From a virus (taxonomy: Duplodnaviria > Caudoviricetes), in the IMG/VR virus record IMGVR_UViG_3300047409_000205, positions 1-44,357 of that record: a stretch of 44,357 nt of DNA. One strand, 5' to 3'. Positions 1 to 44,357 of this stretch are shown piece after piece (position 1 is the stretch's first letter; each line of letters starts with the position of its first letter). Below the pieces are notes generated by a model. The model made no database searches. It was not told the origin of the DNA and saw only the letters and a program-made list of their open reading frames with translations. The position numbers and the translations under genes were made by a program.

Positions 1-115
1 AGAACCACCAGCTCCGCCGCTCCAGCTTCCGCAGTTCCCGCCGTATCGCCCGTAGCTGCGTGTGATGGTGCATCCGATAAAGCCCCAGGTTCTCAGTAAT
101 GGTTCGGACGCTCAA
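1..115 (-). CDS. Hypothetical protein, truncated by window edge (MSVRTITENLGLYRMHHH...)
   Basis: TTG start overlaps the dnaB stop (TTGA); frame stays open to position 1. Confidence 0.4.
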   Translation of the reverse strand, partial: MSVRTITENLGLYRMHHHTQLRAIRRELRKLERRSWWF

Positions 116-1767
116 TTTAGCTCCTGCCTTTCATCCTCCCGGTTGCTCCACATTTTCCTGGTCACATTCTCAAAGCGCGTCATCTCATCCACGAATCGCA
201 GCCGGATATTGTTCACCGGCCCGTTGCGTTGTTTCGCCAGGATCAGCTCGGCATACTCCTCGATTTGGCGGCTTCGCTCCTTCAGTTGATCCTCGGTAAG
301 CCGCTCCTCATCCTTGCTTTCTTCCCATAGTTCATCGCCATCCGGGCTTTTCAGGTGTAACAACTTGGCCAGCTTGTTTTTTTCACCCTTTAACCCCTCG
401 TTTTTCGGGTGCTGTATATGCCTGGACGGCCGCCATAGAAGCAGCACAATATCTGCATCCTGCTCGATCGATCCGCTCTCGCGTAGGTCGCTTAGCTTGG
501 GCTTGCCAAACTCGCGGGATTCGGCTTCGCGGTTAAGTTGCGCACAGCAAATAATCGGGATCCCCAGCTCTTTCGCCGTCGCTTTAAGTGACGCTGAAAT
601 CTCCGTGATCTCGAGCCACCGCGCTTCCTGCGAACGTTTGCTGGGGCTGTGCATCAGTTGCAAGTAATCCACCACGATCGCTTTCACCCCGTAGCGCGTC
701 CGCATCATCCGGGCTCGCGCCTTAAAGCTGGCGATACTCAGCGCCGGCGAATCGTCTATCCACAACGGCGCAAAAATGATTTTGCGCATTTGCTCAGGCA
801 CACCCTCAAACCCGCTCCCGGCAGCGAACGCCTGGCGAAACTGTTTCAGTTGACCGGCAGTTTCGTCACTCAACTTGCCGTCGCGGAATCGCTGCAAACT
901 AATGTCCGTCACATTAGCAAAGAGCCGGTTCACAACTTCCTGGAAACTCATTTCCATCGAGAACACGCCCACCGGCACCTGGTTAAGCACCGCCATGTTA
1001 GAAGCGAAATTCATGGCCAGCGCCGTCTTACCCTGCGACGGCCGCGCGCCCACGATAACAAGTTGCTGCTCGCGCAATCCCGCGGTCATCCGGTCCAGGT
1101 CGAATATACCCGTAGCCAATCCCATCACAGCGTCATCTCCCCGGTGCGCGTATGCCTGCGAAAGCTGATCCACCGCCACTGGCACGCCTTCCCGCACGTG
1201 CACAATCACATCCGGCCGCTCCGTTTCGATGATGATTTGCGTAAGCGCCGCCTGCGTTTGCTCCAGCACCTGCGCGATCTCCGCCTGCTCATCGCGCGCC
1301 ACCCGGATGATCTCCGTGCACTTGGCGATAATCTCCCGCGCGAGATATTTCTCGCGCAGAATGTCCAGGTAATAATCCACGTTCGCGGAAGTCGGCACGA
1401 ACGTGAATAGGTTGGTCACATAACTCGCCCCTCCCGCCTCCTCGATCCGCAGCATGTAACCCGGATCATTCGCGTCCTGTCGAATCCGAATCCCGTCCGC
1501 AAACGCCTGAGTGAACGTGATGAGATCCAGCACCTGCTTTTTTTCCTGGTGATAGAACGCGCCCAGCGCCGTGAACGTCGAACGATTGGCAGGAATAAAG
1601 AAATGTTCCGGCCGCAGCCGGTCCAGCGCTTCCGTGAGCGCATTGCGATCCTGCAACATCGAACCTAACACACCCATTTCCGCGTCCGAAGAGTGCGGCA
1701 ACCCGCCGCTTGTCCGCGATTCCCCGTTACTCGGGAAAGCCACCGCCTGATTCGCCACCCGGTTCAC
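112..1767 (-). CDS. dnaB: Replicative DNA helicase DnaB
   Basis: N-terminal PHSxDAExxVLG, Walker A GARPSQGKT, FSMEM, VDYLQL, QLNR, LRESGSIEQDAD, AKQRNGP. Confidence 0.97.
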   Translation of the reverse strand: MNRVANQAVAFPSNGESRTSGGLPHSSDAEMGVLGSMLQDRNALTEALDRLRPEHFFIPANRSTFTALGAFYHQEKKQVLDLITFTQAFADGIRIRQDANDPGYMLRIEEAGGASYVTNLFTFVPTSANVDYYLDILREKYLAREIIAKCTEIIRVARDEQAEIAQVLEQTQAALTQIIIETERPDVIVHVREGVPVAVDQLSQAYAHRGDDAVMGLATGIFDLDRMTAGLREQQLVIVGARPSQGKTALAMNFASNMAVLNQVPVGVFSMEMSFQEVVNRLFANVTDISLQRFRDGKLSDETAGQLKQFRQAFAAGSGFEGVPEQMRKIIFAPLWIDDSPALSIASFKARARMMRTRYGVKAIVVDYLQLMHSPSKRSQEARWLEITEISASLKATAKELGIPIICCAQLNREAESREFGKPKLSDLRESGSIEQDADIVLLLWRPSRHIQHPKNEGLKGEKNKLAKLLHLKSPDGDELWEESKDEERLTEDQLKERSRQIEEYAELILAKQRNGPVNNIRLRFVDEMTRFENVTRKMWSNREDERQELN

Positions 1768-2567
1768 GCCGGCCAGCCTTCCTTTACTCGCGCCTCGACC
1801 TGCTTCTTTATGTCGCGCGAAGCTTTATCCCAGCGCTCAGGTGGTTCCTTAGCACCGGGCCAAAGCTCTCGCAGCGCACGCCGCCGGTCCTCAGTCCAAC
1901 CCTCCCAGGAATAGTAATCTTCGCAGGCAAGCGAGCCCACTTCCTCCTCGTCCTCTTCCAAAGGTTGTTCCGCGTGGAGCAACCAGTTTTCCAGGAACCG
2001 CTCAGTCACCGCCCGGTTTTTTTTCTTACACCACTCCACCGCACGCTCCACCTCTCCTTCCACGTCCAACCCATCAAAGCGCGGATCCTCAATCAAGAAG
2101 TCAATGAATTTGGAAAGCTGCTTCTTCTTAGGGTTCCTTAACGGTTCCTCTAACGGATCTGGGTGACTGGGAGTCACCCTTTCGGGACTGGGAGTCACCC
2201 TTTCGGGACTGGGAGTCACCCTTTCGGGCTTTAAGGGTGACTCTGTGTCAGGCTTAAACGGTGACTGTGAGTCAGTCTTTAATGGTGACTGTGAGTCAGT
2301 CTTTGCTCCACTTAACCGATATACTTTTACTTGTTTTGTTCTTCCTGTTCGCTTGCCGCTATCTTCAACCCAGCCTTGTTCAACAAGCCGGTCCAGTAAT
2401 CGGACCACGCTCCTATGGGAGAGACTGGTTATGCGGCTGATCGTTTCCGTGGACGGATAGGCCATGCCGGTGTCACCGGCATAATTCGCCAGTATCATCA
2501 GCACGTATTTCTCGAGCGGCTCTTTGATTTCCTGTTCCAGCACCCAGGCGATTGCTCTTATGCTCAT
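1764..2567 (-). CDS. Phage replication initiator (N-terminal winged HTH, lambda O-like organisation)
   Basis: KYVLMILANYA...AYPSTETISRITSLSHRSVVRLLDRLVEQGWV wHTH; central iteron-encoded peptide repeats; ATGA-coupled to dnaB. Confidence 0.85.
   Translation of the reverse strand: MSIRAIAWVLEQEIKEPLEKYVLMILANYAGDTGMAYPSTETISRITSLSHRSVVRLLDRLVEQGWVEDSGKRTGRTKQVKVYRLSGAKTDSQSPLKTDSQSPFKPDTESPLKPERVTPSPERVTPSPERVTPSHPDPLEEPLRNPKKKQLSKFIDFLIEDPRFDGLDVEGEVERAVEWCKKKNRAVTERFLENWLLHAEQPLEEDEEEVGSLACEDYYSWEGWTEDRRRALRELWPGAKEPPERWDKASRDIKKQVEARVKEGWPA
2163..2304. repeat. Iteron array / probable replication origin inside initiator gene
   Basis: 3x 21-bp GACTGGGAGTCACCCTTTCGG (2165-2227) plus 3x 24-bp-period GGTGACTsTGwGTCAG units (2236, 2260, 2284). 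All six carry GAC-N5-GTC dyads; a T-rich tract follows at ~2320-2345. Confidence 0.8.
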
Positions 2568-2568
2568 G

Positions 2569-3006
2569 TTACCACCTGCCCGGAAACCGCGGGCAACGCC
2601 CCTCGAGCCGATAAAGTTGCGGCGCCGGCAGCGGACCCGGCATGTGCGCCTTCACAGTCATGTGTGGCCGGAAGTTGTTATTAGTGGCCACCGACACCAG
2701 CACCACTTCACCCGTGTCCGTGGTAGCTTGGATCAGCCTGGGATTCGGAAACACGCGGGTAACAACCAGCTCAACCACGCCATTCTGCGCCGCCCCATTT
2801 TTTTCCAGGCACTCACTGCAATCCAATCCTTCGCTGTCCAGTTGGCGCAGGAGTTTTTTCAAAGCCGCCTCGCTGATGAAAAGCGAGCGGCCAATTTTTT
2901 TTATATCGTCATTGCCGAGCGCATCTTTACGGAAATTTTCAAGCGACGATCTTGTAACGGTTAAACGCGACGCAAGTAAGGATTCTGAATACCACCGGTG
3001 CTGCAT
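2569..3006 (-). CDS. Hypothetical phage protein
   Basis: 145-aa ORF packed between neighbours (1- and 5-nt gaps), same strand. Confidence 0.75.
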   Translation of the reverse strand: MQHRWYSESLLASRLTVTRSSLENFRKDALGNDDIKKIGRSLFISEAALKKLLRQLDSEGLDCSECLEKNGAAQNGVVELVVTRVFPNPRLIQATTDTGEVVLVSVATNNNFRPHMTVKAHMPGPLPAPQLYRLEGRCPRFPGRW

Positions 3007-3011
3007 GACAC

Positions 3012-3854
3012 TTAAAGCCCATTAGCCAAAAATTTCGGAGAGCCCTTATCCATAGCGGGGTCTGTGGCCGCGGCCGCCGGCGACCCCCCCCCCGCCTGGT
3101 CCGGCTCTCGAGCGCTCGCCGCGACCGCCGCGGAATCGCGCGCCGCGGCTGGTGAATCCGTGGTGAAAGTCGGGAGATCTGCCGGGCTTGGCTGGGTAGG
3201 TAGGCCCGAAACGTCTGATTTCCAATCAGACCCAGCGCCGGCGGGCTGATCCTGGTCGGGCTCCACGTCGATCGTCGCCAGGTCTGAACCGGGCGCCGGC
3301 AATGCAGACTTTTTTCCGGCGCATGAATGAATATCGCCGCCGTTTTTTTGTTCTATAGGCGCCTGGGCCTCGAGCTCGTGAACGAATTGCCCGAAATCCG
3401 AGAACAAATCAATCCTGTGCACGTGATCCACGCGCGCGATCGCGCGGCCGCTGTCCAGCGCTTCTATGTCGCTGACTATCTTTAGCGTCAATCCGAGCGC
3501 CTGGCGTGGAATCTGATCGACTTCGCGCTCTATCCGGTCCACGAGATTCCATTTCGTGCGCTTAAGCTTTGCCGGCATTCGGCGCTCATAGTCCGCAATT
3601 TCCACCGCGTATGCGTTCGCAACGTTGGCCACTGTCAGCCGATGCACGTGGACCAGGCGCGCTATTCCGTCGATCGCGCGGCCCTCAGCGAGTAACATGA
3701 TTATGTCGTTGCGCTTCTGCTCCGGGCAGCGCGCGCCGGTGTAAAGCGCAAATTTACGCTCTTCATCCGTCAGCGCTTCCATAGTTTCGGCGTCGAATAG
3801 GTGGCTGCCTGGTAACTCGGGCGCGTCGGGTAGGCGTGGAACTGATGCCGGCAT
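3012..3854 (-). CDS. HTH protein, candidate terminase small subunit
   Basis: HTH (IIMLLAEGRAIDGIARLVHVHRLTVANV), helical core ending LDSGRAIARVDHVH, long disordered tail. No other TerS candidate next to terL. Confidence 0.5.
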   Translation of the reverse strand: MPASVPRLPDAPELPGSHLFDAETMEALTDEERKFALYTGARCPEQKRNDIIMLLAEGRAIDGIARLVHVHRLTVANVANAYAVEIADYERRMPAKLKRTKWNLVDRIEREVDQIPRQALGLTLKIVSDIEALDSGRAIARVDHVHRIDLFSDFGQFVHELEAQAPIEQKNGGDIHSCAGKKSALPAPGSDLATIDVEPDQDQPAGAGSDWKSDVSGLPTQPSPADLPTFTTDSPAAARDSAAVAASAREPDQAGGGSPAAAATDPAMDKGSPKFLANGL

Positions 3855-3858
3855 AGTA

Positions 3859-4080
3859 TTATTTCTGACCTTTAATGCACAAAAAAAAAGAACGGCGGGC
3901 GGGGAGCACGCGCGTCGCCTGCAATAACGCGATGCCTTTGATCTTATGCGCTGCGCGTTCTATAGCCTGGTCGCGGGTCCGCGCTTTAACCTTGAATGCC
4001 GGCCGAAAAAAAACGCGGCCGGCCGCCGACATGAATCCGCGGTGAATCTGCCAATCAGGAATCGTTTTCTTCGTGGCCAT
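3859..4080 (-). CDS. Small basic hypothetical protein
   Basis: 73 aa, fills the gap in a tightly packed leftward operon. Confidence 0.6.
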   Translation of the reverse strand: MATKKTIPDWQIHRGFMSAAGRVFFRPAFKVKARTRDQAIERAAHKIKGIALLQATRVLPARRSFFLCIKGQK

Positions 4081-4351
4081 TGGTAATTTGAGTGTTAGCG
4101 TCCCACGCTGCGACGGCTGAAAGCGGGATCCGTAAACCGTGATCGCCTAGCCGATGCGCGCGCGGTATTTCGCGCTTGCGAATCTTATCGAGGACCGTGG
4201 CGCGAGAGATCTTCCGGGCTCGGGCTAATTCTGAAACCGTTAAATGCGGTTCAATCGTTGAAAGCTCAAAAATTAAATCGAGAAGTTCGGGCCGGTCTTT
4301 GTTGCGGAGTGCGCTTTCTATCTGCGCGCGGGTTTTGCCAATTAACGTCAC
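4055..4351 (-). CDS. Excisionase-like (HTH_17/MerR-type) DNA-binding protein
   Basis: LTVSELARARKISRATVLDKIRKREIPRAHRLG..LRIPLSAV pattern typical of Xis-like proteins. Confidence 0.75.
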   Translation of the reverse strand: MTLIGKTRAQIESALRNKDRPELLDLIFELSTIEPHLTVSELARARKISRATVLDKIRKREIPRAHRLGDHGLRIPLSAVAAWDANTQITNGHEENDS

Positions 4352-4566
4352 GCGGCGAGCTCCGGCTCGGGTTCGGGTTTATCGATCATGCCGGCCGCGG
4401 TCCAGCGCTCTTCGATCGTTAGGATTTCGCGCTCCAGCTCCGCCAGGGCAATGCGCTCCTCGGGAATATCAGCGCGCCGGCTAAAGATTTTAATTTCCTT
4501 AAAAATCAAATCGAACGCCAGCGCGCGCGCGTTCTTCAGCGGTTCAACTTCGGCGGCTGTAATCAT
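4348..4566 (-). CDS. Hypothetical protein, first gene of the leftward operon
   Basis: 72 aa, GTGA overlap with the next gene. Confidence 0.65.
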   Translation of the reverse strand: MITAAEVEPLKNARALAFDLIFKEIKIFSRRADIPEERIALAELEREILTIEERWTAAGMIDKPEPEPELAA

Positions 4567-4659
4567 TGGCGTGCGTCAGTAATACCACGCCCGTTTTGCG
4601 GCCGCAATATCAAAGTTATCTCGAGGCAAAACTTTCGACAAATTGCGACAGTTTGCGCG

Positions 4660-4720
4660 CCTTAAAAATAATTTAAATAATTCCTTTACAGTAAAGCGCT
4701 TTGCTGTTATCTGCTAGGTA
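4660..4720 (+). promoter_or_regulatory. Early promoter with overlapping palindromic operator, probably leaderless
   Basis: AT-rich UP-like tract, TTTACA (4685-4690), 17-nt spacer, TATCTG (4708-4713, imperfect -10 preceded by TG), ATG 7 nt later with no SD. 20-bp dyad ACAGTAAAGCGCTTTGCTGT (4688-4707, one mismatch). Confidence 0.6.
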
Positions 4721-5641
4721 ATGAACAACGAAACAAAGCACGAAACGGCGCACGGCGCGCAAGTAACGGACGACAGTCCGAGCCGCAACGATGTTTACCA
4801 AATTGTGACTGATCGCGTGATTTCATTACTCGAATCCGGGACGGTTCCCTGGCGTAAACCTTGGGCCGGTGGCGATCAATTCCCGATGAACCTCGCCAGC
4901 GGTAAAGCTTACCGCGGCGTTAATGTCTGGTTGCTTTCGTGCGCCGGTTTCAGCTCGCCTTACTGGGTAAGCTATAAGCAAGCGCAAGACCGCGGCGGAT
5001 CCGTGCGCAAAGGCGAGAAGTCGAGCCTCGCAGTATTTTGGAAGCGCTTAGAAACGACCGACAAAGCGACGGGCGAAAAGAAAACGATTCCGATGTTGCG
5101 CTATTATCGCGTGTTTAACGTGGAGCAATGCGACGGCGTTGACTATCCGAAACCGGAAGCGCGCGAGGTGACATTTAATCCAATCGCCGCGGCTGAATCA
5201 ATCGTTGCAGCAATGCCAGCGCCGCCGGCAATCACTCATAACGAGGCCCGCGCTTATTACCAGCGGGAAAGCGATCGCGTGAACATGCCCAAGCGCGAAA
5301 CATTCGCCGCGGAAACTGAATACTATTCGACGCTCTTTCACGAGCTGATCCACGCGACCGGCCACGAGTCGCGGCTCGGGCGCCTGGCGAATGAAAGCAC
5401 CAATTTCGGCTCGAGCACCTACGCGAAAGAGGAATTGCTTGCCGAAATGGGCGCCGCCTATCTGAACGCGACGGCCGGCATATTGCACAGCAACATCGAC
5501 AATTCGGCCGCGTATATAGCTTCATGGCTAAAGCGATTGAAAGACGATCGCAAGCTCGTAGTCATGGCGGCCGCGGCCGCTCAACGTGCAAGTGATTTCA
5601 TACTTGGGAAAACCTACGGCGACGGAAAGGCGGTGCAATAA
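4721..5641 (+). CDS. ardC: ArdC-like antirestriction protein (ssDNA-binding domain + zincin metallopeptidase domain)
   Basis: YQIVTDRVISLLESGTVPWRKPW, YRGVN, WVSYKQAQ..GGSVRKGEK, YYRVFNVEQ, HELIHATGH (HExxH), YAKEELLAE, AAYIASWL. Confidence 0.93.
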   Translation: MNNETKHETAHGAQVTDDSPSRNDVYQIVTDRVISLLESGTVPWRKPWAGGDQFPMNLASGKAYRGVNVWLLSCAGFSSPYWVSYKQAQDRGGSVRKGEKSSLAVFWKRLETTDKATGEKKTIPMLRYYRVFNVEQCDGVDYPKPEAREVTFNPIAAAESIVAAMPAPPAITHNEARAYYQRESDRVNMPKRETFAAETEYYSTLFHELIHATGHESRLGRLANESTNFGSSTYAKEELLAEMGAAYLNATAGILHSNIDNSAAYIASWLKRLKDDRKLVVMAAAAAQRASDFILGKTYGDGKAVQ

Positions 5642-6039
5642 TGGGCTGGACCTATTTCCAAGCGCCGGCCGGGAAGCGCTCCGTTGATATTCTGCGCGAC
5701 AAGCTCAAATCCTTAACGTGGATCGATGCGCAAAAAGTCGGAGATACGATTTACGCGGCTGTAACTCATCCCAAAGTTACCGGCGCTTTCGCGCTTGTCG
5801 TGCTCATCGATCGCCGCGGCGGCCAGTTCGGCTATAAAGATATGGACGAAGCAATGGGCCCGTATGAGAGCGAATGCCCGGCGCGCATTCTAAACGAGCT
5901 CACAGCAGAGCCTAACGAATACGCGGCCGCCTGGCGTCAGCGGTGCCGCGAATTTAACGCGAGACGCGAGACGGCGGCCGCGGCCGCGCAATGCGCTTAT
6001 CGGATCGCGCACGACGCGGAGCCGTCGCTCTTCGATTGA
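5641..6039 (+). CDS. Conserved mobile-element protein (DUF6927-like)
   Basis: MGW start and FGYKDMDEAMGPYESECPARIL...YAAAWRQRCRE motif recalled from plasmid/phage leading-region proteins; TAATG coupling. Confidence 0.7.
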   Translation: MGWTYFQAPAGKRSVDILRDKLKSLTWIDAQKVGDTIYAAVTHPKVTGAFALVVLIDRRGGQFGYKDMDEAMGPYESECPARILNELTAEPNEYAAAWRQRCREFNARRETAAAAAQCAYRIAHDAEPSLFD

Positions 6040-6087
6040 TTGCTCGCCTGCCAGGCGCCGCGCGTTCAATCCGCCGGCGCTTGTAAG

Positions 6088-6363
6088 ATGAACAACAAAA
6101 CAACAACAACAAAGCCCAGCGCGCCGGCAGATAAGAGCGCGCAACTAGAGGAGCACGTTAATGCGCTTAATTGGACGCGCGACAATGAGAAAATCCTAGC
6201 TTGGCAACGCGACCAGGCGCGCCAGCAACTCGAGACAGCCGCGGTCATGCTGAGCGACATACTAAACACCATCGAAGTAAACGATTTTAGTTTCGTTTCG
6301 CTCCGATGGATTCACATGCACGGCAAGGCGACACTCGCGGTTTTAGAAAGAGAGGCCCGCTAA
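6088..6363 (+). CDS. Hypothetical early protein (coiled coil)
   Basis: ATGAACAAC start after a hairpin, in frame with ORF 6040-6363; 91 aa. Confidence 0.7.
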   Translation: MNNKTTTTKPSAPADKSAQLEEHVNALNWTRDNEKILAWQRDQARQQLETAAVMLSDILNTIEVNDFSFVSLRWIHMHGKATLAVLEREAR

Positions 6364-6364
6364 T

Positions 6365-6886
6365 ATGTCCGCATATATCGTCGATAAAGAGCACGTGCTT
6401 TATTTGGTCGAGGCTGCAATGTCCCGGCGGATCGGTGGCGGCGCCTTTTATTGGATGTGGGGCAATCCCACGCAATCAGCGAAACTCGGCTGCACCGATT
6501 ACGAGCGCGCGGTCGAAGTCGCCAACATGCTTTGGCGTGAGAACATTAAAAGCGTCGGCACGCGATACGAGGGTTCGAGCGCCACGCTCCCAGGTCCTAA
6601 AGGCGGGGAGTTTGTAATCACGCGCGCCGACTTTCAGGGCGTGCGCTGGTTACAGTTTAACGCCGTGCAAGTAATCAAAGCGTGCGATTGCTTTAATTAT
6701 CAGTCGTGCGAGCACGGTGACGAATGGGAAGCCAGCGAAGCAAAGGCCTTTATTGATTCTTTGCGCGCGTCAGCCTGGCGAGAGTTGCCCGGGTATGACG
6801 AGGCGGAGTGGGGCGCGCCGGCCGTTTACGAGAACGCGCGAAACTGCGTCAGCTTAACAGAGCTCGCCAGTCGGCCGCGGAAATAA
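6365..6886 (+). CDS. Conserved hypothetical phage early protein
   Basis: MSAYIVDKEH...LWRENIKSV..RY...KACDCFNYQSCEH..WEASEA...LPGYDEAEW pattern resembling a recurrent phage family. Confidence 0.75.
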   Translation: MSAYIVDKEHVLYLVEAAMSRRIGGGAFYWMWGNPTQSAKLGCTDYERAVEVANMLWRENIKSVGTRYEGSSATLPGPKGGEFVITRADFQGVRWLQFNAVQVIKACDCFNYQSCEHGDEWEASEAKAFIDSLRASAWRELPGYDEAEWGAPAVYENARNCVSLTELASRPRK

Positions 6887-6893
6887 CAGGAAA

Positions 6894-6965
6894 GCGCTTC
6901 CCAGCGTGGCGCCGGCGGTTTATCGTCGGCGCCACTAGGGAAGCGCCGCAAATAGGCGGCGCTTC
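6894..6965 (+). promoter_or_regulatory. Intergenic RNA/ssDNA stem-loop element with two mutually exclusive hairpins
   Basis: GCGCTTCCC(6894-6902)/GGGAAGCGC(6938-6946) enclose a 13-bp stem 6906-6918/6923-6935; alternative stem GAAGCGCCGC(6940-6949)/GCGGCGCTTC(6956-6965). Confidence 0.6.
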
Positions 6966-6998
6966 GTGATGAACAACTAACTACAGAAAACTTACAGA

Positions 6999-7196
6999 AT
7001 GAAAACAAATCAGCAAACAGATCCACTAGCAGACCATAGGCAGGGCATAAAGACCTTACAAACCAAAGCGGACCACGCCGCGCAACTAGCCGAAGCGATT
7101 GCTAAGATACGCACGGCAATGGACCGCGGGCTGGATCTTACACCGTCAATCTATGGCGCAATAGCAACGCTAAAAGCATACGAGGCCGCGCAATGA
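6999..7196 (+). CDS. Hypothetical early protein
   Basis: 65 aa, A-rich leader, ATGA overlap with next ORF. Confidence 0.65.
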   Translation: MKTNQQTDPLADHRQGIKTLQTKADHAAQLAEAIAKIRTAMDRGLDLTPSIYGAIATLKAYEAAQ

Positions 7197-7342
7197 CACC
7201 ACGAATCCAATTCAAGCGCAAGTTAGGGCATCTGTGGCAAGTCCTATACGGCTGCGCCAAAGGTCGGCAATTCTACGGCTACGGCGCGACGCAAGCGCAA
7301 GCCACCACGCAAGCTCGCAAGCGATGGAGCGCCGCGCAATGA
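7193..7342 (+). CDS. Small hypothetical protein MTPRIQFKRKLGHLWQVLYG...RWSAAQ (49 aa, not in ORF track)
   Basis: ATGA overlaps with both the upstream stop (7194-7196) and the downstream start (7339). Confidence 0.6.
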   Translation: MTPRIQFKRKLGHLWQVLYGCAKGRQFYGYGATQAQATTQARKRWSAAQ

Positions 7343-7482
7343 ATAAGGCCGCGCAAAAGCTAGGCCGCCTCGGCCGCGGGAAGAAGAAAACACTCACCGC
7401 GGCCGAGCGCGAGCGCCGGCGCGCGAGCCTGGCGCGCGTGCGCAAACTCCGGTGGCGGAAGCATCGACACAAAAATTTGTAG
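7339..7482 (+). CDS. Small highly basic protein MNKAAQKLGRLGRGKKKTLTAAERERRR...RW (47 aa)
   Basis: ATGA-coupled; resembles the AAxxLGRxGG...LTxExR...ARW small basic proteins of mobile elements. Confidence 0.6.
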   Translation: MNKAAQKLGRLGRGKKKTLTAAERERRRASLARVRKLRWRKHRHKNL

Positions 7483-7578
7483 CGCGAGCTGCGATTGATA
7501 TGGCAGGAAAGGAGAAACCGCTACAATGGAAAACGACAATCCGAAACCAGACAATCCAAAACCGCCGCCGCCGAGAAA

Positions 7579-8031
7579 CTAACGGCGCCGCTGCTTCACA
7601 GGGCCGGCCGCCGTCCGCTTGGGACGGTAGCCGGCCTTTGCACTTAGTAGCTTAAAGAGTTCCTCCAGCTCGCCGTCGCGCGTCATTTCCTGAGCCCACC
7701 ACAGTAACATTTGTTTGTCATCACTCTCGAGCGCCGGCGCCCACGCTTTCACTTCCTGGCTTAGATCGTCGCCTTGCGCATTAAGCAGATCCATCAGCGC
7801 ATCCGGCGCCACCACATCGCGCACCCAGGCCGCTAATAGCCGCGGCCGTTCATAGTGATCCAGCACGTGCAGAAGGCGGTCTAGATGCTGCGGCTGGATC
7901 CGCCGCGAACCGGAGAGCTGCGCCGCCAGCACGCTGCGTTTGATCCCGGATTCAGTCGCTAGTTGTGATACACTCCAGCCACGAGCCTCGAGTATCTCGT
8001 AAATAAACCGCTTCGCGATTCGATTGTGCAA
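7579..8031 (-). CDS. XRE-family HTH transcriptional regulator (repressor candidate)
   Basis: ILEARGWSVSQLATESGIKRSVLAAQLSGSRRI HTH; no S24 autopeptidase domain visible; start codon uncertain. Confidence 0.75.
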   Translation of the reverse strand: MHNRIAKRFIYEILEARGWSVSQLATESGIKRSVLAAQLSGSRRIQPQHLDRLLHVLDHYERPRLLAAWVRDVVAPDALMDLLNAQGDDLSQEVKAWAPALESDDKQMLLWWAQEMTRDGELEELFKLLSAKAGYRPKRTAAGPVKQRRR

Positions 8032-8067
8032 CGTTCCAGTTTCGTAAAGTAACTTTCGAGTGCAGAG

Positions 8068-8313
8068 CTAAACTTTTATGCGGGGAAGCTTGCGATATTT
8101 CATTCCCAAACTTTTCACTAATAGATGAGAAGGGCCGCGGTGGCCGCCCTTTCGTCTCTTGATCGGAGCCGTGGTTATAATGTAAGCGCCGATCGCTTCT
8201 CGGATAATGGCGGACTCTGATTTGCCGCGCCGACCAGCGAGCCGCGCCAGCGCGACTTTCATTCGCACGGTAACACGCGCGTGAACCAGCAAGGTTTTTA
8301 CAGATTGCGACAT
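8068..8313 (-). CDS. Ribbon-helix-helix (CopG-like) regulator
   Basis: LVHARVTVRMKVALARLAGRRGKSESAIIREAIGAYI; AGGA upstream; perfect TTGACA at 8362-8357. Confidence 0.75.
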   Translation of the reverse strand: MSQSVKTLLVHARVTVRMKVALARLAGRRGKSESAIIREAIGAYIITTAPIKRRKGGHRGPSHLLVKSLGMKYRKLPRIKV

Positions 8314-8489
8314 TTCCTAATAAAATTACTGATCTGTAAGACTTCGCCCTACAATGTGTCAATGGCCAATTTGTTACATTTCATCTGCGCATTAGCTGCG
8401 TGAAACGCATACAAAATTACTTTTGGCAAGTTAAAACGGACATAACAGTTGCTTTTTCTGGTAACAAGTCCGTAACTTTGTGCGGGAAT
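8314..8489. promoter_or_regulatory. Divergent promoter/operator region between two RHH genes
   Basis: AT-rich; TTGACA on the minus strand (8357-8362); recurring GTAAC/GTTAC/TTACA motifs; inverted pair TTACAGAT (8298) / ATCTGTAA (8332). Confidence 0.55.
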
Positions 8490-8669
8490 ATGCCCCGCCG
8501 GAAAACGCGCAAGCGCCAGCTAAAAGAGAAGTTAAGCCTTACCATCAGCCCCGAGATCCGCGAGATGGCCGAAGCGCTCGCCTTGCAGCAACACCGCAGC
8601 ATTTCCTCGCTTTTTGAATCCCTGATCGCCCAGGAACGCGAGAAAGGGCGGCCGCCGGCTTCAGGCTAA
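8490..8669 (+). CDS. Ribbon-helix-helix (Arc/CopG-like) regulator
   Basis: KEKLSLTISPEIREMAEALALQQHRSISSLFESLI; ATG at 8490 preferred over the upstream GTG. Confidence 0.75.
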   Translation: MPRRKTRKRQLKEKLSLTISPEIREMAEALALQQHRSISSLFESLIAQEREKGRPPASG

Positions 8670-9860
8670 ACTGTGTCCGTTAGCGAAATCCGCAAACGAA
8701 AGCGCCGGCAAATCTCCCAGCATATAAGCGTAATACTTCTCCGTTGTTTGCACGCTGCTATGTCCCAGGAACTTCTTAGCCGCCATGATCGATCCGGTTT
8801 TCTTAAGCACCAGGGACCCGGCATATCGCCGTAATTCATACGAGACTTTGGTGTAACCTTTAATCCAGTTGCCCGCCCATTGGCCATGGCGCCGGTCCAC
8901 AATGTCATAGCGCTCCGTCTTATGCGCAGCCGGCACCAGGAACGGCCCGTCAGGCGATTGCTTGTAATAACGGTCCAGGAGATCGACAACATCCGAGCCA
9001 ATCGGCACGTGCCGCTCGTAACCTTTACAGAAAAAGTTTTCTTCCGGCCGATCGATAATATCCAGCACCCAACCCTCGCCGTTGCGCCGGAGCCAGCTCT
9101 TGCGCGCGTGCCGGATCTCCGAGTTACGCATTCCCATCAGCGCAAAGAGAATGAACGCCACGTAAGACGCCGGATCATCGATCGCCAGTTGCTTAGACGC
9201 TGCGAACATCCCGGCGATCGCCGCCTCATCCAGTGGCCGCGGATCCCCGCGCCGCCGCGCCATGAGCACGCCTTGCCCCTTAAAATCATCCAGCCGCGGC
9301 AAGCCCAAGTCCTCATACCAGTGCATAAATTTACGGGCAAATATCGAGCGCGCGTGGCGCACAGTTATCCAGATCCCGCCGCGCACCCGCTGCTCGACCC
9401 CGCGATCCATCGCGCCACTGCGATCGCGAGTAATACGTTTCTCCTGGGCCGCCTCAAAATCCCGCACCAGCTTCGCGGTTAAAACGGCCGTGGTCGCAGT
9501 TTCCAGCGACTGCCCGCAGCCCAGGAGCACAAGCTTTCTCAGCGCGGCCACATTCCCGCGCGAAGTCTTGGTGCTTCCAAACTTCGCCAGGTAACGGTCG
9601 CAGATTTCACGCAACGGCCGCGCATCCGAGCGCACCTTAAGCGCCTGCGATTTATAGAAATCGCCGCCGATCTCCGCCTCCACGATTTGCTTTGCCCTTT
9701 CCTTCGCCGCCGCCTCGATCGTTGTGCCGGTCGATCGTTCCCGGTCTTTCCCGAGCACTTGAAACCGCACAAAGAAGCAACCGCCTAGTTTCTGCCGGTA
9801 AAGCTTGCGCTTACGTCCCCCGGCAAATATCGTGACCCCATGTTTAGTTGTTCGTTCCAT
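8661..9860 (-). CDS. int: Tyrosine recombinase / phage integrase
   Basis: N-terminal arm-binding-like region (FFVRFQVLGKDRERSTGT), GMRNSEI (R), YELRRY (box II), LGHSSVQTTEKYY (H, Y). Confidence 0.93.
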   Translation of the reverse strand: MERTTKHGVTIFAGGRKRKLYRQKLGGCFFVRFQVLGKDRERSTGTTIEAAAKERAKQIVEAEIGGDFYKSQALKVRSDARPLREICDRYLAKFGSTKTSRGNVAALRKLVLLGCGQSLETATTAVLTAKLVRDFEAAQEKRITRDRSGAMDRGVEQRVRGGIWITVRHARSIFARKFMHWYEDLGLPRLDDFKGQGVLMARRRGDPRPLDEAAIAGMFAASKQLAIDDPASYVAFILFALMGMRNSEIRHARKSWLRRNGEGWVLDIIDRPEENFFCKGYERHVPIGSDVVDLLDRYYKQSPDGPFLVPAAHKTERYDIVDRRHGQWAGNWIKGYTKVSYELRRYAGSLVLKKTGSIMAAKKFLGHSSVQTTEKYYAYMLGDLPALSFADFANGHSLA

Positions 9861-9866
9861 GCCGGG

Positions 9867-9895
9867 AGTATCCCGACTTTTCTCCCGACTTGCAA
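9867..9895 (-). promoter_or_regulatory. Integrase promoter (leaderless)
   Basis: TTGCAA-17 nt-GATACT-6 nt-ATG on the minus strand. Confidence 0.6.
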
Positions 9896-10095
9896 CCTTT
9901 ATTCCGTGCTATTACAAATCAATCCTAAACACCGAAACGCACGTAAAATGAACGCAGTTTACCTAGGTAAAACAGATGTTTAGAGCTCGCTCGCTAGGTT
10001 AAAAGCGTTCGGAGCCATATCCCGACAACAGCGGACACAATGACAGCACGCTCCTAGGGGAAAAGGCCTCTTTCCCCGACTTATACCCCGACTTA
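9871..10095. other. Putative attP with arm-type integrase binding repeats
   Basis: TCCCGACTT x2 (9871, 9883) and CCCCGACTTA x2 (10074, 10086), each pair 12 bp apart; single TCCCGAC at 10020; perfect palindrome TTTACCTAGGTAAA 9958-9971; non-coding and adjacent to int. Confidence 0.7.
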
Positions 10096-10148
10096 CTTAT
10101 TGTGGAATTTGCTGGACACAGCGCCGACGCGCGTAAGTTAATGCGTTT

Positions 10149-10379
10149 ATGAAAGAGTGGACCGCCGCGGAAATCATCGAGGGGCCCGCGGACGTGGATG
10201 AGGTGGAGCGCATCGCGGATAAACTGGGTGAGATCCTGGCGGGGCAGCATCCCGGCATCCAGGGGCTCGCGCTGGCGCGAACACTCGCCCTTTGGCTGAT
10301 GGGTTTCGAGGATCCAGAGGTGCGCGAGAAACTGATGGACGCGCATTTCGAGAGCGTGCGCAAGTTAATGACGCTTTGA
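10149..10379 (+). CDS. Hypothetical protein (moron-like, convergent with late operon)
   Basis: 76-aa helical ORF next to the attP region. Confidence 0.6.
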   Translation: MKEWTAAEIIEGPADVDEVERIADKLGEILAGQHPGIQGLALARTLALWLMGFEDPEVREKLMDAHFESVRKLMTL

Positions 10380-10499
10380 CTTGTCCGCGTTGTGCGCGTA
10401 GGTTCGGCGCATGATAGTTTGGCAACTTGTCGTCGATGTGATCGTTGTCTGCTTCCTTGCGGGCATGGTGATCCAATCGGTGCGCCTGATCGTGCGCGA

Positions 10500-13400
10500 C
10501 TAAAATCCGCGCGGTTTACCGCTGCTCCGCTGAGTGGGCAAAACTTTGGTGCGCCGCGGCGGTCCTGGCTTTGGCGGATGCACGCCGGCGGCGCGCTCGA
10601 GCGCACGCATCTGGCCTTCTGGCGTTTCGTATTCCAGGCTCTGACTGATTCCGTGCCGGGCTTCGTATGTGGTGCGCGCCTTTTCCTGTGTCGCCTGGAT
10701 CTTGGCCTGCATCCCTTCGGCTCGGCGCACGATCGCGCTCTTCTCGAGGCCCGGCATCCATTCCGGCAGCCATTGCATAAGGCGATGCGGATTATATTTA
10801 AGCGCGGAATGCGTGGAGAACGCGGCACTTGATAGTATTAACGCCAGGTGCTCAGGGTTCTTGTCTTTCAGGTAAGCGGCAAATTGCTGCGGCATATTCC
10901 AGATTTGCGAGAGTCCCCAGAACATATTTACCACGCGCTCCATCTGCCCAGGATCGCCGTGTAAGGTTTTCATTAGATCCTGGATAGTGGACGGCGCTTG
11001 CCCGCCGCCGGGCCCGAACAGCAGGGTCGTAGCCGCCACACCGGGGATCGTGCGCGGGTCTTGAATCGCGGAAGCCAGGGGCGCGTCCACGTAATCAACC
11101 GGGAGATGTGTCCACCAGCCGTATTTGCGATAAAGGATCTCGCGCATGTATTCCACGGCGCCGATGAATAGCAGCGAGCGGAGAGGATGACTGCGCAGTT
11201 GTTTCGCAAGTGAAACGTAAGTGCCCAGCCGCCAGGTAGCGAAGAAGTTTAGCGGGATCCCGCGCCAGAAATTAAGCGCACCGGAGTTTTCATCGTATCG
11301 AATAAGATCAACCCATACGTGGTTCGCCGCGGCCTGATCGCTCATGCCTTTCTTAACGTAGGTTTTCCAGAGCGCATAGCGCAGCGCCGGATCCGCTTTG
11401 GCAAAGTTAAACCGTGCCGAGAAATGATTGCCGCTTAGAATTTTACCGGCTTTACTTAACATCCGCTCCAGATAAGTGCCGGCCTCGAGCGCCCGGAGCT
11501 GCGGCAGCCGCATACCGGTGGACGGCATGGGCATCACCGCTTCAAACCGTGCCTGCATCTGCGCGTTAGTCCCAAATTCGCGTGCGCTTTTCCGTAGCGT
11601 GTAATTACCTACCCGCGCCAGCGCATACTTGAAAGCCATATTCTTAGTGGCGTGCGGCAGCGGGTTATAGAGCAGGTTCGGGTTACGGGTGAAAGCGTTT
11701 GCTACGCGCACCAGTTTACCTACCGCGCCGGCGCTGCTGGTAGTGTTCAAGTTTTGCGCCAGGAATTGCGCTTCCACTCTGCTCCGGGCCCAGTAATCTT
11801 TCCCGCCGAATCCGCGGACCAGCGTCACCGGGCCGGCGCTTTTCTTTAACGTCCTGGCCGCGGCGATCGCGTCCGCCTTCTCATCGAAGAGCACGCCTTC
11901 ATCTTTCAGGCGCTTCAACATCCGGGCCGTGTTCTCCAGCCGGCCGGAGTAAAGCTCTCGCACGAACGCGGCCAGGGTAGGCGGCTCGTATTGCGTGCCG
12001 GCCTGGATCCCTTCTTTCATGGTGGCGTGGACCCGCGACTTATCGAAACTCCCGATCGATTGCCGGATGTGCCTGCCCCAGTTTGCAATCTGCGGGTGTA
12101 GATCCACCACGGCTTTCCCTTCCTCATTGGTAAGCCGCGCTATGTAAGGATCGCCGGTGTAAGCGGGTTCATCCACGCCGAGCACGCCGGCAGCCCAGCG
12201 CTCGGTAGGCACCCGGCCTTCCCTGTATTGGAAAAGCGCCTGCAAATCCGGCGGCGCCTGTGATACCGCCTGCGCCCAAGCGGCATCCCGCGGCGCGCCT
12301 TGCGCCAAGAGCCGGCGGTAAGTGGTGACGGCCGCGTGCTCGAGGTCCACGATCTCCTCCTCGGTCCGGCGCCGGAGCGCTTGCCACCATGGTTGTTTGG
12401 TAAAATTCTGAACGTAAGCGAGCTCGCGCTCCATTAGTTTCTGATGCTCGCTTATTACCGGGCTCTCCGGCACTTTGCGCACGATCTCATAGGACCGCGG
12501 CAGCATGTCCTGCCACCAGGCGAGCATCTTATTCGCGGAGCGCTTCGCCCAGATCGGCATGGGATTACTGCGTGGCGGCGTGTTCCCGGAGAACATGGAC
12601 GCGCCGGCCGGTCCGTAGGGCGGGCTCCCGCCGCCGTTACTCTCGTTTACTCGAGCCGTGCCGGTGACATACGGCATACTCGGCTTTTCAAACAGAGTCA
12701 TCTGCGCCTTTTCGGCGGCCTGTTGAGCGGCTACGCGCACCGCTTCGGCCGCATCAGCCTCGGCCTGGCGCGCGGCATAATCCACTACCTCTTCGCCGTT
12801 AAGATTAAATACGTCATTCTTCCCGGCTAACAGATCGCCCTGGGTAATGAGACGCGCTTCCAGGCGCGCGAGATCGCGTTTGCCGGCTCGGGTTAAGCTG
12901 GCTTTTTGGGCACGAAGGATTTGGAGCTTGGCGCTCTCCATTTCGGAGAGCGGCTGGAGCTGCGGGACTTGCGACGCACCCGATACACCGCCGGCTCCGG
13001 CCTCAGAAACATTACCGGAGAGTTGCCCAGTTGCTGTCCGTTGTAAGGGGCTGGTTCCTCCATAAGCTTCCGTAATATACCCTGTTTCATCCTGGGTCAA
13101 GCGGCGCACGCCATGCGTGCCGGCAGCCCGGACTGAATCCATCCCCGGCCATGAAGCATCCACGAATTTGGCGCCAATCACGTCGTGCACCATGTTTACC
13201 AGGCTTGTAATCACATTAGCCGGTGGCACTCTGGCAAAATCCAACAACACGCCATAGGCACTCTCGCGCGCTATCCCGTTAGAGACTGCCGCCTTTAGCG
13301 CGGCTAAATTAGTCCCCTGGCTCACGCGCTCCAGCGCTTTCAAATTCATCTGTGTGCCGGTGTAAAATATGTGCACCGCGTTAGGATCATCCGCGCGCAG

Positions 13401-16400
13401 CGTTACCGTAAAGTTCGCTAGATCCTCCGGGCTACGAATCGCCGGGCTTTCTTCCTGGCGCACCACTTCCCACGGTTGCAACACCGGGTTCGGTAGCGTG
13501 CCGTAGCCGTCGCCTGTCACCTCTTCCTGTTCAAAACTGAAATAATGTTTCCCGTTGGTTATTATGTGATCCGCTAGTTTCACGCCCACCGCGGCCGCAG
13601 CCTCATGCAATCGCCGTTGCACGTTTTTATCTGGATCGCTTGGGTCCGGTTTGCCGCTGGGATGATTATGCGAAACGATTATTTCCGCGTTCGGATGTTT
13701 CTCTTTTATCCTGGCAAAGAGCCGAAACACATCGCGCGGGTTCAGTAGTGCCTGGTCCAGTGTTCCTACGCTGGTAATCTCTGCGCCCAGCACACGTTTC
13801 GTCACCGGGTCGCGCGCCACCACCTTAAAGCTTTCAAAATCCGGGGAGCGGATAGGCCCGACCGCCATGGCGAAGTCCGCCGGTGTAGCGATTATCGAGC
13901 CTTCAATGTTCCACGCGGGAATCTGGTGGCTAATCAGATCGTGGATCACGATTGACAGCCGATTCTTATTCGCGCGCAGCGCCTCGGCTTTCAGTTTCCC
14001 TGGCACACCGTAAAACCCACCTTCATAAAACGCTTGGAGCGCCGGATCGCCGGCCAGCGCCAGTGTGTTTTTAATCTCTTCGGTGGCCTGCGCCTTGCGC
14101 GCCGGCGGCACCTTATTGAAATCCAGGAAAGTCTGTATATCCTCCGCCAGCTTTACCGTGTTCGCCGCCGGCACGGGGTTGCCTTCGCCGTAAGGGGCTG
14201 GGGTTGGTTCCTCAACGGGTCTAACTCCCGCCGGTTTGATTTGCTCGAGAGAGAAAGCTACAGAAACATCCGATTTAACACGGCTTCCAGGGTCGAGCGT
14301 GTCTATTACATTGCGCACTATCAATCCATCATGTCCGTGATCCTTCGCGTATTTCACCGCGTCACGTATGCTGACTGCATTCTTCGGCAAATTCCCGAAA
14401 ACCTTGGGTTTCCACTGCTGCCAGGGCACAGGAAGGTTGTCGTGTCTTGTTCCCATGGCATCAATAACCAGGGGATTTTTCAGGTCTAACGTCGCCGTGT
14501 GAACCGCCGGCGTTTCCGATTTCGACAGCCAAAGACCCCGGTGCTGAGTATAGGCACGCGCTAAATCAGGGTTACTGGTGAAGTAAATACCGCCTTCTGA
14601 TTGCTTAAACTGTTCAAATTTTCCAGCCGGAGTTCCGTGATACCACTGCTTCGCCGGGTCTGCATAGCCTCCCGTCCCCTCGCCCACGGCAGCAGTCTCT
14701 GGGACTTTGTAAACATAAACATTCCGTGAATCCGCGGACCGCCACGCCCATAATGAGCCGCCTGGCTCCCTTCTCATCGCTGGGTTGGTAGTTGTGGCCG
14801 CGTGCTCCACCGGCCAAGATTTCCAAACTGTTGGTTTAACTTTCCTCGTATCCTTTAGTGACAACGGCCTTGGTGCGTAAGGCGCAGCCCCCTCGCCCAC
14901 GGCCGCCGGCCCGTGCATGGCTTCGCCGGCTTCCGGTAGCGCCCAATGTTTTGTGCCGGTGCGGATCCGGTGGTCCAGCGCGTTTAGCAAATCGTCGGGT
15001 GTTTCAAAGTTAAACCCGCGGGCGCGCAATCGTAATACCAGGGGATCCACGCCCCCTGATTTACTGCTAAATATATCCCGGTAACGCACGCCTTTACTGC
15101 CGCGGATGGTTTCGCGCAGCATCTTAAGTTCGCCGCGGTAATGGTGGGCGTCCGGGTGGCCTTTAACCGGCAGCGCGCCTTCGTGCGTCACTGCTTCAAT
15201 TAACTCCATGCCGCCCTGGGCCCTGATCGCTTCTTCGCCTGCCGCTTCCATTTCCTTGCGTGCCTCATCCTGCGCGATCTTTTGCGCTTTGGTGAGCGGT
15301 TTGGCTTTCGGTGTTTTTGGCCTCACTGAATCAATCGGGATAAGATCATTCGGCGCGGGAAGTGTCGTCTTAACAAACGTGCGCGGCTTTCCGTCCGCGA
15401 ATTGGCTGCCTCCGACAGTCACCACCGGCTCCTGTGGCTGGCCGGTCAGTTTGTTTTGGCCCTTGAAAATTTTAGCAGTCAACCATTGTCCACTGGGCGA
15501 CTGGTATTCAATGGTATCGCCTGGTTGATATGCCGGCGGGCCCTCCTGATCCGGCAGCCCGCTAAAATCAATCGCGGGCATGTCGGTTGCCGGCGCGGTG
15601 GTAGCTGGTGGCTGCTGGCGCGCGGCCTCTATCGCCGGCATGGCGGCGGTGAGCTGGCTCCGGGTCATGGCATCGATCGCAGCCGGCTCGTGGCCCATGC
15701 TTGCGAGAGCTGCCTTTAGCGGGTCGGCGCTAAGGAACGGCACGCCGTGCCACGCGCTGCCGGCTTGTTCGCCAGGGGCAGGCGGCGGGAAAGCCGTGGA
15801 CTCCGGTGCGGCCGCAGGCGACACGCCTGCCGCTACAGTGGGTTGTCCTGTGGTGGCAGCCGTGCCGGCTACTGTTTCATCCGGTGCCGGTTGCAGCACC
15901 AGGTTAGCCGCTTGCCCTGGCGTAAGAGCGGCGATCGCTGCCGGGCTGTGACCGCGCGCGGCGAGCTCTTCGGTGATCGCCTCCGGCACCGCAACGGGCC
16001 CGGTAGCCACGGGTGCGGCAGGTGTCTCGGGCGCGGCCGCGGTTGGCTGTGTCGGTTGAGTTGCGGCCGGCTCCGGTGCCGCAGCGGTGGGCTGTGCCGT
16101 TGCCGGCTTAGGTGCCGCGCCACTTACCGGCTCCGTGTCGGTCCTTACTTTGTATTCGCCCTGCTGACGCTTGGCAACTTCCTCGGCAAACCGCCGCTGA
16201 AATTCGGCCGGATCGTTCTTAGCCAGCCAACTTAATTCTTCTTTAATGCTATTGAATTTGGGGCGCACCCCGGCCACGCCAGCTTCACCAGCAGCCGCTG
16301 CGGTCCCTGCTTCGCCAGCCGCCGCTCCCGCCTCGCCGGCCGCGGCTCCTCCCTCGGCGGCCACGAGTCCTGCCTTTGGGCCGCCCCCACGCATCCCGAG

Positions 16401-17621
16401 TCCGCCTGCCAGGAATCCAGCCGCTTCCACGCCCAGCGGCAGCACCGCGTCCCACCATTCCTGCGAGCCAACGTCATGTTTGCGCGCCTGCTCAAAAAGG
16501 TTGTATTCCGGTATGGTTGTGCGCGCCACTTCTTCCGCTGATTTGCCCTCCGCCGCAGCGGTCAGGCCTTTAATCTGTGCCAGCGCATACGAGCCCATTC
16601 CGGGGATCATTCGGGAAGCGATCTCTTCCGCTGTCGGCACGCGCAGCTCCGATTTTACCATGTTGGCAACGGCGCCGGCAGCCCTGTTCACTTGCTGACC
16701 CACCGGTGTTTTCACAAATTCTTCTACCAGCGCACGTTCATCGGCTCCCGGTCCCGTGACTGGTTGCTGCGGCAATACACCGGTTTCGGTAGGCGCGACC
16801 TGCCCGGGCGGCATATAGCTGGCGACACCCTCCGGCACTACTGCGGCAGCGTGCGCGAACGGTCCCTCCGGTGCAGCGATGGAAGCCGGCGCCACGCCTG
16901 TTGGCGCACCAGCATCCGGCAGCCCGCTCCAATCGATCGTCGGCGCCGGTGGCGCGTTCAACGTATCCGGGCCACCGGGTAACGGCGGCCGCGGCCCGTT
17001 CACCGGGTAGGCTCGAGCCACTTCGTGTTCTACTTCCTGAACCGGCACGGCTTTCTCTACGCGCGTGTAAGTATCCACCTGCTGCACCGGGGCGCCGCTT
17101 AGCGCTTGCTCATAGTTCTGCGCATACTGGTAACGTTTGCCCGCTATCCCGTAGCCCCAGTCCTTTGTCCCGCGAAATATCTTCAACGCCTCGGGCGCGC
17201 TCTCGGCGTTCTGCATGGCGTCCCACCGATCCGGGTGCTGCCGTTTAAACCGGTCCAGAATAAACGGCGCCTGATTGTAAGTGTATTCGGGATCTCCGGG
17301 GCTTATCCCTTTGCGCGCCTGGTCCTCGTTAAACTGCCGAAACATCGGCCCGCCCACCTGCATTAACCCAAAGGAAGTGCCGCGATCGCCGCTCATCGTG
17401 GGATGAAAATTGCTCTCCTGTTGTATGTCGCCCAGGAGCGCGGCCTGCACCTTCGGCGGCGCACCGTAATCCTGTAAGCTTTGTGTTACCAGATCCGCAT
17501 GGCTACCACCGCGCGGCCCGGTTTGCGCATCCGGCAGCCCGGAGAAATCAACGCCGGATCCACCGGCGCCAGCCTGGGTGTCGGGTAAACCGCTCCAATC
17601 GATCTCTGTGTTACTGGCCAC
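10500..17621 (-). CDS. Giant polyvalent DNA-ejection/internal virion protein: tail-lysozyme domain, ART-like domain, RadC/JAB domain plus degenerate copy, large helical C-terminus
   Basis: AALLGDIQQESNF..GDRGTSFGLMQ (~17.1-17.5 kb); WYHGT..GIYFTSNPDLARAY..LKNPL..GHDGLIVRNV..EQIK (~14.23-14.65 kb); GTLDQALLNPRDVF..HNHPSGKPDPSDPD..LADHII (~13.5-13.9 kb); last gene of the virion operon. Confidence 0.88.
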   Translation of the reverse strand: MASNTEIDWSGLPDTQAGAGGSGVDFSGLPDAQTGPRGGSHADLVTQSLQDYGAPPKVQAALLGDIQQESNFHPTMSGDRGTSFGLMQVGGPMFRQFNEDQARKGISPGDPEYTYNQAPFILDRFKRQHPDRWDAMQNAESAPEALKIFRGTKDWGYGIAGKRYQYAQNYEQALSGAPVQQVDTYTRVEKAVPVQEVEHEVARAYPVNGPRPPLPGGPDTLNAPPAPTIDWSGLPDAGAPTGVAPASIAAPEGPFAHAAAVVPEGVASYMPPGQVAPTETGVLPQQPVTGPGADERALVEEFVKTPVGQQVNRAAGAVANMVKSELRVPTAEEIASRMIPGMGSYALAQIKGLTAAAEGKSAEEVARTTIPEYNLFEQARKHDVGSQEWWDAVLPLGVEAAGFLAGGLGMRGGGPKAGLVAAEGGAAAGEAGAAAGEAGTAAAAGEAGVAGVRPKFNSIKEELSWLAKNDPAEFQRRFAEEVAKRQQGEYKVRTDTEPVSGAAPKPATAQPTAAAPEPAATQPTQPTAAAPETPAAPVATGPVAVPEAITEELAARGHSPAAIAALTPGQAANLVLQPAPDETVAGTAATTGQPTVAAGVSPAAAPESTAFPPPAPGEQAGSAWHGVPFLSADPLKAALASMGHEPAAIDAMTRSQLTAAMPAIEAARQQPPATTAPATDMPAIDFSGLPDQEGPPAYQPGDTIEYQSPSGQWLTAKIFKGQNKLTGQPQEPVVTVGGSQFADGKPRTFVKTTLPAPNDLIPIDSVRPKTPKAKPLTKAQKIAQDEARKEMEAAGEEAIRAQGGMELIEAVTHEGALPVKGHPDAHHYRGELKMLRETIRGSKGVRYRDIFSSKSGGVDPLVLRLRARGFNFETPDDLLNALDHRIRTGTKHWALPEAGEAMHGPAAVGEGAAPYAPRPLSLKDTRKVKPTVWKSWPVEHAATTTNPAMRREPGGSLWAWRSADSRNVYVYKVPETAAVGEGTGGYADPAKQWYHGTPAGKFEQFKQSEGGIYFTSNPDLARAYTQHRGLWLSKSETPAVHTATLDLKNPLVIDAMGTRHDNLPVPWQQWKPKVFGNLPKNAVSIRDAVKYAKDHGHDGLIVRNVIDTLDPGSRVKSDVSVAFSLEQIKPAGVRPVEEPTPAPYGEGNPVPAANTVKLAEDIQTFLDFNKVPPARKAQATEEIKNTLALAGDPALQAFYEGGFYGVPGKLKAEALRANKNRLSIVIHDLISHQIPAWNIEGSIIATPADFAMAVGPIRSPDFESFKVVARDPVTKRVLGAEITSVGTLDQALLNPRDVFRLFARIKEKHPNAEIIVSHNHPSGKPDPSDPDKNVQRRLHEAAAAVGVKLADHIITNGKHYFSFEQEEVTGDGYGTLPNPVLQPWEVVRQEESPAIRSPEDLANFTVTLRADDPNAVHIFYTGTQMNLKALERVSQGTNLAALKAAVSNGIARESAYGVLLDFARVPPANVITSLVNMVHDVIGAKFVDASWPGMDSVRAAGTHGVRRLTQDETGYITEAYGGTSPLQRTATGQLSGNVSEAGAGGVSGASQVPQLQPLSEMESAKLQILRAQKASLTRAGKRDLARLEARLITQGDLLAGKNDVFNLNGEEVVDYAARQAEADAAEAVRVAAQQAAEKAQMTLFEKPSMPYVTGTARVNESNGGGSPPYGPAGASMFSGNTPPRSNPMPIWAKRSANKMLAWWQDMLPRSYEIVRKVPESPVISEHQKLMERELAYVQNFTKQPWWQALRRRTEEEIVDLEHAAVTTYRRLLAQGAPRDAAWAQAVSQAPPDLQALFQYREGRVPTERWAAGVLGVDEPAYTGDPYIARLTNEEGKAVVDLHPQIANWGRHIRQSIGSFDKSRVHATMKEGIQAGTQYEPPTLAAFVRELYSGRLENTARMLKRLKDEGVLFDEKADAIAAARTLKKSAGPVTLVRGFGGKDYWARSRVEAQFLAQNLNTTSSAGAVGKLVRVANAFTRNPNLLYNPLPHATKNMAFKYALARVGNYTLRKSAREFGTNAQMQARFEAVMPMPSTGMRLPQLRALEAGTYLERMLSKAGKILSGNHFSARFNFAKADPALRYALWKTYVKKGMSDQAAANHVWVDLIRYDENSGALNFWRGIPLNFFATWRLGTYVSLAKQLRSHPLRSLLFIGAVEYMREILYRKYGWWTHLPVDYVDAPLASAIQDPRTIPGVAATTLLFGPGGGQAPSTIQDLMKTLHGDPGQMERVVNMFWGLSQIWNMPQQFAAYLKDKNPEHLALILSSAAFSTHSALKYNPHRLMQWLPEWMPGLEKSAIVRRAEGMQAKIQATQEKARTTYEARHGISQSLEYETPEGQMRALERAAGVHPPKPGPPRRTKVLPTQRSSGKPRGF
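15814..15872. repeat. Inverted doublet of GTAG-type REP-like palindromes inside the giant gene
   Basis: GCAGGCG-ACA-CGCCTGC-CGCTACAG (15814-15838) facing CTGTGGTG-GCAGCCG-TGC-CGGCTAC (15848-15872). Confidence 0.7.
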
Positions 17622-18486
17622 CGCTTAGTTGCTGGAGCACGTATTGAATGTTGCCCGGGGTTAGCGGCTTCCCGTTTTGTTGCAGGATGGAAATGGCACG
17701 CGCCTGGTTTGGATCCTGTCCCGCGGCCGCGGGACCACCAGCCGCACCAGCACCCGCCGCGCCGCCAACACCGCCCGTCTGGCCAGGCACAAACCCGCTC
17801 ATGTTAAGCTGGCGCTTGTAAATCTCGTGCTCCACTTTCGGCATGGTTACACCGGTGGGCCCGCCTATGCGGATCTGGTCGCCGGCCGGATCGTTCTTAA
17901 ACGTCTTGGCGCCGGTGGTCGGATCGGTCGCCACCGTGCCAGCTTCGTGCTGGCTTGAATCGAATATCTGCTCGGGCACCAGCCCGTAAGCTTGCTTTAT
18001 GTAACCTGCCGGCGATCGCCGCTTGGCCGCATCGGCCTGGGCCGGGGTAGCCCAGCCACCCAGTTCATCGCTCCATATCCTCCCCTTTGGCGCTCCGCTG
18101 CCGCCGCCCGCGGCATCGGCTTGCGCCTTCTGCGCTTCCGCCTGGTAATAATTCGTGTGCGCAAGGCTCTCCCTGTTCGCGTAGCCGAGCTTCTGCAAGG
18201 CATCTGTGAGGTGCATTCCGGCCTGCATACCGCCGGCAACGAAAGCGCGTTGCCGCATACTGTGGTTCTGGTAATCCTCTAAAGCTTGCTTGTCGATGAT
18301 CGGCTTGCCCGAGATGGGATCGTTCTGTTGGCTCAGGTATTTCATCAGCGCATCGGACTGCGTGGTTTGATCCGCGATCTGCGCATATTGATTGATCGCG
18401 CCGGTGATTCCCTGCGCTGCGTTGGTGATTCCTTGGAATAAATAATCGCCTCCTTTGTAACTGCTCGGGCTAACTGTGAATGGCAT
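17611..18486 (-). CDS. Internal virion / ejection protein
   Basis: Ala/Gly/Gln-rich, 291 aa, immediately upstream of and overlapping the giant ejection gene. Confidence 0.7.
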   Translation of the reverse strand: MPFTVSPSSYKGGDYLFQGITNAAQGITGAINQYAQIADQTTQSDALMKYLSQQNDPISGKPIIDKQALEDYQNHSMRQRAFVAGGMQAGMHLTDALQKLGYANRESLAHTNYYQAEAQKAQADAAGGGSGAPKGRIWSDELGGWATPAQADAAKRRSPAGYIKQAYGLVPEQIFDSSQHEAGTVATDPTTGAKTFKNDPAGDQIRIGGPTGVTMPKVEHEIYKRQLNMSGFVPGQTGGVGGAAGAGAAGGPAAAGQDPNQARAISILQQNGKPLTPGNIQYVLQQLSGGQ

Positions 18487-19354
18487 TTTCTGGTTCCTCC
18501 TCTTTCTCTGTAGTGGCAGGCGTGTCGCCTGCTTCGATGTAATCAGGTAAAATCTCCATGCGCATAACGGTGGGCCCCATGTTGCGCACCAGGCAGTTGC
18601 CCTTTGGGCAATGCACGGTCTTGGAATCCACGCGCGGATCTATGCAGGCCGTGCAAGCGTGCACGTAATCGGGGTTCAACCATTTGTCCCATACCTCGGC
18701 GCGCTTAAAGTAGCGGCGCGCATCGTATGGGATCGCGTTCTGCGCGGTGTAATCCCACACATCATCATCAGTCCAATGCCGCAACGGAAATACCGCATCG
18801 ATGCCGGCGGTGTGGACACGATCTGCCTTAAGCGGCACCGGCCCTTCGTATGGATCCACGTCGCTGTTTTTGTGGCCGATAAACACCGTGCTCCACGGCC
18901 ATTGTGCGCCCAGGGTTTTCGGGCGGGTAAGCCATTGCAAGCCACACACAAACGGCCGGCGCTCGATCGGCGGCTCGGTATTCATCGGCACATCGATCGC
19001 GCCATTGCCTACCTGGTAGCGCGTGACGAGCTCGAGCCTAGCCGCGTGAGACTCGTCTTTTACGCGGCATTTCACGCCGCACGCCAGCGGCGGAAACTCG
19101 TAAACCTCCAGCGCCATCGATCGGATCACGCCCTCGGCAAACTCGTGCTTGGCCGGGAAGTAAGGGTGCCTGTGATAGATCACCGGGAGCGGATAGGAAT
19201 GACAATTCAAGTCCCGCCGCGGCAACACCTGCCGGATCAAATCCAGGAGCACCATGCTATCTTTTCCAAAGCTGCAAAGGAGCACAGCCTGGCCGGCGCC
19301 CCACTCATAGATGAGGTGCTTCGCGTGCGCGATTTTGTCCTCGAGCGTTGTCAT
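18470..19354 (-). CDS. PAPS reductase-family (PP-loop adenine nucleotide alpha hydrolase) protein
   Basis: LLCSFGKDSMVLLDL PP-motif, IGHKNSD, VFPLRHWTDDDVWDY, C-terminal CTAC...CPK cysteines. Confidence 0.85.
   Translation of the reverse strand: MTTLEDKIAHAKHLIYEWGAGQAVLLCSFGKDSMVLLDLIRQVLPRRDLNCHSYPLPVIYHRHPYFPAKHEFAEGVIRSMALEVYEFPPLACGVKCRVKDESHAARLELVTRYQVGNGAIDVPMNTEPPIERRPFVCGLQWLTRPKTLGAQWPWSTVFIGHKNSDVDPYEGPVPLKADRVHTAGIDAVFPLRHWTDDDVWDYTAQNAIPYDARRYFKRAEVWDKWLNPDYVHACTACIDPRVDSKTVHCPKGNCLVRNMGPTVMRMEILPDYIEAGDTPATTEKEEEPENAIHS
18508..18532. repeat. Single GTAG-type REP-like palindrome in 3' end of the PAPS-reductase-like gene
   Basis: CTGTAGTGGCAGGCGTGTCGCCTGC; its reverse complement matches 15814-15838 at 24/25 positions. 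Confidence 0.75.
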
Positions 19355-20460
19355 AAGGCCGCCAATAGTCCGCCACCGATAGCGCCGGCTGCGCCTATAC
19401 CTGCGCCGGTTAAGCCGCCGCTCTTGTTACTCGCCGCGATGTTTTGGGTAGCCGCGGCGTTCTGGTTTGCGTCAAAGAGGTTCTGCCCAAAGTTAAGCAG
19501 CGATTGCGTCCCTGGCTGGGTAGTGCCAAGCCCCGCCTGCATGGCCGCGTAACTCGAGCCGGGTGCGCCGTATGCCGCGAGGTTCGGCGCTTGCGCGTAA
19601 CCGGCATAATTCGGCGGTGTCACCGCGCCGCCCAGCGATTGCAAGGCGCTTTGATCCATCGCTTGCGTGCTTAGCCCGAATTGTTGCGCCTGATTAAGAG
19701 CGCCTTGCCGTGCGCCCTGCGTGCCCAGCCCGAATTGTTGCGCCTGGCCCAGTTGCGATTGGGCCAGGCCCAGCGCGCCCTGGCGTTGTCCTTCCACGTT
19801 GCCCGCAAACTGTTGCGCTTCCTGCATACGCTTGCGCACCAGCGCGTCCCGGTCCAGGAACGATTGCGCCTCGGCCTGGTTAAACACGTTGTTGCGCCCG
19901 GCAAATCCGCCGAGTGTCCCTTGCGTCTGCTGGTAAGCTTCCTGATTAGTAAGATGCCCGCCCTGTGCGAGCTGGGTTTGCGCCTGGCTGGTAAGGTTGC
20001 CTAGTAACGAATCCACGCCGCCGCCGGCCAGGTTGGTATAGGCATTCTTCAAGCCGGCTTGCGATACATTGCTAAGGTTTTGGAGATACGGCGTTGAACC
20101 TCCACGCGCAAGCCCGCCCGCCGCCTGCTGGTTCATGGAATTAAGAAGCGGCGAGCCGGCAATCGCCTGCTGCATGTTGGCGAGATTCAAGCCCAGATAT
20201 TGCGGCGAGAGCTCGTTGGCAATGTTAAACCCCTGCTGCGCGTATTGCGGCCCGAATTGTTTAGTAAGATCCAGCCCGAGCTGCGCGTATTGCGGCGCAT
20301 TTAACTTGCTCTGGTTTATGTCCTGCTGGGCAAACTTCGGCCCGTATTCGCTTGAGAGATCAAATTGGCTTTTGGTAAACTGCGGCAAATAATGCAGAAT
20401 GTCGCCCAGCTCGTTGCCCAGGCTTTGTTGTGGAATGCTTGGTGCTCCTCCTCCGCCCAT
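19351..20460 (-). CDS. Internal virion / DNA-transfer (pilot-like) protein
   Basis: MGGGGAP start, Gln/Gly/Ala-rich with AQQFG repeats, hydrophobic Gly-rich C-terminus GAAGAIGGGLLAAL; AAGGA SD. Confidence 0.75.
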   Translation of the reverse strand: MGGGGAPSIPQQSLGNELGDILHYLPQFTKSQFDLSSEYGPKFAQQDINQSKLNAPQYAQLGLDLTKQFGPQYAQQGFNIANELSPQYLGLNLANMQQAIAGSPLLNSMNQQAAGGLARGGSTPYLQNLSNVSQAGLKNAYTNLAGGGVDSLLGNLTSQAQTQLAQGGHLTNQEAYQQTQGTLGGFAGRNNVFNQAEAQSFLDRDALVRKRMQEAQQFAGNVEGQRQGALGLAQSQLGQAQQFGLGTQGARQGALNQAQQFGLSTQAMDQSALQSLGGAVTPPNYAGYAQAPNLAAYGAPGSSYAAMQAGLGTTQPGTQSLLNFGQNLFDANQNAAATQNIAASNKSGGLTGAGIGAAGAIGGGLLAAL

Positions 20461-20478
20461 AATGTTATCCTTTCTTTC

Positions 20479-20793
20479 TTAGCCGCTGTATCCCAGCATC
20501 TGTAAAATTTGTGCTAACTTCTGCTGATCGATCCCCCCGGCGCCGACCTGCTGCGCAAATAACGGGCCTGTCGCGCCGGTGCCCGGGCCCGTCTGTTGTT
20601 GTGGCTGGCCATAGGTTCCCGCTGCGGGCGCCTGTGCCACCTGGCCGGATAAACCGGAATTGGCTCCCGCCACGCTTGCGCCGGCCCTTTGGAAACCTTG
20701 CGACAAGCTGTTGCCGAGATCCTTGTATGTTTGTTGTTGCTGGTATTGCTGCCAGCTATCCTGTGCCGGGTTACTTTGTTCGCCGCCGCCCAT
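20479..20793 (-). CDS. Small internal virion-like protein
   Basis: MGGGEQ start, Gln/Gly-rich, AGGAG SD. Confidence 0.65.
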   Translation of the reverse strand: MGGGEQSNPAQDSWQQYQQQQTYKDLGNSLSQGFQRAGASVAGANSGLSGQVAQAPAAGTYGQPQQQTGPGTGATGPLFAQQVGAGGIDQQKLAQILQMLGYSG

Positions 20794-21160
20794 ATAATTT
20801 TTCTCCTTTTAATATCTCTAACATTCTGTCAAACGAATAACTGCGAATCCGCAGGTCGCCTTTCTTCCCTCTGCATAAACAAATTTCCGGTAACGGATAA
20901 GGCAGCGCGCTCATTAGCACGTCCAGCGGTCCTACCGACATGCGCACAAACCACGCCGGCTGTTTCGTGCGCGGTCCCTCTATCACCCGGGCCATGCCGA
21001 AACAGTCCGGCCTGGAGATCACGCACCCGTGCGCCAGGTAAAACGCCACGTCCTCTTCAAAGGAAGTATCCGGCATCCATTCCCGGTAACAGGCAGCCGC
21101 GTGCTGTATGGCTGTGGGCCCCAGGCTTACCGGCTTTAACATTTGCTCTCCGGTTATCAT
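20771..21160 (-). CDS. Putative T7 gp13-like / GNAT-like virion assembly protein
   Basis: 129 aa; sits between nozzle and ejection genes where podoviruses carry such a gene; SFEEDVAFYLAHGCVISRPDCFGMAR...AWFV pattern. Fold is inferred from position only. Confidence 0.45.
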   Translation of the reverse strand: MITGEQMLKPVSLGPTAIQHAAACYREWMPDTSFEEDVAFYLAHGCVISRPDCFGMARVIEGPRTKQPAWFVRMSVGPLDVLMSALPYPLPEICLCRGKKGDLRIRSYSFDRMLEILKGEKLYGRRRTK

Positions 21161-21249
21161 AGCTTCCGGTCAATGCTCCGTAACGACAACACGATTGAGA
21201 CAAGCGCCACCAGGTAGAGGATGTGAATGATAAAGTTAGCCGTTGTCAT
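21157..21249 (-). CDS. 30-aa single-TM peptide MTTANFIIHILYLVALVSIVLSLRSIDRKL (not in ORF track)
   Basis: Exactly fills the gap with ATGA overlaps at both ends; hydrophobic stretch then basic tail. Confidence 0.65.
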   Translation of the reverse strand: MTTANFIIHILYLVALVSIVLSLRSIDRKL

Positions 21250-23009
21250 GCCGCCGTTTTCGTTTCCATGGTGCTCGCTGTCGCTTCCACGCCCGCGGCC
21301 AGCACATCGCACACCCCGCTCAGGTTCTCGATGCGCAGGCTTACCCAGCGCGCGTTTACCCGCACACTGAAAGGTTCTCTGCTTTCCTGGCGCGGACCGA
21401 TTGCGGCCTGCGCGCTGGGCGGTATCAGCCCCACCGGCCCCACCGGCACCAGCTCGTAATCTTCGCCCGCAAAATCATCCGTCTCATTAGCCAGGCTGTA
21501 ATCCTCGCGCTTGGGCTCCAGCGGGTCGCCGGCTATCGGATCAAAATCCGCGTGGCCGTGCGGATAAAATCTAAGGCGATCCTTGGTAAGCGGCTCCGTG
21601 GTAAGCGCCTTTACCTCGTTTACTCCGTCACTGATCGCGCTTATTTCGATGAGGGGATTACTGGTGCGCAAATTCACCACCGCGCGCGAGTAACGTTTAA
21701 AAGCCCTGTTATCACCGCACGTGTAGCCCCGGGTTTCAATTACATCGGAAATGGGCAGCCGTTGATCGTTTGTTTCATCGAACCCTTCCTGCTGGTAAAG
21801 CGCGTAGATTTTCTGGTTAAAATAATCCAGGCCAAATAGCGCGCGGCCGTCCTGATACTTTGTCACGTGCAGCGCGTGGATGACAAAGCCAGGATCGCTC
21901 CACCTGTCCGGCACGCTTTCCCATTCGCCGTTTATCAGGTTCAACACCAGGATGGCGTTGTTACCCAGCACGGCCTGGTCCAGTGGCACGGCAAAATAAC
22001 CGTATTCGCCCAGGGCCGCGGCGGTAGCCCAAATGGATGCCAGGCCCCACTGGATCCGGTCGATCACCGGTTGTATGCGCTCGCTTACCGGCAACGGCTC
22101 AGCCGCCACCTGGTCCTGGATCACTTCGTTCAGTTTATAGATGCCCCCCGGTTCACTTAGAAACGCCACGTCGCGCCCCCATTCCAGCACGCATTTGGTT
22201 GCGCATAGCCCGATCCGTTTCGATAGCTGCCGCTCAGTCATAAGCGTAGGATCGCTGGTAAAGTTCGCAGCCTGATGGATGCTCCGGCGTTTGAACACCA
22301 CCACGCTGCTTTGGAAGTATGGCCAGATCCGCACAATCCAATCGCTCTCGCCGGCGTTCACGTTAAAGGTAGCCAGCGCCGGATCGTAGCCGGCATACTG
22401 CAAAATGTCCGACATGATAAACTGGTAACTCCACGGCAGCGCGGGGAATTGCGCGTTGTAATAAAGCACCCGGCTTTGGAACGGTTCGCCGTGCCACGCG
22501 GCCGGGATAACCGAGAACGCACCGGGCGGCGCTACCACCGGGTCAAACGTGTGGCCCACTGTTCCGTCCCATTCCAGCGGCGTGCTTGCGCCACTCGGCC
22601 GGCGCAGGAGTAGCACCTTATCGAACGCCTGCACAAATTCCACGGCTGCAAATCCGGCCAGCGTTTGACCCGCGTGCAGGTTCACCTTAAAAGCATCTTT
22701 CCCGTATTGTAGCGCCCACACATAAGTGGCGCCCAGCTCTGCGACCAGCATCACTTCGTCCCCGTTCGGGTTAGAATAAATGCCCGAGCCGATGAACGTG
22801 TTAATGAACGGCGCCTGAAAATCCGGCACCTGCACATTGCCCAGGCGCGTCGTCGCGGCGCCGATGCGCAGCCGCTTATTCTCCGAGCGCGCCAGCGTCC
22901 CGGGTTGCAGTAACGCCCGGTCCCGTGTCATATCCACGCCCGTAAAAGCGTTGTCACCATCCTCCACCACGCGGGAATCCAGCCTGCCGTATGCGCTCCA
23001 GCGGCTCAT
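21246..23009 (-). CDS. Tail nozzle / tubular protein B (P22 gp10 / T7 gp12-like)
   Basis: 587 aa beta-rich; FTGVD..L.PG.L..SEN.R, VVVFKRRSIH, IGLCA, PVSERIQPVIDRI, YFAVP, IETRGY; position before ejection genes. Confidence 0.75.
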   Translation of the reverse strand: MSRWSAYGRLDSRVVEDGDNAFTGVDMTRDRALLQPGTLARSENKRLRIGAATTRLGNVQVPDFQAPFINTFIGSGIYSNPNGDEVMLVAELGATYVWALQYGKDAFKVNLHAGQTLAGFAAVEFVQAFDKVLLLRRPSGASTPLEWDGTVGHTFDPVVAPPGAFSVIPAAWHGEPFQSRVLYYNAQFPALPWSYQFIMSDILQYAGYDPALATFNVNAGESDWIVRIWPYFQSSVVVFKRRSIHQAANFTSDPTLMTERQLSKRIGLCATKCVLEWGRDVAFLSEPGGIYKLNEVIQDQVAAEPLPVSERIQPVIDRIQWGLASIWATAAALGEYGYFAVPLDQAVLGNNAILVLNLINGEWESVPDRWSDPGFVIHALHVTKYQDGRALFGLDYFNQKIYALYQQEGFDETNDQRLPISDVIETRGYTCGDNRAFKRYSRAVVNLRTSNPLIEISAISDGVNEVKALTTEPLTKDRLRFYPHGHADFDPIAGDPLEPKREDYSLANETDDFAGEDYELVPVGPVGLIPPSAQAAIGPRQESREPFSVRVNARWVSLRIENLSGVCDVLAAGVEATASTMETKTAA

Positions 23010-23332
23010 GTCGGCTCCGGTTCAAAGAGGTAAAACACCCAGGCGTAAACTTCGCCCGTGCCGGCGGCCACAATATCAATGCCGCCATCCATCCGCACCG
23101 GCTGCGGCGCCGTCCAATTACTCACGAGTATGCCGGTATCAGGCGCCGGCGGCGTAAGATTGAGCGCGGCCAGGAGCTTGTTCGGCGTAGTCGCTTTGTC
23201 CTGAATCGTAATCGACATCGTGCCGGCGGTGGCCACCGAGACAATGACCGCCACGAAATAACCGGTCGAATCGAGAACGTTCTTCGTTCCCGCGGCTGTG
23301 ATCTTAAATACTTTTTGCCCCTGGTATAACAT
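23006..23332 (-). CDS. Small beta-rich virion-like protein, paralogue of 35922-36350
   Basis: SITIQDKATTPNKLL...GGIDIVAAGTGEVYAWVFY aligns by eye with TITIRSKEGTPKILY...SGIEIVTAGTAGVADIWITY. Confidence 0.7.
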   Translation of the reverse strand: MLYQGQKVFKITAAGTKNVLDSTGYFVAVIVSVATAGTMSITIQDKATTPNKLLAALNLTPPAPDTGILVSNWTAPQPVRMDGGIDIVAAGTGEVYAWVFYLFEPEPT

Positions 23333-23335
23333 GCC

Positions 23336-23527
23336 CTATTCCCGCAGTCCCTTCCTGATTACGCGCAAGCGCTCTTCATCGGTAAAGAGCCACGGGGTTT
23401 TGGTATCCTTGTGTTGCGCTTCCCGGTTTAGGATCTCATTCTGCACCGCGCGCTGGAGCGCGCTCCCCTCGGCGCAATCATTCAGCATCTTCGCAAGCGC
23501 GAAACTGGATAAGGTTTGCAGGTTCAT
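23336..23527 (-). CDS. Hypothetical protein
   Basis: 63 aa, ATGA-coupled to the upstream gene. Confidence 0.6.
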   Translation of the reverse strand: MNLQTLSSFALAKMLNDCAEGSALQRAVQNEILNREAQHKDTKTPWLFTDEERLRVIRKGLRE

Positions 23528-23814
23528 GGATCAGCTTTCTTTTCCAAATCTCTGAGGCGCTTATCTAAATCCTCCAGTTTTCGCTCCTGCCGGGTCTGTG
23601 TTCGTTCATATTCCTTGTGGAACAGGTCGAATGACAAGGTGCCGGTTGTGTCCATGCGCTTGATAATTGGTGCAGTATCCGCCTTCCACGCCACCAAATC
23701 GTTGATCTTTGCTTCGCGCCCGCCAAAGAAGAAAATGACAGCACCCGCCGCTATGACACCGGATACCACCGTTCTCGCCGCTCCAATCCATAAACGTTTA
23801 GAGTCATCTGGCAT
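23524..23814 (-). CDS. Membrane protein (1 TM + coiled coil), lysis-cassette candidate
   Basis: TVVSGVIAAGAVIFFFGG hydrophobic segment then RKLEDLDKRLRDLEK coiled coil. Confidence 0.65.
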   Translation of the reverse strand: MPDDSKRLWIGAARTVVSGVIAAGAVIFFFGGREAKINDLVAWKADTAPIIKRMDTTGTLSFDLFHKEYERTQTRQERKLEDLDKRLRDLEKKADP

Positions 23815-23825
23815 TTCACAGCTCT

Positions 23826-23984
23826 TTACCAGGTGGGCTTCAGAATCTTGATGCCGATTATGATAAACAGGATCAGCAGAAGAATCGCGTTAGCGTAAGA
23901 CCACTGAGGCCATGACCCAGCCGAAAACGCTCCGATTACCCATAGTAACAGCAGTATCCAATAGAAAATTACAAGTAAGCTCAT
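23826..23984 (-). CDS. 52-aa two-TM protein, holin candidate (not in ORF track)
   Basis: MSLLVIFYWILLLLWVIGAF-SAGSWPQWSY-ANAILLLILFIIIGIKILKPTW; AAGGA SD upstream. Confidence 0.7.
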   Translation of the reverse strand: MSLLVIFYWILLLLWVIGAFSAGSWPQWSYANAILLLILFIIIGIKILKPTW

Positions 23985-24018
23985 TGTGTTTCCTTTCTCT
24001 TTTTTCTGGTTTCCTGAT

Positions 24019-24450
24019 TTATTCCCCTTCTGGCGGCGGCGGCGCTTCCGGCTCCGGCGCCGGGCCTTCCCCGCGGGTGCCTACCTGTAGGAGCTCCAGC
24101 TCGCGCAGCGCCGTCGCTTCCGGTTGCGCGCCCTTCTGCTGGTGATCCACTTCATACCCTGTCGGCGGCGGGAATGGCGGCGAGTCCACTACCGGCGGAT
24201 CGGGCGGCGGCAGGATTTCTTCGCCTTCTCGTTGCGCTGTCTCTCCTGGAGCGGCAGCCGTGTGTGCTTTCGGTTTGTTTACTTGCTTGGCTAACCACGC
24301 CTGTTCCTCTTCTTCCGCAGGCGTTAATTTGGTTTCTTTCTTATTGCTCATGTTATTTACTGCTTTCGGTTTAGGTTTTGCTCTACTCTTCTTCCTCTGA
24401 ATTTGCTCTCGCTTTCCTGCGTTCCTGCGTTCCTTAGCTATCTTCTTCAT
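24019..24450 (-). CDS. Disordered protein, basic N-terminus, Pro/Glu-rich C-terminus
   Basis: ATGA overlap with the upstream gene; alternative start MSNKKE at 24351. Confidence 0.6.
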   Translation of the reverse strand: MKKIAKERRNAGKREQIQRKKSRAKPKPKAVNNMSNKKETKLTPAEEEEQAWLAKQVNKPKAHTAAAPGETAQREGEEILPPPDPPVVDSPPFPPPTGYEVDHQQKGAQPEATALRELELLQVGTRGEGPAPEPEAPPPPEGE

Positions 24451-25205
24451 GCCATCCGTAACACGCCAATCGAATGCACTCGGAGCCGGGAATTATGGAA
24501 AGGCCAGTAAAAGTAAAAGGAGTTCGGCACAGTGCTTACGGTTACGGGCCCCAGTTGCGCGCTGGCCGGCCACGGATCCAGGCTCGAGTGGATCAGTTCC
24601 TTGGTAGGCGTGTTACTGAAAAGCATGTCCGCGCTTTTAGTGGTGCTCTTTATCCGCATCGTGATCCTGTTGGAAGTGGCGTTATCGCGCAGCAGTTGCA
24701 GCCCCAGGAGCACGGCGTAACCGGCCGCCACTGTGGGCGCGTCCTGCGGGAAATGCTGCTGAGCGTTATCCACATTACCCGCGGTAAGTTTCACGTTCTG
24801 GTCGAATATCGCGGCGGTATATTGGCTATTGCTCGAATTGTGCGGCCACCAGAAGGACGATCCGGCGCCTATACCTGCGTCGCTGCCCACGAGCACGCTG
24901 TCTCCGGTTCTATCAGGCAACACGTTTCCAACATTGGTAAACCCGGCAAACGTCTGCCCACCAGGCCCGAGCACGCCCAGCCAATAACGATTCCAGGCAT
25001 CCAACCCCAATGGGGGGTTCGTGATCGTTTCGGCAAATCCGGTGGTCAAATCGTCATTGGTCTTATCGGTAAGACTAAGAAAGAAGCCCAGGCGCAAGTC
25101 CGTCCAGTCCGGCGCCAGGAACGGCTGGATGTAATAGGCCCGCGGGTTAAGGATGATCGCCCTGTCATCCACCGTTTTCTGGTAACATTCCGCGTCCTGT
25201 GCCAT
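24447..25205 (-). CDS. Putative virion beta-sandwich protein
   Basis: Beta-rich ORF in the structural operon; ATG 25205 follows the upstream stop by 1 nt (ORF track starts it at 25223). Confidence 0.65.
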   Translation of the reverse strand: MAQDAECYQKTVDDRAIILNPRAYYIQPFLAPDWTDLRLGFFLSLTDKTNDDLTTGFAETITNPPLGLDAWNRYWLGVLGPGGQTFAGFTNVGNVLPDRTGDSVLVGSDAGIGAGSSFWWPHNSSNSQYTAAIFDQNVKLTAGNVDNAQQHFPQDAPTVAAGYAVLLGLQLLRDNATSNRITMRIKSTTKSADMLFSNTPTKELIHSSLDPWPASAQLGPVTVSTVPNSFYFYWPFHNSRLRVHSIGVLRMA

Positions 25206-25206
25206 G

Positions 25207-25371
25207 TTATGTTCTGCTCCCAAAGAGGGCGGTGCCCAGTGAGCAACCGCCGTTGTTTAATTGCCCATCAAACGTGATCGTGCCTTCGATCGGGCCTATC
25301 GGCACCAGCTCGTAGCCTTGCAAAGCGTAAGCCTCATTGCTCCCGAAAAATCCTCTTAAAAGTCTAACCAT
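25207..25371 (-). CDS. 54-aa protein MVRLLRGFFGSNEAYALQGYELVPIGPIEG...
   Basis: TAATG coupling to the methylase stop; shares YELVPxGPx with the nozzle protein. Confidence 0.6.
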   Translation of the reverse strand: MVRLLRGFFGSNEAYALQGYELVPIGPIEGTITFDGQLNNGGCSLGTALFGSRT

Positions 25372-25988
25372 TATGTTACCAGCTCCAGTTGCTCGGCCAC
25401 CGGGACCGGGTTGGTCCATTGATCTGCCATAGCCTCGGCAATTCCGGCGTATGTTTTGGCGCGCAGTTTCGCTCTGTTTGGTGAAGGTCCGAGTTTGTTC
25501 TGGCCGGATGGCGTCTGATTCTCCCAGCGGCCGCTCGGTGGCAGCGGAAGAATCTTTGTCGGTCGCAGGCACGGCAAACCTTTAAGCCATAAACATGTCG
25601 TCTTGCTTTCGGGATGACCATATTGCCACGGGTGAATTATCTGGTCCGGTTCCTGATAAACAGATGACATGATGCAGACTGGATTTTCCACGCAGATTTT
25701 CCGAATTGGCGCCCTGACAAACGCCATAAAGAAATCGATCGCCTCCTGCTGCACACCAGTCTCCCGCTTCTTTTTAAAGAGGTGGGCGCCGCTAACTGCA
25801 AGGTGTGTGCACGGCGGGTGCGCAATTAGCAAATCCCAGTCCTCGTGCAGATGATTCAACGCATCATCTTGAATATGGTTTCCGGGGCGCTCGGTTGGCA
25901 GAAGATCACAACTCCACACGTCATGCCCAAGCACCGCAAACGCATCCCTCACCGCTCCGCTGTATTCGCACGCCACTAAAATTCTCAT
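25371..25988 (-). CDS. Short phage DNA (cytosine-5) methyltransferase-like protein
   Basis: MRILVACEYSG (motif I variant), WSCD, DLLIAHPPC (catalytic PC), ENPV, KTTCLWLKGLP, RAKTYAGIAEAMADQW. Confidence 0.85.
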   Translation of the reverse strand: MRILVACEYSGAVRDAFAVLGHDVWSCDLLPTERPGNHIQDDALNHLHEDWDLLIAHPPCTHLAVSGAHLFKKKRETGVQQEAIDFFMAFVRAPIRKICVENPVCIMSSVYQEPDQIIHPWQYGHPESKTTCLWLKGLPCLRPTKILPLPPSGRWENQTPSGQNKLGPSPNRAKLRAKTYAGIAEAMADQWTNPVPVAEQLELVT

Positions 25989-28153
25989 GCTCCCCCCTGT
26001 TGCCCGCCTGGCGGCGATAGCAGTTGCGGCGCTTGTTTCGGTTGGAACGTGCTGGTCTGTAGCGCGCGGCCGATCACCGGATTTTGCTGGTATTGCTGGA
26101 TCTGATTCTGAAAGAATTGCGCGCGATTTTGTAAAATCTTTTGAGTATCGGGCATTAGTTGCAGGCGCTGCATCATCATCGGGTTAGGGCTTTGGATGGT
26201 GTTTTGCATGAGCGTCTGGAGTCGGAGCTGGTGATTGGCATACATCGGGAGCGGCGGCTCCATTCCCGCAAAGGCTTGCGCGATCGCGTTGAGCTCGTCC
26301 TGTTGCTCTTTCTGCTGCGCTTCGGGACTTACCTGGCTTTGTTGCAAAGCGTCCGCGGCATCGGGATCAATGGCTTCCACAGCCATATTAAAGAGCATCC
26401 CTTCCTGCTTGAACGCCATGGCCTGTCCGATTAACGCCAGTTTCTCCTGCGCGTAATCGGCATCGAGCATTCGCATATCGGTGGTTGCAGTGATCTCGTG
26501 TTTCCCCTGGATCTCGTCCCGGCTCACCGGGAAAGGTTTGGCCAGTTCCCCGGCCACTTCAGCAACGTCATCCGGCGATTCGTATTGCTGGATGAGTTGC
26601 CACGTCTGCTCGAGCACCAGGCCCATGAGCGCGAGAGTATCCTGGCCCGCTTCCTGCCGGCGCATCTGCTTAAGCTCGGGATCCACTTCCGCGCCGAAAA
26701 GCCCATACCGCCGGTCGATCCGTTGTTGCACCATCGCGATCACCTGCACCGGCGTGGCGTCGGTTGGCGGCATCGGCATCCAATCCACTTCCCGCGGCCG
26801 CGATACCCCCAGCACCGCGCCCGGGATCGGCGTCCCTTTAATGTCTTTCACCCGCGAGTAAGGCACGATCATCGGCGGCCGGTGACACAGGCTGGTCCGA
26901 TCGCTTAACCCGTCCTGCTGCCGTTTAATATCCAGCTCATCCGTGTAAGCTTCCTCGGCTACGCCCATGCTGCCCAGGATCCGGCGATCCTCGGTGCGCC
27001 GGCAAAACTCGATTGCCGGGTATTGCCCATGGTTATATTCCGCCATGCCATGTTTCGCGCAGAGCGGTTTCGCATTGCTTGTCTTTACCAGCGGGCTAAA
27101 CACAGTCTTATACATGCACGGCGTCCCGTTCTCGAGCGCCTTGTAATAAAAGTGGTAAAGCTGCATGAGATTGCGGTAGCTCCGCGGCGGGCTGCCATCG
27201 CGCGTGCTCCACGGCTGCGATGAAAGACCGGCTACGCCTTTCTGCTCTTTCAACTTGTCCACAAACGCCGGGTCATAGCCGTCAGTCTCGATCCGGTCGT
27301 TGAGCTCCGTCTCGCTCACCCAATCATCCATGCGACAAAACCAGCGCGCTTCCTGTAGATCGCTCGTTTCAGATGGAAACAGCACGTCCACGCACGGGCG
27401 CAGCGCGGTCCACCGCGGTTTATTTATGAACGGATAAGCCACCGGCACGCTGGCCATGCCAGTGGTCCGCAGGCTGGTTACGATCTTGCGCGCATCCGGC
27501 CGGCTAAGAATGGGCGAAAGCTGTTGGACCAGCGTGGTTAGCTCATCCTCGTGCGTAGGATCCATCAGCACTTCCATGAGTTGCCCGGCCATATCTTCGC
27601 CCTGTCCCTGGCCGAGCGCGCCCAGGATCTGTGCCAGGTCTTGCAGCGAAATCTGGTGATACTCGAGCCGGCGTTGCTGCTCCCATTCAATGCCAAGGAA
27701 CCCTACCCCGTAGCCCTGCCACCAGTTGAACACCAGCGGCACCTCGCGCAACACCTGTGGCCACATGTGATTGTAAACCGTCCATTGCAGTAGCTTCGTG
27801 CTCTTGTTACTTTCGCCAGCCTGCTGTAGCGGGCGCACACTGCGCGCTTGTATCTTCGATTGGAAGAACGCAAATTTGCGCACGCTCACCTGGTCACTGA
27901 TGAGGGTCGCCACGATCCGCAGCCGGCTATCGCTGGCACCGTCCCACGGAAAACAATCGGTTTGAAACGCGGCGTGCTTGCGGCCGTCGATGGTTTGCCC
28001 TTGCCACTGCGAATACCACCAGCTCCGGGCCTGATCCATGCGCCGATAAAACCAGTTCGCATCCGATTGCGCCTGGTCCAGCTCCTCGATGATCTCATTA
28101 AGCTTCGGCTCATCGCTCCAAAGCTCGATGTTATTCTCAGGATCCTCTACCAT
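25985..28153 (-). CDS. Portal protein
   Basis: 722 aa, helical; W.GQT.DGRKH..FPWDGASD, HGQYP..EF, Gln-rich barrel-like C-terminus as in P22-type portals. Confidence 0.8.
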   Translation of the reverse strand: MVEDPENNIELWSDEPKLNEIIEELDQAQSDANWFYRRMDQARSWWYSQWQGQTIDGRKHAAFQTDCFPWDGASDSRLRIVATLISDQVSVRKFAFFQSKIQARSVRPLQQAGESNKSTKLLQWTVYNHMWPQVLREVPLVFNWWQGYGVGFLGIEWEQQRRLEYHQISLQDLAQILGALGQGQGEDMAGQLMEVLMDPTHEDELTTLVQQLSPILSRPDARKIVTSLRTTGMASVPVAYPFINKPRWTALRPCVDVLFPSETSDLQEARWFCRMDDWVSETELNDRIETDGYDPAFVDKLKEQKGVAGLSSQPWSTRDGSPPRSYRNLMQLYHFYYKALENGTPCMYKTVFSPLVKTSNAKPLCAKHGMAEYNHGQYPAIEFCRRTEDRRILGSMGVAEEAYTDELDIKRQQDGLSDRTSLCHRPPMIVPYSRVKDIKGTPIPGAVLGVSRPREVDWMPMPPTDATPVQVIAMVQQRIDRRYGLFGAEVDPELKQMRRQEAGQDTLALMGLVLEQTWQLIQQYESPDDVAEVAGELAKPFPVSRDEIQGKHEITATTDMRMLDADYAQEKLALIGQAMAFKQEGMLFNMAVEAIDPDAADALQQSQVSPEAQQKEQQDELNAIAQAFAGMEPPLPMYANHQLRLQTLMQNTIQSPNPMMMQRLQLMPDTQKILQNRAQFFQNQIQQYQQNPVIGRALQTSTFQPKQAPQLLSPPGGQQGGA

Positions 28154-29671
28154 TTAGCTTCCTCCCGCTGCCGCCGGTGTTTTCGCCCGGGTGCGATACC
28201 GCGGCGCCGGCCGTTGCTGGTCTGTGAGCGCGTCGTATGCCGGCGTGTTGGCTTTGTTTAAACGGTCGCCTACCTCCGCCACCGCTCCTTGCTCTTCCGC
28301 CATTGCCTTATCCGTCTGCCCCGCTTCGCGCAGTGCATCGCTGTAAGCCCCTCGCGTCACCGGCTCCATGAGCGCGTAAGGAAACAGCACGCGCGACCAG
28401 TAAGTAGAATTTTCCGGGCTCATTTGCGCGTCGGTGCTTACCCCGCCCATGCTGGCGATCTGGAGCGTGCCCAGCGTGGGATTCACGCTCACGCTAATCC
28501 TGGCAAACCACGGGTCGGCAGCCCCGTTTATGGCAGAGGCAAGGCCGTCCAGGATTTGAGTAAGCCCTTCCCCGGCCTCGGAGTAATAGCTCACCGTGTG
28601 CACGGCATCGTCGTCCGGGTCACGGAAACTCAGCGTGTAAGTGGTGCATCCCTTTACCTGGCTCTGCGAGATTGTTACCTGCGTGATCTGCGGCAAACCC
28701 GGGCTGGGCGGGATAGCGGCAAAATAGGTTTGCACCTGCACCCGCCTGTTAGCGTGCCTGGGGGTGCTTATCGGCGGGCCCTGATACCAGTTAAAAAGTT
28801 GAAAATCCGAGTTATGCTCAATCCGTATTTTCTTATCTGCCGGTGTAGCTGTGATGGTAAACCCGGCCATGCCCGGCGCCGCGGTGAGCAAAGCCGCCAG
28901 GCCGTTCACGATCTCGGTATAGCCATCGCCGCCCGCCACGGTATAACTTACGTCCCCGTGCGTTACCACTCCCGCCTGGTCCTTTACAGTTAGCTTGTAA
29001 ACCCAGCCAGCAGGCGGCGGCGCCGGGACCGTCGGCACGTCCGCTGTCGTCTGCGGATAGGCGTATGCGTCTATAATCTCAGTTTGCTCGGCCTTCCCCG
29101 GATCCGGCGGCACCGCGGCTTGTGTGATCTGAGTGGAAAGCGGCGCGGTAAACCCTATCACCGGATCGTTCCCCAGGTTGCCGGAGATCAGGCTCAAGTA
29201 ACATTCGCCGGTTATCGGGCTATAAGTAACATCCCCGCCTGCGTAACTCCGGCTGGCATCCCATTTCACCGAAGTAAACTTCGGCGCCTGCGGAAGATAT
29301 TTAATCCACACCGTCACTCCGTGATCGAATCCCACGTGCAACCCTTCGTCCCATTCACGAAACCGCGCGTCGATCGGGTAAGGCGACACCCGTGGATCCA
29401 CCAGGTAAACTTTAAGCGGGCGCGAAAGCTGCACCGGCTGAGGTGCGCCCAGCGGAAACGCGCGCCACGGCACCATGTGATTTACGGCCGGCGCAAATTC
29501 TTTGATAGCAGTCCACTCCGGGAAATCCTGCGCGTCCCATGTCCGGCGCACCCAGGCGTTAATGTAACTGCAAAGCGATTCCCCTTCGTCCACGAGAAAC
29601 TCCTGGGCCGGATCCAGCCCCAGTTTATAGGCGATCGACCACAGCACTTCTTTAAATGGGATCGTTCTCAT
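28154..29671 (-). CDS. Head-tail adaptor / tubular protein A-like protein, paralogue 2, with inserted beta domains
   Basis: MRTIPFKEVL..LGLDP..YINAWVRRTW..DFPEWT; WDASRSYAGGDVTY (CBM-like); C-terminal FPYAL..RGAYSDALR. Confidence 0.65.
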   Translation of the reverse strand: MRTIPFKEVLWSIAYKLGLDPAQEFLVDEGESLCSYINAWVRRTWDAQDFPEWTAIKEFAPAVNHMVPWRAFPLGAPQPVQLSRPLKVYLVDPRVSPYPIDARFREWDEGLHVGFDHGVTVWIKYLPQAPKFTSVKWDASRSYAGGDVTYSPITGECYLSLISGNLGNDPVIGFTAPLSTQITQAAVPPDPGKAEQTEIIDAYAYPQTTADVPTVPAPPPAGWVYKLTVKDQAGVVTHGDVSYTVAGGDGYTEIVNGLAALLTAAPGMAGFTITATPADKKIRIEHNSDFQLFNWYQGPPISTPRHANRRVQVQTYFAAIPPSPGLPQITQVTISQSQVKGCTTYTLSFRDPDDDAVHTVSYYSEAGEGLTQILDGLASAINGAADPWFARISVSVNPTLGTLQIASMGGVSTDAQMSPENSTYWSRVLFPYALMEPVTRGAYSDALREAGQTDKAMAEEQGAVAEVGDRLNKANTPAYDALTDQQRPAPRYRTRAKTPAAAGGS

Positions 29672-31344
29672 TGGACTAAAGTTGCCTGCGCCACCGCGCT
29701 TGATCCGGCAAAGGCGGTGCCTCCGTTAAAACTCACCCCGATGGTGGTTGCCGCGGTGGAATTAAAACTTGATGAAATTGCAGGGACGATTGTGAGGGCA
29801 TCAGAAATAGTCCCCCACAGACCAGCGGCAGTGGTGGTGTTCTTTTGCGCCCGCAGAATGCCCCCTATCGCAGCAGACGCACCTACGATTTTCCAGGTGG
29901 CAATGATTTCAAACACCCCGGTGTCGGCAACCGATGTGCCGGCAGCGGGAAGCGTAAACGTGAGTATTGCCGGATCAGAGGTCGTTCCTGCCGTGCCTAC
30001 CCGTAGCGTTATGACAGGAATCCCCGTGCCCGCACTCTTGGTCATGTCGAACACGCACCGGTATTGCCCTTTTAACTTAAAATCTCCCGCAGCTACCACG
30101 ATGCTGCTGCCCGTTATGTATATGTCAGAGGTTGATACTGACAGTTGCACTGCGGTAGCGGAGTTCATCATGTCCTGCGGGTAGGACGCGACATTGGTTC
30201 CGTCACTCCGCATGGTGTATCCCGCCGTCCCTGCGGTGGTCGGCCATGTCGGGGTGGAACCTGCGTAATCGGTGCCGTTGGATTGAAGTATCGTGCCGGT
30301 GCCGGAGATCGTTGTCGGCAGTTTGTATCCCGAATCTACGAAGGATGTCCCATTACCCTTTAAAAACCTTCCAGCAGGGGCTGTGGTGTTGCTCACCTTA
30401 AAGCCGTTACTGGCCATGATGATGGTTGTGCCGGGATCAGTCAGATCGTTTGTGCTGATCCCGCCGCCGGGCCAAACGTAAACAGGGTTCGCTGTGCCCG
30501 CGAAATTGTAAGCACGTAAAGCTAATACGGGAACGCGCGAAGCATCGGCAGCGGTTTGCCATAACGCCGAAACGTCAGCCATCGCGGTGTCTACAGTGGT
30601 ATCGCTCTTGCCATTGATCCGTATGGTCGTTCCGTAATTTGCACCAGGAGTCCCGGATGAATTGTGGCCAACCGTTAAACCGATTGTGCGAGCACTAGTG
30701 ACAGCATCGGTTACCGTCATGCTTTGTGCCGCTGTCATGCCCAGGTTGACGGTCTGATCTATCGGTGGCGCACCGTCGCTACGCATGAACGTGGACGCCG
30801 AACCGTTGACCGCGCTGGTCCCCACTTTAGCTGTCGGATTTCCTGCCGTGCCACCGCTTGCGGTCAGTGTGCCGGTTGTAAACGTAAGACCAGTTCCAAC
30901 CGTCACGTTGCTAAACCCGCCGCTCCCGTTGCCGTAAAGGATCGAACTGCCACTGGTGGCAGGGGCGACGTTGGTTCCGGGCACAAGCGCGAGACTCGTT
31001 CGTGCCGTCGCAGCCACCAGATTCGTGCTGCCCCCGTCCCATTGCAGCATCTGCGTAAACGCCGTGTCCCAGTTGCTTTTACTGGTCGCATTCAGGCTCA
31101 CTACCCCGGTTCCTGTGAGTGGGGAAGGTGTCACTATGATAGGCGCAGTCGCCGTGATACTCACGCTGCCACCGCCACTGCCGAATCCTGTGACAGTGGA
31201 TCCCGCTGCTGCGGTGATACTCGCCCCGCTGTTAATCGTGAGACTCGCACCACTGGGCACCACGTTAGACCCCGGCATGGTGTGGGTCTGCCCGTGCGCC
31301 AGCGCACATAGCAACATCAAAATAATGACGATCAGGATTCTCAT
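29668..31344 (-). CDS. Tail-fibre-like Thr/Gly/Ser-rich protein with N-terminal signal peptide
   Basis: ATG 31344 is ATGA-coupled to the upstream stop; MRILIVIILMLLCALAHG|Q; ARTSLAL, ILYGNGSG, TVGTGL, FMRSDGAP, FLKGNGT fibre-type motifs. Confidence 0.75.
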   Translation of the reverse strand: MRILIVIILMLLCALAHGQTHTMPGSNVVPSGASLTINSGASITAAAGSTVTGFGSGGGSVSITATAPIIVTPSPLTGTGVVSLNATSKSNWDTAFTQMLQWDGGSTNLVAATARTSLALVPGTNVAPATSGSSILYGNGSGGFSNVTVGTGLTFTTGTLTASGGTAGNPTAKVGTSAVNGSASTFMRSDGAPPIDQTVNLGMTAAQSMTVTDAVTSARTIGLTVGHNSSGTPGANYGTTIRINGKSDTTVDTAMADVSALWQTAADASRVPVLALRAYNFAGTANPVYVWPGGGISTNDLTDPGTTIIMASNGFKVSNTTAPAGRFLKGNGTSFVDSGYKLPTTISGTGTILQSNGTDYAGSTPTWPTTAGTAGYTMRSDGTNVASYPQDMMNSATAVQLSVSTSDIYITGSSIVVAAGDFKLKGQYRCVFDMTKSAGTGIPVITLRVGTAGTTSDPAILTFTLPAAGTSVADTGVFEIIATWKIVGASAAIGGILRAQKNTTTAAGLWGTISDALTIVPAISSSFNSTAATTIGVSFNGGTAFAGSSAVAQATLVQ

Positions 31345-32600
31345 GGATTTGTCCACCGTGCAGCCTCTATCCAAGTTCCACTGCTGGTGTTACGCACTTC
31401 CAGTTTCGCCCCGCCGCTGACCGGCACCAGACGCGCGTCTATGCCGATATACACTGGACTGGTAGCGGTAACGCCACTTCCCACGGTCAATACATCGCTA
31501 AACCCTGATTGCCCGTTGCCCGTCACAGTCATTCCGGTGCAGTTTGCGAGATAAATGAACGGCACGCTTGTTCCGGTTGTGTAGCCACTGTTTCCGGTTA
31601 TCGAGATGAGACCAATGCTGCCTGATACGCCGTCGATGTTAATCCCGTAAGCCCCTGCTTCAGCCTGAAACTGGTTGCCAGTTATCACCATGTTGACCCA
31701 GAATCCACCTGCGCCACTCCTTATCTTGATTCCCGATCCAGTGAACCCCTCGATTGAACAGTTCGACACCAGTAAATCAACGGTTGAGATTCCAGCCGCC
31801 ACCGCCAGATCAATACCGTTCACGAATAGCGGCCCCAGCATTGAAACGATCTTACTGTTACTAATCTTTACCCCGCCACCGGACTCGATGCGTATGGCAG
31901 AGGTGGGGGAATAAGGTCCATCGTAAAACGCGCAGTTATTGATCTGATGATCCCCGCCGTCAGGGACGTTGATATTCCGCAGCTTCAGCCCGTAAAGGAC
32001 AGGGGCGCAATTCCAGCAACCTTCAAAGGTATGGGACGATCCCTGCTGCACGTCGATGTTGATGTAGAACCCGTCCACGCCAAGGTTCTGGTAGCGCGTC
32101 CTGTCACCATCGGCTGACACCACGATGCCAGCACCGGCAGTCGGTGCTGTTGTTCCGGGGTTACGAAGCAGGATGTCCTTAAACATGCACCCCGCCTTCT
32201 GGACATCGAACAATGTCCCTGTTCCGCTGTTAAAATCTATTGTCGTGATCGCTGGATAACCGTTGACGCCGCGTATCGGCCCGAGATCAACGAAGTGAAC
32301 CCCGCCACCGTCCCCCATCACTGTGACCGGCTTATTTAACACCAGAGTTGCCCCGGTGTATTTGTAGGTGCCAGCGGGGAAATAGAGTAACCCACCCGTG
32401 GACGGTATCGCGGCAAGCGCACTCCGAATCGCGGCACCATCATCTGTCACCCCGTCCCCTGTCGCGCCATACTGCGTCACATCGTATTGGAACCCGCCTC
32501 CAGTGCCACCACCTCCTCCACCGGACCAGTTCAGCAGGTCAAATCCCGCCATGTCGATGTCGCTCTGGGCCAGTCCGTTGTTGATTGGTGTTCGGATCAT
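31341..32600 (-). CDS. Tailspike / depolymerase, pectate-lyase-3-type right-handed beta helix
   Basis: YDVTQYGATGDGVTDDGAAIRSAL...LYFPAGTY followed by ISNS/VSNC/ITGN beta-helix repeats; ATG 32600 is ATGA-coupled. Confidence 0.88.
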   Translation of the reverse strand: MIRTPINNGLAQSDIDMAGFDLLNWSGGGGGGTGGGFQYDVTQYGATGDGVTDDGAAIRSALAAIPSTGGLLYFPAGTYKYTGATLVLNKPVTVMGDGGGVHFVDLGPIRGVNGYPAITTIDFNSGTGTLFDVQKAGCMFKDILLRNPGTTAPTAGAGIVVSADGDRTRYQNLGVDGFYINIDVQQGSSHTFEGCWNCAPVLYGLKLRNINVPDGGDHQINNCAFYDGPYSPTSAIRIESGGGVKISNSKIVSMLGPLFVNGIDLAVAAGISTVDLLVSNCSIEGFTGSGIKIRSGAGGFWVNMVITGNQFQAEAGAYGINIDGVSGSIGLISITGNSGYTTGTSVPFIYLANCTGMTVTGNGQSGFSDVLTVGSGVTATSPVYIGIDARLVPVSGGAKLEVRNTSSGTWIEAARWTNP

Positions 32601-34552
32601 ATCGCGTCTGCCTTCCACCAGCCCGTTAAACCGGAAAGCGAGTTGGGATCAATCACGCTTCCGGCAGGAACGGAAATCCCATACTTGGTCCCGAGATATT
32701 TCTCGATGTTTTGAACGTCAGTGCCGGTCAACGCCAAATTGTAAAATAAGACCTCGGCAATATCGCCCTCTCCATACGTCGGGGTGCCATTACCGTTGTA
32801 ACCAAGGTAACCAAAATTCCCGGAGCTTGCCGAAGCAATGGTGCTGCCGATAGTTACGTTCACACCGTCAGTTCTCAGGGATACGTTGCCTAAAGCATCA
32901 CCGGTAGCGGCTGTCACCAAAATATGAAAAGCTATTGATGGAATAGCAAAGACGCCGTAGCCACCTCGGTTGGCAATATACAGGCCTGTTGAGGTATCAA
33001 TCAGAAACGCGCACAATGGCAACCCCGGTGCGGCATTACCAACCAGTGAACCCATTGACGTAGCGTTGGACGCCTGTTTCATCACCGCAAAGCAATACCA
33101 CGCAGAACCACCTGAAGGCGGAATGGCAAGGTTGAATCCCGCTGCGTTAGCAACACTAAATCGCACCACGGGTTTGCCGTTTATGATGTTGGTCTTGTAG
33201 ATCGGCGTGCCAACCGCCGTCCCGTGGTTTGTGGGGACGAGAATACTACTGCTATGCCACACCGTTACGGTATCGCCGTCTGCAAGTCCGCCTGTCCCCA
33301 CCGTGTAAGTCAGGTTTGCCGGATCAGTCAGCCCACCGCTATTGGTGACCGAGATCGTTTTCGCCCCCGTGCTCGCTGGCGTGTAAGTGAACGTGGCGCT
33401 TGGCGCAGCGGTAGTCAGTCCCACGGTAGTCGGCGTAAACGTCCCGCCACCGCCACCGTCGCTTGGTGTGACCGTCACCGTGCCGATCACTACCGCTCCC
33501 GGCGGCAACGCCACCATGAAATTAGTGGAAGCCACACTCACCGTGCCGGAACTTGGGCCGGTCAGCGCGTATATGGCCGCCACCGATGTGTAGGTGAGGT
33601 TCGCCGGGTTAGTCAGGCTCCCGCTATTAGTTACGCTGATAGTCTTTGCTCCGTATGAAGCGGGCGTGTAAGTGAACGTGGCCGAAGGCGTGCCAGTGCT
33701 CAGCGTCACGCTTGTCGGCGTAAATGTGCCGCCGCCGCCACCCGCACTCGGCGTCACAGTAACCGGGCTGGCAACGCCGCCGCCGCCGATCAACGCCACC
33801 GTGAAATTGGTCGAAGCCACGCTGATCCGCCCACTGGACGGGCCGGACAACGAATACGCCGTTGCAAACGAGCTGGCTACGAAACTGATCCCGGTTGGAT
33901 CGGTTAATCCACCGCTATTAGTAACAGAGATCGCCTTTGTTCCCGCGCTCGCCGGCGTGTAAGTGAACGTAGCCGAAGGCGCCCCGGTAGTAAGCGACAC
34001 GCTGGCGGGCGTGAACGTGCCGCCACCCGTGGCGTGCGGCGTCACCGTCACCGGCGCTGCGACGGTAGTCCCTGCCGGGAGCGCCACCGTAAAGTTACTT
34101 GAAGCCGCGCCCACTGTCCCCGCGCTCGGGCCCGATAACGTGTATGTGGTTGCCGCGGGCGGCGGCGGCCCCGCGGTAATCGCCCAGTGCAAAGAATAAT
34201 GGCTGCTATCTGGCATTCCGTTTAACTGCAACCGAAATCCTGCCGCCGTTTTACTGGTAATTATTCCAGGCCAGATATTGAATGGGCTTGAATCGGCCGT
34301 GTTCACCACCTGACACTCGGCCAATATCCAGTTTGCATCCGATTGCGCCGTCCCAAACACCACGTCGATATAAGTCTGCCCGCTCACCAGTGGCGTAATC
34401 CCGCTGGCGGTAATACCGCTGCCGGTGCTGCCGCCGCCCAGCCCGATCACGAATACCTCGCTAAAATCAATCGGCTTGGGCTCGGTGCCGACAAGCGAGC
34501 TCGTGCCCCTTACCTTGCCGGTCCTGGTTTCAAGCGGGAGAAATTCGGCCAT
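32597..34552 (-). CDS. Receptor-binding/adhesin-like protein: N-terminal small beta domain, 3 tandem ~95-aa Ig-like repeats, LamG/ConA-like C-terminal domain
   Basis: 3x YxLSGPSSG..ASTNFTVAL..VTVTP..GGGTFTPTSV.L.T..PSATFTYTPAS.G.KTISVTNSG.LTDP; NIINGKPVVRF, GDIAEVLFYNLAL..IEKYLGTKYGI. Confidence 0.8.
   Translation of the reverse strand: MAEFLPLETRTGKVRGTSSLVGTEPKPIDFSEVFVIGLGGGSTGSGITASGITPLVSGQTYIDVVFGTAQSDANWILAECQVVNTADSSPFNIWPGIITSKTAAGFRLQLNGMPDSSHYSLHWAITAGPPPPAATTYTLSGPSAGTVGAASSNFTVALPAGTTVAAPVTVTPHATGGGTFTPASVSLTTGAPSATFTYTPASAGTKAISVTNSGGLTDPTGISFVASSFATAYSLSGPSSGRISVASTNFTVALIGGGGVASPVTVTPSAGGGGGTFTPTSVTLSTGTPSATFTYTPASYGAKTISVTNSGSLTNPANLTYTSVAAIYALTGPSSGTVSVASTNFMVALPPGAVVIGTVTVTPSDGGGGGTFTPTTVGLTTAAPSATFTYTPASTGAKTISVTNSGGLTDPANLTYTVGTGGLADGDTVTVWHSSSILVPTNHGTAVGTPIYKTNIINGKPVVRFSVANAAGFNLAIPPSGGSAWYCFAVMKQASNATSMGSLVGNAAPGLPLCAFLIDTSTGLYIANRGGYGVFAIPSIAFHILVTAATGDALGNVSLRTDGVNVTIGSTIASASSGNFGYLGYNGNGTPTYGEGDIAEVLFYNLALTGTDVQNIEKYLGTKYGISVPAGSVIDPNSLSGLTGWWKADAI
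33300..34152 (-). repeat. Three tandem intragenic ~290-bp repeats (Ig-like units)
   Basis: GGCGTGTAAGTGAACGT recurs at ~33378, ~33663 and ~33954; the protein repeats are visible. Confidence 0.85.
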
Positions 34553-34553
34553 C

Positions 34554-35921
34554 TTAAATCACCTTCCGCCAGTGCTTGTTATTGCTCACCGTATTGTAAT
34601 CCGATGGGCCCACCTGGCCGGGATCGAGCGGATCCGCCGGGCCCGCATCCAGCCGCCACGTCTGTTCCTGGGGGCTGCCGCTTACGTTAATGACGATAAC
34701 CACCAGCGAGCTAATTGAGCGCGTCACCGTGGCTAACCCTTGCAGGGAAGGCGTGCCAGCCACGGTCAAAATTGCCACGACCTCAGAGTGGTAATCGTAT
34801 CCCAGCGTTGACACAGCCAGGGGCGCCGGCGGTATGTAACCCCACTCGGTTTCACACACGTCGCTTATCGTAGTTACCCCGCTGCCCGTGGGCGCGATCG
34901 GCCCGTAGTTATACGCGCCGCCGCCTTGGAGCACGTAACCCGGCACGGTGCATAATGCGCCGGCTCCGCCGCGGGACACCACCACGCCAAAAGGCAGGTA
35001 TTGAAAATTCTGGCCCTGCGCCTGGAGCCGATTGATTTGCCGGTTGATCTCGTCCTCCGCTTCGCCATCGGCCGCGGCCGCTTGTTGCCCGCGGATTTGC
35101 AGCAGCACCGGGTCGCGCTCATCGCTGGTATCGCTTTCACGCAACGAATCGGAGAACGCGCCCGCGCGCACATACTGCGCCAGCACCTCCGGGAAAAGGC
35201 AGCGCCGCCAAAAGGAAGTTTCCGTGGCCGGATCTTTGCCCGTTGTCACCTGTATGGCCTGATAACTTTCGCCCTGGTCCGCCACGTAAACCAAATCCCC
35301 GCGCAGATAAGTCCTCGAGTCGATGTAAGGGAAGATCGTGAATCGCTCAGCCGGGATAAGGTAACGCACAAACACCGTGAGCAATCCGCCCGCATCATAA
35401 ACCTGGATCCCGTGCTCGTTCGGCCGATGGTCCAGGCACCGCGGCGGCTTGCATACCGCCGGGTTATTCGCATACACGGATAAAACTTCGCCTATCCGGC
35501 GCCGGCAAACCTGGTCGAACGCGATGTAAGTATCCACCGCGTCCATTTTCTCCCAGTAAACCGTGTCACTGGGCGGGTTCCCGATCGGCGGATTGCTTAG
35601 CGCGCCTTCTGCTACACGGTAATAAGCGGCATCCACCAGGCTGTGAGTGGCTACGTTAGGAATATAGAACACTTCGTCCGGTTTCCCGTCCGCTCCAGCC
35701 TGGTAGAATTGACGCGAATCATTCCAAATCTGGCGGAAAGCCCGCTCCTCGGTGATCGTCCACTCCGGCCATTCCCATGCGAACCACGCCCGTTTCACCC
35801 GCGCGTTCACGTGTTCCACGAGCGAGAGCCCCGTATCGCTGCTCACCGCGTCCCCGCGCGGATCCATCCCGTGCCGGCGCAGGATCCCCTCAAAAACAGA
35901 TTTGAAAGTAACTGTTCGCAC
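34554..35921 (-). CDS. Head-tail adaptor / tubular protein A-like protein, paralogue 1
   Basis: MRTVTFKSVF..HGMDP..HVNARVKRAW..WEWPEWT; YIDSRTYLRGDLVY; FPEVLAQYVRAGAFSDSLR; extra C-terminal domain. Confidence 0.65.
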   Translation of the reverse strand: MRTVTFKSVFEGILRRHGMDPRGDAVSSDTGLSLVEHVNARVKRAWFAWEWPEWTITEERAFRQIWNDSRQFYQAGADGKPDEVFYIPNVATHSLVDAAYYRVAEGALSNPPIGNPPSDTVYWEKMDAVDTYIAFDQVCRRRIGEVLSVYANNPAVCKPPRCLDHRPNEHGIQVYDAGGLLTVFVRYLIPAERFTIFPYIDSRTYLRGDLVYVADQGESYQAIQVTTGKDPATETSFWRRCLFPEVLAQYVRAGAFSDSLRESDTSDERDPVLLQIRGQQAAAADGEAEDEINRQINRLQAQGQNFQYLPFGVVVSRGGAGALCTVPGYVLQGGGAYNYGPIAPTGSGVTTISDVCETEWGYIPPAPLAVSTLGYDYHSEVVAILTVAGTPSLQGLATVTRSISSLVVIVINVSGSPQEQTWRLDAGPADPLDPGQVGPSDYNTVSNNKHWRKVI

Positions 35922-36350
35922 TTATTGCGAGTAAGTGATCCAAATATCCGCCACGCCCGCGGTCCCAGCGGTTACAATTTCGATCCCGCTGGTAAGCCCT
36001 ATCGGCACCTCGGCGCTTATCGGGGTAGTAGTGCCGATCGCCGCCGTGGCAGAATAAAGAATTTTCGGCGTGCCTTCCTTGCTGCGGATCGTGATCGTCC
36101 AGCCGGTGCCCGCGTTGGAAACCGCAACTGTCACCGTGTAAACGTAAGCCGTCGAGCTCACCACCGCGGTCGTGGCGCTGGTGGTGATATGCGCCGAGTA
36201 AGCCGTAGTCGCGGCCAGCACCGTGCTGCCCACCTTGGCCACGCTGCTCACATACACCGGCTGGCTGGCCGGGTTAGTAACGACAACATTGCCCGCCTGC
36301 GTCGCCGCAGCGATCGCCACGATAAGAGTTAAAGCTAATAGTTTCTTCAT
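35922..36350 (-). CDS. Secreted beta-rich protein with Sec signal peptide
   Basis: MKKLLALTLIVAIAAATQA|G classic n-h-c signal peptide; paralogous to 23006-23332. Confidence 0.8.
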   Translation of the reverse strand: MKKLLALTLIVAIAAATQAGNVVVTNPASQPVYVSSVAKVGSTVLAATTAYSAHITTSATTAVVSSTAYVYTVTVAVSNAGTGWTITIRSKEGTPKILYSATAAIGTTTPISAEVPIGLTSGIEIVTAGTAGVADIWITYSQ

Positions 36351-37351
36351 GTTAGTTCCCTTTCCTGCTTTCCTGCTTTCCTTAGAGATTCTTCTTCTGC
36401 CGGAAAATTGACTTCCACTTCGTCATCCGTTTGGATCCCGAGATCATCCATGAGACATGGGCTAAGGTCCGCCACGCGCTCCGTGCTTTCGTTCGGTCCC
36501 CAGTCCGCGGGAAACGCTTTGAGCGCGATCCCGGTTTTGAGCGCCATGACTAGCGCCACTCCTTCGCACAGCATCGGCTTTGGTGTTTTGGCGTAGTCCC
36601 ACCGGCAGGCGACATAGTGCACGTATGGATTAAGCCGGCGCGCCAGCCCGGTCGTTCCGCTCGGTTGATAAGGCAGAAATAAATGTGGCGCCTGCTCGAT
36701 GCTGGTGATGAACGCCAGCCCTTCGCTCCTCGAGACGCCAGTATCCTCCGGGCCGCCGAAGGATGAAGCTTTGCCGGTGACGCTAAAGAGCGAGCCTGAT
36801 GTTGCCGGCGGCGGCCGAAACGGCGGCGGTTCAATCGTTTGCCCGCTTATCGCTTCAGCGATCGCCATACACACCGCATCGAAGCACGCCTGGTAAATGA
36901 ACACGTCTGAGGTGCTATCCACGAAACAGACTTCGATAAGGATCGCCGGCTTCTCCGTGTTATTTAGAAAGAAAAGGTCAGTCCGCTTTTTCGGCCCACG
37001 ATTCTTCAACCCCGAAGCCTCGCTTATTACAAAGGCCACTTCTGCTGCTTTGGCTTCCTGGGTAACGTAAAGGCACTCCGTCCCCATGGGCGATTCGGTT
37101 TCCTCGTAAGCGTTGAAATGCACCGAAACATCCAGGTCGCGCGCCTGCGAATTATGATAATCAACGATGCGCTCCAGGTTCTCCTGCTGCGAATCCGAAA
37201 CATCATCATGGAACGTCTTTACGCCCACGCCTGCGCTCTCGAGCGCTTCAGCCACCGCGTTCACCACCCGCCGCGCTTCATCCACTTCATCGATGATACC
37301 GCTGGCGCCACGGCAGTCTCTGGCGTGCCCGCTTGAGATAACTATCCGCAC
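36347..37351 (-). CDS. Endolysin: N-acetylmuramoyl-L-alanine amidase (Amidase_3) + C-terminal DPBB/RlpA-like domain
   Basis: ISSGH, E, DVSVHFNA, GTE, NRGPK.RTDLFFLN, AILIEVCFVD; C-terminal ASSFGG...ADWGP...ADLSP..LGI. Confidence 0.92.
   Translation of the reverse strand: MRIVISSGHARDCRGASGIIDEVDEARRVVNAVAEALESAGVGVKTFHDDVSDSQQENLERIVDYHNSQARDLDVSVHFNAYEETESPMGTECLYVTQEAKAAEVAFVISEASGLKNRGPKKRTDLFFLNNTEKPAILIEVCFVDSTSDVFIYQACFDAVCMAIAEAISGQTIEPPPFRPPPATSGSLFSVTGKASSFGGPEDTGVSRSEGLAFITSIEQAPHLFLPYQPSGTTGLARRLNPYVHYVACRWDYAKTPKPMLCEGVALVMALKTGIALKAFPADWGPNESTERVADLSPCLMDDLGIQTDDEVEVNFPAEEESLRKAGKQERELT
36362..36389. repeat. Dispersed repeat (TTCCTGCk)2TTCCTTAG(AGAT); other copies at 24414-24437, 37369-37396, 40283-40311 and inverted at 40233-40256
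   Basis: Five copies read directly from the sequence. Confidence 0.85.
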
Positions 37352-37794
37352 GCCGCCCCCTCTGTTGTTTCCTGCGTTCCTGCTTTCCTTAGAGATTCAT
37401 CCTTAAACCCGTTCACCATCACGTAACGCGCCGGCGGCACAGGCGCCTTTAGCTCGGGGTGCTCCTTCAAAATGTAATTAAGATGATCGGGGTCATGGAA
37501 GGCGTGCCGGCCATACTTCGTCCTGGTAAACGCCACCAACTCCTCGTCCACCACCGCCTTGCGTTGCCCTACCCCGTCCACGAAGCGCGGCTGCGTATGT
37601 TTCTCGCGCTCCGCCAGGCGCCGCTGGCGCCACCATGCCCGCGCTATCCGCCAGCGCAGGAGCTCGAGCTTGCGCTTCCGGTAATCTTCCCATTTCCGGC
37701 CACTGCACAGCTCATTAACAATCGGCTTATCGAGAAGAGGCGCCAGGATTTCCACCGTTTCCATCGGTCCCATGTGGTCATCACTGGCGCCCAT
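37342..37794 (-). CDS. Conserved hypothetical protein downstream of capsid
   Basis: 150 aa, GAGGAG SD, DGVGQ...KYG..AFHDPD.LNYILKEHPEL pattern. Confidence 0.75.
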   Translation of the reverse strand: MGASDDHMGPMETVEILAPLLDKPIVNELCSGRKWEDYRKRKLELLRWRIARAWWRQRRLAEREKHTQPRFVDGVGQRKAVVDEELVAFTRTKYGRHAFHDPDHLNYILKEHPELKAPVPPARYVMVNGFKDESLRKAGTQETTEGAACG

Positions 37795-37840
37795 TTCTCC
37801 TCGGTATCTATGCCTTTAACCTTCGTTGTCTGTCTCGTTT

Positions 37841-37893
37841 CTCCCTCGCCCGCTCCCCCTATAATCCCGGAGAGGAAACGGGCAGAGGCAGAG
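37841..37893 (-). terminator. GC-rich stem-loop after the major capsid gene (stabiliser/attenuator)
   Basis: CTCTGCCCGTTTCCTCT...AGGGGGAGCGGGCGAG imperfect stem right after TAATAA; no clear U-tract. Confidence 0.45.
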
Positions 37894-37898
37894 TGTTA

Positions 37899-38885
37899 TT
37901 ACGTCGCTACCACTTTGAAGTGCGCCCGCGGATCGCCATACTCGTAACCGAGGATGGAATCCACCAGCGCGCTCTCGCCGCCGCCCATGTAAGGGAGCTT
38001 CGTTACGTCGCAGTAGAAGCTCGGGCGCATTTTCAGCATGGTCATGTCGATCCCGTAACCATGCTTCTGATCCGGCATCCAGGGATCCACCACAATGTCG
38101 AAGGAACCAAAGTCGCCTTCATACATGTCCACGCCGTAACCGGCAAACTTCCGGCTATCGATCGCGTCCGCCGTGGTGCGCACGATCACGGTGTAATTGG
38201 TGACGTTCGGCTTATACTTGCCGAAGAGCTGGCTGATCTGGTTTTTGAGCGCGCTACCACAGAAGAATGTGAGCTCTGTGGTCATGCCCAGCGCGTCGAA
38301 ACGCGCTTTCAACATGGCTGAGAACGCCAATTCATCGAATAGCACCAGCGTGCCAGAGTAAATCTGCGCCGTTGGCGTGGTGTAACCGACAGGCGGCGTT
38401 GTCACCGCGTCACCGGTCCACACCAGTGTCCCATCGTTAATCACGCGACCTATCCCCAGCATCTTTGTGCCCACCGCGCCGGTGTCATCGGCGCTCGCCT
38501 GGGTGCTGAGCAGGACTTGTTCAATGTCCCGTTTCTGGTCGATCACTTTCTTTGCAACCTGGTGGGCATACTTCCCGAAGTCGCCCGCCGTATCGTTCAC
38601 CCGATCGGAAATCACGCTCACCCGCGGCTGACGCCAGAAGCGTTGTGCCCGGTTGTATGTGCGCGCTTCCGTATCGCCTTCAAACGTTGTCACGTCCGCA
38701 TTCTCAGCGGGCGGTGTAATCTGCCGTGCGCCCAGCGCCTCCAGCGGCCACGAGAAAAGCATGTTCGTTACTTTTGAACCTTTCCTCATGCGCGAGCTTA
38801 AGGGCGTGTTGCGCACGTCTGCCTGGATCAAGTCATCGCTTAGATCCTCGTGCACTATCTCTGTAGTTGTTACTACTGCTGCCAT
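37899..38885 (-). CDS. Major capsid protein (SU10/DUF5309-like)
   Basis: HEDLSD.LIQAD..NTPLSS, FSW, NRAQRF, KRDIEQVLLS, VDMYEGDFG, LPYMGGG; follows scaffold; AGGAG SD. Confidence 0.9.
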   Translation of the reverse strand: MAAVVTTTEIVHEDLSDDLIQADVRNTPLSSRMRKGSKVTNMLFSWPLEALGARQITPPAENADVTTFEGDTEARTYNRAQRFWRQPRVSVISDRVNDTAGDFGKYAHQVAKKVIDQKRDIEQVLLSTQASADDTGAVGTKMLGIGRVINDGTLVWTGDAVTTPPVGYTTPTAQIYSGTLVLFDELAFSAMLKARFDALGMTTELTFFCGSALKNQISQLFGKYKPNVTNYTVIVRTTADAIDSRKFAGYGVDMYEGDFGSFDIVVDPWMPDQKHGYGIDMTMLKMRPSFYCDVTKLPYMGGGESALVDSILGYEYGDPRAHFKVVAT

Positions 38886-38916
38886 TGTAAATTTCTCCTT
38901 TTGTTACTGCCCCTTA

Positions 38917-40023
38917 TCAGACCAGGGCAGCTTGTTTTCCGCCGGCGCGCCCGGCCTCTGAAGCTGCTAGTTTCCGTTTAATTCTGTCCTCCAGCGCTTC
39001 GTTGGTCATGCCCGCGGCGTAAAACGCTTCGTCCGCTTGTTTGGTATCCACACGCTCGCCACCTCCGCCTCTGCTTTGTCCCGGCCCGCCACTTGCCGAA
39101 CGGCTCTTAATAACACCGGGTGCCGCTGCTACTTTCGGTGCGCCCAGGATTGCTTGCGCCCCCGGGCTAAGTGCTTTGCCGCCGCTACTCTTGCCAGTTT
39201 TCGCCAGGCGCATCTTGCGCCCCGCCAGGTAATCGCCTATGTCGAGAGCCCAGGTCGGTTCCTGAAGAACCCATGGCATCCGTTGCACAATCGTAGCCGC
39301 TTCCCTGCCCGCTTCGGTTGCCTTCCACAGATCGGGGTAAACGGTTTTGGCTTGCGCAATTTGCGCTTCCACTTCGGCCACGAAATCGCGCCTTGCCGGG
39401 AGCGCCTCTATCGCTTCATCAGCGTCCAGGCCCATCTGGATAATCTCTTCCCGGCTGTAATCCTTGCGGATATCGTTGCCCTGCTCGTCCTTGCCTACCA
39501 GCACGTCATCCGCGCCATCGGGATTAGTCCTGGCAAATCGCCGGATCTCTTTCCAATGGTTTTCCGCGGCAGCCAGGCTCTGCCTGTCCACCACTTCGCT
39601 TAACGTTTTGGTCGGCCGCAGTTGCACGCTGGTCGCCTGCTGGAGCTGTGCGGCCAGCTTTTCAGCTTCCGCTTTCCATTGGTCGCGCTCGAGTGTGCGT
39701 TCCCGCCTTTTCCGCGCTTCCTCCGCTACCCGCGCCTTGGCCGATGGCACCCAACTGTCGGGCACCGGCAGCTCCTCAGCTTCGTCGGCCGCCGCCGGCA
39801 CTTCCGCCGGCTGCTCTTCCGTTTCCTCTGGCTCAGGTTGCTCCTCTGGCTCTGGCTCTTCCTCTGGCTTTTGTTGCGGTTGCTGAGCAACCGGGGTTTC
39901 TACCCCCAGCTCCTTGCGAACCGCCGCTTGCAACGGGCTTAAGGTTTCTGCCTTTGGCTCCGGTTGCGTTGGTGTGGGTTGTTCAGACTCGCCTGTTCCC
40001 GCGGCGCCCTGCGCTTGGTCCAT
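38917..40023 (-). CDS. Capsid scaffolding protein
   Basis: Acidic Pro/Glu-rich N-terminus, coiled coil, directly upstream of capsid; GGAGG SD. Confidence 0.8.
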   Translation of the reverse strand: MDQAQGAAGTGESEQPTPTQPEPKAETLSPLQAAVRKELGVETPVAQQPQQKPEEEPEPEEQPEPEETEEQPAEVPAAADEAEELPVPDSWVPSAKARVAEEARKRRERTLERDQWKAEAEKLAAQLQQATSVQLRPTKTLSEVVDRQSLAAAENHWKEIRRFARTNPDGADDVLVGKDEQGNDIRKDYSREEIIQMGLDADEAIEALPARRDFVAEVEAQIAQAKTVYPDLWKATEAGREAATIVQRMPWVLQEPTWALDIGDYLAGRKMRLAKTGKSSGGKALSPGAQAILGAPKVAAAPGVIKSRSASGGPGQSRGGGGERVDTKQADEAFYAAGMTNEALEDRIKRKLAASEAGRAGGKQAALV

Positions 40024-40160
40024 GGAATCCCTCCTCCAAGTTGGAACACCATTGCTGTTTGTGCGCCGGCACCTTGCCAGAGCTAAGGCCGAATGGTGAT
40101 AAGAGCCTCACGAATTGAGGCCTTAAGGGAGATACCTACACCTTGTCCACTAACTCACCG

Positions 40161-40203
40161 CCCTGATCGACCCTGATCGACCTTGATCGACCTTGATCGA
40201 CCC
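40161..40203. repeat. 4x 10-bp tandem repeat CCyTGATCGA upstream of the scaffold/capsid operon
   Basis: ccctgatcga ccctgatcga ccttgatcga ccttgatcga ccc, intergenic. Confidence 0.9.
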
Positions 40204-40232
40204 AACTTTGGCTGTATTAGACTTGAGAATTG

Positions 40233-40311
40233 CTAAGGAAAGCAAGAAAGCAGGAAGCCCTCTTTACCCTTTTCTTCTCTTTTTCCTGCGGTTCCTGCGT
40301 TCCTTAGAGAT
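40233..40311. terminator. Inverted pair of the dispersed repeat forming a long hairpin at the end of the terminase cluster
   Basis: CTAAGGAAAGCAAGAAAGCAGGAA (40233-40256) vs TTCCTGCGGTTCCTGCGTTCCTTAG (40283-40307); includes the stop codon of 40304-40630. Confidence 0.55.
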
Positions 40312-40630
40312 CCCCTGTCGGCCGATTGATCTCCCCGCCGATCAACTTGATCCCATCCTCGCGCCGGCTCAGCAACTCTTCGCGCAACATTTTAAGGTGC
40401 GCAGCGCCGCCCACGTAACCCGCCAGGATCGTTGGCGGATCCATGCTGGCCCAGGCGTTCTCGTGCGCGTTAGCTTCCGCGGTATCGATGAGCTGATGCA
40501 ACGCACGCCATAGCCGATCGTCAGTAGATACCGCGAAAGCCGTATTCAGCTCCGCCTCGTTAAGCTCCTTGCCCTTCTCTACCCGGATCGTGCGAGTAAT
40601 GTTCAGGAAATTCAGGCCGCCCATTGGCAT
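40304..40630 (-). CDS. Conserved helical hypothetical protein upstream of scaffold
   Basis: 108 aa, LWRALHQLID...GYVGGAAHL..LREEL; position typical of small portal/scaffold-linked genes. Confidence 0.7.
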   Translation of the reverse strand: MPMGGLNFLNITRTIRVEKGKELNEAELNTAFAVSTDDRLWRALHQLIDTAEANAHENAWASMDPPTILAGYVGGAAHLKMLREELLSRREDGIKLIGGEINRPTGDL

Positions 40631-40636
40631 AAAACC

Positions 40637-40843
40637 TCATTCATCCAGCACATCCAGCGCGTCCAGCACATCGCGCTTTATCTGGTCCGCATTGTAATAC
40701 GCGCAGCCGCCGCCGATGTGATTGGCCTTAATCACGCCCTGGGAAAGCAAGCTCTTCATTTTGTATTGAGACACCCCGTTCGCCTGGAGCCATTCCTTTA
40801 ACTCCGCGTAACGCAGGTGCGGCTTTGGCGCGATTATGCTCAT
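40637..40843 (-). CDS. Small wHTH/Xis-like DNA-binding protein
   Basis: LRYAELKEWLQANGVSQYKMKSLLSQGVIK...AYYNADQI. Confidence 0.6.
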   Translation of the reverse strand: MSIIAPKPHLRYAELKEWLQANGVSQYKMKSLLSQGVIKANHIGGGCAYYNADQIKRDVLDALDVLDE

Positions 40844-41181
40844 TCCTTCACCTTCTCCCTCTTGGCGGCGAGTTGCTTCACTTTGTCGATGATTTCCTTT
40901 TTGCTGGCATCGGTGGGTATCAGGTCGCCAAGTGCCTGTCTGACTTCATCGAACAGGTCACGGTAATGCTTTTGCCCTGCTCTCTCGGCGGCAAGCAGGA
41001 CTTCATCGTAAGGCAATGCCAAGTCGTAAACATCCCTGTCCGTCCATTCACCTGTCGCGGGTTTGGATGTTTCTCCTAAATCTACGGGGTGGCGGTATTC
41101 TAAATGCGTTCCTTGACCCTTATTGCGAACAATGCAATTCGGTTCCTGCTCACCTGTCGTGGGTTTGGGTTGGTCGTTCAT
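40840..41181 (-). CDS. Hypothetical protein
   Basis: 113 aa, ATGA overlaps on both sides. Confidence 0.7.
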   Translation of the reverse strand: MNDQPKPTTGEQEPNCIVRNKGQGTHLEYRHPVDLGETSKPATGEWTDRDVYDLALPYDEVLLAAERAGQKHYRDLFDEVRQALGDLIPTDASKKEIIDKVKQLAAKREKVKE

Positions 41182-41396
41182 GGGAATAACACCTCATCCG
41201 AATCCGCCATCGCCTTTAGTTCCTTCTCCACGTTACGTATCTTCACCCGCAGCTCCCACATATAATTGCCGGGGATCGGGAAGTAGCCGGCTTGCTCATG
41301 CGTGGCATACAACGCGCGCAACCCATCCAGCCGCAGTTTCTTGGCATAAAGCGCGTCCCGATGTTTCCTTTCGCGGTCAAACGCCTTTAATTTCAC
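41178..41396 (-). CDS. Hypothetical protein
   Basis: 72 aa, 4-nt overlaps on both sides. Confidence 0.65.
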   Translation of the reverse strand: MKLKAFDRERKHRDALYAKKLRLDGLRALYATHEQAGYFPIPGNYMWELRVKIRNVEKELKAMADSDEVLFP

Positions 41397-41581
41397 AGCT
41401 TCCGTTTCATCCCTTCATCCACCGCTTCGCGCAGCGTATCGTATTCAGCCGAGTAAGTCGTGGTCAGCCCCGGTTTGGATGCCATCACCACCCGAAATTT
41501 CGAGCACCCGTCATCCGTCCGCCGGCTCAAAACCGATTCCAGCTCGCGCTCCAGCCAATCCATTCGTTGCGCGTCATTCAT
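41393..41581 (-). CDS. Hypothetical phage protein (DxxRxDWL...TLREAVD type)
   Basis: MNDAQRMDWLE...TLREAVDEGM, a recurrent small phage protein pattern. Confidence 0.7.
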   Translation of the reverse strand: MNDAQRMDWLERELESVLSRRTDDGCSKFRVVMASKPGLTTTYSAEYDTLREAVDEGMKRKL

Positions 41582-41859
41582 AGAAAAGTAAATTGTTCGT
41601 GGGGCTTGCTTCCGTTCACTGCGAAGAGAGGCACGTTACGCCTGGCGCGTGTAAGCGCGCGGCCGCAGTATGGGCACCGCTTACAATCCACTACCATGCC
41701 CTTTCGTCTTAGCCCGGCAATCGCCAGGGTAGCCGCCTTTTGCTTTCCGTAAATCGAATGTGACCTGTTAAGCAACGTTGCCAGCGTAACCATTTTACAG
41801 CCCGGATTTTCCTTAATAAATTCAAGACACACGTGCTCGTCGTTAGTAAGGCCAGGCAT
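41578..41859 (-). CDS. Winged-HTH protein with CxxCxxC motif
   Basis: ATG 41859 is TGATG-coupled to the terL stop; LEFIKENPGCKMVTLATLL...LRRKGMV; CKRCPYCG. Confidence 0.65.
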   Translation of the reverse strand: MPGLTNDEHVCLEFIKENPGCKMVTLATLLNRSHSIYGKQKAATLAIAGLRRKGMVVDCKRCPYCGRALTRARRNVPLFAVNGSKPHEQFTFL

Positions 41860-43772
41860 CAGTAACTCCCTCCCCCGCGCCACGAGTAAGCATCTTCCCC
41901 GATGTAATCCAGGCCGGCCAAAGTCGCGTAGCGCATCACGTCCACTGGATCCTTGCACGCGCCGTGTTGCTTATCCCTGCCCGTCCACTCGCGCAGGCTG
42001 TAAATCGTGTTCGCGCAGTTGCGCGAGATAAACAGTTTCGGCTCGTTGAGCCTGGCCAGCGTAGGCGAAAACTGCCCGAGCTTTATCTCACCATCGTAAT
42101 CCAGCTTATCGTTAATCAGGCCAGTCCCTTCCGCGATCTCCTTGCCGCTCGCCGCCAGAAACTCCATGCCCAGCTCGCTCAGTTGCTCGATGTGCGTGGT
42201 TGACCCTTCCTTTGTTACCGTAGGGTTAGCCGCATACCGCGAATCCATCCAGCGCTCCTGGATATGTTCCTTGCCTTCCAGCCGCAAAATCTCCTGGATA
42301 TACCGCTCCAGCCCGAACCCGAACGGCGATTGCGCCGGCCCGCGCACACCGTCCGCCGGTTGCCCTGGTAGCGTCCACGGTCCCGGGTCGCCTATACCTG
42401 GGATATAAGCGCCCGGGTGCCCCGTGCTAGGCCATTCCCTGTAAACATACCACCGCCCGCGCGGATCCACGCGAATCCAAATCATAAACCAATTCCGGCC
42501 GTCGCACGGATCCACGATAAGAAAGTTTGTCCCCTGCCGCGGCACCCGCTCCGGTTCTATTACATGAATTGCATCGCTGAACTTGGGGAATTGCTGCGAG
42601 CTTGTGGTAGTAAGTATCCCGTAAACGCGGGAGAGAATTTTAGAGCGCGTGGCCCCCCGGTAAGCGCGGTAAAACCGTTCTTCCCCAAAGAGCGGCAGCT
42701 TGCCACCTTTTGTCCGTCCCATCGCAGCGTCATAACCAAAGTAAGGGTTATCGGTTATGTGAAAGTAAACGATGTTCGCCCGCTGGTTCCCATCCGTGCC
42801 CGGTCCCGCGACCTTTATCCGCGGCACTTTCTCGTAACCAATCACTTCAAAATCAGTTTCAGCCGGCGAACCGGGTTTGTCCGGCTCCTTTGGTGTGTGG
42901 GCAAGCGGGTTTGGCGCCATTGCCAATGGACTGTTTCCGGCTGAAATTTTGGGCCGTTTGACCGGCAACATCTTCGCGTCCACCTCAAACACGGTGCGCG
43001 CCCCGCGCTCATACTCGTTCACGACCGCCGTGTAATTTTCATCGATCGCAGTAAACGTCACGATGATAATGCCGCCCCGGTCGATCATGCGGCCGCGGAG
43101 CGTGCGCAGTAGCTCGATGTTGCGCAACTCATCCAGCCATATCGCGTCGAGCTGGTCGCCTTCCACGTTCTCAATATCCTGTTCGTAATTCTTAAACCAA
43201 TGCTGCGAACCATTCGGCAGGACAAAGCTTTGTTCCGCAAACCCGGTTTTCTGTTTGTAGCTGATGTTTAGCACCGCGCCTTGCCGCGCCTTGCCAGTGT
43301 TAGCTGCCAGCTTCTTTATCTCGAGCGGCATATACCGCCAGAAAATCGGTTGCTGCCGCGCAATCGAGATCGGCCCCGTATCCGCAAAACTCCACGTGCG
43401 TGCGTTATCCCGGTTCCGCAAAACCTTGTGGATCTTCTTCCCGCCATACTCGCTTTTGCTCGAGCGATTCGCGCCGGCAATATAAATCTCTGGCGCACCT
43501 GCGATCTCCCGCGGCACGTCCACTTGCGGCGCCTTGGCCCCCAGCTTCTCCAGCCGGCTCACGTCCAGGATCACGGTGTTCCCGTCCACCAGCAGATCGT
43601 CCACTAGCCCCCACATAGGCGGTTCATACCCGCACGTAAACGGATCTGATTTCTCCGCCGCCATGCGCCGTGCCCGCTCCTCCAGGTAAGCCCTTGTCTT
43701 TTCTTCCCCGTGCACCCGGCACCACTCCGCGCTCGGCATCGGCAAAATCGGATGTGGCTGGAGCCCGATCAT
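41859..43772 (-). CDS. terL: Terminase large subunit
   Basis: Walker A-like AGANRSSKS, Walker B IWLDE, VTFT, FHITDNPY, nuclease VDP...WMDSR...KDPVDVMRY. Confidence 0.92.
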   Translation of the reverse strand: MIGLQPHPILPMPSAEWCRVHGEEKTRAYLEERARRMAAEKSDPFTCGYEPPMWGLVDDLLVDGNTVILDVSRLEKLGAKAPQVDVPREIAGAPEIYIAGANRSSKSEYGGKKIHKVLRNRDNARTWSFADTGPISIARQQPIFWRYMPLEIKKLAANTGKARQGAVLNISYKQKTGFAEQSFVLPNGSQHWFKNYEQDIENVEGDQLDAIWLDELRNIELLRTLRGRMIDRGGIIIVTFTAIDENYTAVVNEYERGARTVFEVDAKMLPVKRPKISAGNSPLAMAPNPLAHTPKEPDKPGSPAETDFEVIGYEKVPRIKVAGPGTDGNQRANIVYFHITDNPYFGYDAAMGRTKGGKLPLFGEERFYRAYRGATRSKILSRVYGILTTTSSQQFPKFSDAIHVIEPERVPRQGTNFLIVDPCDGRNWFMIWIRVDPRGRWYVYREWPSTGHPGAYIPGIGDPGPWTLPGQPADGVRGPAQSPFGFGLERYIQEILRLEGKEHIQERWMDSRYAANPTVTKEGSTTHIEQLSELGMEFLAASGKEIAEGTGLINDKLDYDGEIKLGQFSPTLARLNEPKLFISRNCANTIYSLREWTGRDKQHGACKDPVDVMRYATLAGLDYIGEDAYSWRGGGSY

Positions 43773-44179
43773 AACTGCGGACGCACGATTGCCACCATTG
43801 TGCCGTCAGTAGGACTGCGTTTATTCTGCGCTTCTCCATTCACAAAATGCACCCGGCGACGAAACAATCTTATTTCCGCTCCGCGGTCTTTAAGTCTGTG
43901 ATACCACGCCGTATCAGTCCGGGCGGGCAATACAAACACGACAACTTCCGCAGGTGATGAAAATGCTTTATCCACCCACGGCGTTATGTCTGACCACGGC
44001 GGGTTAAGGAACACTCTGCGGCGCGCCCAATCGCTTTGCAGCCCATCCATTTCCAAAGTCGGATGCGGATTGAACGGGCACGGATCAAAATCAAATCCAA
44101 ACTCGCTATCCAGCGCGTCGTATAAATACCTCGGCGTAGCGTAGCTGTTGTTCCCCGTCCATTTTAGCGGTGCACTCAT
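43769..44179 (-). CDS. dam: Phage DNA N6-adenine methyltransferase (phage Dam family)
   Basis: YATP..LYDALDSEFGFDFDPC, DGLQSDW, VFLNPPW, LPARTDTAWYH, RRVHF. Target sequence unknown. Confidence 0.88.
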   Translation of the reverse strand: MSAPLKWTGNNSYATPRYLYDALDSEFGFDFDPCPFNPHPTLEMDGLQSDWARRRVFLNPPWSDITPWVDKAFSSPAEVVVFVLPARTDTAWYHRLKDRGAEIRLFRRRVHFVNGEAQNKRSPTDGTMVAIVRPQL

Positions 44180-44325
44180 GGCCTTTTCTCTCTCTGCTCC
44201 ATCATGGCATCCGCCATATCGAAAGCCATTTGCGCAAGGGTAGCGAAGTCCGCCTCTGTATCCGGCCCGACAAAAGCCAGGAACCCTTGCATCGCCGCCT
44301 TGGCAAACTCATCCCGGATATTCAT
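44176..44325 (-). CDS. Small phage protein MNIRDEFAKAAMQG...AFDMADAMMEQR (49 aa, not in ORF track)
   Basis: Matches the widespread RDxFAxxAMQG...AYxxADAML phage motif; TAATG and ATGA coupling. Confidence 0.8.
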   Translation of the reverse strand: MNIRDEFAKAAMQGFLAFVGPDTEADFATLAQMAFDMADAMMEQREKRP

Positions 44326-44357
44326 TACTGCTGTTGGGTGATCTTCCACATAGCTTC

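Follow-up and report, generated by a model that had tools for sequence, protein, structure and literature searches.

In the virus record IMGVR_UViG_3300047409_000205, whose 44,357 bases were all analysed here (the window), a PP-loop enzyme lies beside a likely ejection protein with a free Gly/Ala-rich hydrophobic C-terminus, and in related phages the enzyme and three unrelated domains fused at the same point of that same protein show near-complete mutual exclusion. Since sister phages have predicted self-cutting domains on the tail of its partner in its stead, the enzyme is likely to be an ATP-driven tail-capping enzyme and not one of sulfur assimilation. A covalent cap would bear on how short-tailed phages drive their ejection proteins into the host envelope; our literature search found no paper describing one on these proteins.

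The record is rated 100% complete and represents a temperate podophage, with the cluster on the minus strand throughout, from 23009 down to 10500 (Table 1). The genes, overlaps and motifs of the first-pass annotation were found in the record as described. The enzyme gene, the only PF01507 gene present, shares 4 nt with the gene upstream and 17 nt with the one downstream. Role labels for the 587-aa and 369-aa proteins are Atlas leads and not assignments, pointing to PF11134 (P22 gp10-like, 17% of a cluster) and PF25688 P22_gp7 (13% of a cluster, 155 shared features), respectively. The position of the 369-aa gene matches that of P22 gene 7; the protein did not match P22 gp7 directly (hhalign 0.8%) and gave a weak profile match with the JC1 virion protein gp64 (probability 29%, E 6e-4). 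The 104-aa MGGGE protein does not generally belong to the module. The gene arrangement recurs far beyond chance, in 76 representatives below 70% identity, which agrees with the earlier claim that the enzyme is linked to the ejection cluster, with two homologues lying outside that context.

Table 1. Features of the enzyme locus, in window coordinates.
Feature	Coordinates	Strand	Basis or remark
587-aa protein, likely tail nozzle (P22 gp10 position)	21246..23009	-	anchor for control survey
30-aa hydrophobic peptide, begins MTTANFIIHILYLVALV	21157..21249	-	seen only in closest relative L203
129-aa putative degenerate GNAT-fold protein	20771..21160	-	tracks partner's N-terminus, independent of enzyme
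104-aa MGGGE protein, ends GYSG	20479..20793	-	seen only in closest relatives
369-aa Gly/Ala/Gln-rich MGGGG protein (P22 gp7 position), likely ejection protein, predicted substrate	19351..20460	-	synteny, alignment, Atlas lead PF25688
Free Gly/Ala-rich hydrophobic C-terminal tail of 369-aa protein, ends GGLLAAL, predicted modification site	19354..19413	-	
PP-loop enzyme, 294 aa, CysD/FAD-synthetase/APS-reductase fold, predicted C-terminal activating ligase	18470..19354	-	
PP-loop motif SFGKDS, residues 28-33	19256..19273	-	S28, G30, K31, D32, S33 each 96-98% in 136 distant homologues
Predicted metal or Fe-S site, C137, C234, C237, C249	18608..18946	-	conserved 100%, 99%, 99%, 99% in 136 distant homologues
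291-aa protein (gp20 position), likely ejection protein	17611..18486	-	position; no family match in domain scan
2373-aa giant protein, likely gp16/DarB-like ejected polyvalent protein	10500..17621	-	Phage_lysozyme2, ART-PolyVal, RadC/JAB domains (Pfam scan)

The upstream partner satisfied a tail rule, defined after the data had been seen and with start codons called in the present analysis, in 65/72 representatives that have an upstream gene, against a background of 5/759 other genes; three of the seven failures were near-miss Gly/Ala tails. Where partner and enzyme genes are directly adjacent, 34/55 pairs overlap by 1 or 4 nt. Complete partners start with MG in 28/54 cases and with MGGG in 5/54, so the constant feature is the free Gly/Ala-rich hydrophobic C-terminus and not an N-terminal Gly. 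Maturation of an ejection protein, as the first-pass annotation had suggested, is likely; N-terminal Gly runs as its target are not supported.

For the control we used loci anchored on the nozzle gene, of which 87 were decided; most of these are nearly identical copies belonging to three clades, and the discovery set overlaps with 16 of those 40 that have the enzyme. The partner tail was free in 40/40 loci with the enzyme and in 0/47 without it. Among the latter, 42/47 had a domain of the Peptidase_S74, Hint or CFI-box-CTERM-like type joined to the partner at the tail point: S74 in 14 (above the Pfam cut-off in 5/5 tested), Hint in 9 (E 9e-5, below cut-off) and a CWVAR domain in 19 (CFI-box-CTERM E 3e-4 to 0.03, below cut-off). 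The remaining five had no such domain and all ended in Gly. An exception to the exclusion is L110, where a CWVAR domain and the enzyme occur together. The nozzle tree implied 18 state changes, and independent pairs agreed in 8/8 cases (p=0.008), and between loci in different states, identity reached 92% in partner bodies and 99% in nozzles. In 6/7 sister pairs the DNA homology ended 34-112 nt before the stop of the partner, and in three of these it resumed just after the enzyme. Tail tip and enzyme move as one cassette, so part of their link is physical. The residue preceding the S74 Ser was F, L, W or A in 17/17, and the free ends in enzyme loci were F, I, L or Y in 40/40. Among isolates, PAE2 orf13 carries S74 at the tail point and HMO-2011 gp25 carries CWVAR, its position being less clearly equivalent.

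We propose that, in the producer cell, the enzyme probably adenylates the tail carboxylate of its partner and passes it on to a nucleophile. Carboxylate adenylation is established chemistry for PP-loop enzymes, and the thioester formed at Cys1 of Hint domains is open to nucleophile attack, as in Hedgehog-type ligation. A CFI-box-CTERM domain may cleave itself, judging from its leading Cys; our literature search found no paper on such self-cleavage. S74 cuts before its own Ser via a Ser-Lys dyad (PMC8326128). These three domains act in cis and without ATP, in contrast with the window enzyme, which is predicted to be a separate ATP-using protein. Each of the four routes would activate the acyl group of one and the same hydrophobic residue, in which case the job would be capping the end and not trimming alone. 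The enzyme would use ATP to adenylate the terminal carboxyl and hand the activated tail to the nucleophile, with capping in the infected cell, ahead of virion completion. Given this mechanism, our leading guess for the nucleophile would be an amine (a small amine, a polyamine, an amino-lipid, or a Lys or the N-terminus of another subunit); sulfide supplied via an Fe-S site, with LarE/TtuA as precedent, would be a minority guess, and an alcohol or other nucleophile a still weaker one. SET or class-I methyltransferases, where present, would go on to methylate the product, and the cap would remove a negative charge or add an anchor, by which the tail could enter the envelope of the next host. P22 gp7, which has a free hydrophobic tail, binds procapsids via residues 21-154 (PMC8402733), which would leave the tail free for a later job. 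If the proposal is true, the enzyme is a ligase dedicated to a C-terminus, for which three self-processing domains can stand in, and a new use of the CysD/CysH fold, it offers a handle on the uncharacterised CFI-box-CTERM domain, and an ATP-driven enzyme modifying a short hydrophobic C-terminal tag is a possible protein-labelling tool.

The shared need of the tail could be folding and not capping, since S74 cleavage is known only as chaperone release and hydrolysis would leave a plain carboxylate. S74 drives tailspike trimerisation and is then released by self-cleavage (PMC8326128). The enzyme might similarly use ATP as a chaperone or short-lived activator of the hydrophobic end, keeping it covered or bringing it into oligomers, and leave no lasting cap. 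This reading explains the same mutual exclusion, and P22 gp7 functions with its tail free although no enzyme is encoded between genes 7 and 20, so a free tail need not always require the enzyme. We nevertheless regard it as improbable, because the 136 distant homologues hardly vary in their catalytic residues or in the four Cys and because methyltransferases lie beside the enzyme or are fused to it (SET in 14/76 and class-I in 4/76 representatives; 4/40 control loci with the enzyme vs 0/47 without), which fits a product to be methylated. Fusions of the enzyme with SET (P0147 and P0168) and with S74 (P0125) also speak for the capping proposal, as do those with a GNAT-slot homologue described below.

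The enzyme could otherwise be a mobile extra in a recombination slot, co-ejected or expressed late, that modifies DNA, RNA or nucleotides in the manner of DndC, BrxP or tRNA thiolases. Its presence is patchy among near-identical phages, its Cys set resembles that of Fe-S sulfur transferases, and there is a weak BrxP match (E 9e-4) confined to the PP-loop (23 residues of 779). Two homologues without a tail partner stand in other contexts, L128 and, in a bacterial MAG next to an SSS transporter and a methyltransferase, L160; both nest inside the enzyme clade, so the family can serve other substrates. However, a hitch-hiker would predict neither the free tails beside the enzyme nor the self-processing domains in its absence, and the enzyme scored 12 bits against the DndC model (cut-off 290). 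As the first-pass annotation had noted, no other cys, dnd or ssp families were found among the 52 ORFs scanned, and a brx partner and cysN are likewise absent from the genome. Co-injection of the enzyme, also raised there, is disfavoured: JC1 virions contained the partner gp64, while the distantly related enzyme gp65 and the acetyltransferase gp63 are not among the proteins listed (PMC9144972). We consider this reading, too, to have a small chance of being correct.

Returning to the capping proposal, a biochemical parallel concerns the other end of the partner. Cap9 (type IV CBASS) and QatC are PP-loop enzymes of the QueC branch with a defence role, which adenylate a carboxylate and form an amide on a partner encoded alongside; they join a nucleobase carboxylate to a protein amine, in contrast with the protein carboxylate predicted here. 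For Cap9, amide formation at the N-terminal Gly of a GGSGG peptide is reported (bioRxiv 2025.04.06.647259), and by analogy the window enzyme might ligate an acyl group or nucleobase to an N-terminal Gly run, or close the partner head to tail. Both MGGG proteins of the window and fusions of the enzyme to a homologue of L129's GNAT-slot gene (P0225, E 7e-17; P0253, E 1e-10) are in keeping with this. It is quite unlikely, though, as 26/54 partners lack an MG start, MA-, MP- and MR-starting partners occur, and Cap9/QueC rank low in the fold comparison (Z 7.6-8.0 vs 15.3 for CysD). Cap9 itself matched at E 0.23 by profile and Z 7.6 by fold, as a related superfamily and not the nearest, and the domain scan gave no QueC Pfam match. 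Moreover, the N-terminal Gly tracks the GNAT-like gene rather than the enzyme: the GNAT-like gene was present with MG (63), MK (8) and MS (4) partners and absent with MA (6), MC (2) and MP (9), it occurred in 36/40 loci with the enzyme vs 34/47 without, and the enzyme is also paired with MA- and MP-starting partners where this gene is missing. In the model of the 129-aa protein, all top 50 fold matches were GNAT-fold chains (best Z 6.8, rmsd 4.6, 99 aligned), with no Foldseek match at E 0.001 and no Pfam GNAT match. This neighbour would likely acylate the opposite end of the partner, independently. A wider version of our proposal, in which both ends are capped Hedgehog-style, by the GNAT at the N-terminus and with a lipid or amine at the C-terminus via four convergent machines, is tentative and on balance doubtful. 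If true, S74 and CFI-box-CTERM are acyl-transfer domains, breaching the host envelope requires a new class of virion-protein modification, and a share of viral 'cysH' genes is to be reassigned from metabolism to virion morphogenesis.

The enzyme is a member of the PAPS_reduct superfamily (PF01507, 40.3 bits, cut-off 22.5), and its structure model (pLDDT 92) has CysD as the closest solved fold (Z 15.3, rmsd 3.0, 162 aligned), with CysD, FAD synthetase and CysH all at Z 12-15. It has in common with these the fold, the PP-loop and a P-L-x-x-W-x-x-x-D-V/I-W motif, but is far under their family cut-offs, lacks the reductase motifs, is tied to a virion gene and has its own C-terminal Cys subdomain and beta insertion. 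That region (C234-T-A-C237, C249-P-K), earlier proposed to bind metal or Fe-S, is likely such a predicted site, with C137 needed as fourth Cys. The single Cys at 137, CxxC at 234 and extra Cys at 249 differ from the CC...CxxC Fe-S motif of APS reductase, which is absent. NCBIfam models gave 15-28 bits for CysH (cut-offs 154-254) and 26-31 bits for CysD (cut-offs 195-413). The ECGxH redox motif, present in 4/4 cellular CysH rows, was found in 0/269 proteins examined, and the CC and G-x-R-R/K-E-R-x-x-S-x-R motifs of the cellular rows are absent. In a tree drawn without DndC, BrxP and SspD, the family fell apart from CysH and CysD as a separate clade with support 100. On sequence grounds, the enzyme is thus a PP-loop clade of its own, below every CysH, CysD and DndC cut-off, in line with the previous view that it is not a metabolic auxiliary gene. 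A role in sulfate assimilation, with CysH/CysD activity, is the published reading for JC1 and CSP3 (PMC9144972, PMC10269572) and agrees with the PF01507 match and the CysD-like fold, but it is hardly credible here given 25-31 bits against CysH/CysD cut-offs of 154-413, the missing motifs, the separate clade and a genome without cysN or another cys gene.

The system, which the first-pass annotation had called new, is so only in part, because Bcep22-like phages (Lessievirus) have a late cassette already annotated in the same order, nozzle, GNAT, tailed virion protein, enzyme and ejection genes, as far as the giant protein. In JC1 these include gp63 (N-acetyltransferase), gp64 (virion protein) and gp65 ('PAPS reductase'), and CSP3 orf39/orf41 are counterpart genes; in the accessible parts of PMC9144972 and PMC10269572, they are described as moron sulfate-reduction genes, with no link to the neighbour proposed. 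The Bcep22-like partner has the same free Gly/Ala-rich hydrophobic tail, and the enzyme has the PP-loop and no ECGxH; the Cys pattern is CC...CxxC in the JC1 type vs C...CxxC...CP in the window family, and the two fall in separate clades, each with support 100. A gp65-like gene was found in 43 phage records, and the window enzyme had no match among 50,697 phage records. The family of the window enzyme comprises 173 clusters at 50% identity (E <=1e-30), and many members carry the name 'PAPS reductase/FAD synthetase' in source databases; counts of auxiliary metabolic genes may therefore include it, viral 'cysH' being listed as an unvalidated sulfur gene of that kind (PMC12713726). The Bcep22-type clade also lies beside free tails, in JC1 (gp64), phiA008 (partner starting MR) and MW202711.

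The 44,357-base record was rated 100% complete, and an integrase, an SU10-type capsid protein and a terminase are all encoded in it. The gene order, overlaps and motifs reported in the first-pass annotation, running from a nozzle gene to a giant-protein gene around an SFGKDS enzyme, were found as described, all on the minus strand. As that annotation had also stated, no other sulfur or dnd/ssp genes were found among the 52 ORFs scanned, and the sole gene matching PF01507 was that of the enzyme. The cluster follows the order of genes 10-14-7-20-16 in P22 and of gp61-gp69 in phage JC1. The labels of single genes are leads, taken from Atlas PF11134 for the 587-aa nozzle, from Atlas PF25688 for the 369-aa MGGGG ejection protein upstream of the enzyme (the partner, in the position of P22 gp7), and, for the 129-aa protein, from GNAT-fold rows whose Z does not exceed 6.8. 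The nozzle profile gave 0 matches among PDB sequences and 1% against JC1 gp61, the 129-aa profile gave 0.2% against P22 gp14, and 0 of 20 members matched when the partner alignment was compared with PHROGs. The 104-aa and 30-aa genes were rejected as parts of the module, being present in the closest relatives only. The giant protein is likely a polyvalent anti-host protein that is ejected.

Locations of the features discussed, in the window and in loci of relatives (L numbers)
Feature	Location	Strand	Remarks
Enzyme, 294 aa	window 19354-18470	minus	4 nt shared with the 369-aa MGGGG gene, 17 nt with the 291-aa gene
Giant protein	window 10500-17621	minus	Phage_lysozyme2 (51-150), ART-PolyVal (992-1131), RadC-like JAB (1263-1366)
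MGGGE protein	window 20479-20793	minus	ends YSG
ArdC-like anti-restriction protein	window 4721-5641	plus	ArdcN + MPTase-PolyVal
DNA methyltransferase-like gene	window 25371-25988	minus	
DNA methyltransferase-like gene	window 43769-44179	minus	
Look-alike protein	window 28154-29671	minus	starts MRT..F..V
Look-alike protein	window 34554-35921	minus	starts MRT..F..V
SAM decarboxylase or CxxCxxCC gene	L117:335-667		
SAM decarboxylase or CxxCxxCC gene	L131:2800-3123		
Enzyme-family member and neighbors	L160:2226-6702		bacterial MAG
Minimal Hint domain	L274:7078-7533		~132 aa
CWVAR-starting domain	L218:7298-7555		
HMO-2011 gp25	L376:3102-5222		CWVAR-starting domain

We counted 211 homologues of the enzyme among 572 candidates, and the family comprised 173 clusters at E of at most 1e-30 in a 50% library. 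The enzyme model (pLDDT 92) was nearest to CysD (Z 15.3), FAD synthase (14.7) and APS reductase (14.4), with QueC (8.0) and Cap9 (7.6) ranked lower. Conservation across 136 distant homologues is 96-98% for the PP-loop residues and 99-100% for C137, C234, C237 and C249. Fe-S sulfur insertion is known from TtuA and LarE. The ECGxH motif was present in 0 of 269 homologous proteins examined, and scores against CysH, CysD and DndC lay far under the cut-offs. In a tree of 53 rows, with DndC and FAD synthetase left out, all 27 rows of the enzyme family formed one clade (SH-aLRT 100) separate from CysD, CysH and the three Bcep22-type rows, the deeper branching order lacking resolution. Because of this fold, motif conservation, lack of ECGxH, low scoring and separate clade, the enzyme is predicted to act as PP-loop enzymes that adenylate do, and it is neither CysH nor CysD, which upholds the earlier proposal that it does not serve sulfate assimilation. 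In cultured phages, tblastn found no match to this clade with the window enzyme and one weak 38-residue match with the enzyme of L131. Among distant homologues, the enzyme occurs fused to SET (P0147, P0168) and to a homologue of the GNAT-slot protein (P0225, P0253). In other homologues, an intein is inserted directly behind the SFGKD motif (P0170), TPR and GT9 domains are fused (P0233), or an S74 domain lies at the enzyme's own C-terminus (P0125), perhaps as the scar of an insertion at the tail junction.

For the neighborhood survey, 200 loci were fetched, of which 145, plus the window, scored >85 bits and were reduced to 76 representatives at <70% identity; in four the contig held no upstream gene, so that 72 were scored. 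The upstream protein had a Gly/Ala-rich, uncharged, hydrophobic end, hereafter the free tail, in 65 of the 72, compared with 5 of 759 other complete genes, by a rule fixed after the tails had been seen. The seven failures were three near-miss tails (L096, L102, L113), a partner with a CWVAR extension, CWVAR being a CFI-box-CTERM-like domain (L110), a poor gene call (L138) and two other genomic contexts (L128, L160). The enzyme directly adjoins the tailed partner in 55 representatives, overlapping it by 1 or 4 nt in 34, and a small gene lies between them in 10, one being a split-off piece of the enzyme. Accessory genes among the 76 were SET (14), class-I methyltransferase (4), CxxCxxCC (4) and SAM decarboxylase (2), with Pfam confirmation for subsets. 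The last two kinds occupy a slot beside the enzyme in L117, L131, L126, L129 and L162, and the SAM decarboxylase hints at a polyamine co-substrate. In L160 the enzyme-family member is flanked by genes for a channel-like protein, an SSS transporter and a methyltransferase, and L128 holds a second member outside a virion context.

The first-pass annotation had placed the enzyme's action at oligo-Gly N-termini. Among the 54 partners with complete 5' ends, for which we called the start codons ourselves, 28 start with MG, 16 with MGG and 5 with MGGG; therefore, oligo-Gly is not a constant feature. It was rejected as the enzyme's signal, as the starts vary and the N-terminal type tracks the GNAT-like gene. 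When this gene was scored in the 92 nozzle-anchored loci described below, it was present with partners starting MG (63), MK (8) or MS (4) and absent with those starting MA (6), MC (2) or MP (9). It occurred in 36 of 40 enzyme loci versus 34 of 47 enzyme-less loci, and it is a module separate from the enzyme, which is itself optional. Aeromonas phage phiA008 has an MGGGG protein without the tail, and its tailed protein, which precedes the enzyme, starts MR. The feature noted in the first-pass annotation is real, and the reading given there is partly supported. In L218 and L226, partners starting Met-Cys are preceded by a different gene of 119-125 aa, suggesting that the type of acyltransferase follows the partner's first residue.

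So as not to select on the enzyme, control loci were gathered through homology of their nozzle genes, from three clades that supplied 15 loci, the best 80 of 550 and the best 80 of 309, respectively. Both a nozzle and a full-length partner were present in 92 of the 175, the other 83, mostly too short, being left out; five of the 92 were undecided because the contig end was reached. The free tail was found in 40 of 40 loci with the enzyme, of which 16 are shared with the discovery set. Without the enzyme, the partner carried a CWVAR domain in 19 loci, Peptidase_S74 in 14, Hint in 9 and neither enzyme nor domain in 5, where S74 was above the Pfam cut-off in 5 of 5 tested and the Hint and CFI-box-CTERM matches were under it. 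These counts include ten rows relabeled by hand after inspection and many near-copies, and loci bearing the enzyme had supplied the nozzle seeds. Presence or absence of the enzyme changed 18 times across a FastTree of 86 nozzles, and in independent pairs on starred branches the enzyme went with the free tail in 8 of 8 (p=0.008); scored for absence of a domain, the same pairs gave a mean of 7.3 of 8 (median p=0.016). DNA homology between sister pairs stops 34-112 nt ahead of the partner stop in 6 of 7 and restarts directly after the enzyme in 3; therefore, what is exchanged is the tail tip together with the enzyme or with a domain. Predicted S74 cleavage would leave F, L, W or A as the last residue in 17 of 17, which we liken to the free ends in enzyme loci (F, I, L or Y in 40 of 40); ahead of the cysteines of CWVAR and Hint the residue varies more and is often G or K. 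The minimal Hint domain of L274 and eight sister loci ends V-N-S followed by ~10 residues, which resembles an intein junction and could serve to splice a new, short tail to the partner. The CWVAR-starting domain, related to CFI-box-CTERM, is also present in a cultured phage, HMO-2011.

We consider it fairly probable that the enzyme caps the partner at its C-terminus. The enzyme would use ATP to adenylate the partner's final residue; this acyl-adenylate would correspond to the ester or thioester expected from the in-cis domains, and the activated end would then be capped by a nucleophile. Hint domains use thioester chemistry, as in Hedgehog cholesterol transfer. An amine is our first choice of nucleophile because of the PP-loop amide-synthetase precedent, the SET partners and fusions, and the SAM decarboxylase neighbors. 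Cap9 uses ATP to activate a carboxylate, which it then joins to a protein N-terminus as an amide (bioRxiv 2025.04.06.647259), and S74/ICA domains cleave themselves by a Ser-Lys dyad upon trimerisation (PMC8326128). If S74 simply hydrolyses, as it may, the need it shares with the enzyme could be chaperoning, which we regard as quite improbable. Several observations count against capping: P22 gp7 has a free hydrophobic tail, yet no such enzyme gene accompanies it; five control loci have neither enzyme nor domain and L110 has both; and the enzymes of L128 and L160 have no tailed partner nearby. In P22, gp7 is among the ejected proteins; the KGGKG N-terminus of its mature fragment can be read, and its residues 21-154 mediate binding to the procapsid (PMC8402733). 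The distant enzymes that carry a fused homologue of the GNAT-slot gene fit a scheme of two enzymes acting on the two ends of one protein; that convergent machines cap ejection proteins at both ends is a tentative and rather unlikely extension of C-terminal capping.

In Bcep22-like phages the cassette layout is already published, read there as sulfate-reduction moron genes (PMC9144972; PMC10269572), the Bcep22-type enzyme gene is carried by 43 records, and one table lists viral cysH as an AMG lacking validation (PMC12713726). In the parts of PMC9144972 that report JC1 virions, including Table 6, gp64 is detected and gp63 and gp65 are not listed. Among the full-text papers searched, few of them from subscription journals, we found none connecting such an enzyme with the C-terminus of an ejection protein or with S74, Hint or CFI-box domains, and the main text of PMC10386132 lacks GNAT, PAPS, S74 and gp7. 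Contributed here are a second clade of the enzyme, distinct in its Cys pattern, the three interchangeable domains with mapped cassette ends, and the enzyme fusions.

The MGGGE protein and its counterparts in L203 and L204 (YGG in both) have ubiquitin-like small-residue ends, and Gly is also final in the five control partners with neither enzyme nor domain; that a host ThiF/E1-like activator acts on such Gly-ended proteins is a conjectural idea. Elsewhere in the window, the ArdC-like gene lies in a short block of plus-strand genes next to the integrase region, and the first of the two DNA methyltransferase-like genes lies within the structural module, directly after the likely portal gene. The two look-alike proteins have similar C-terminal helices and no family matches, and are possibly duplicated tail adaptors.
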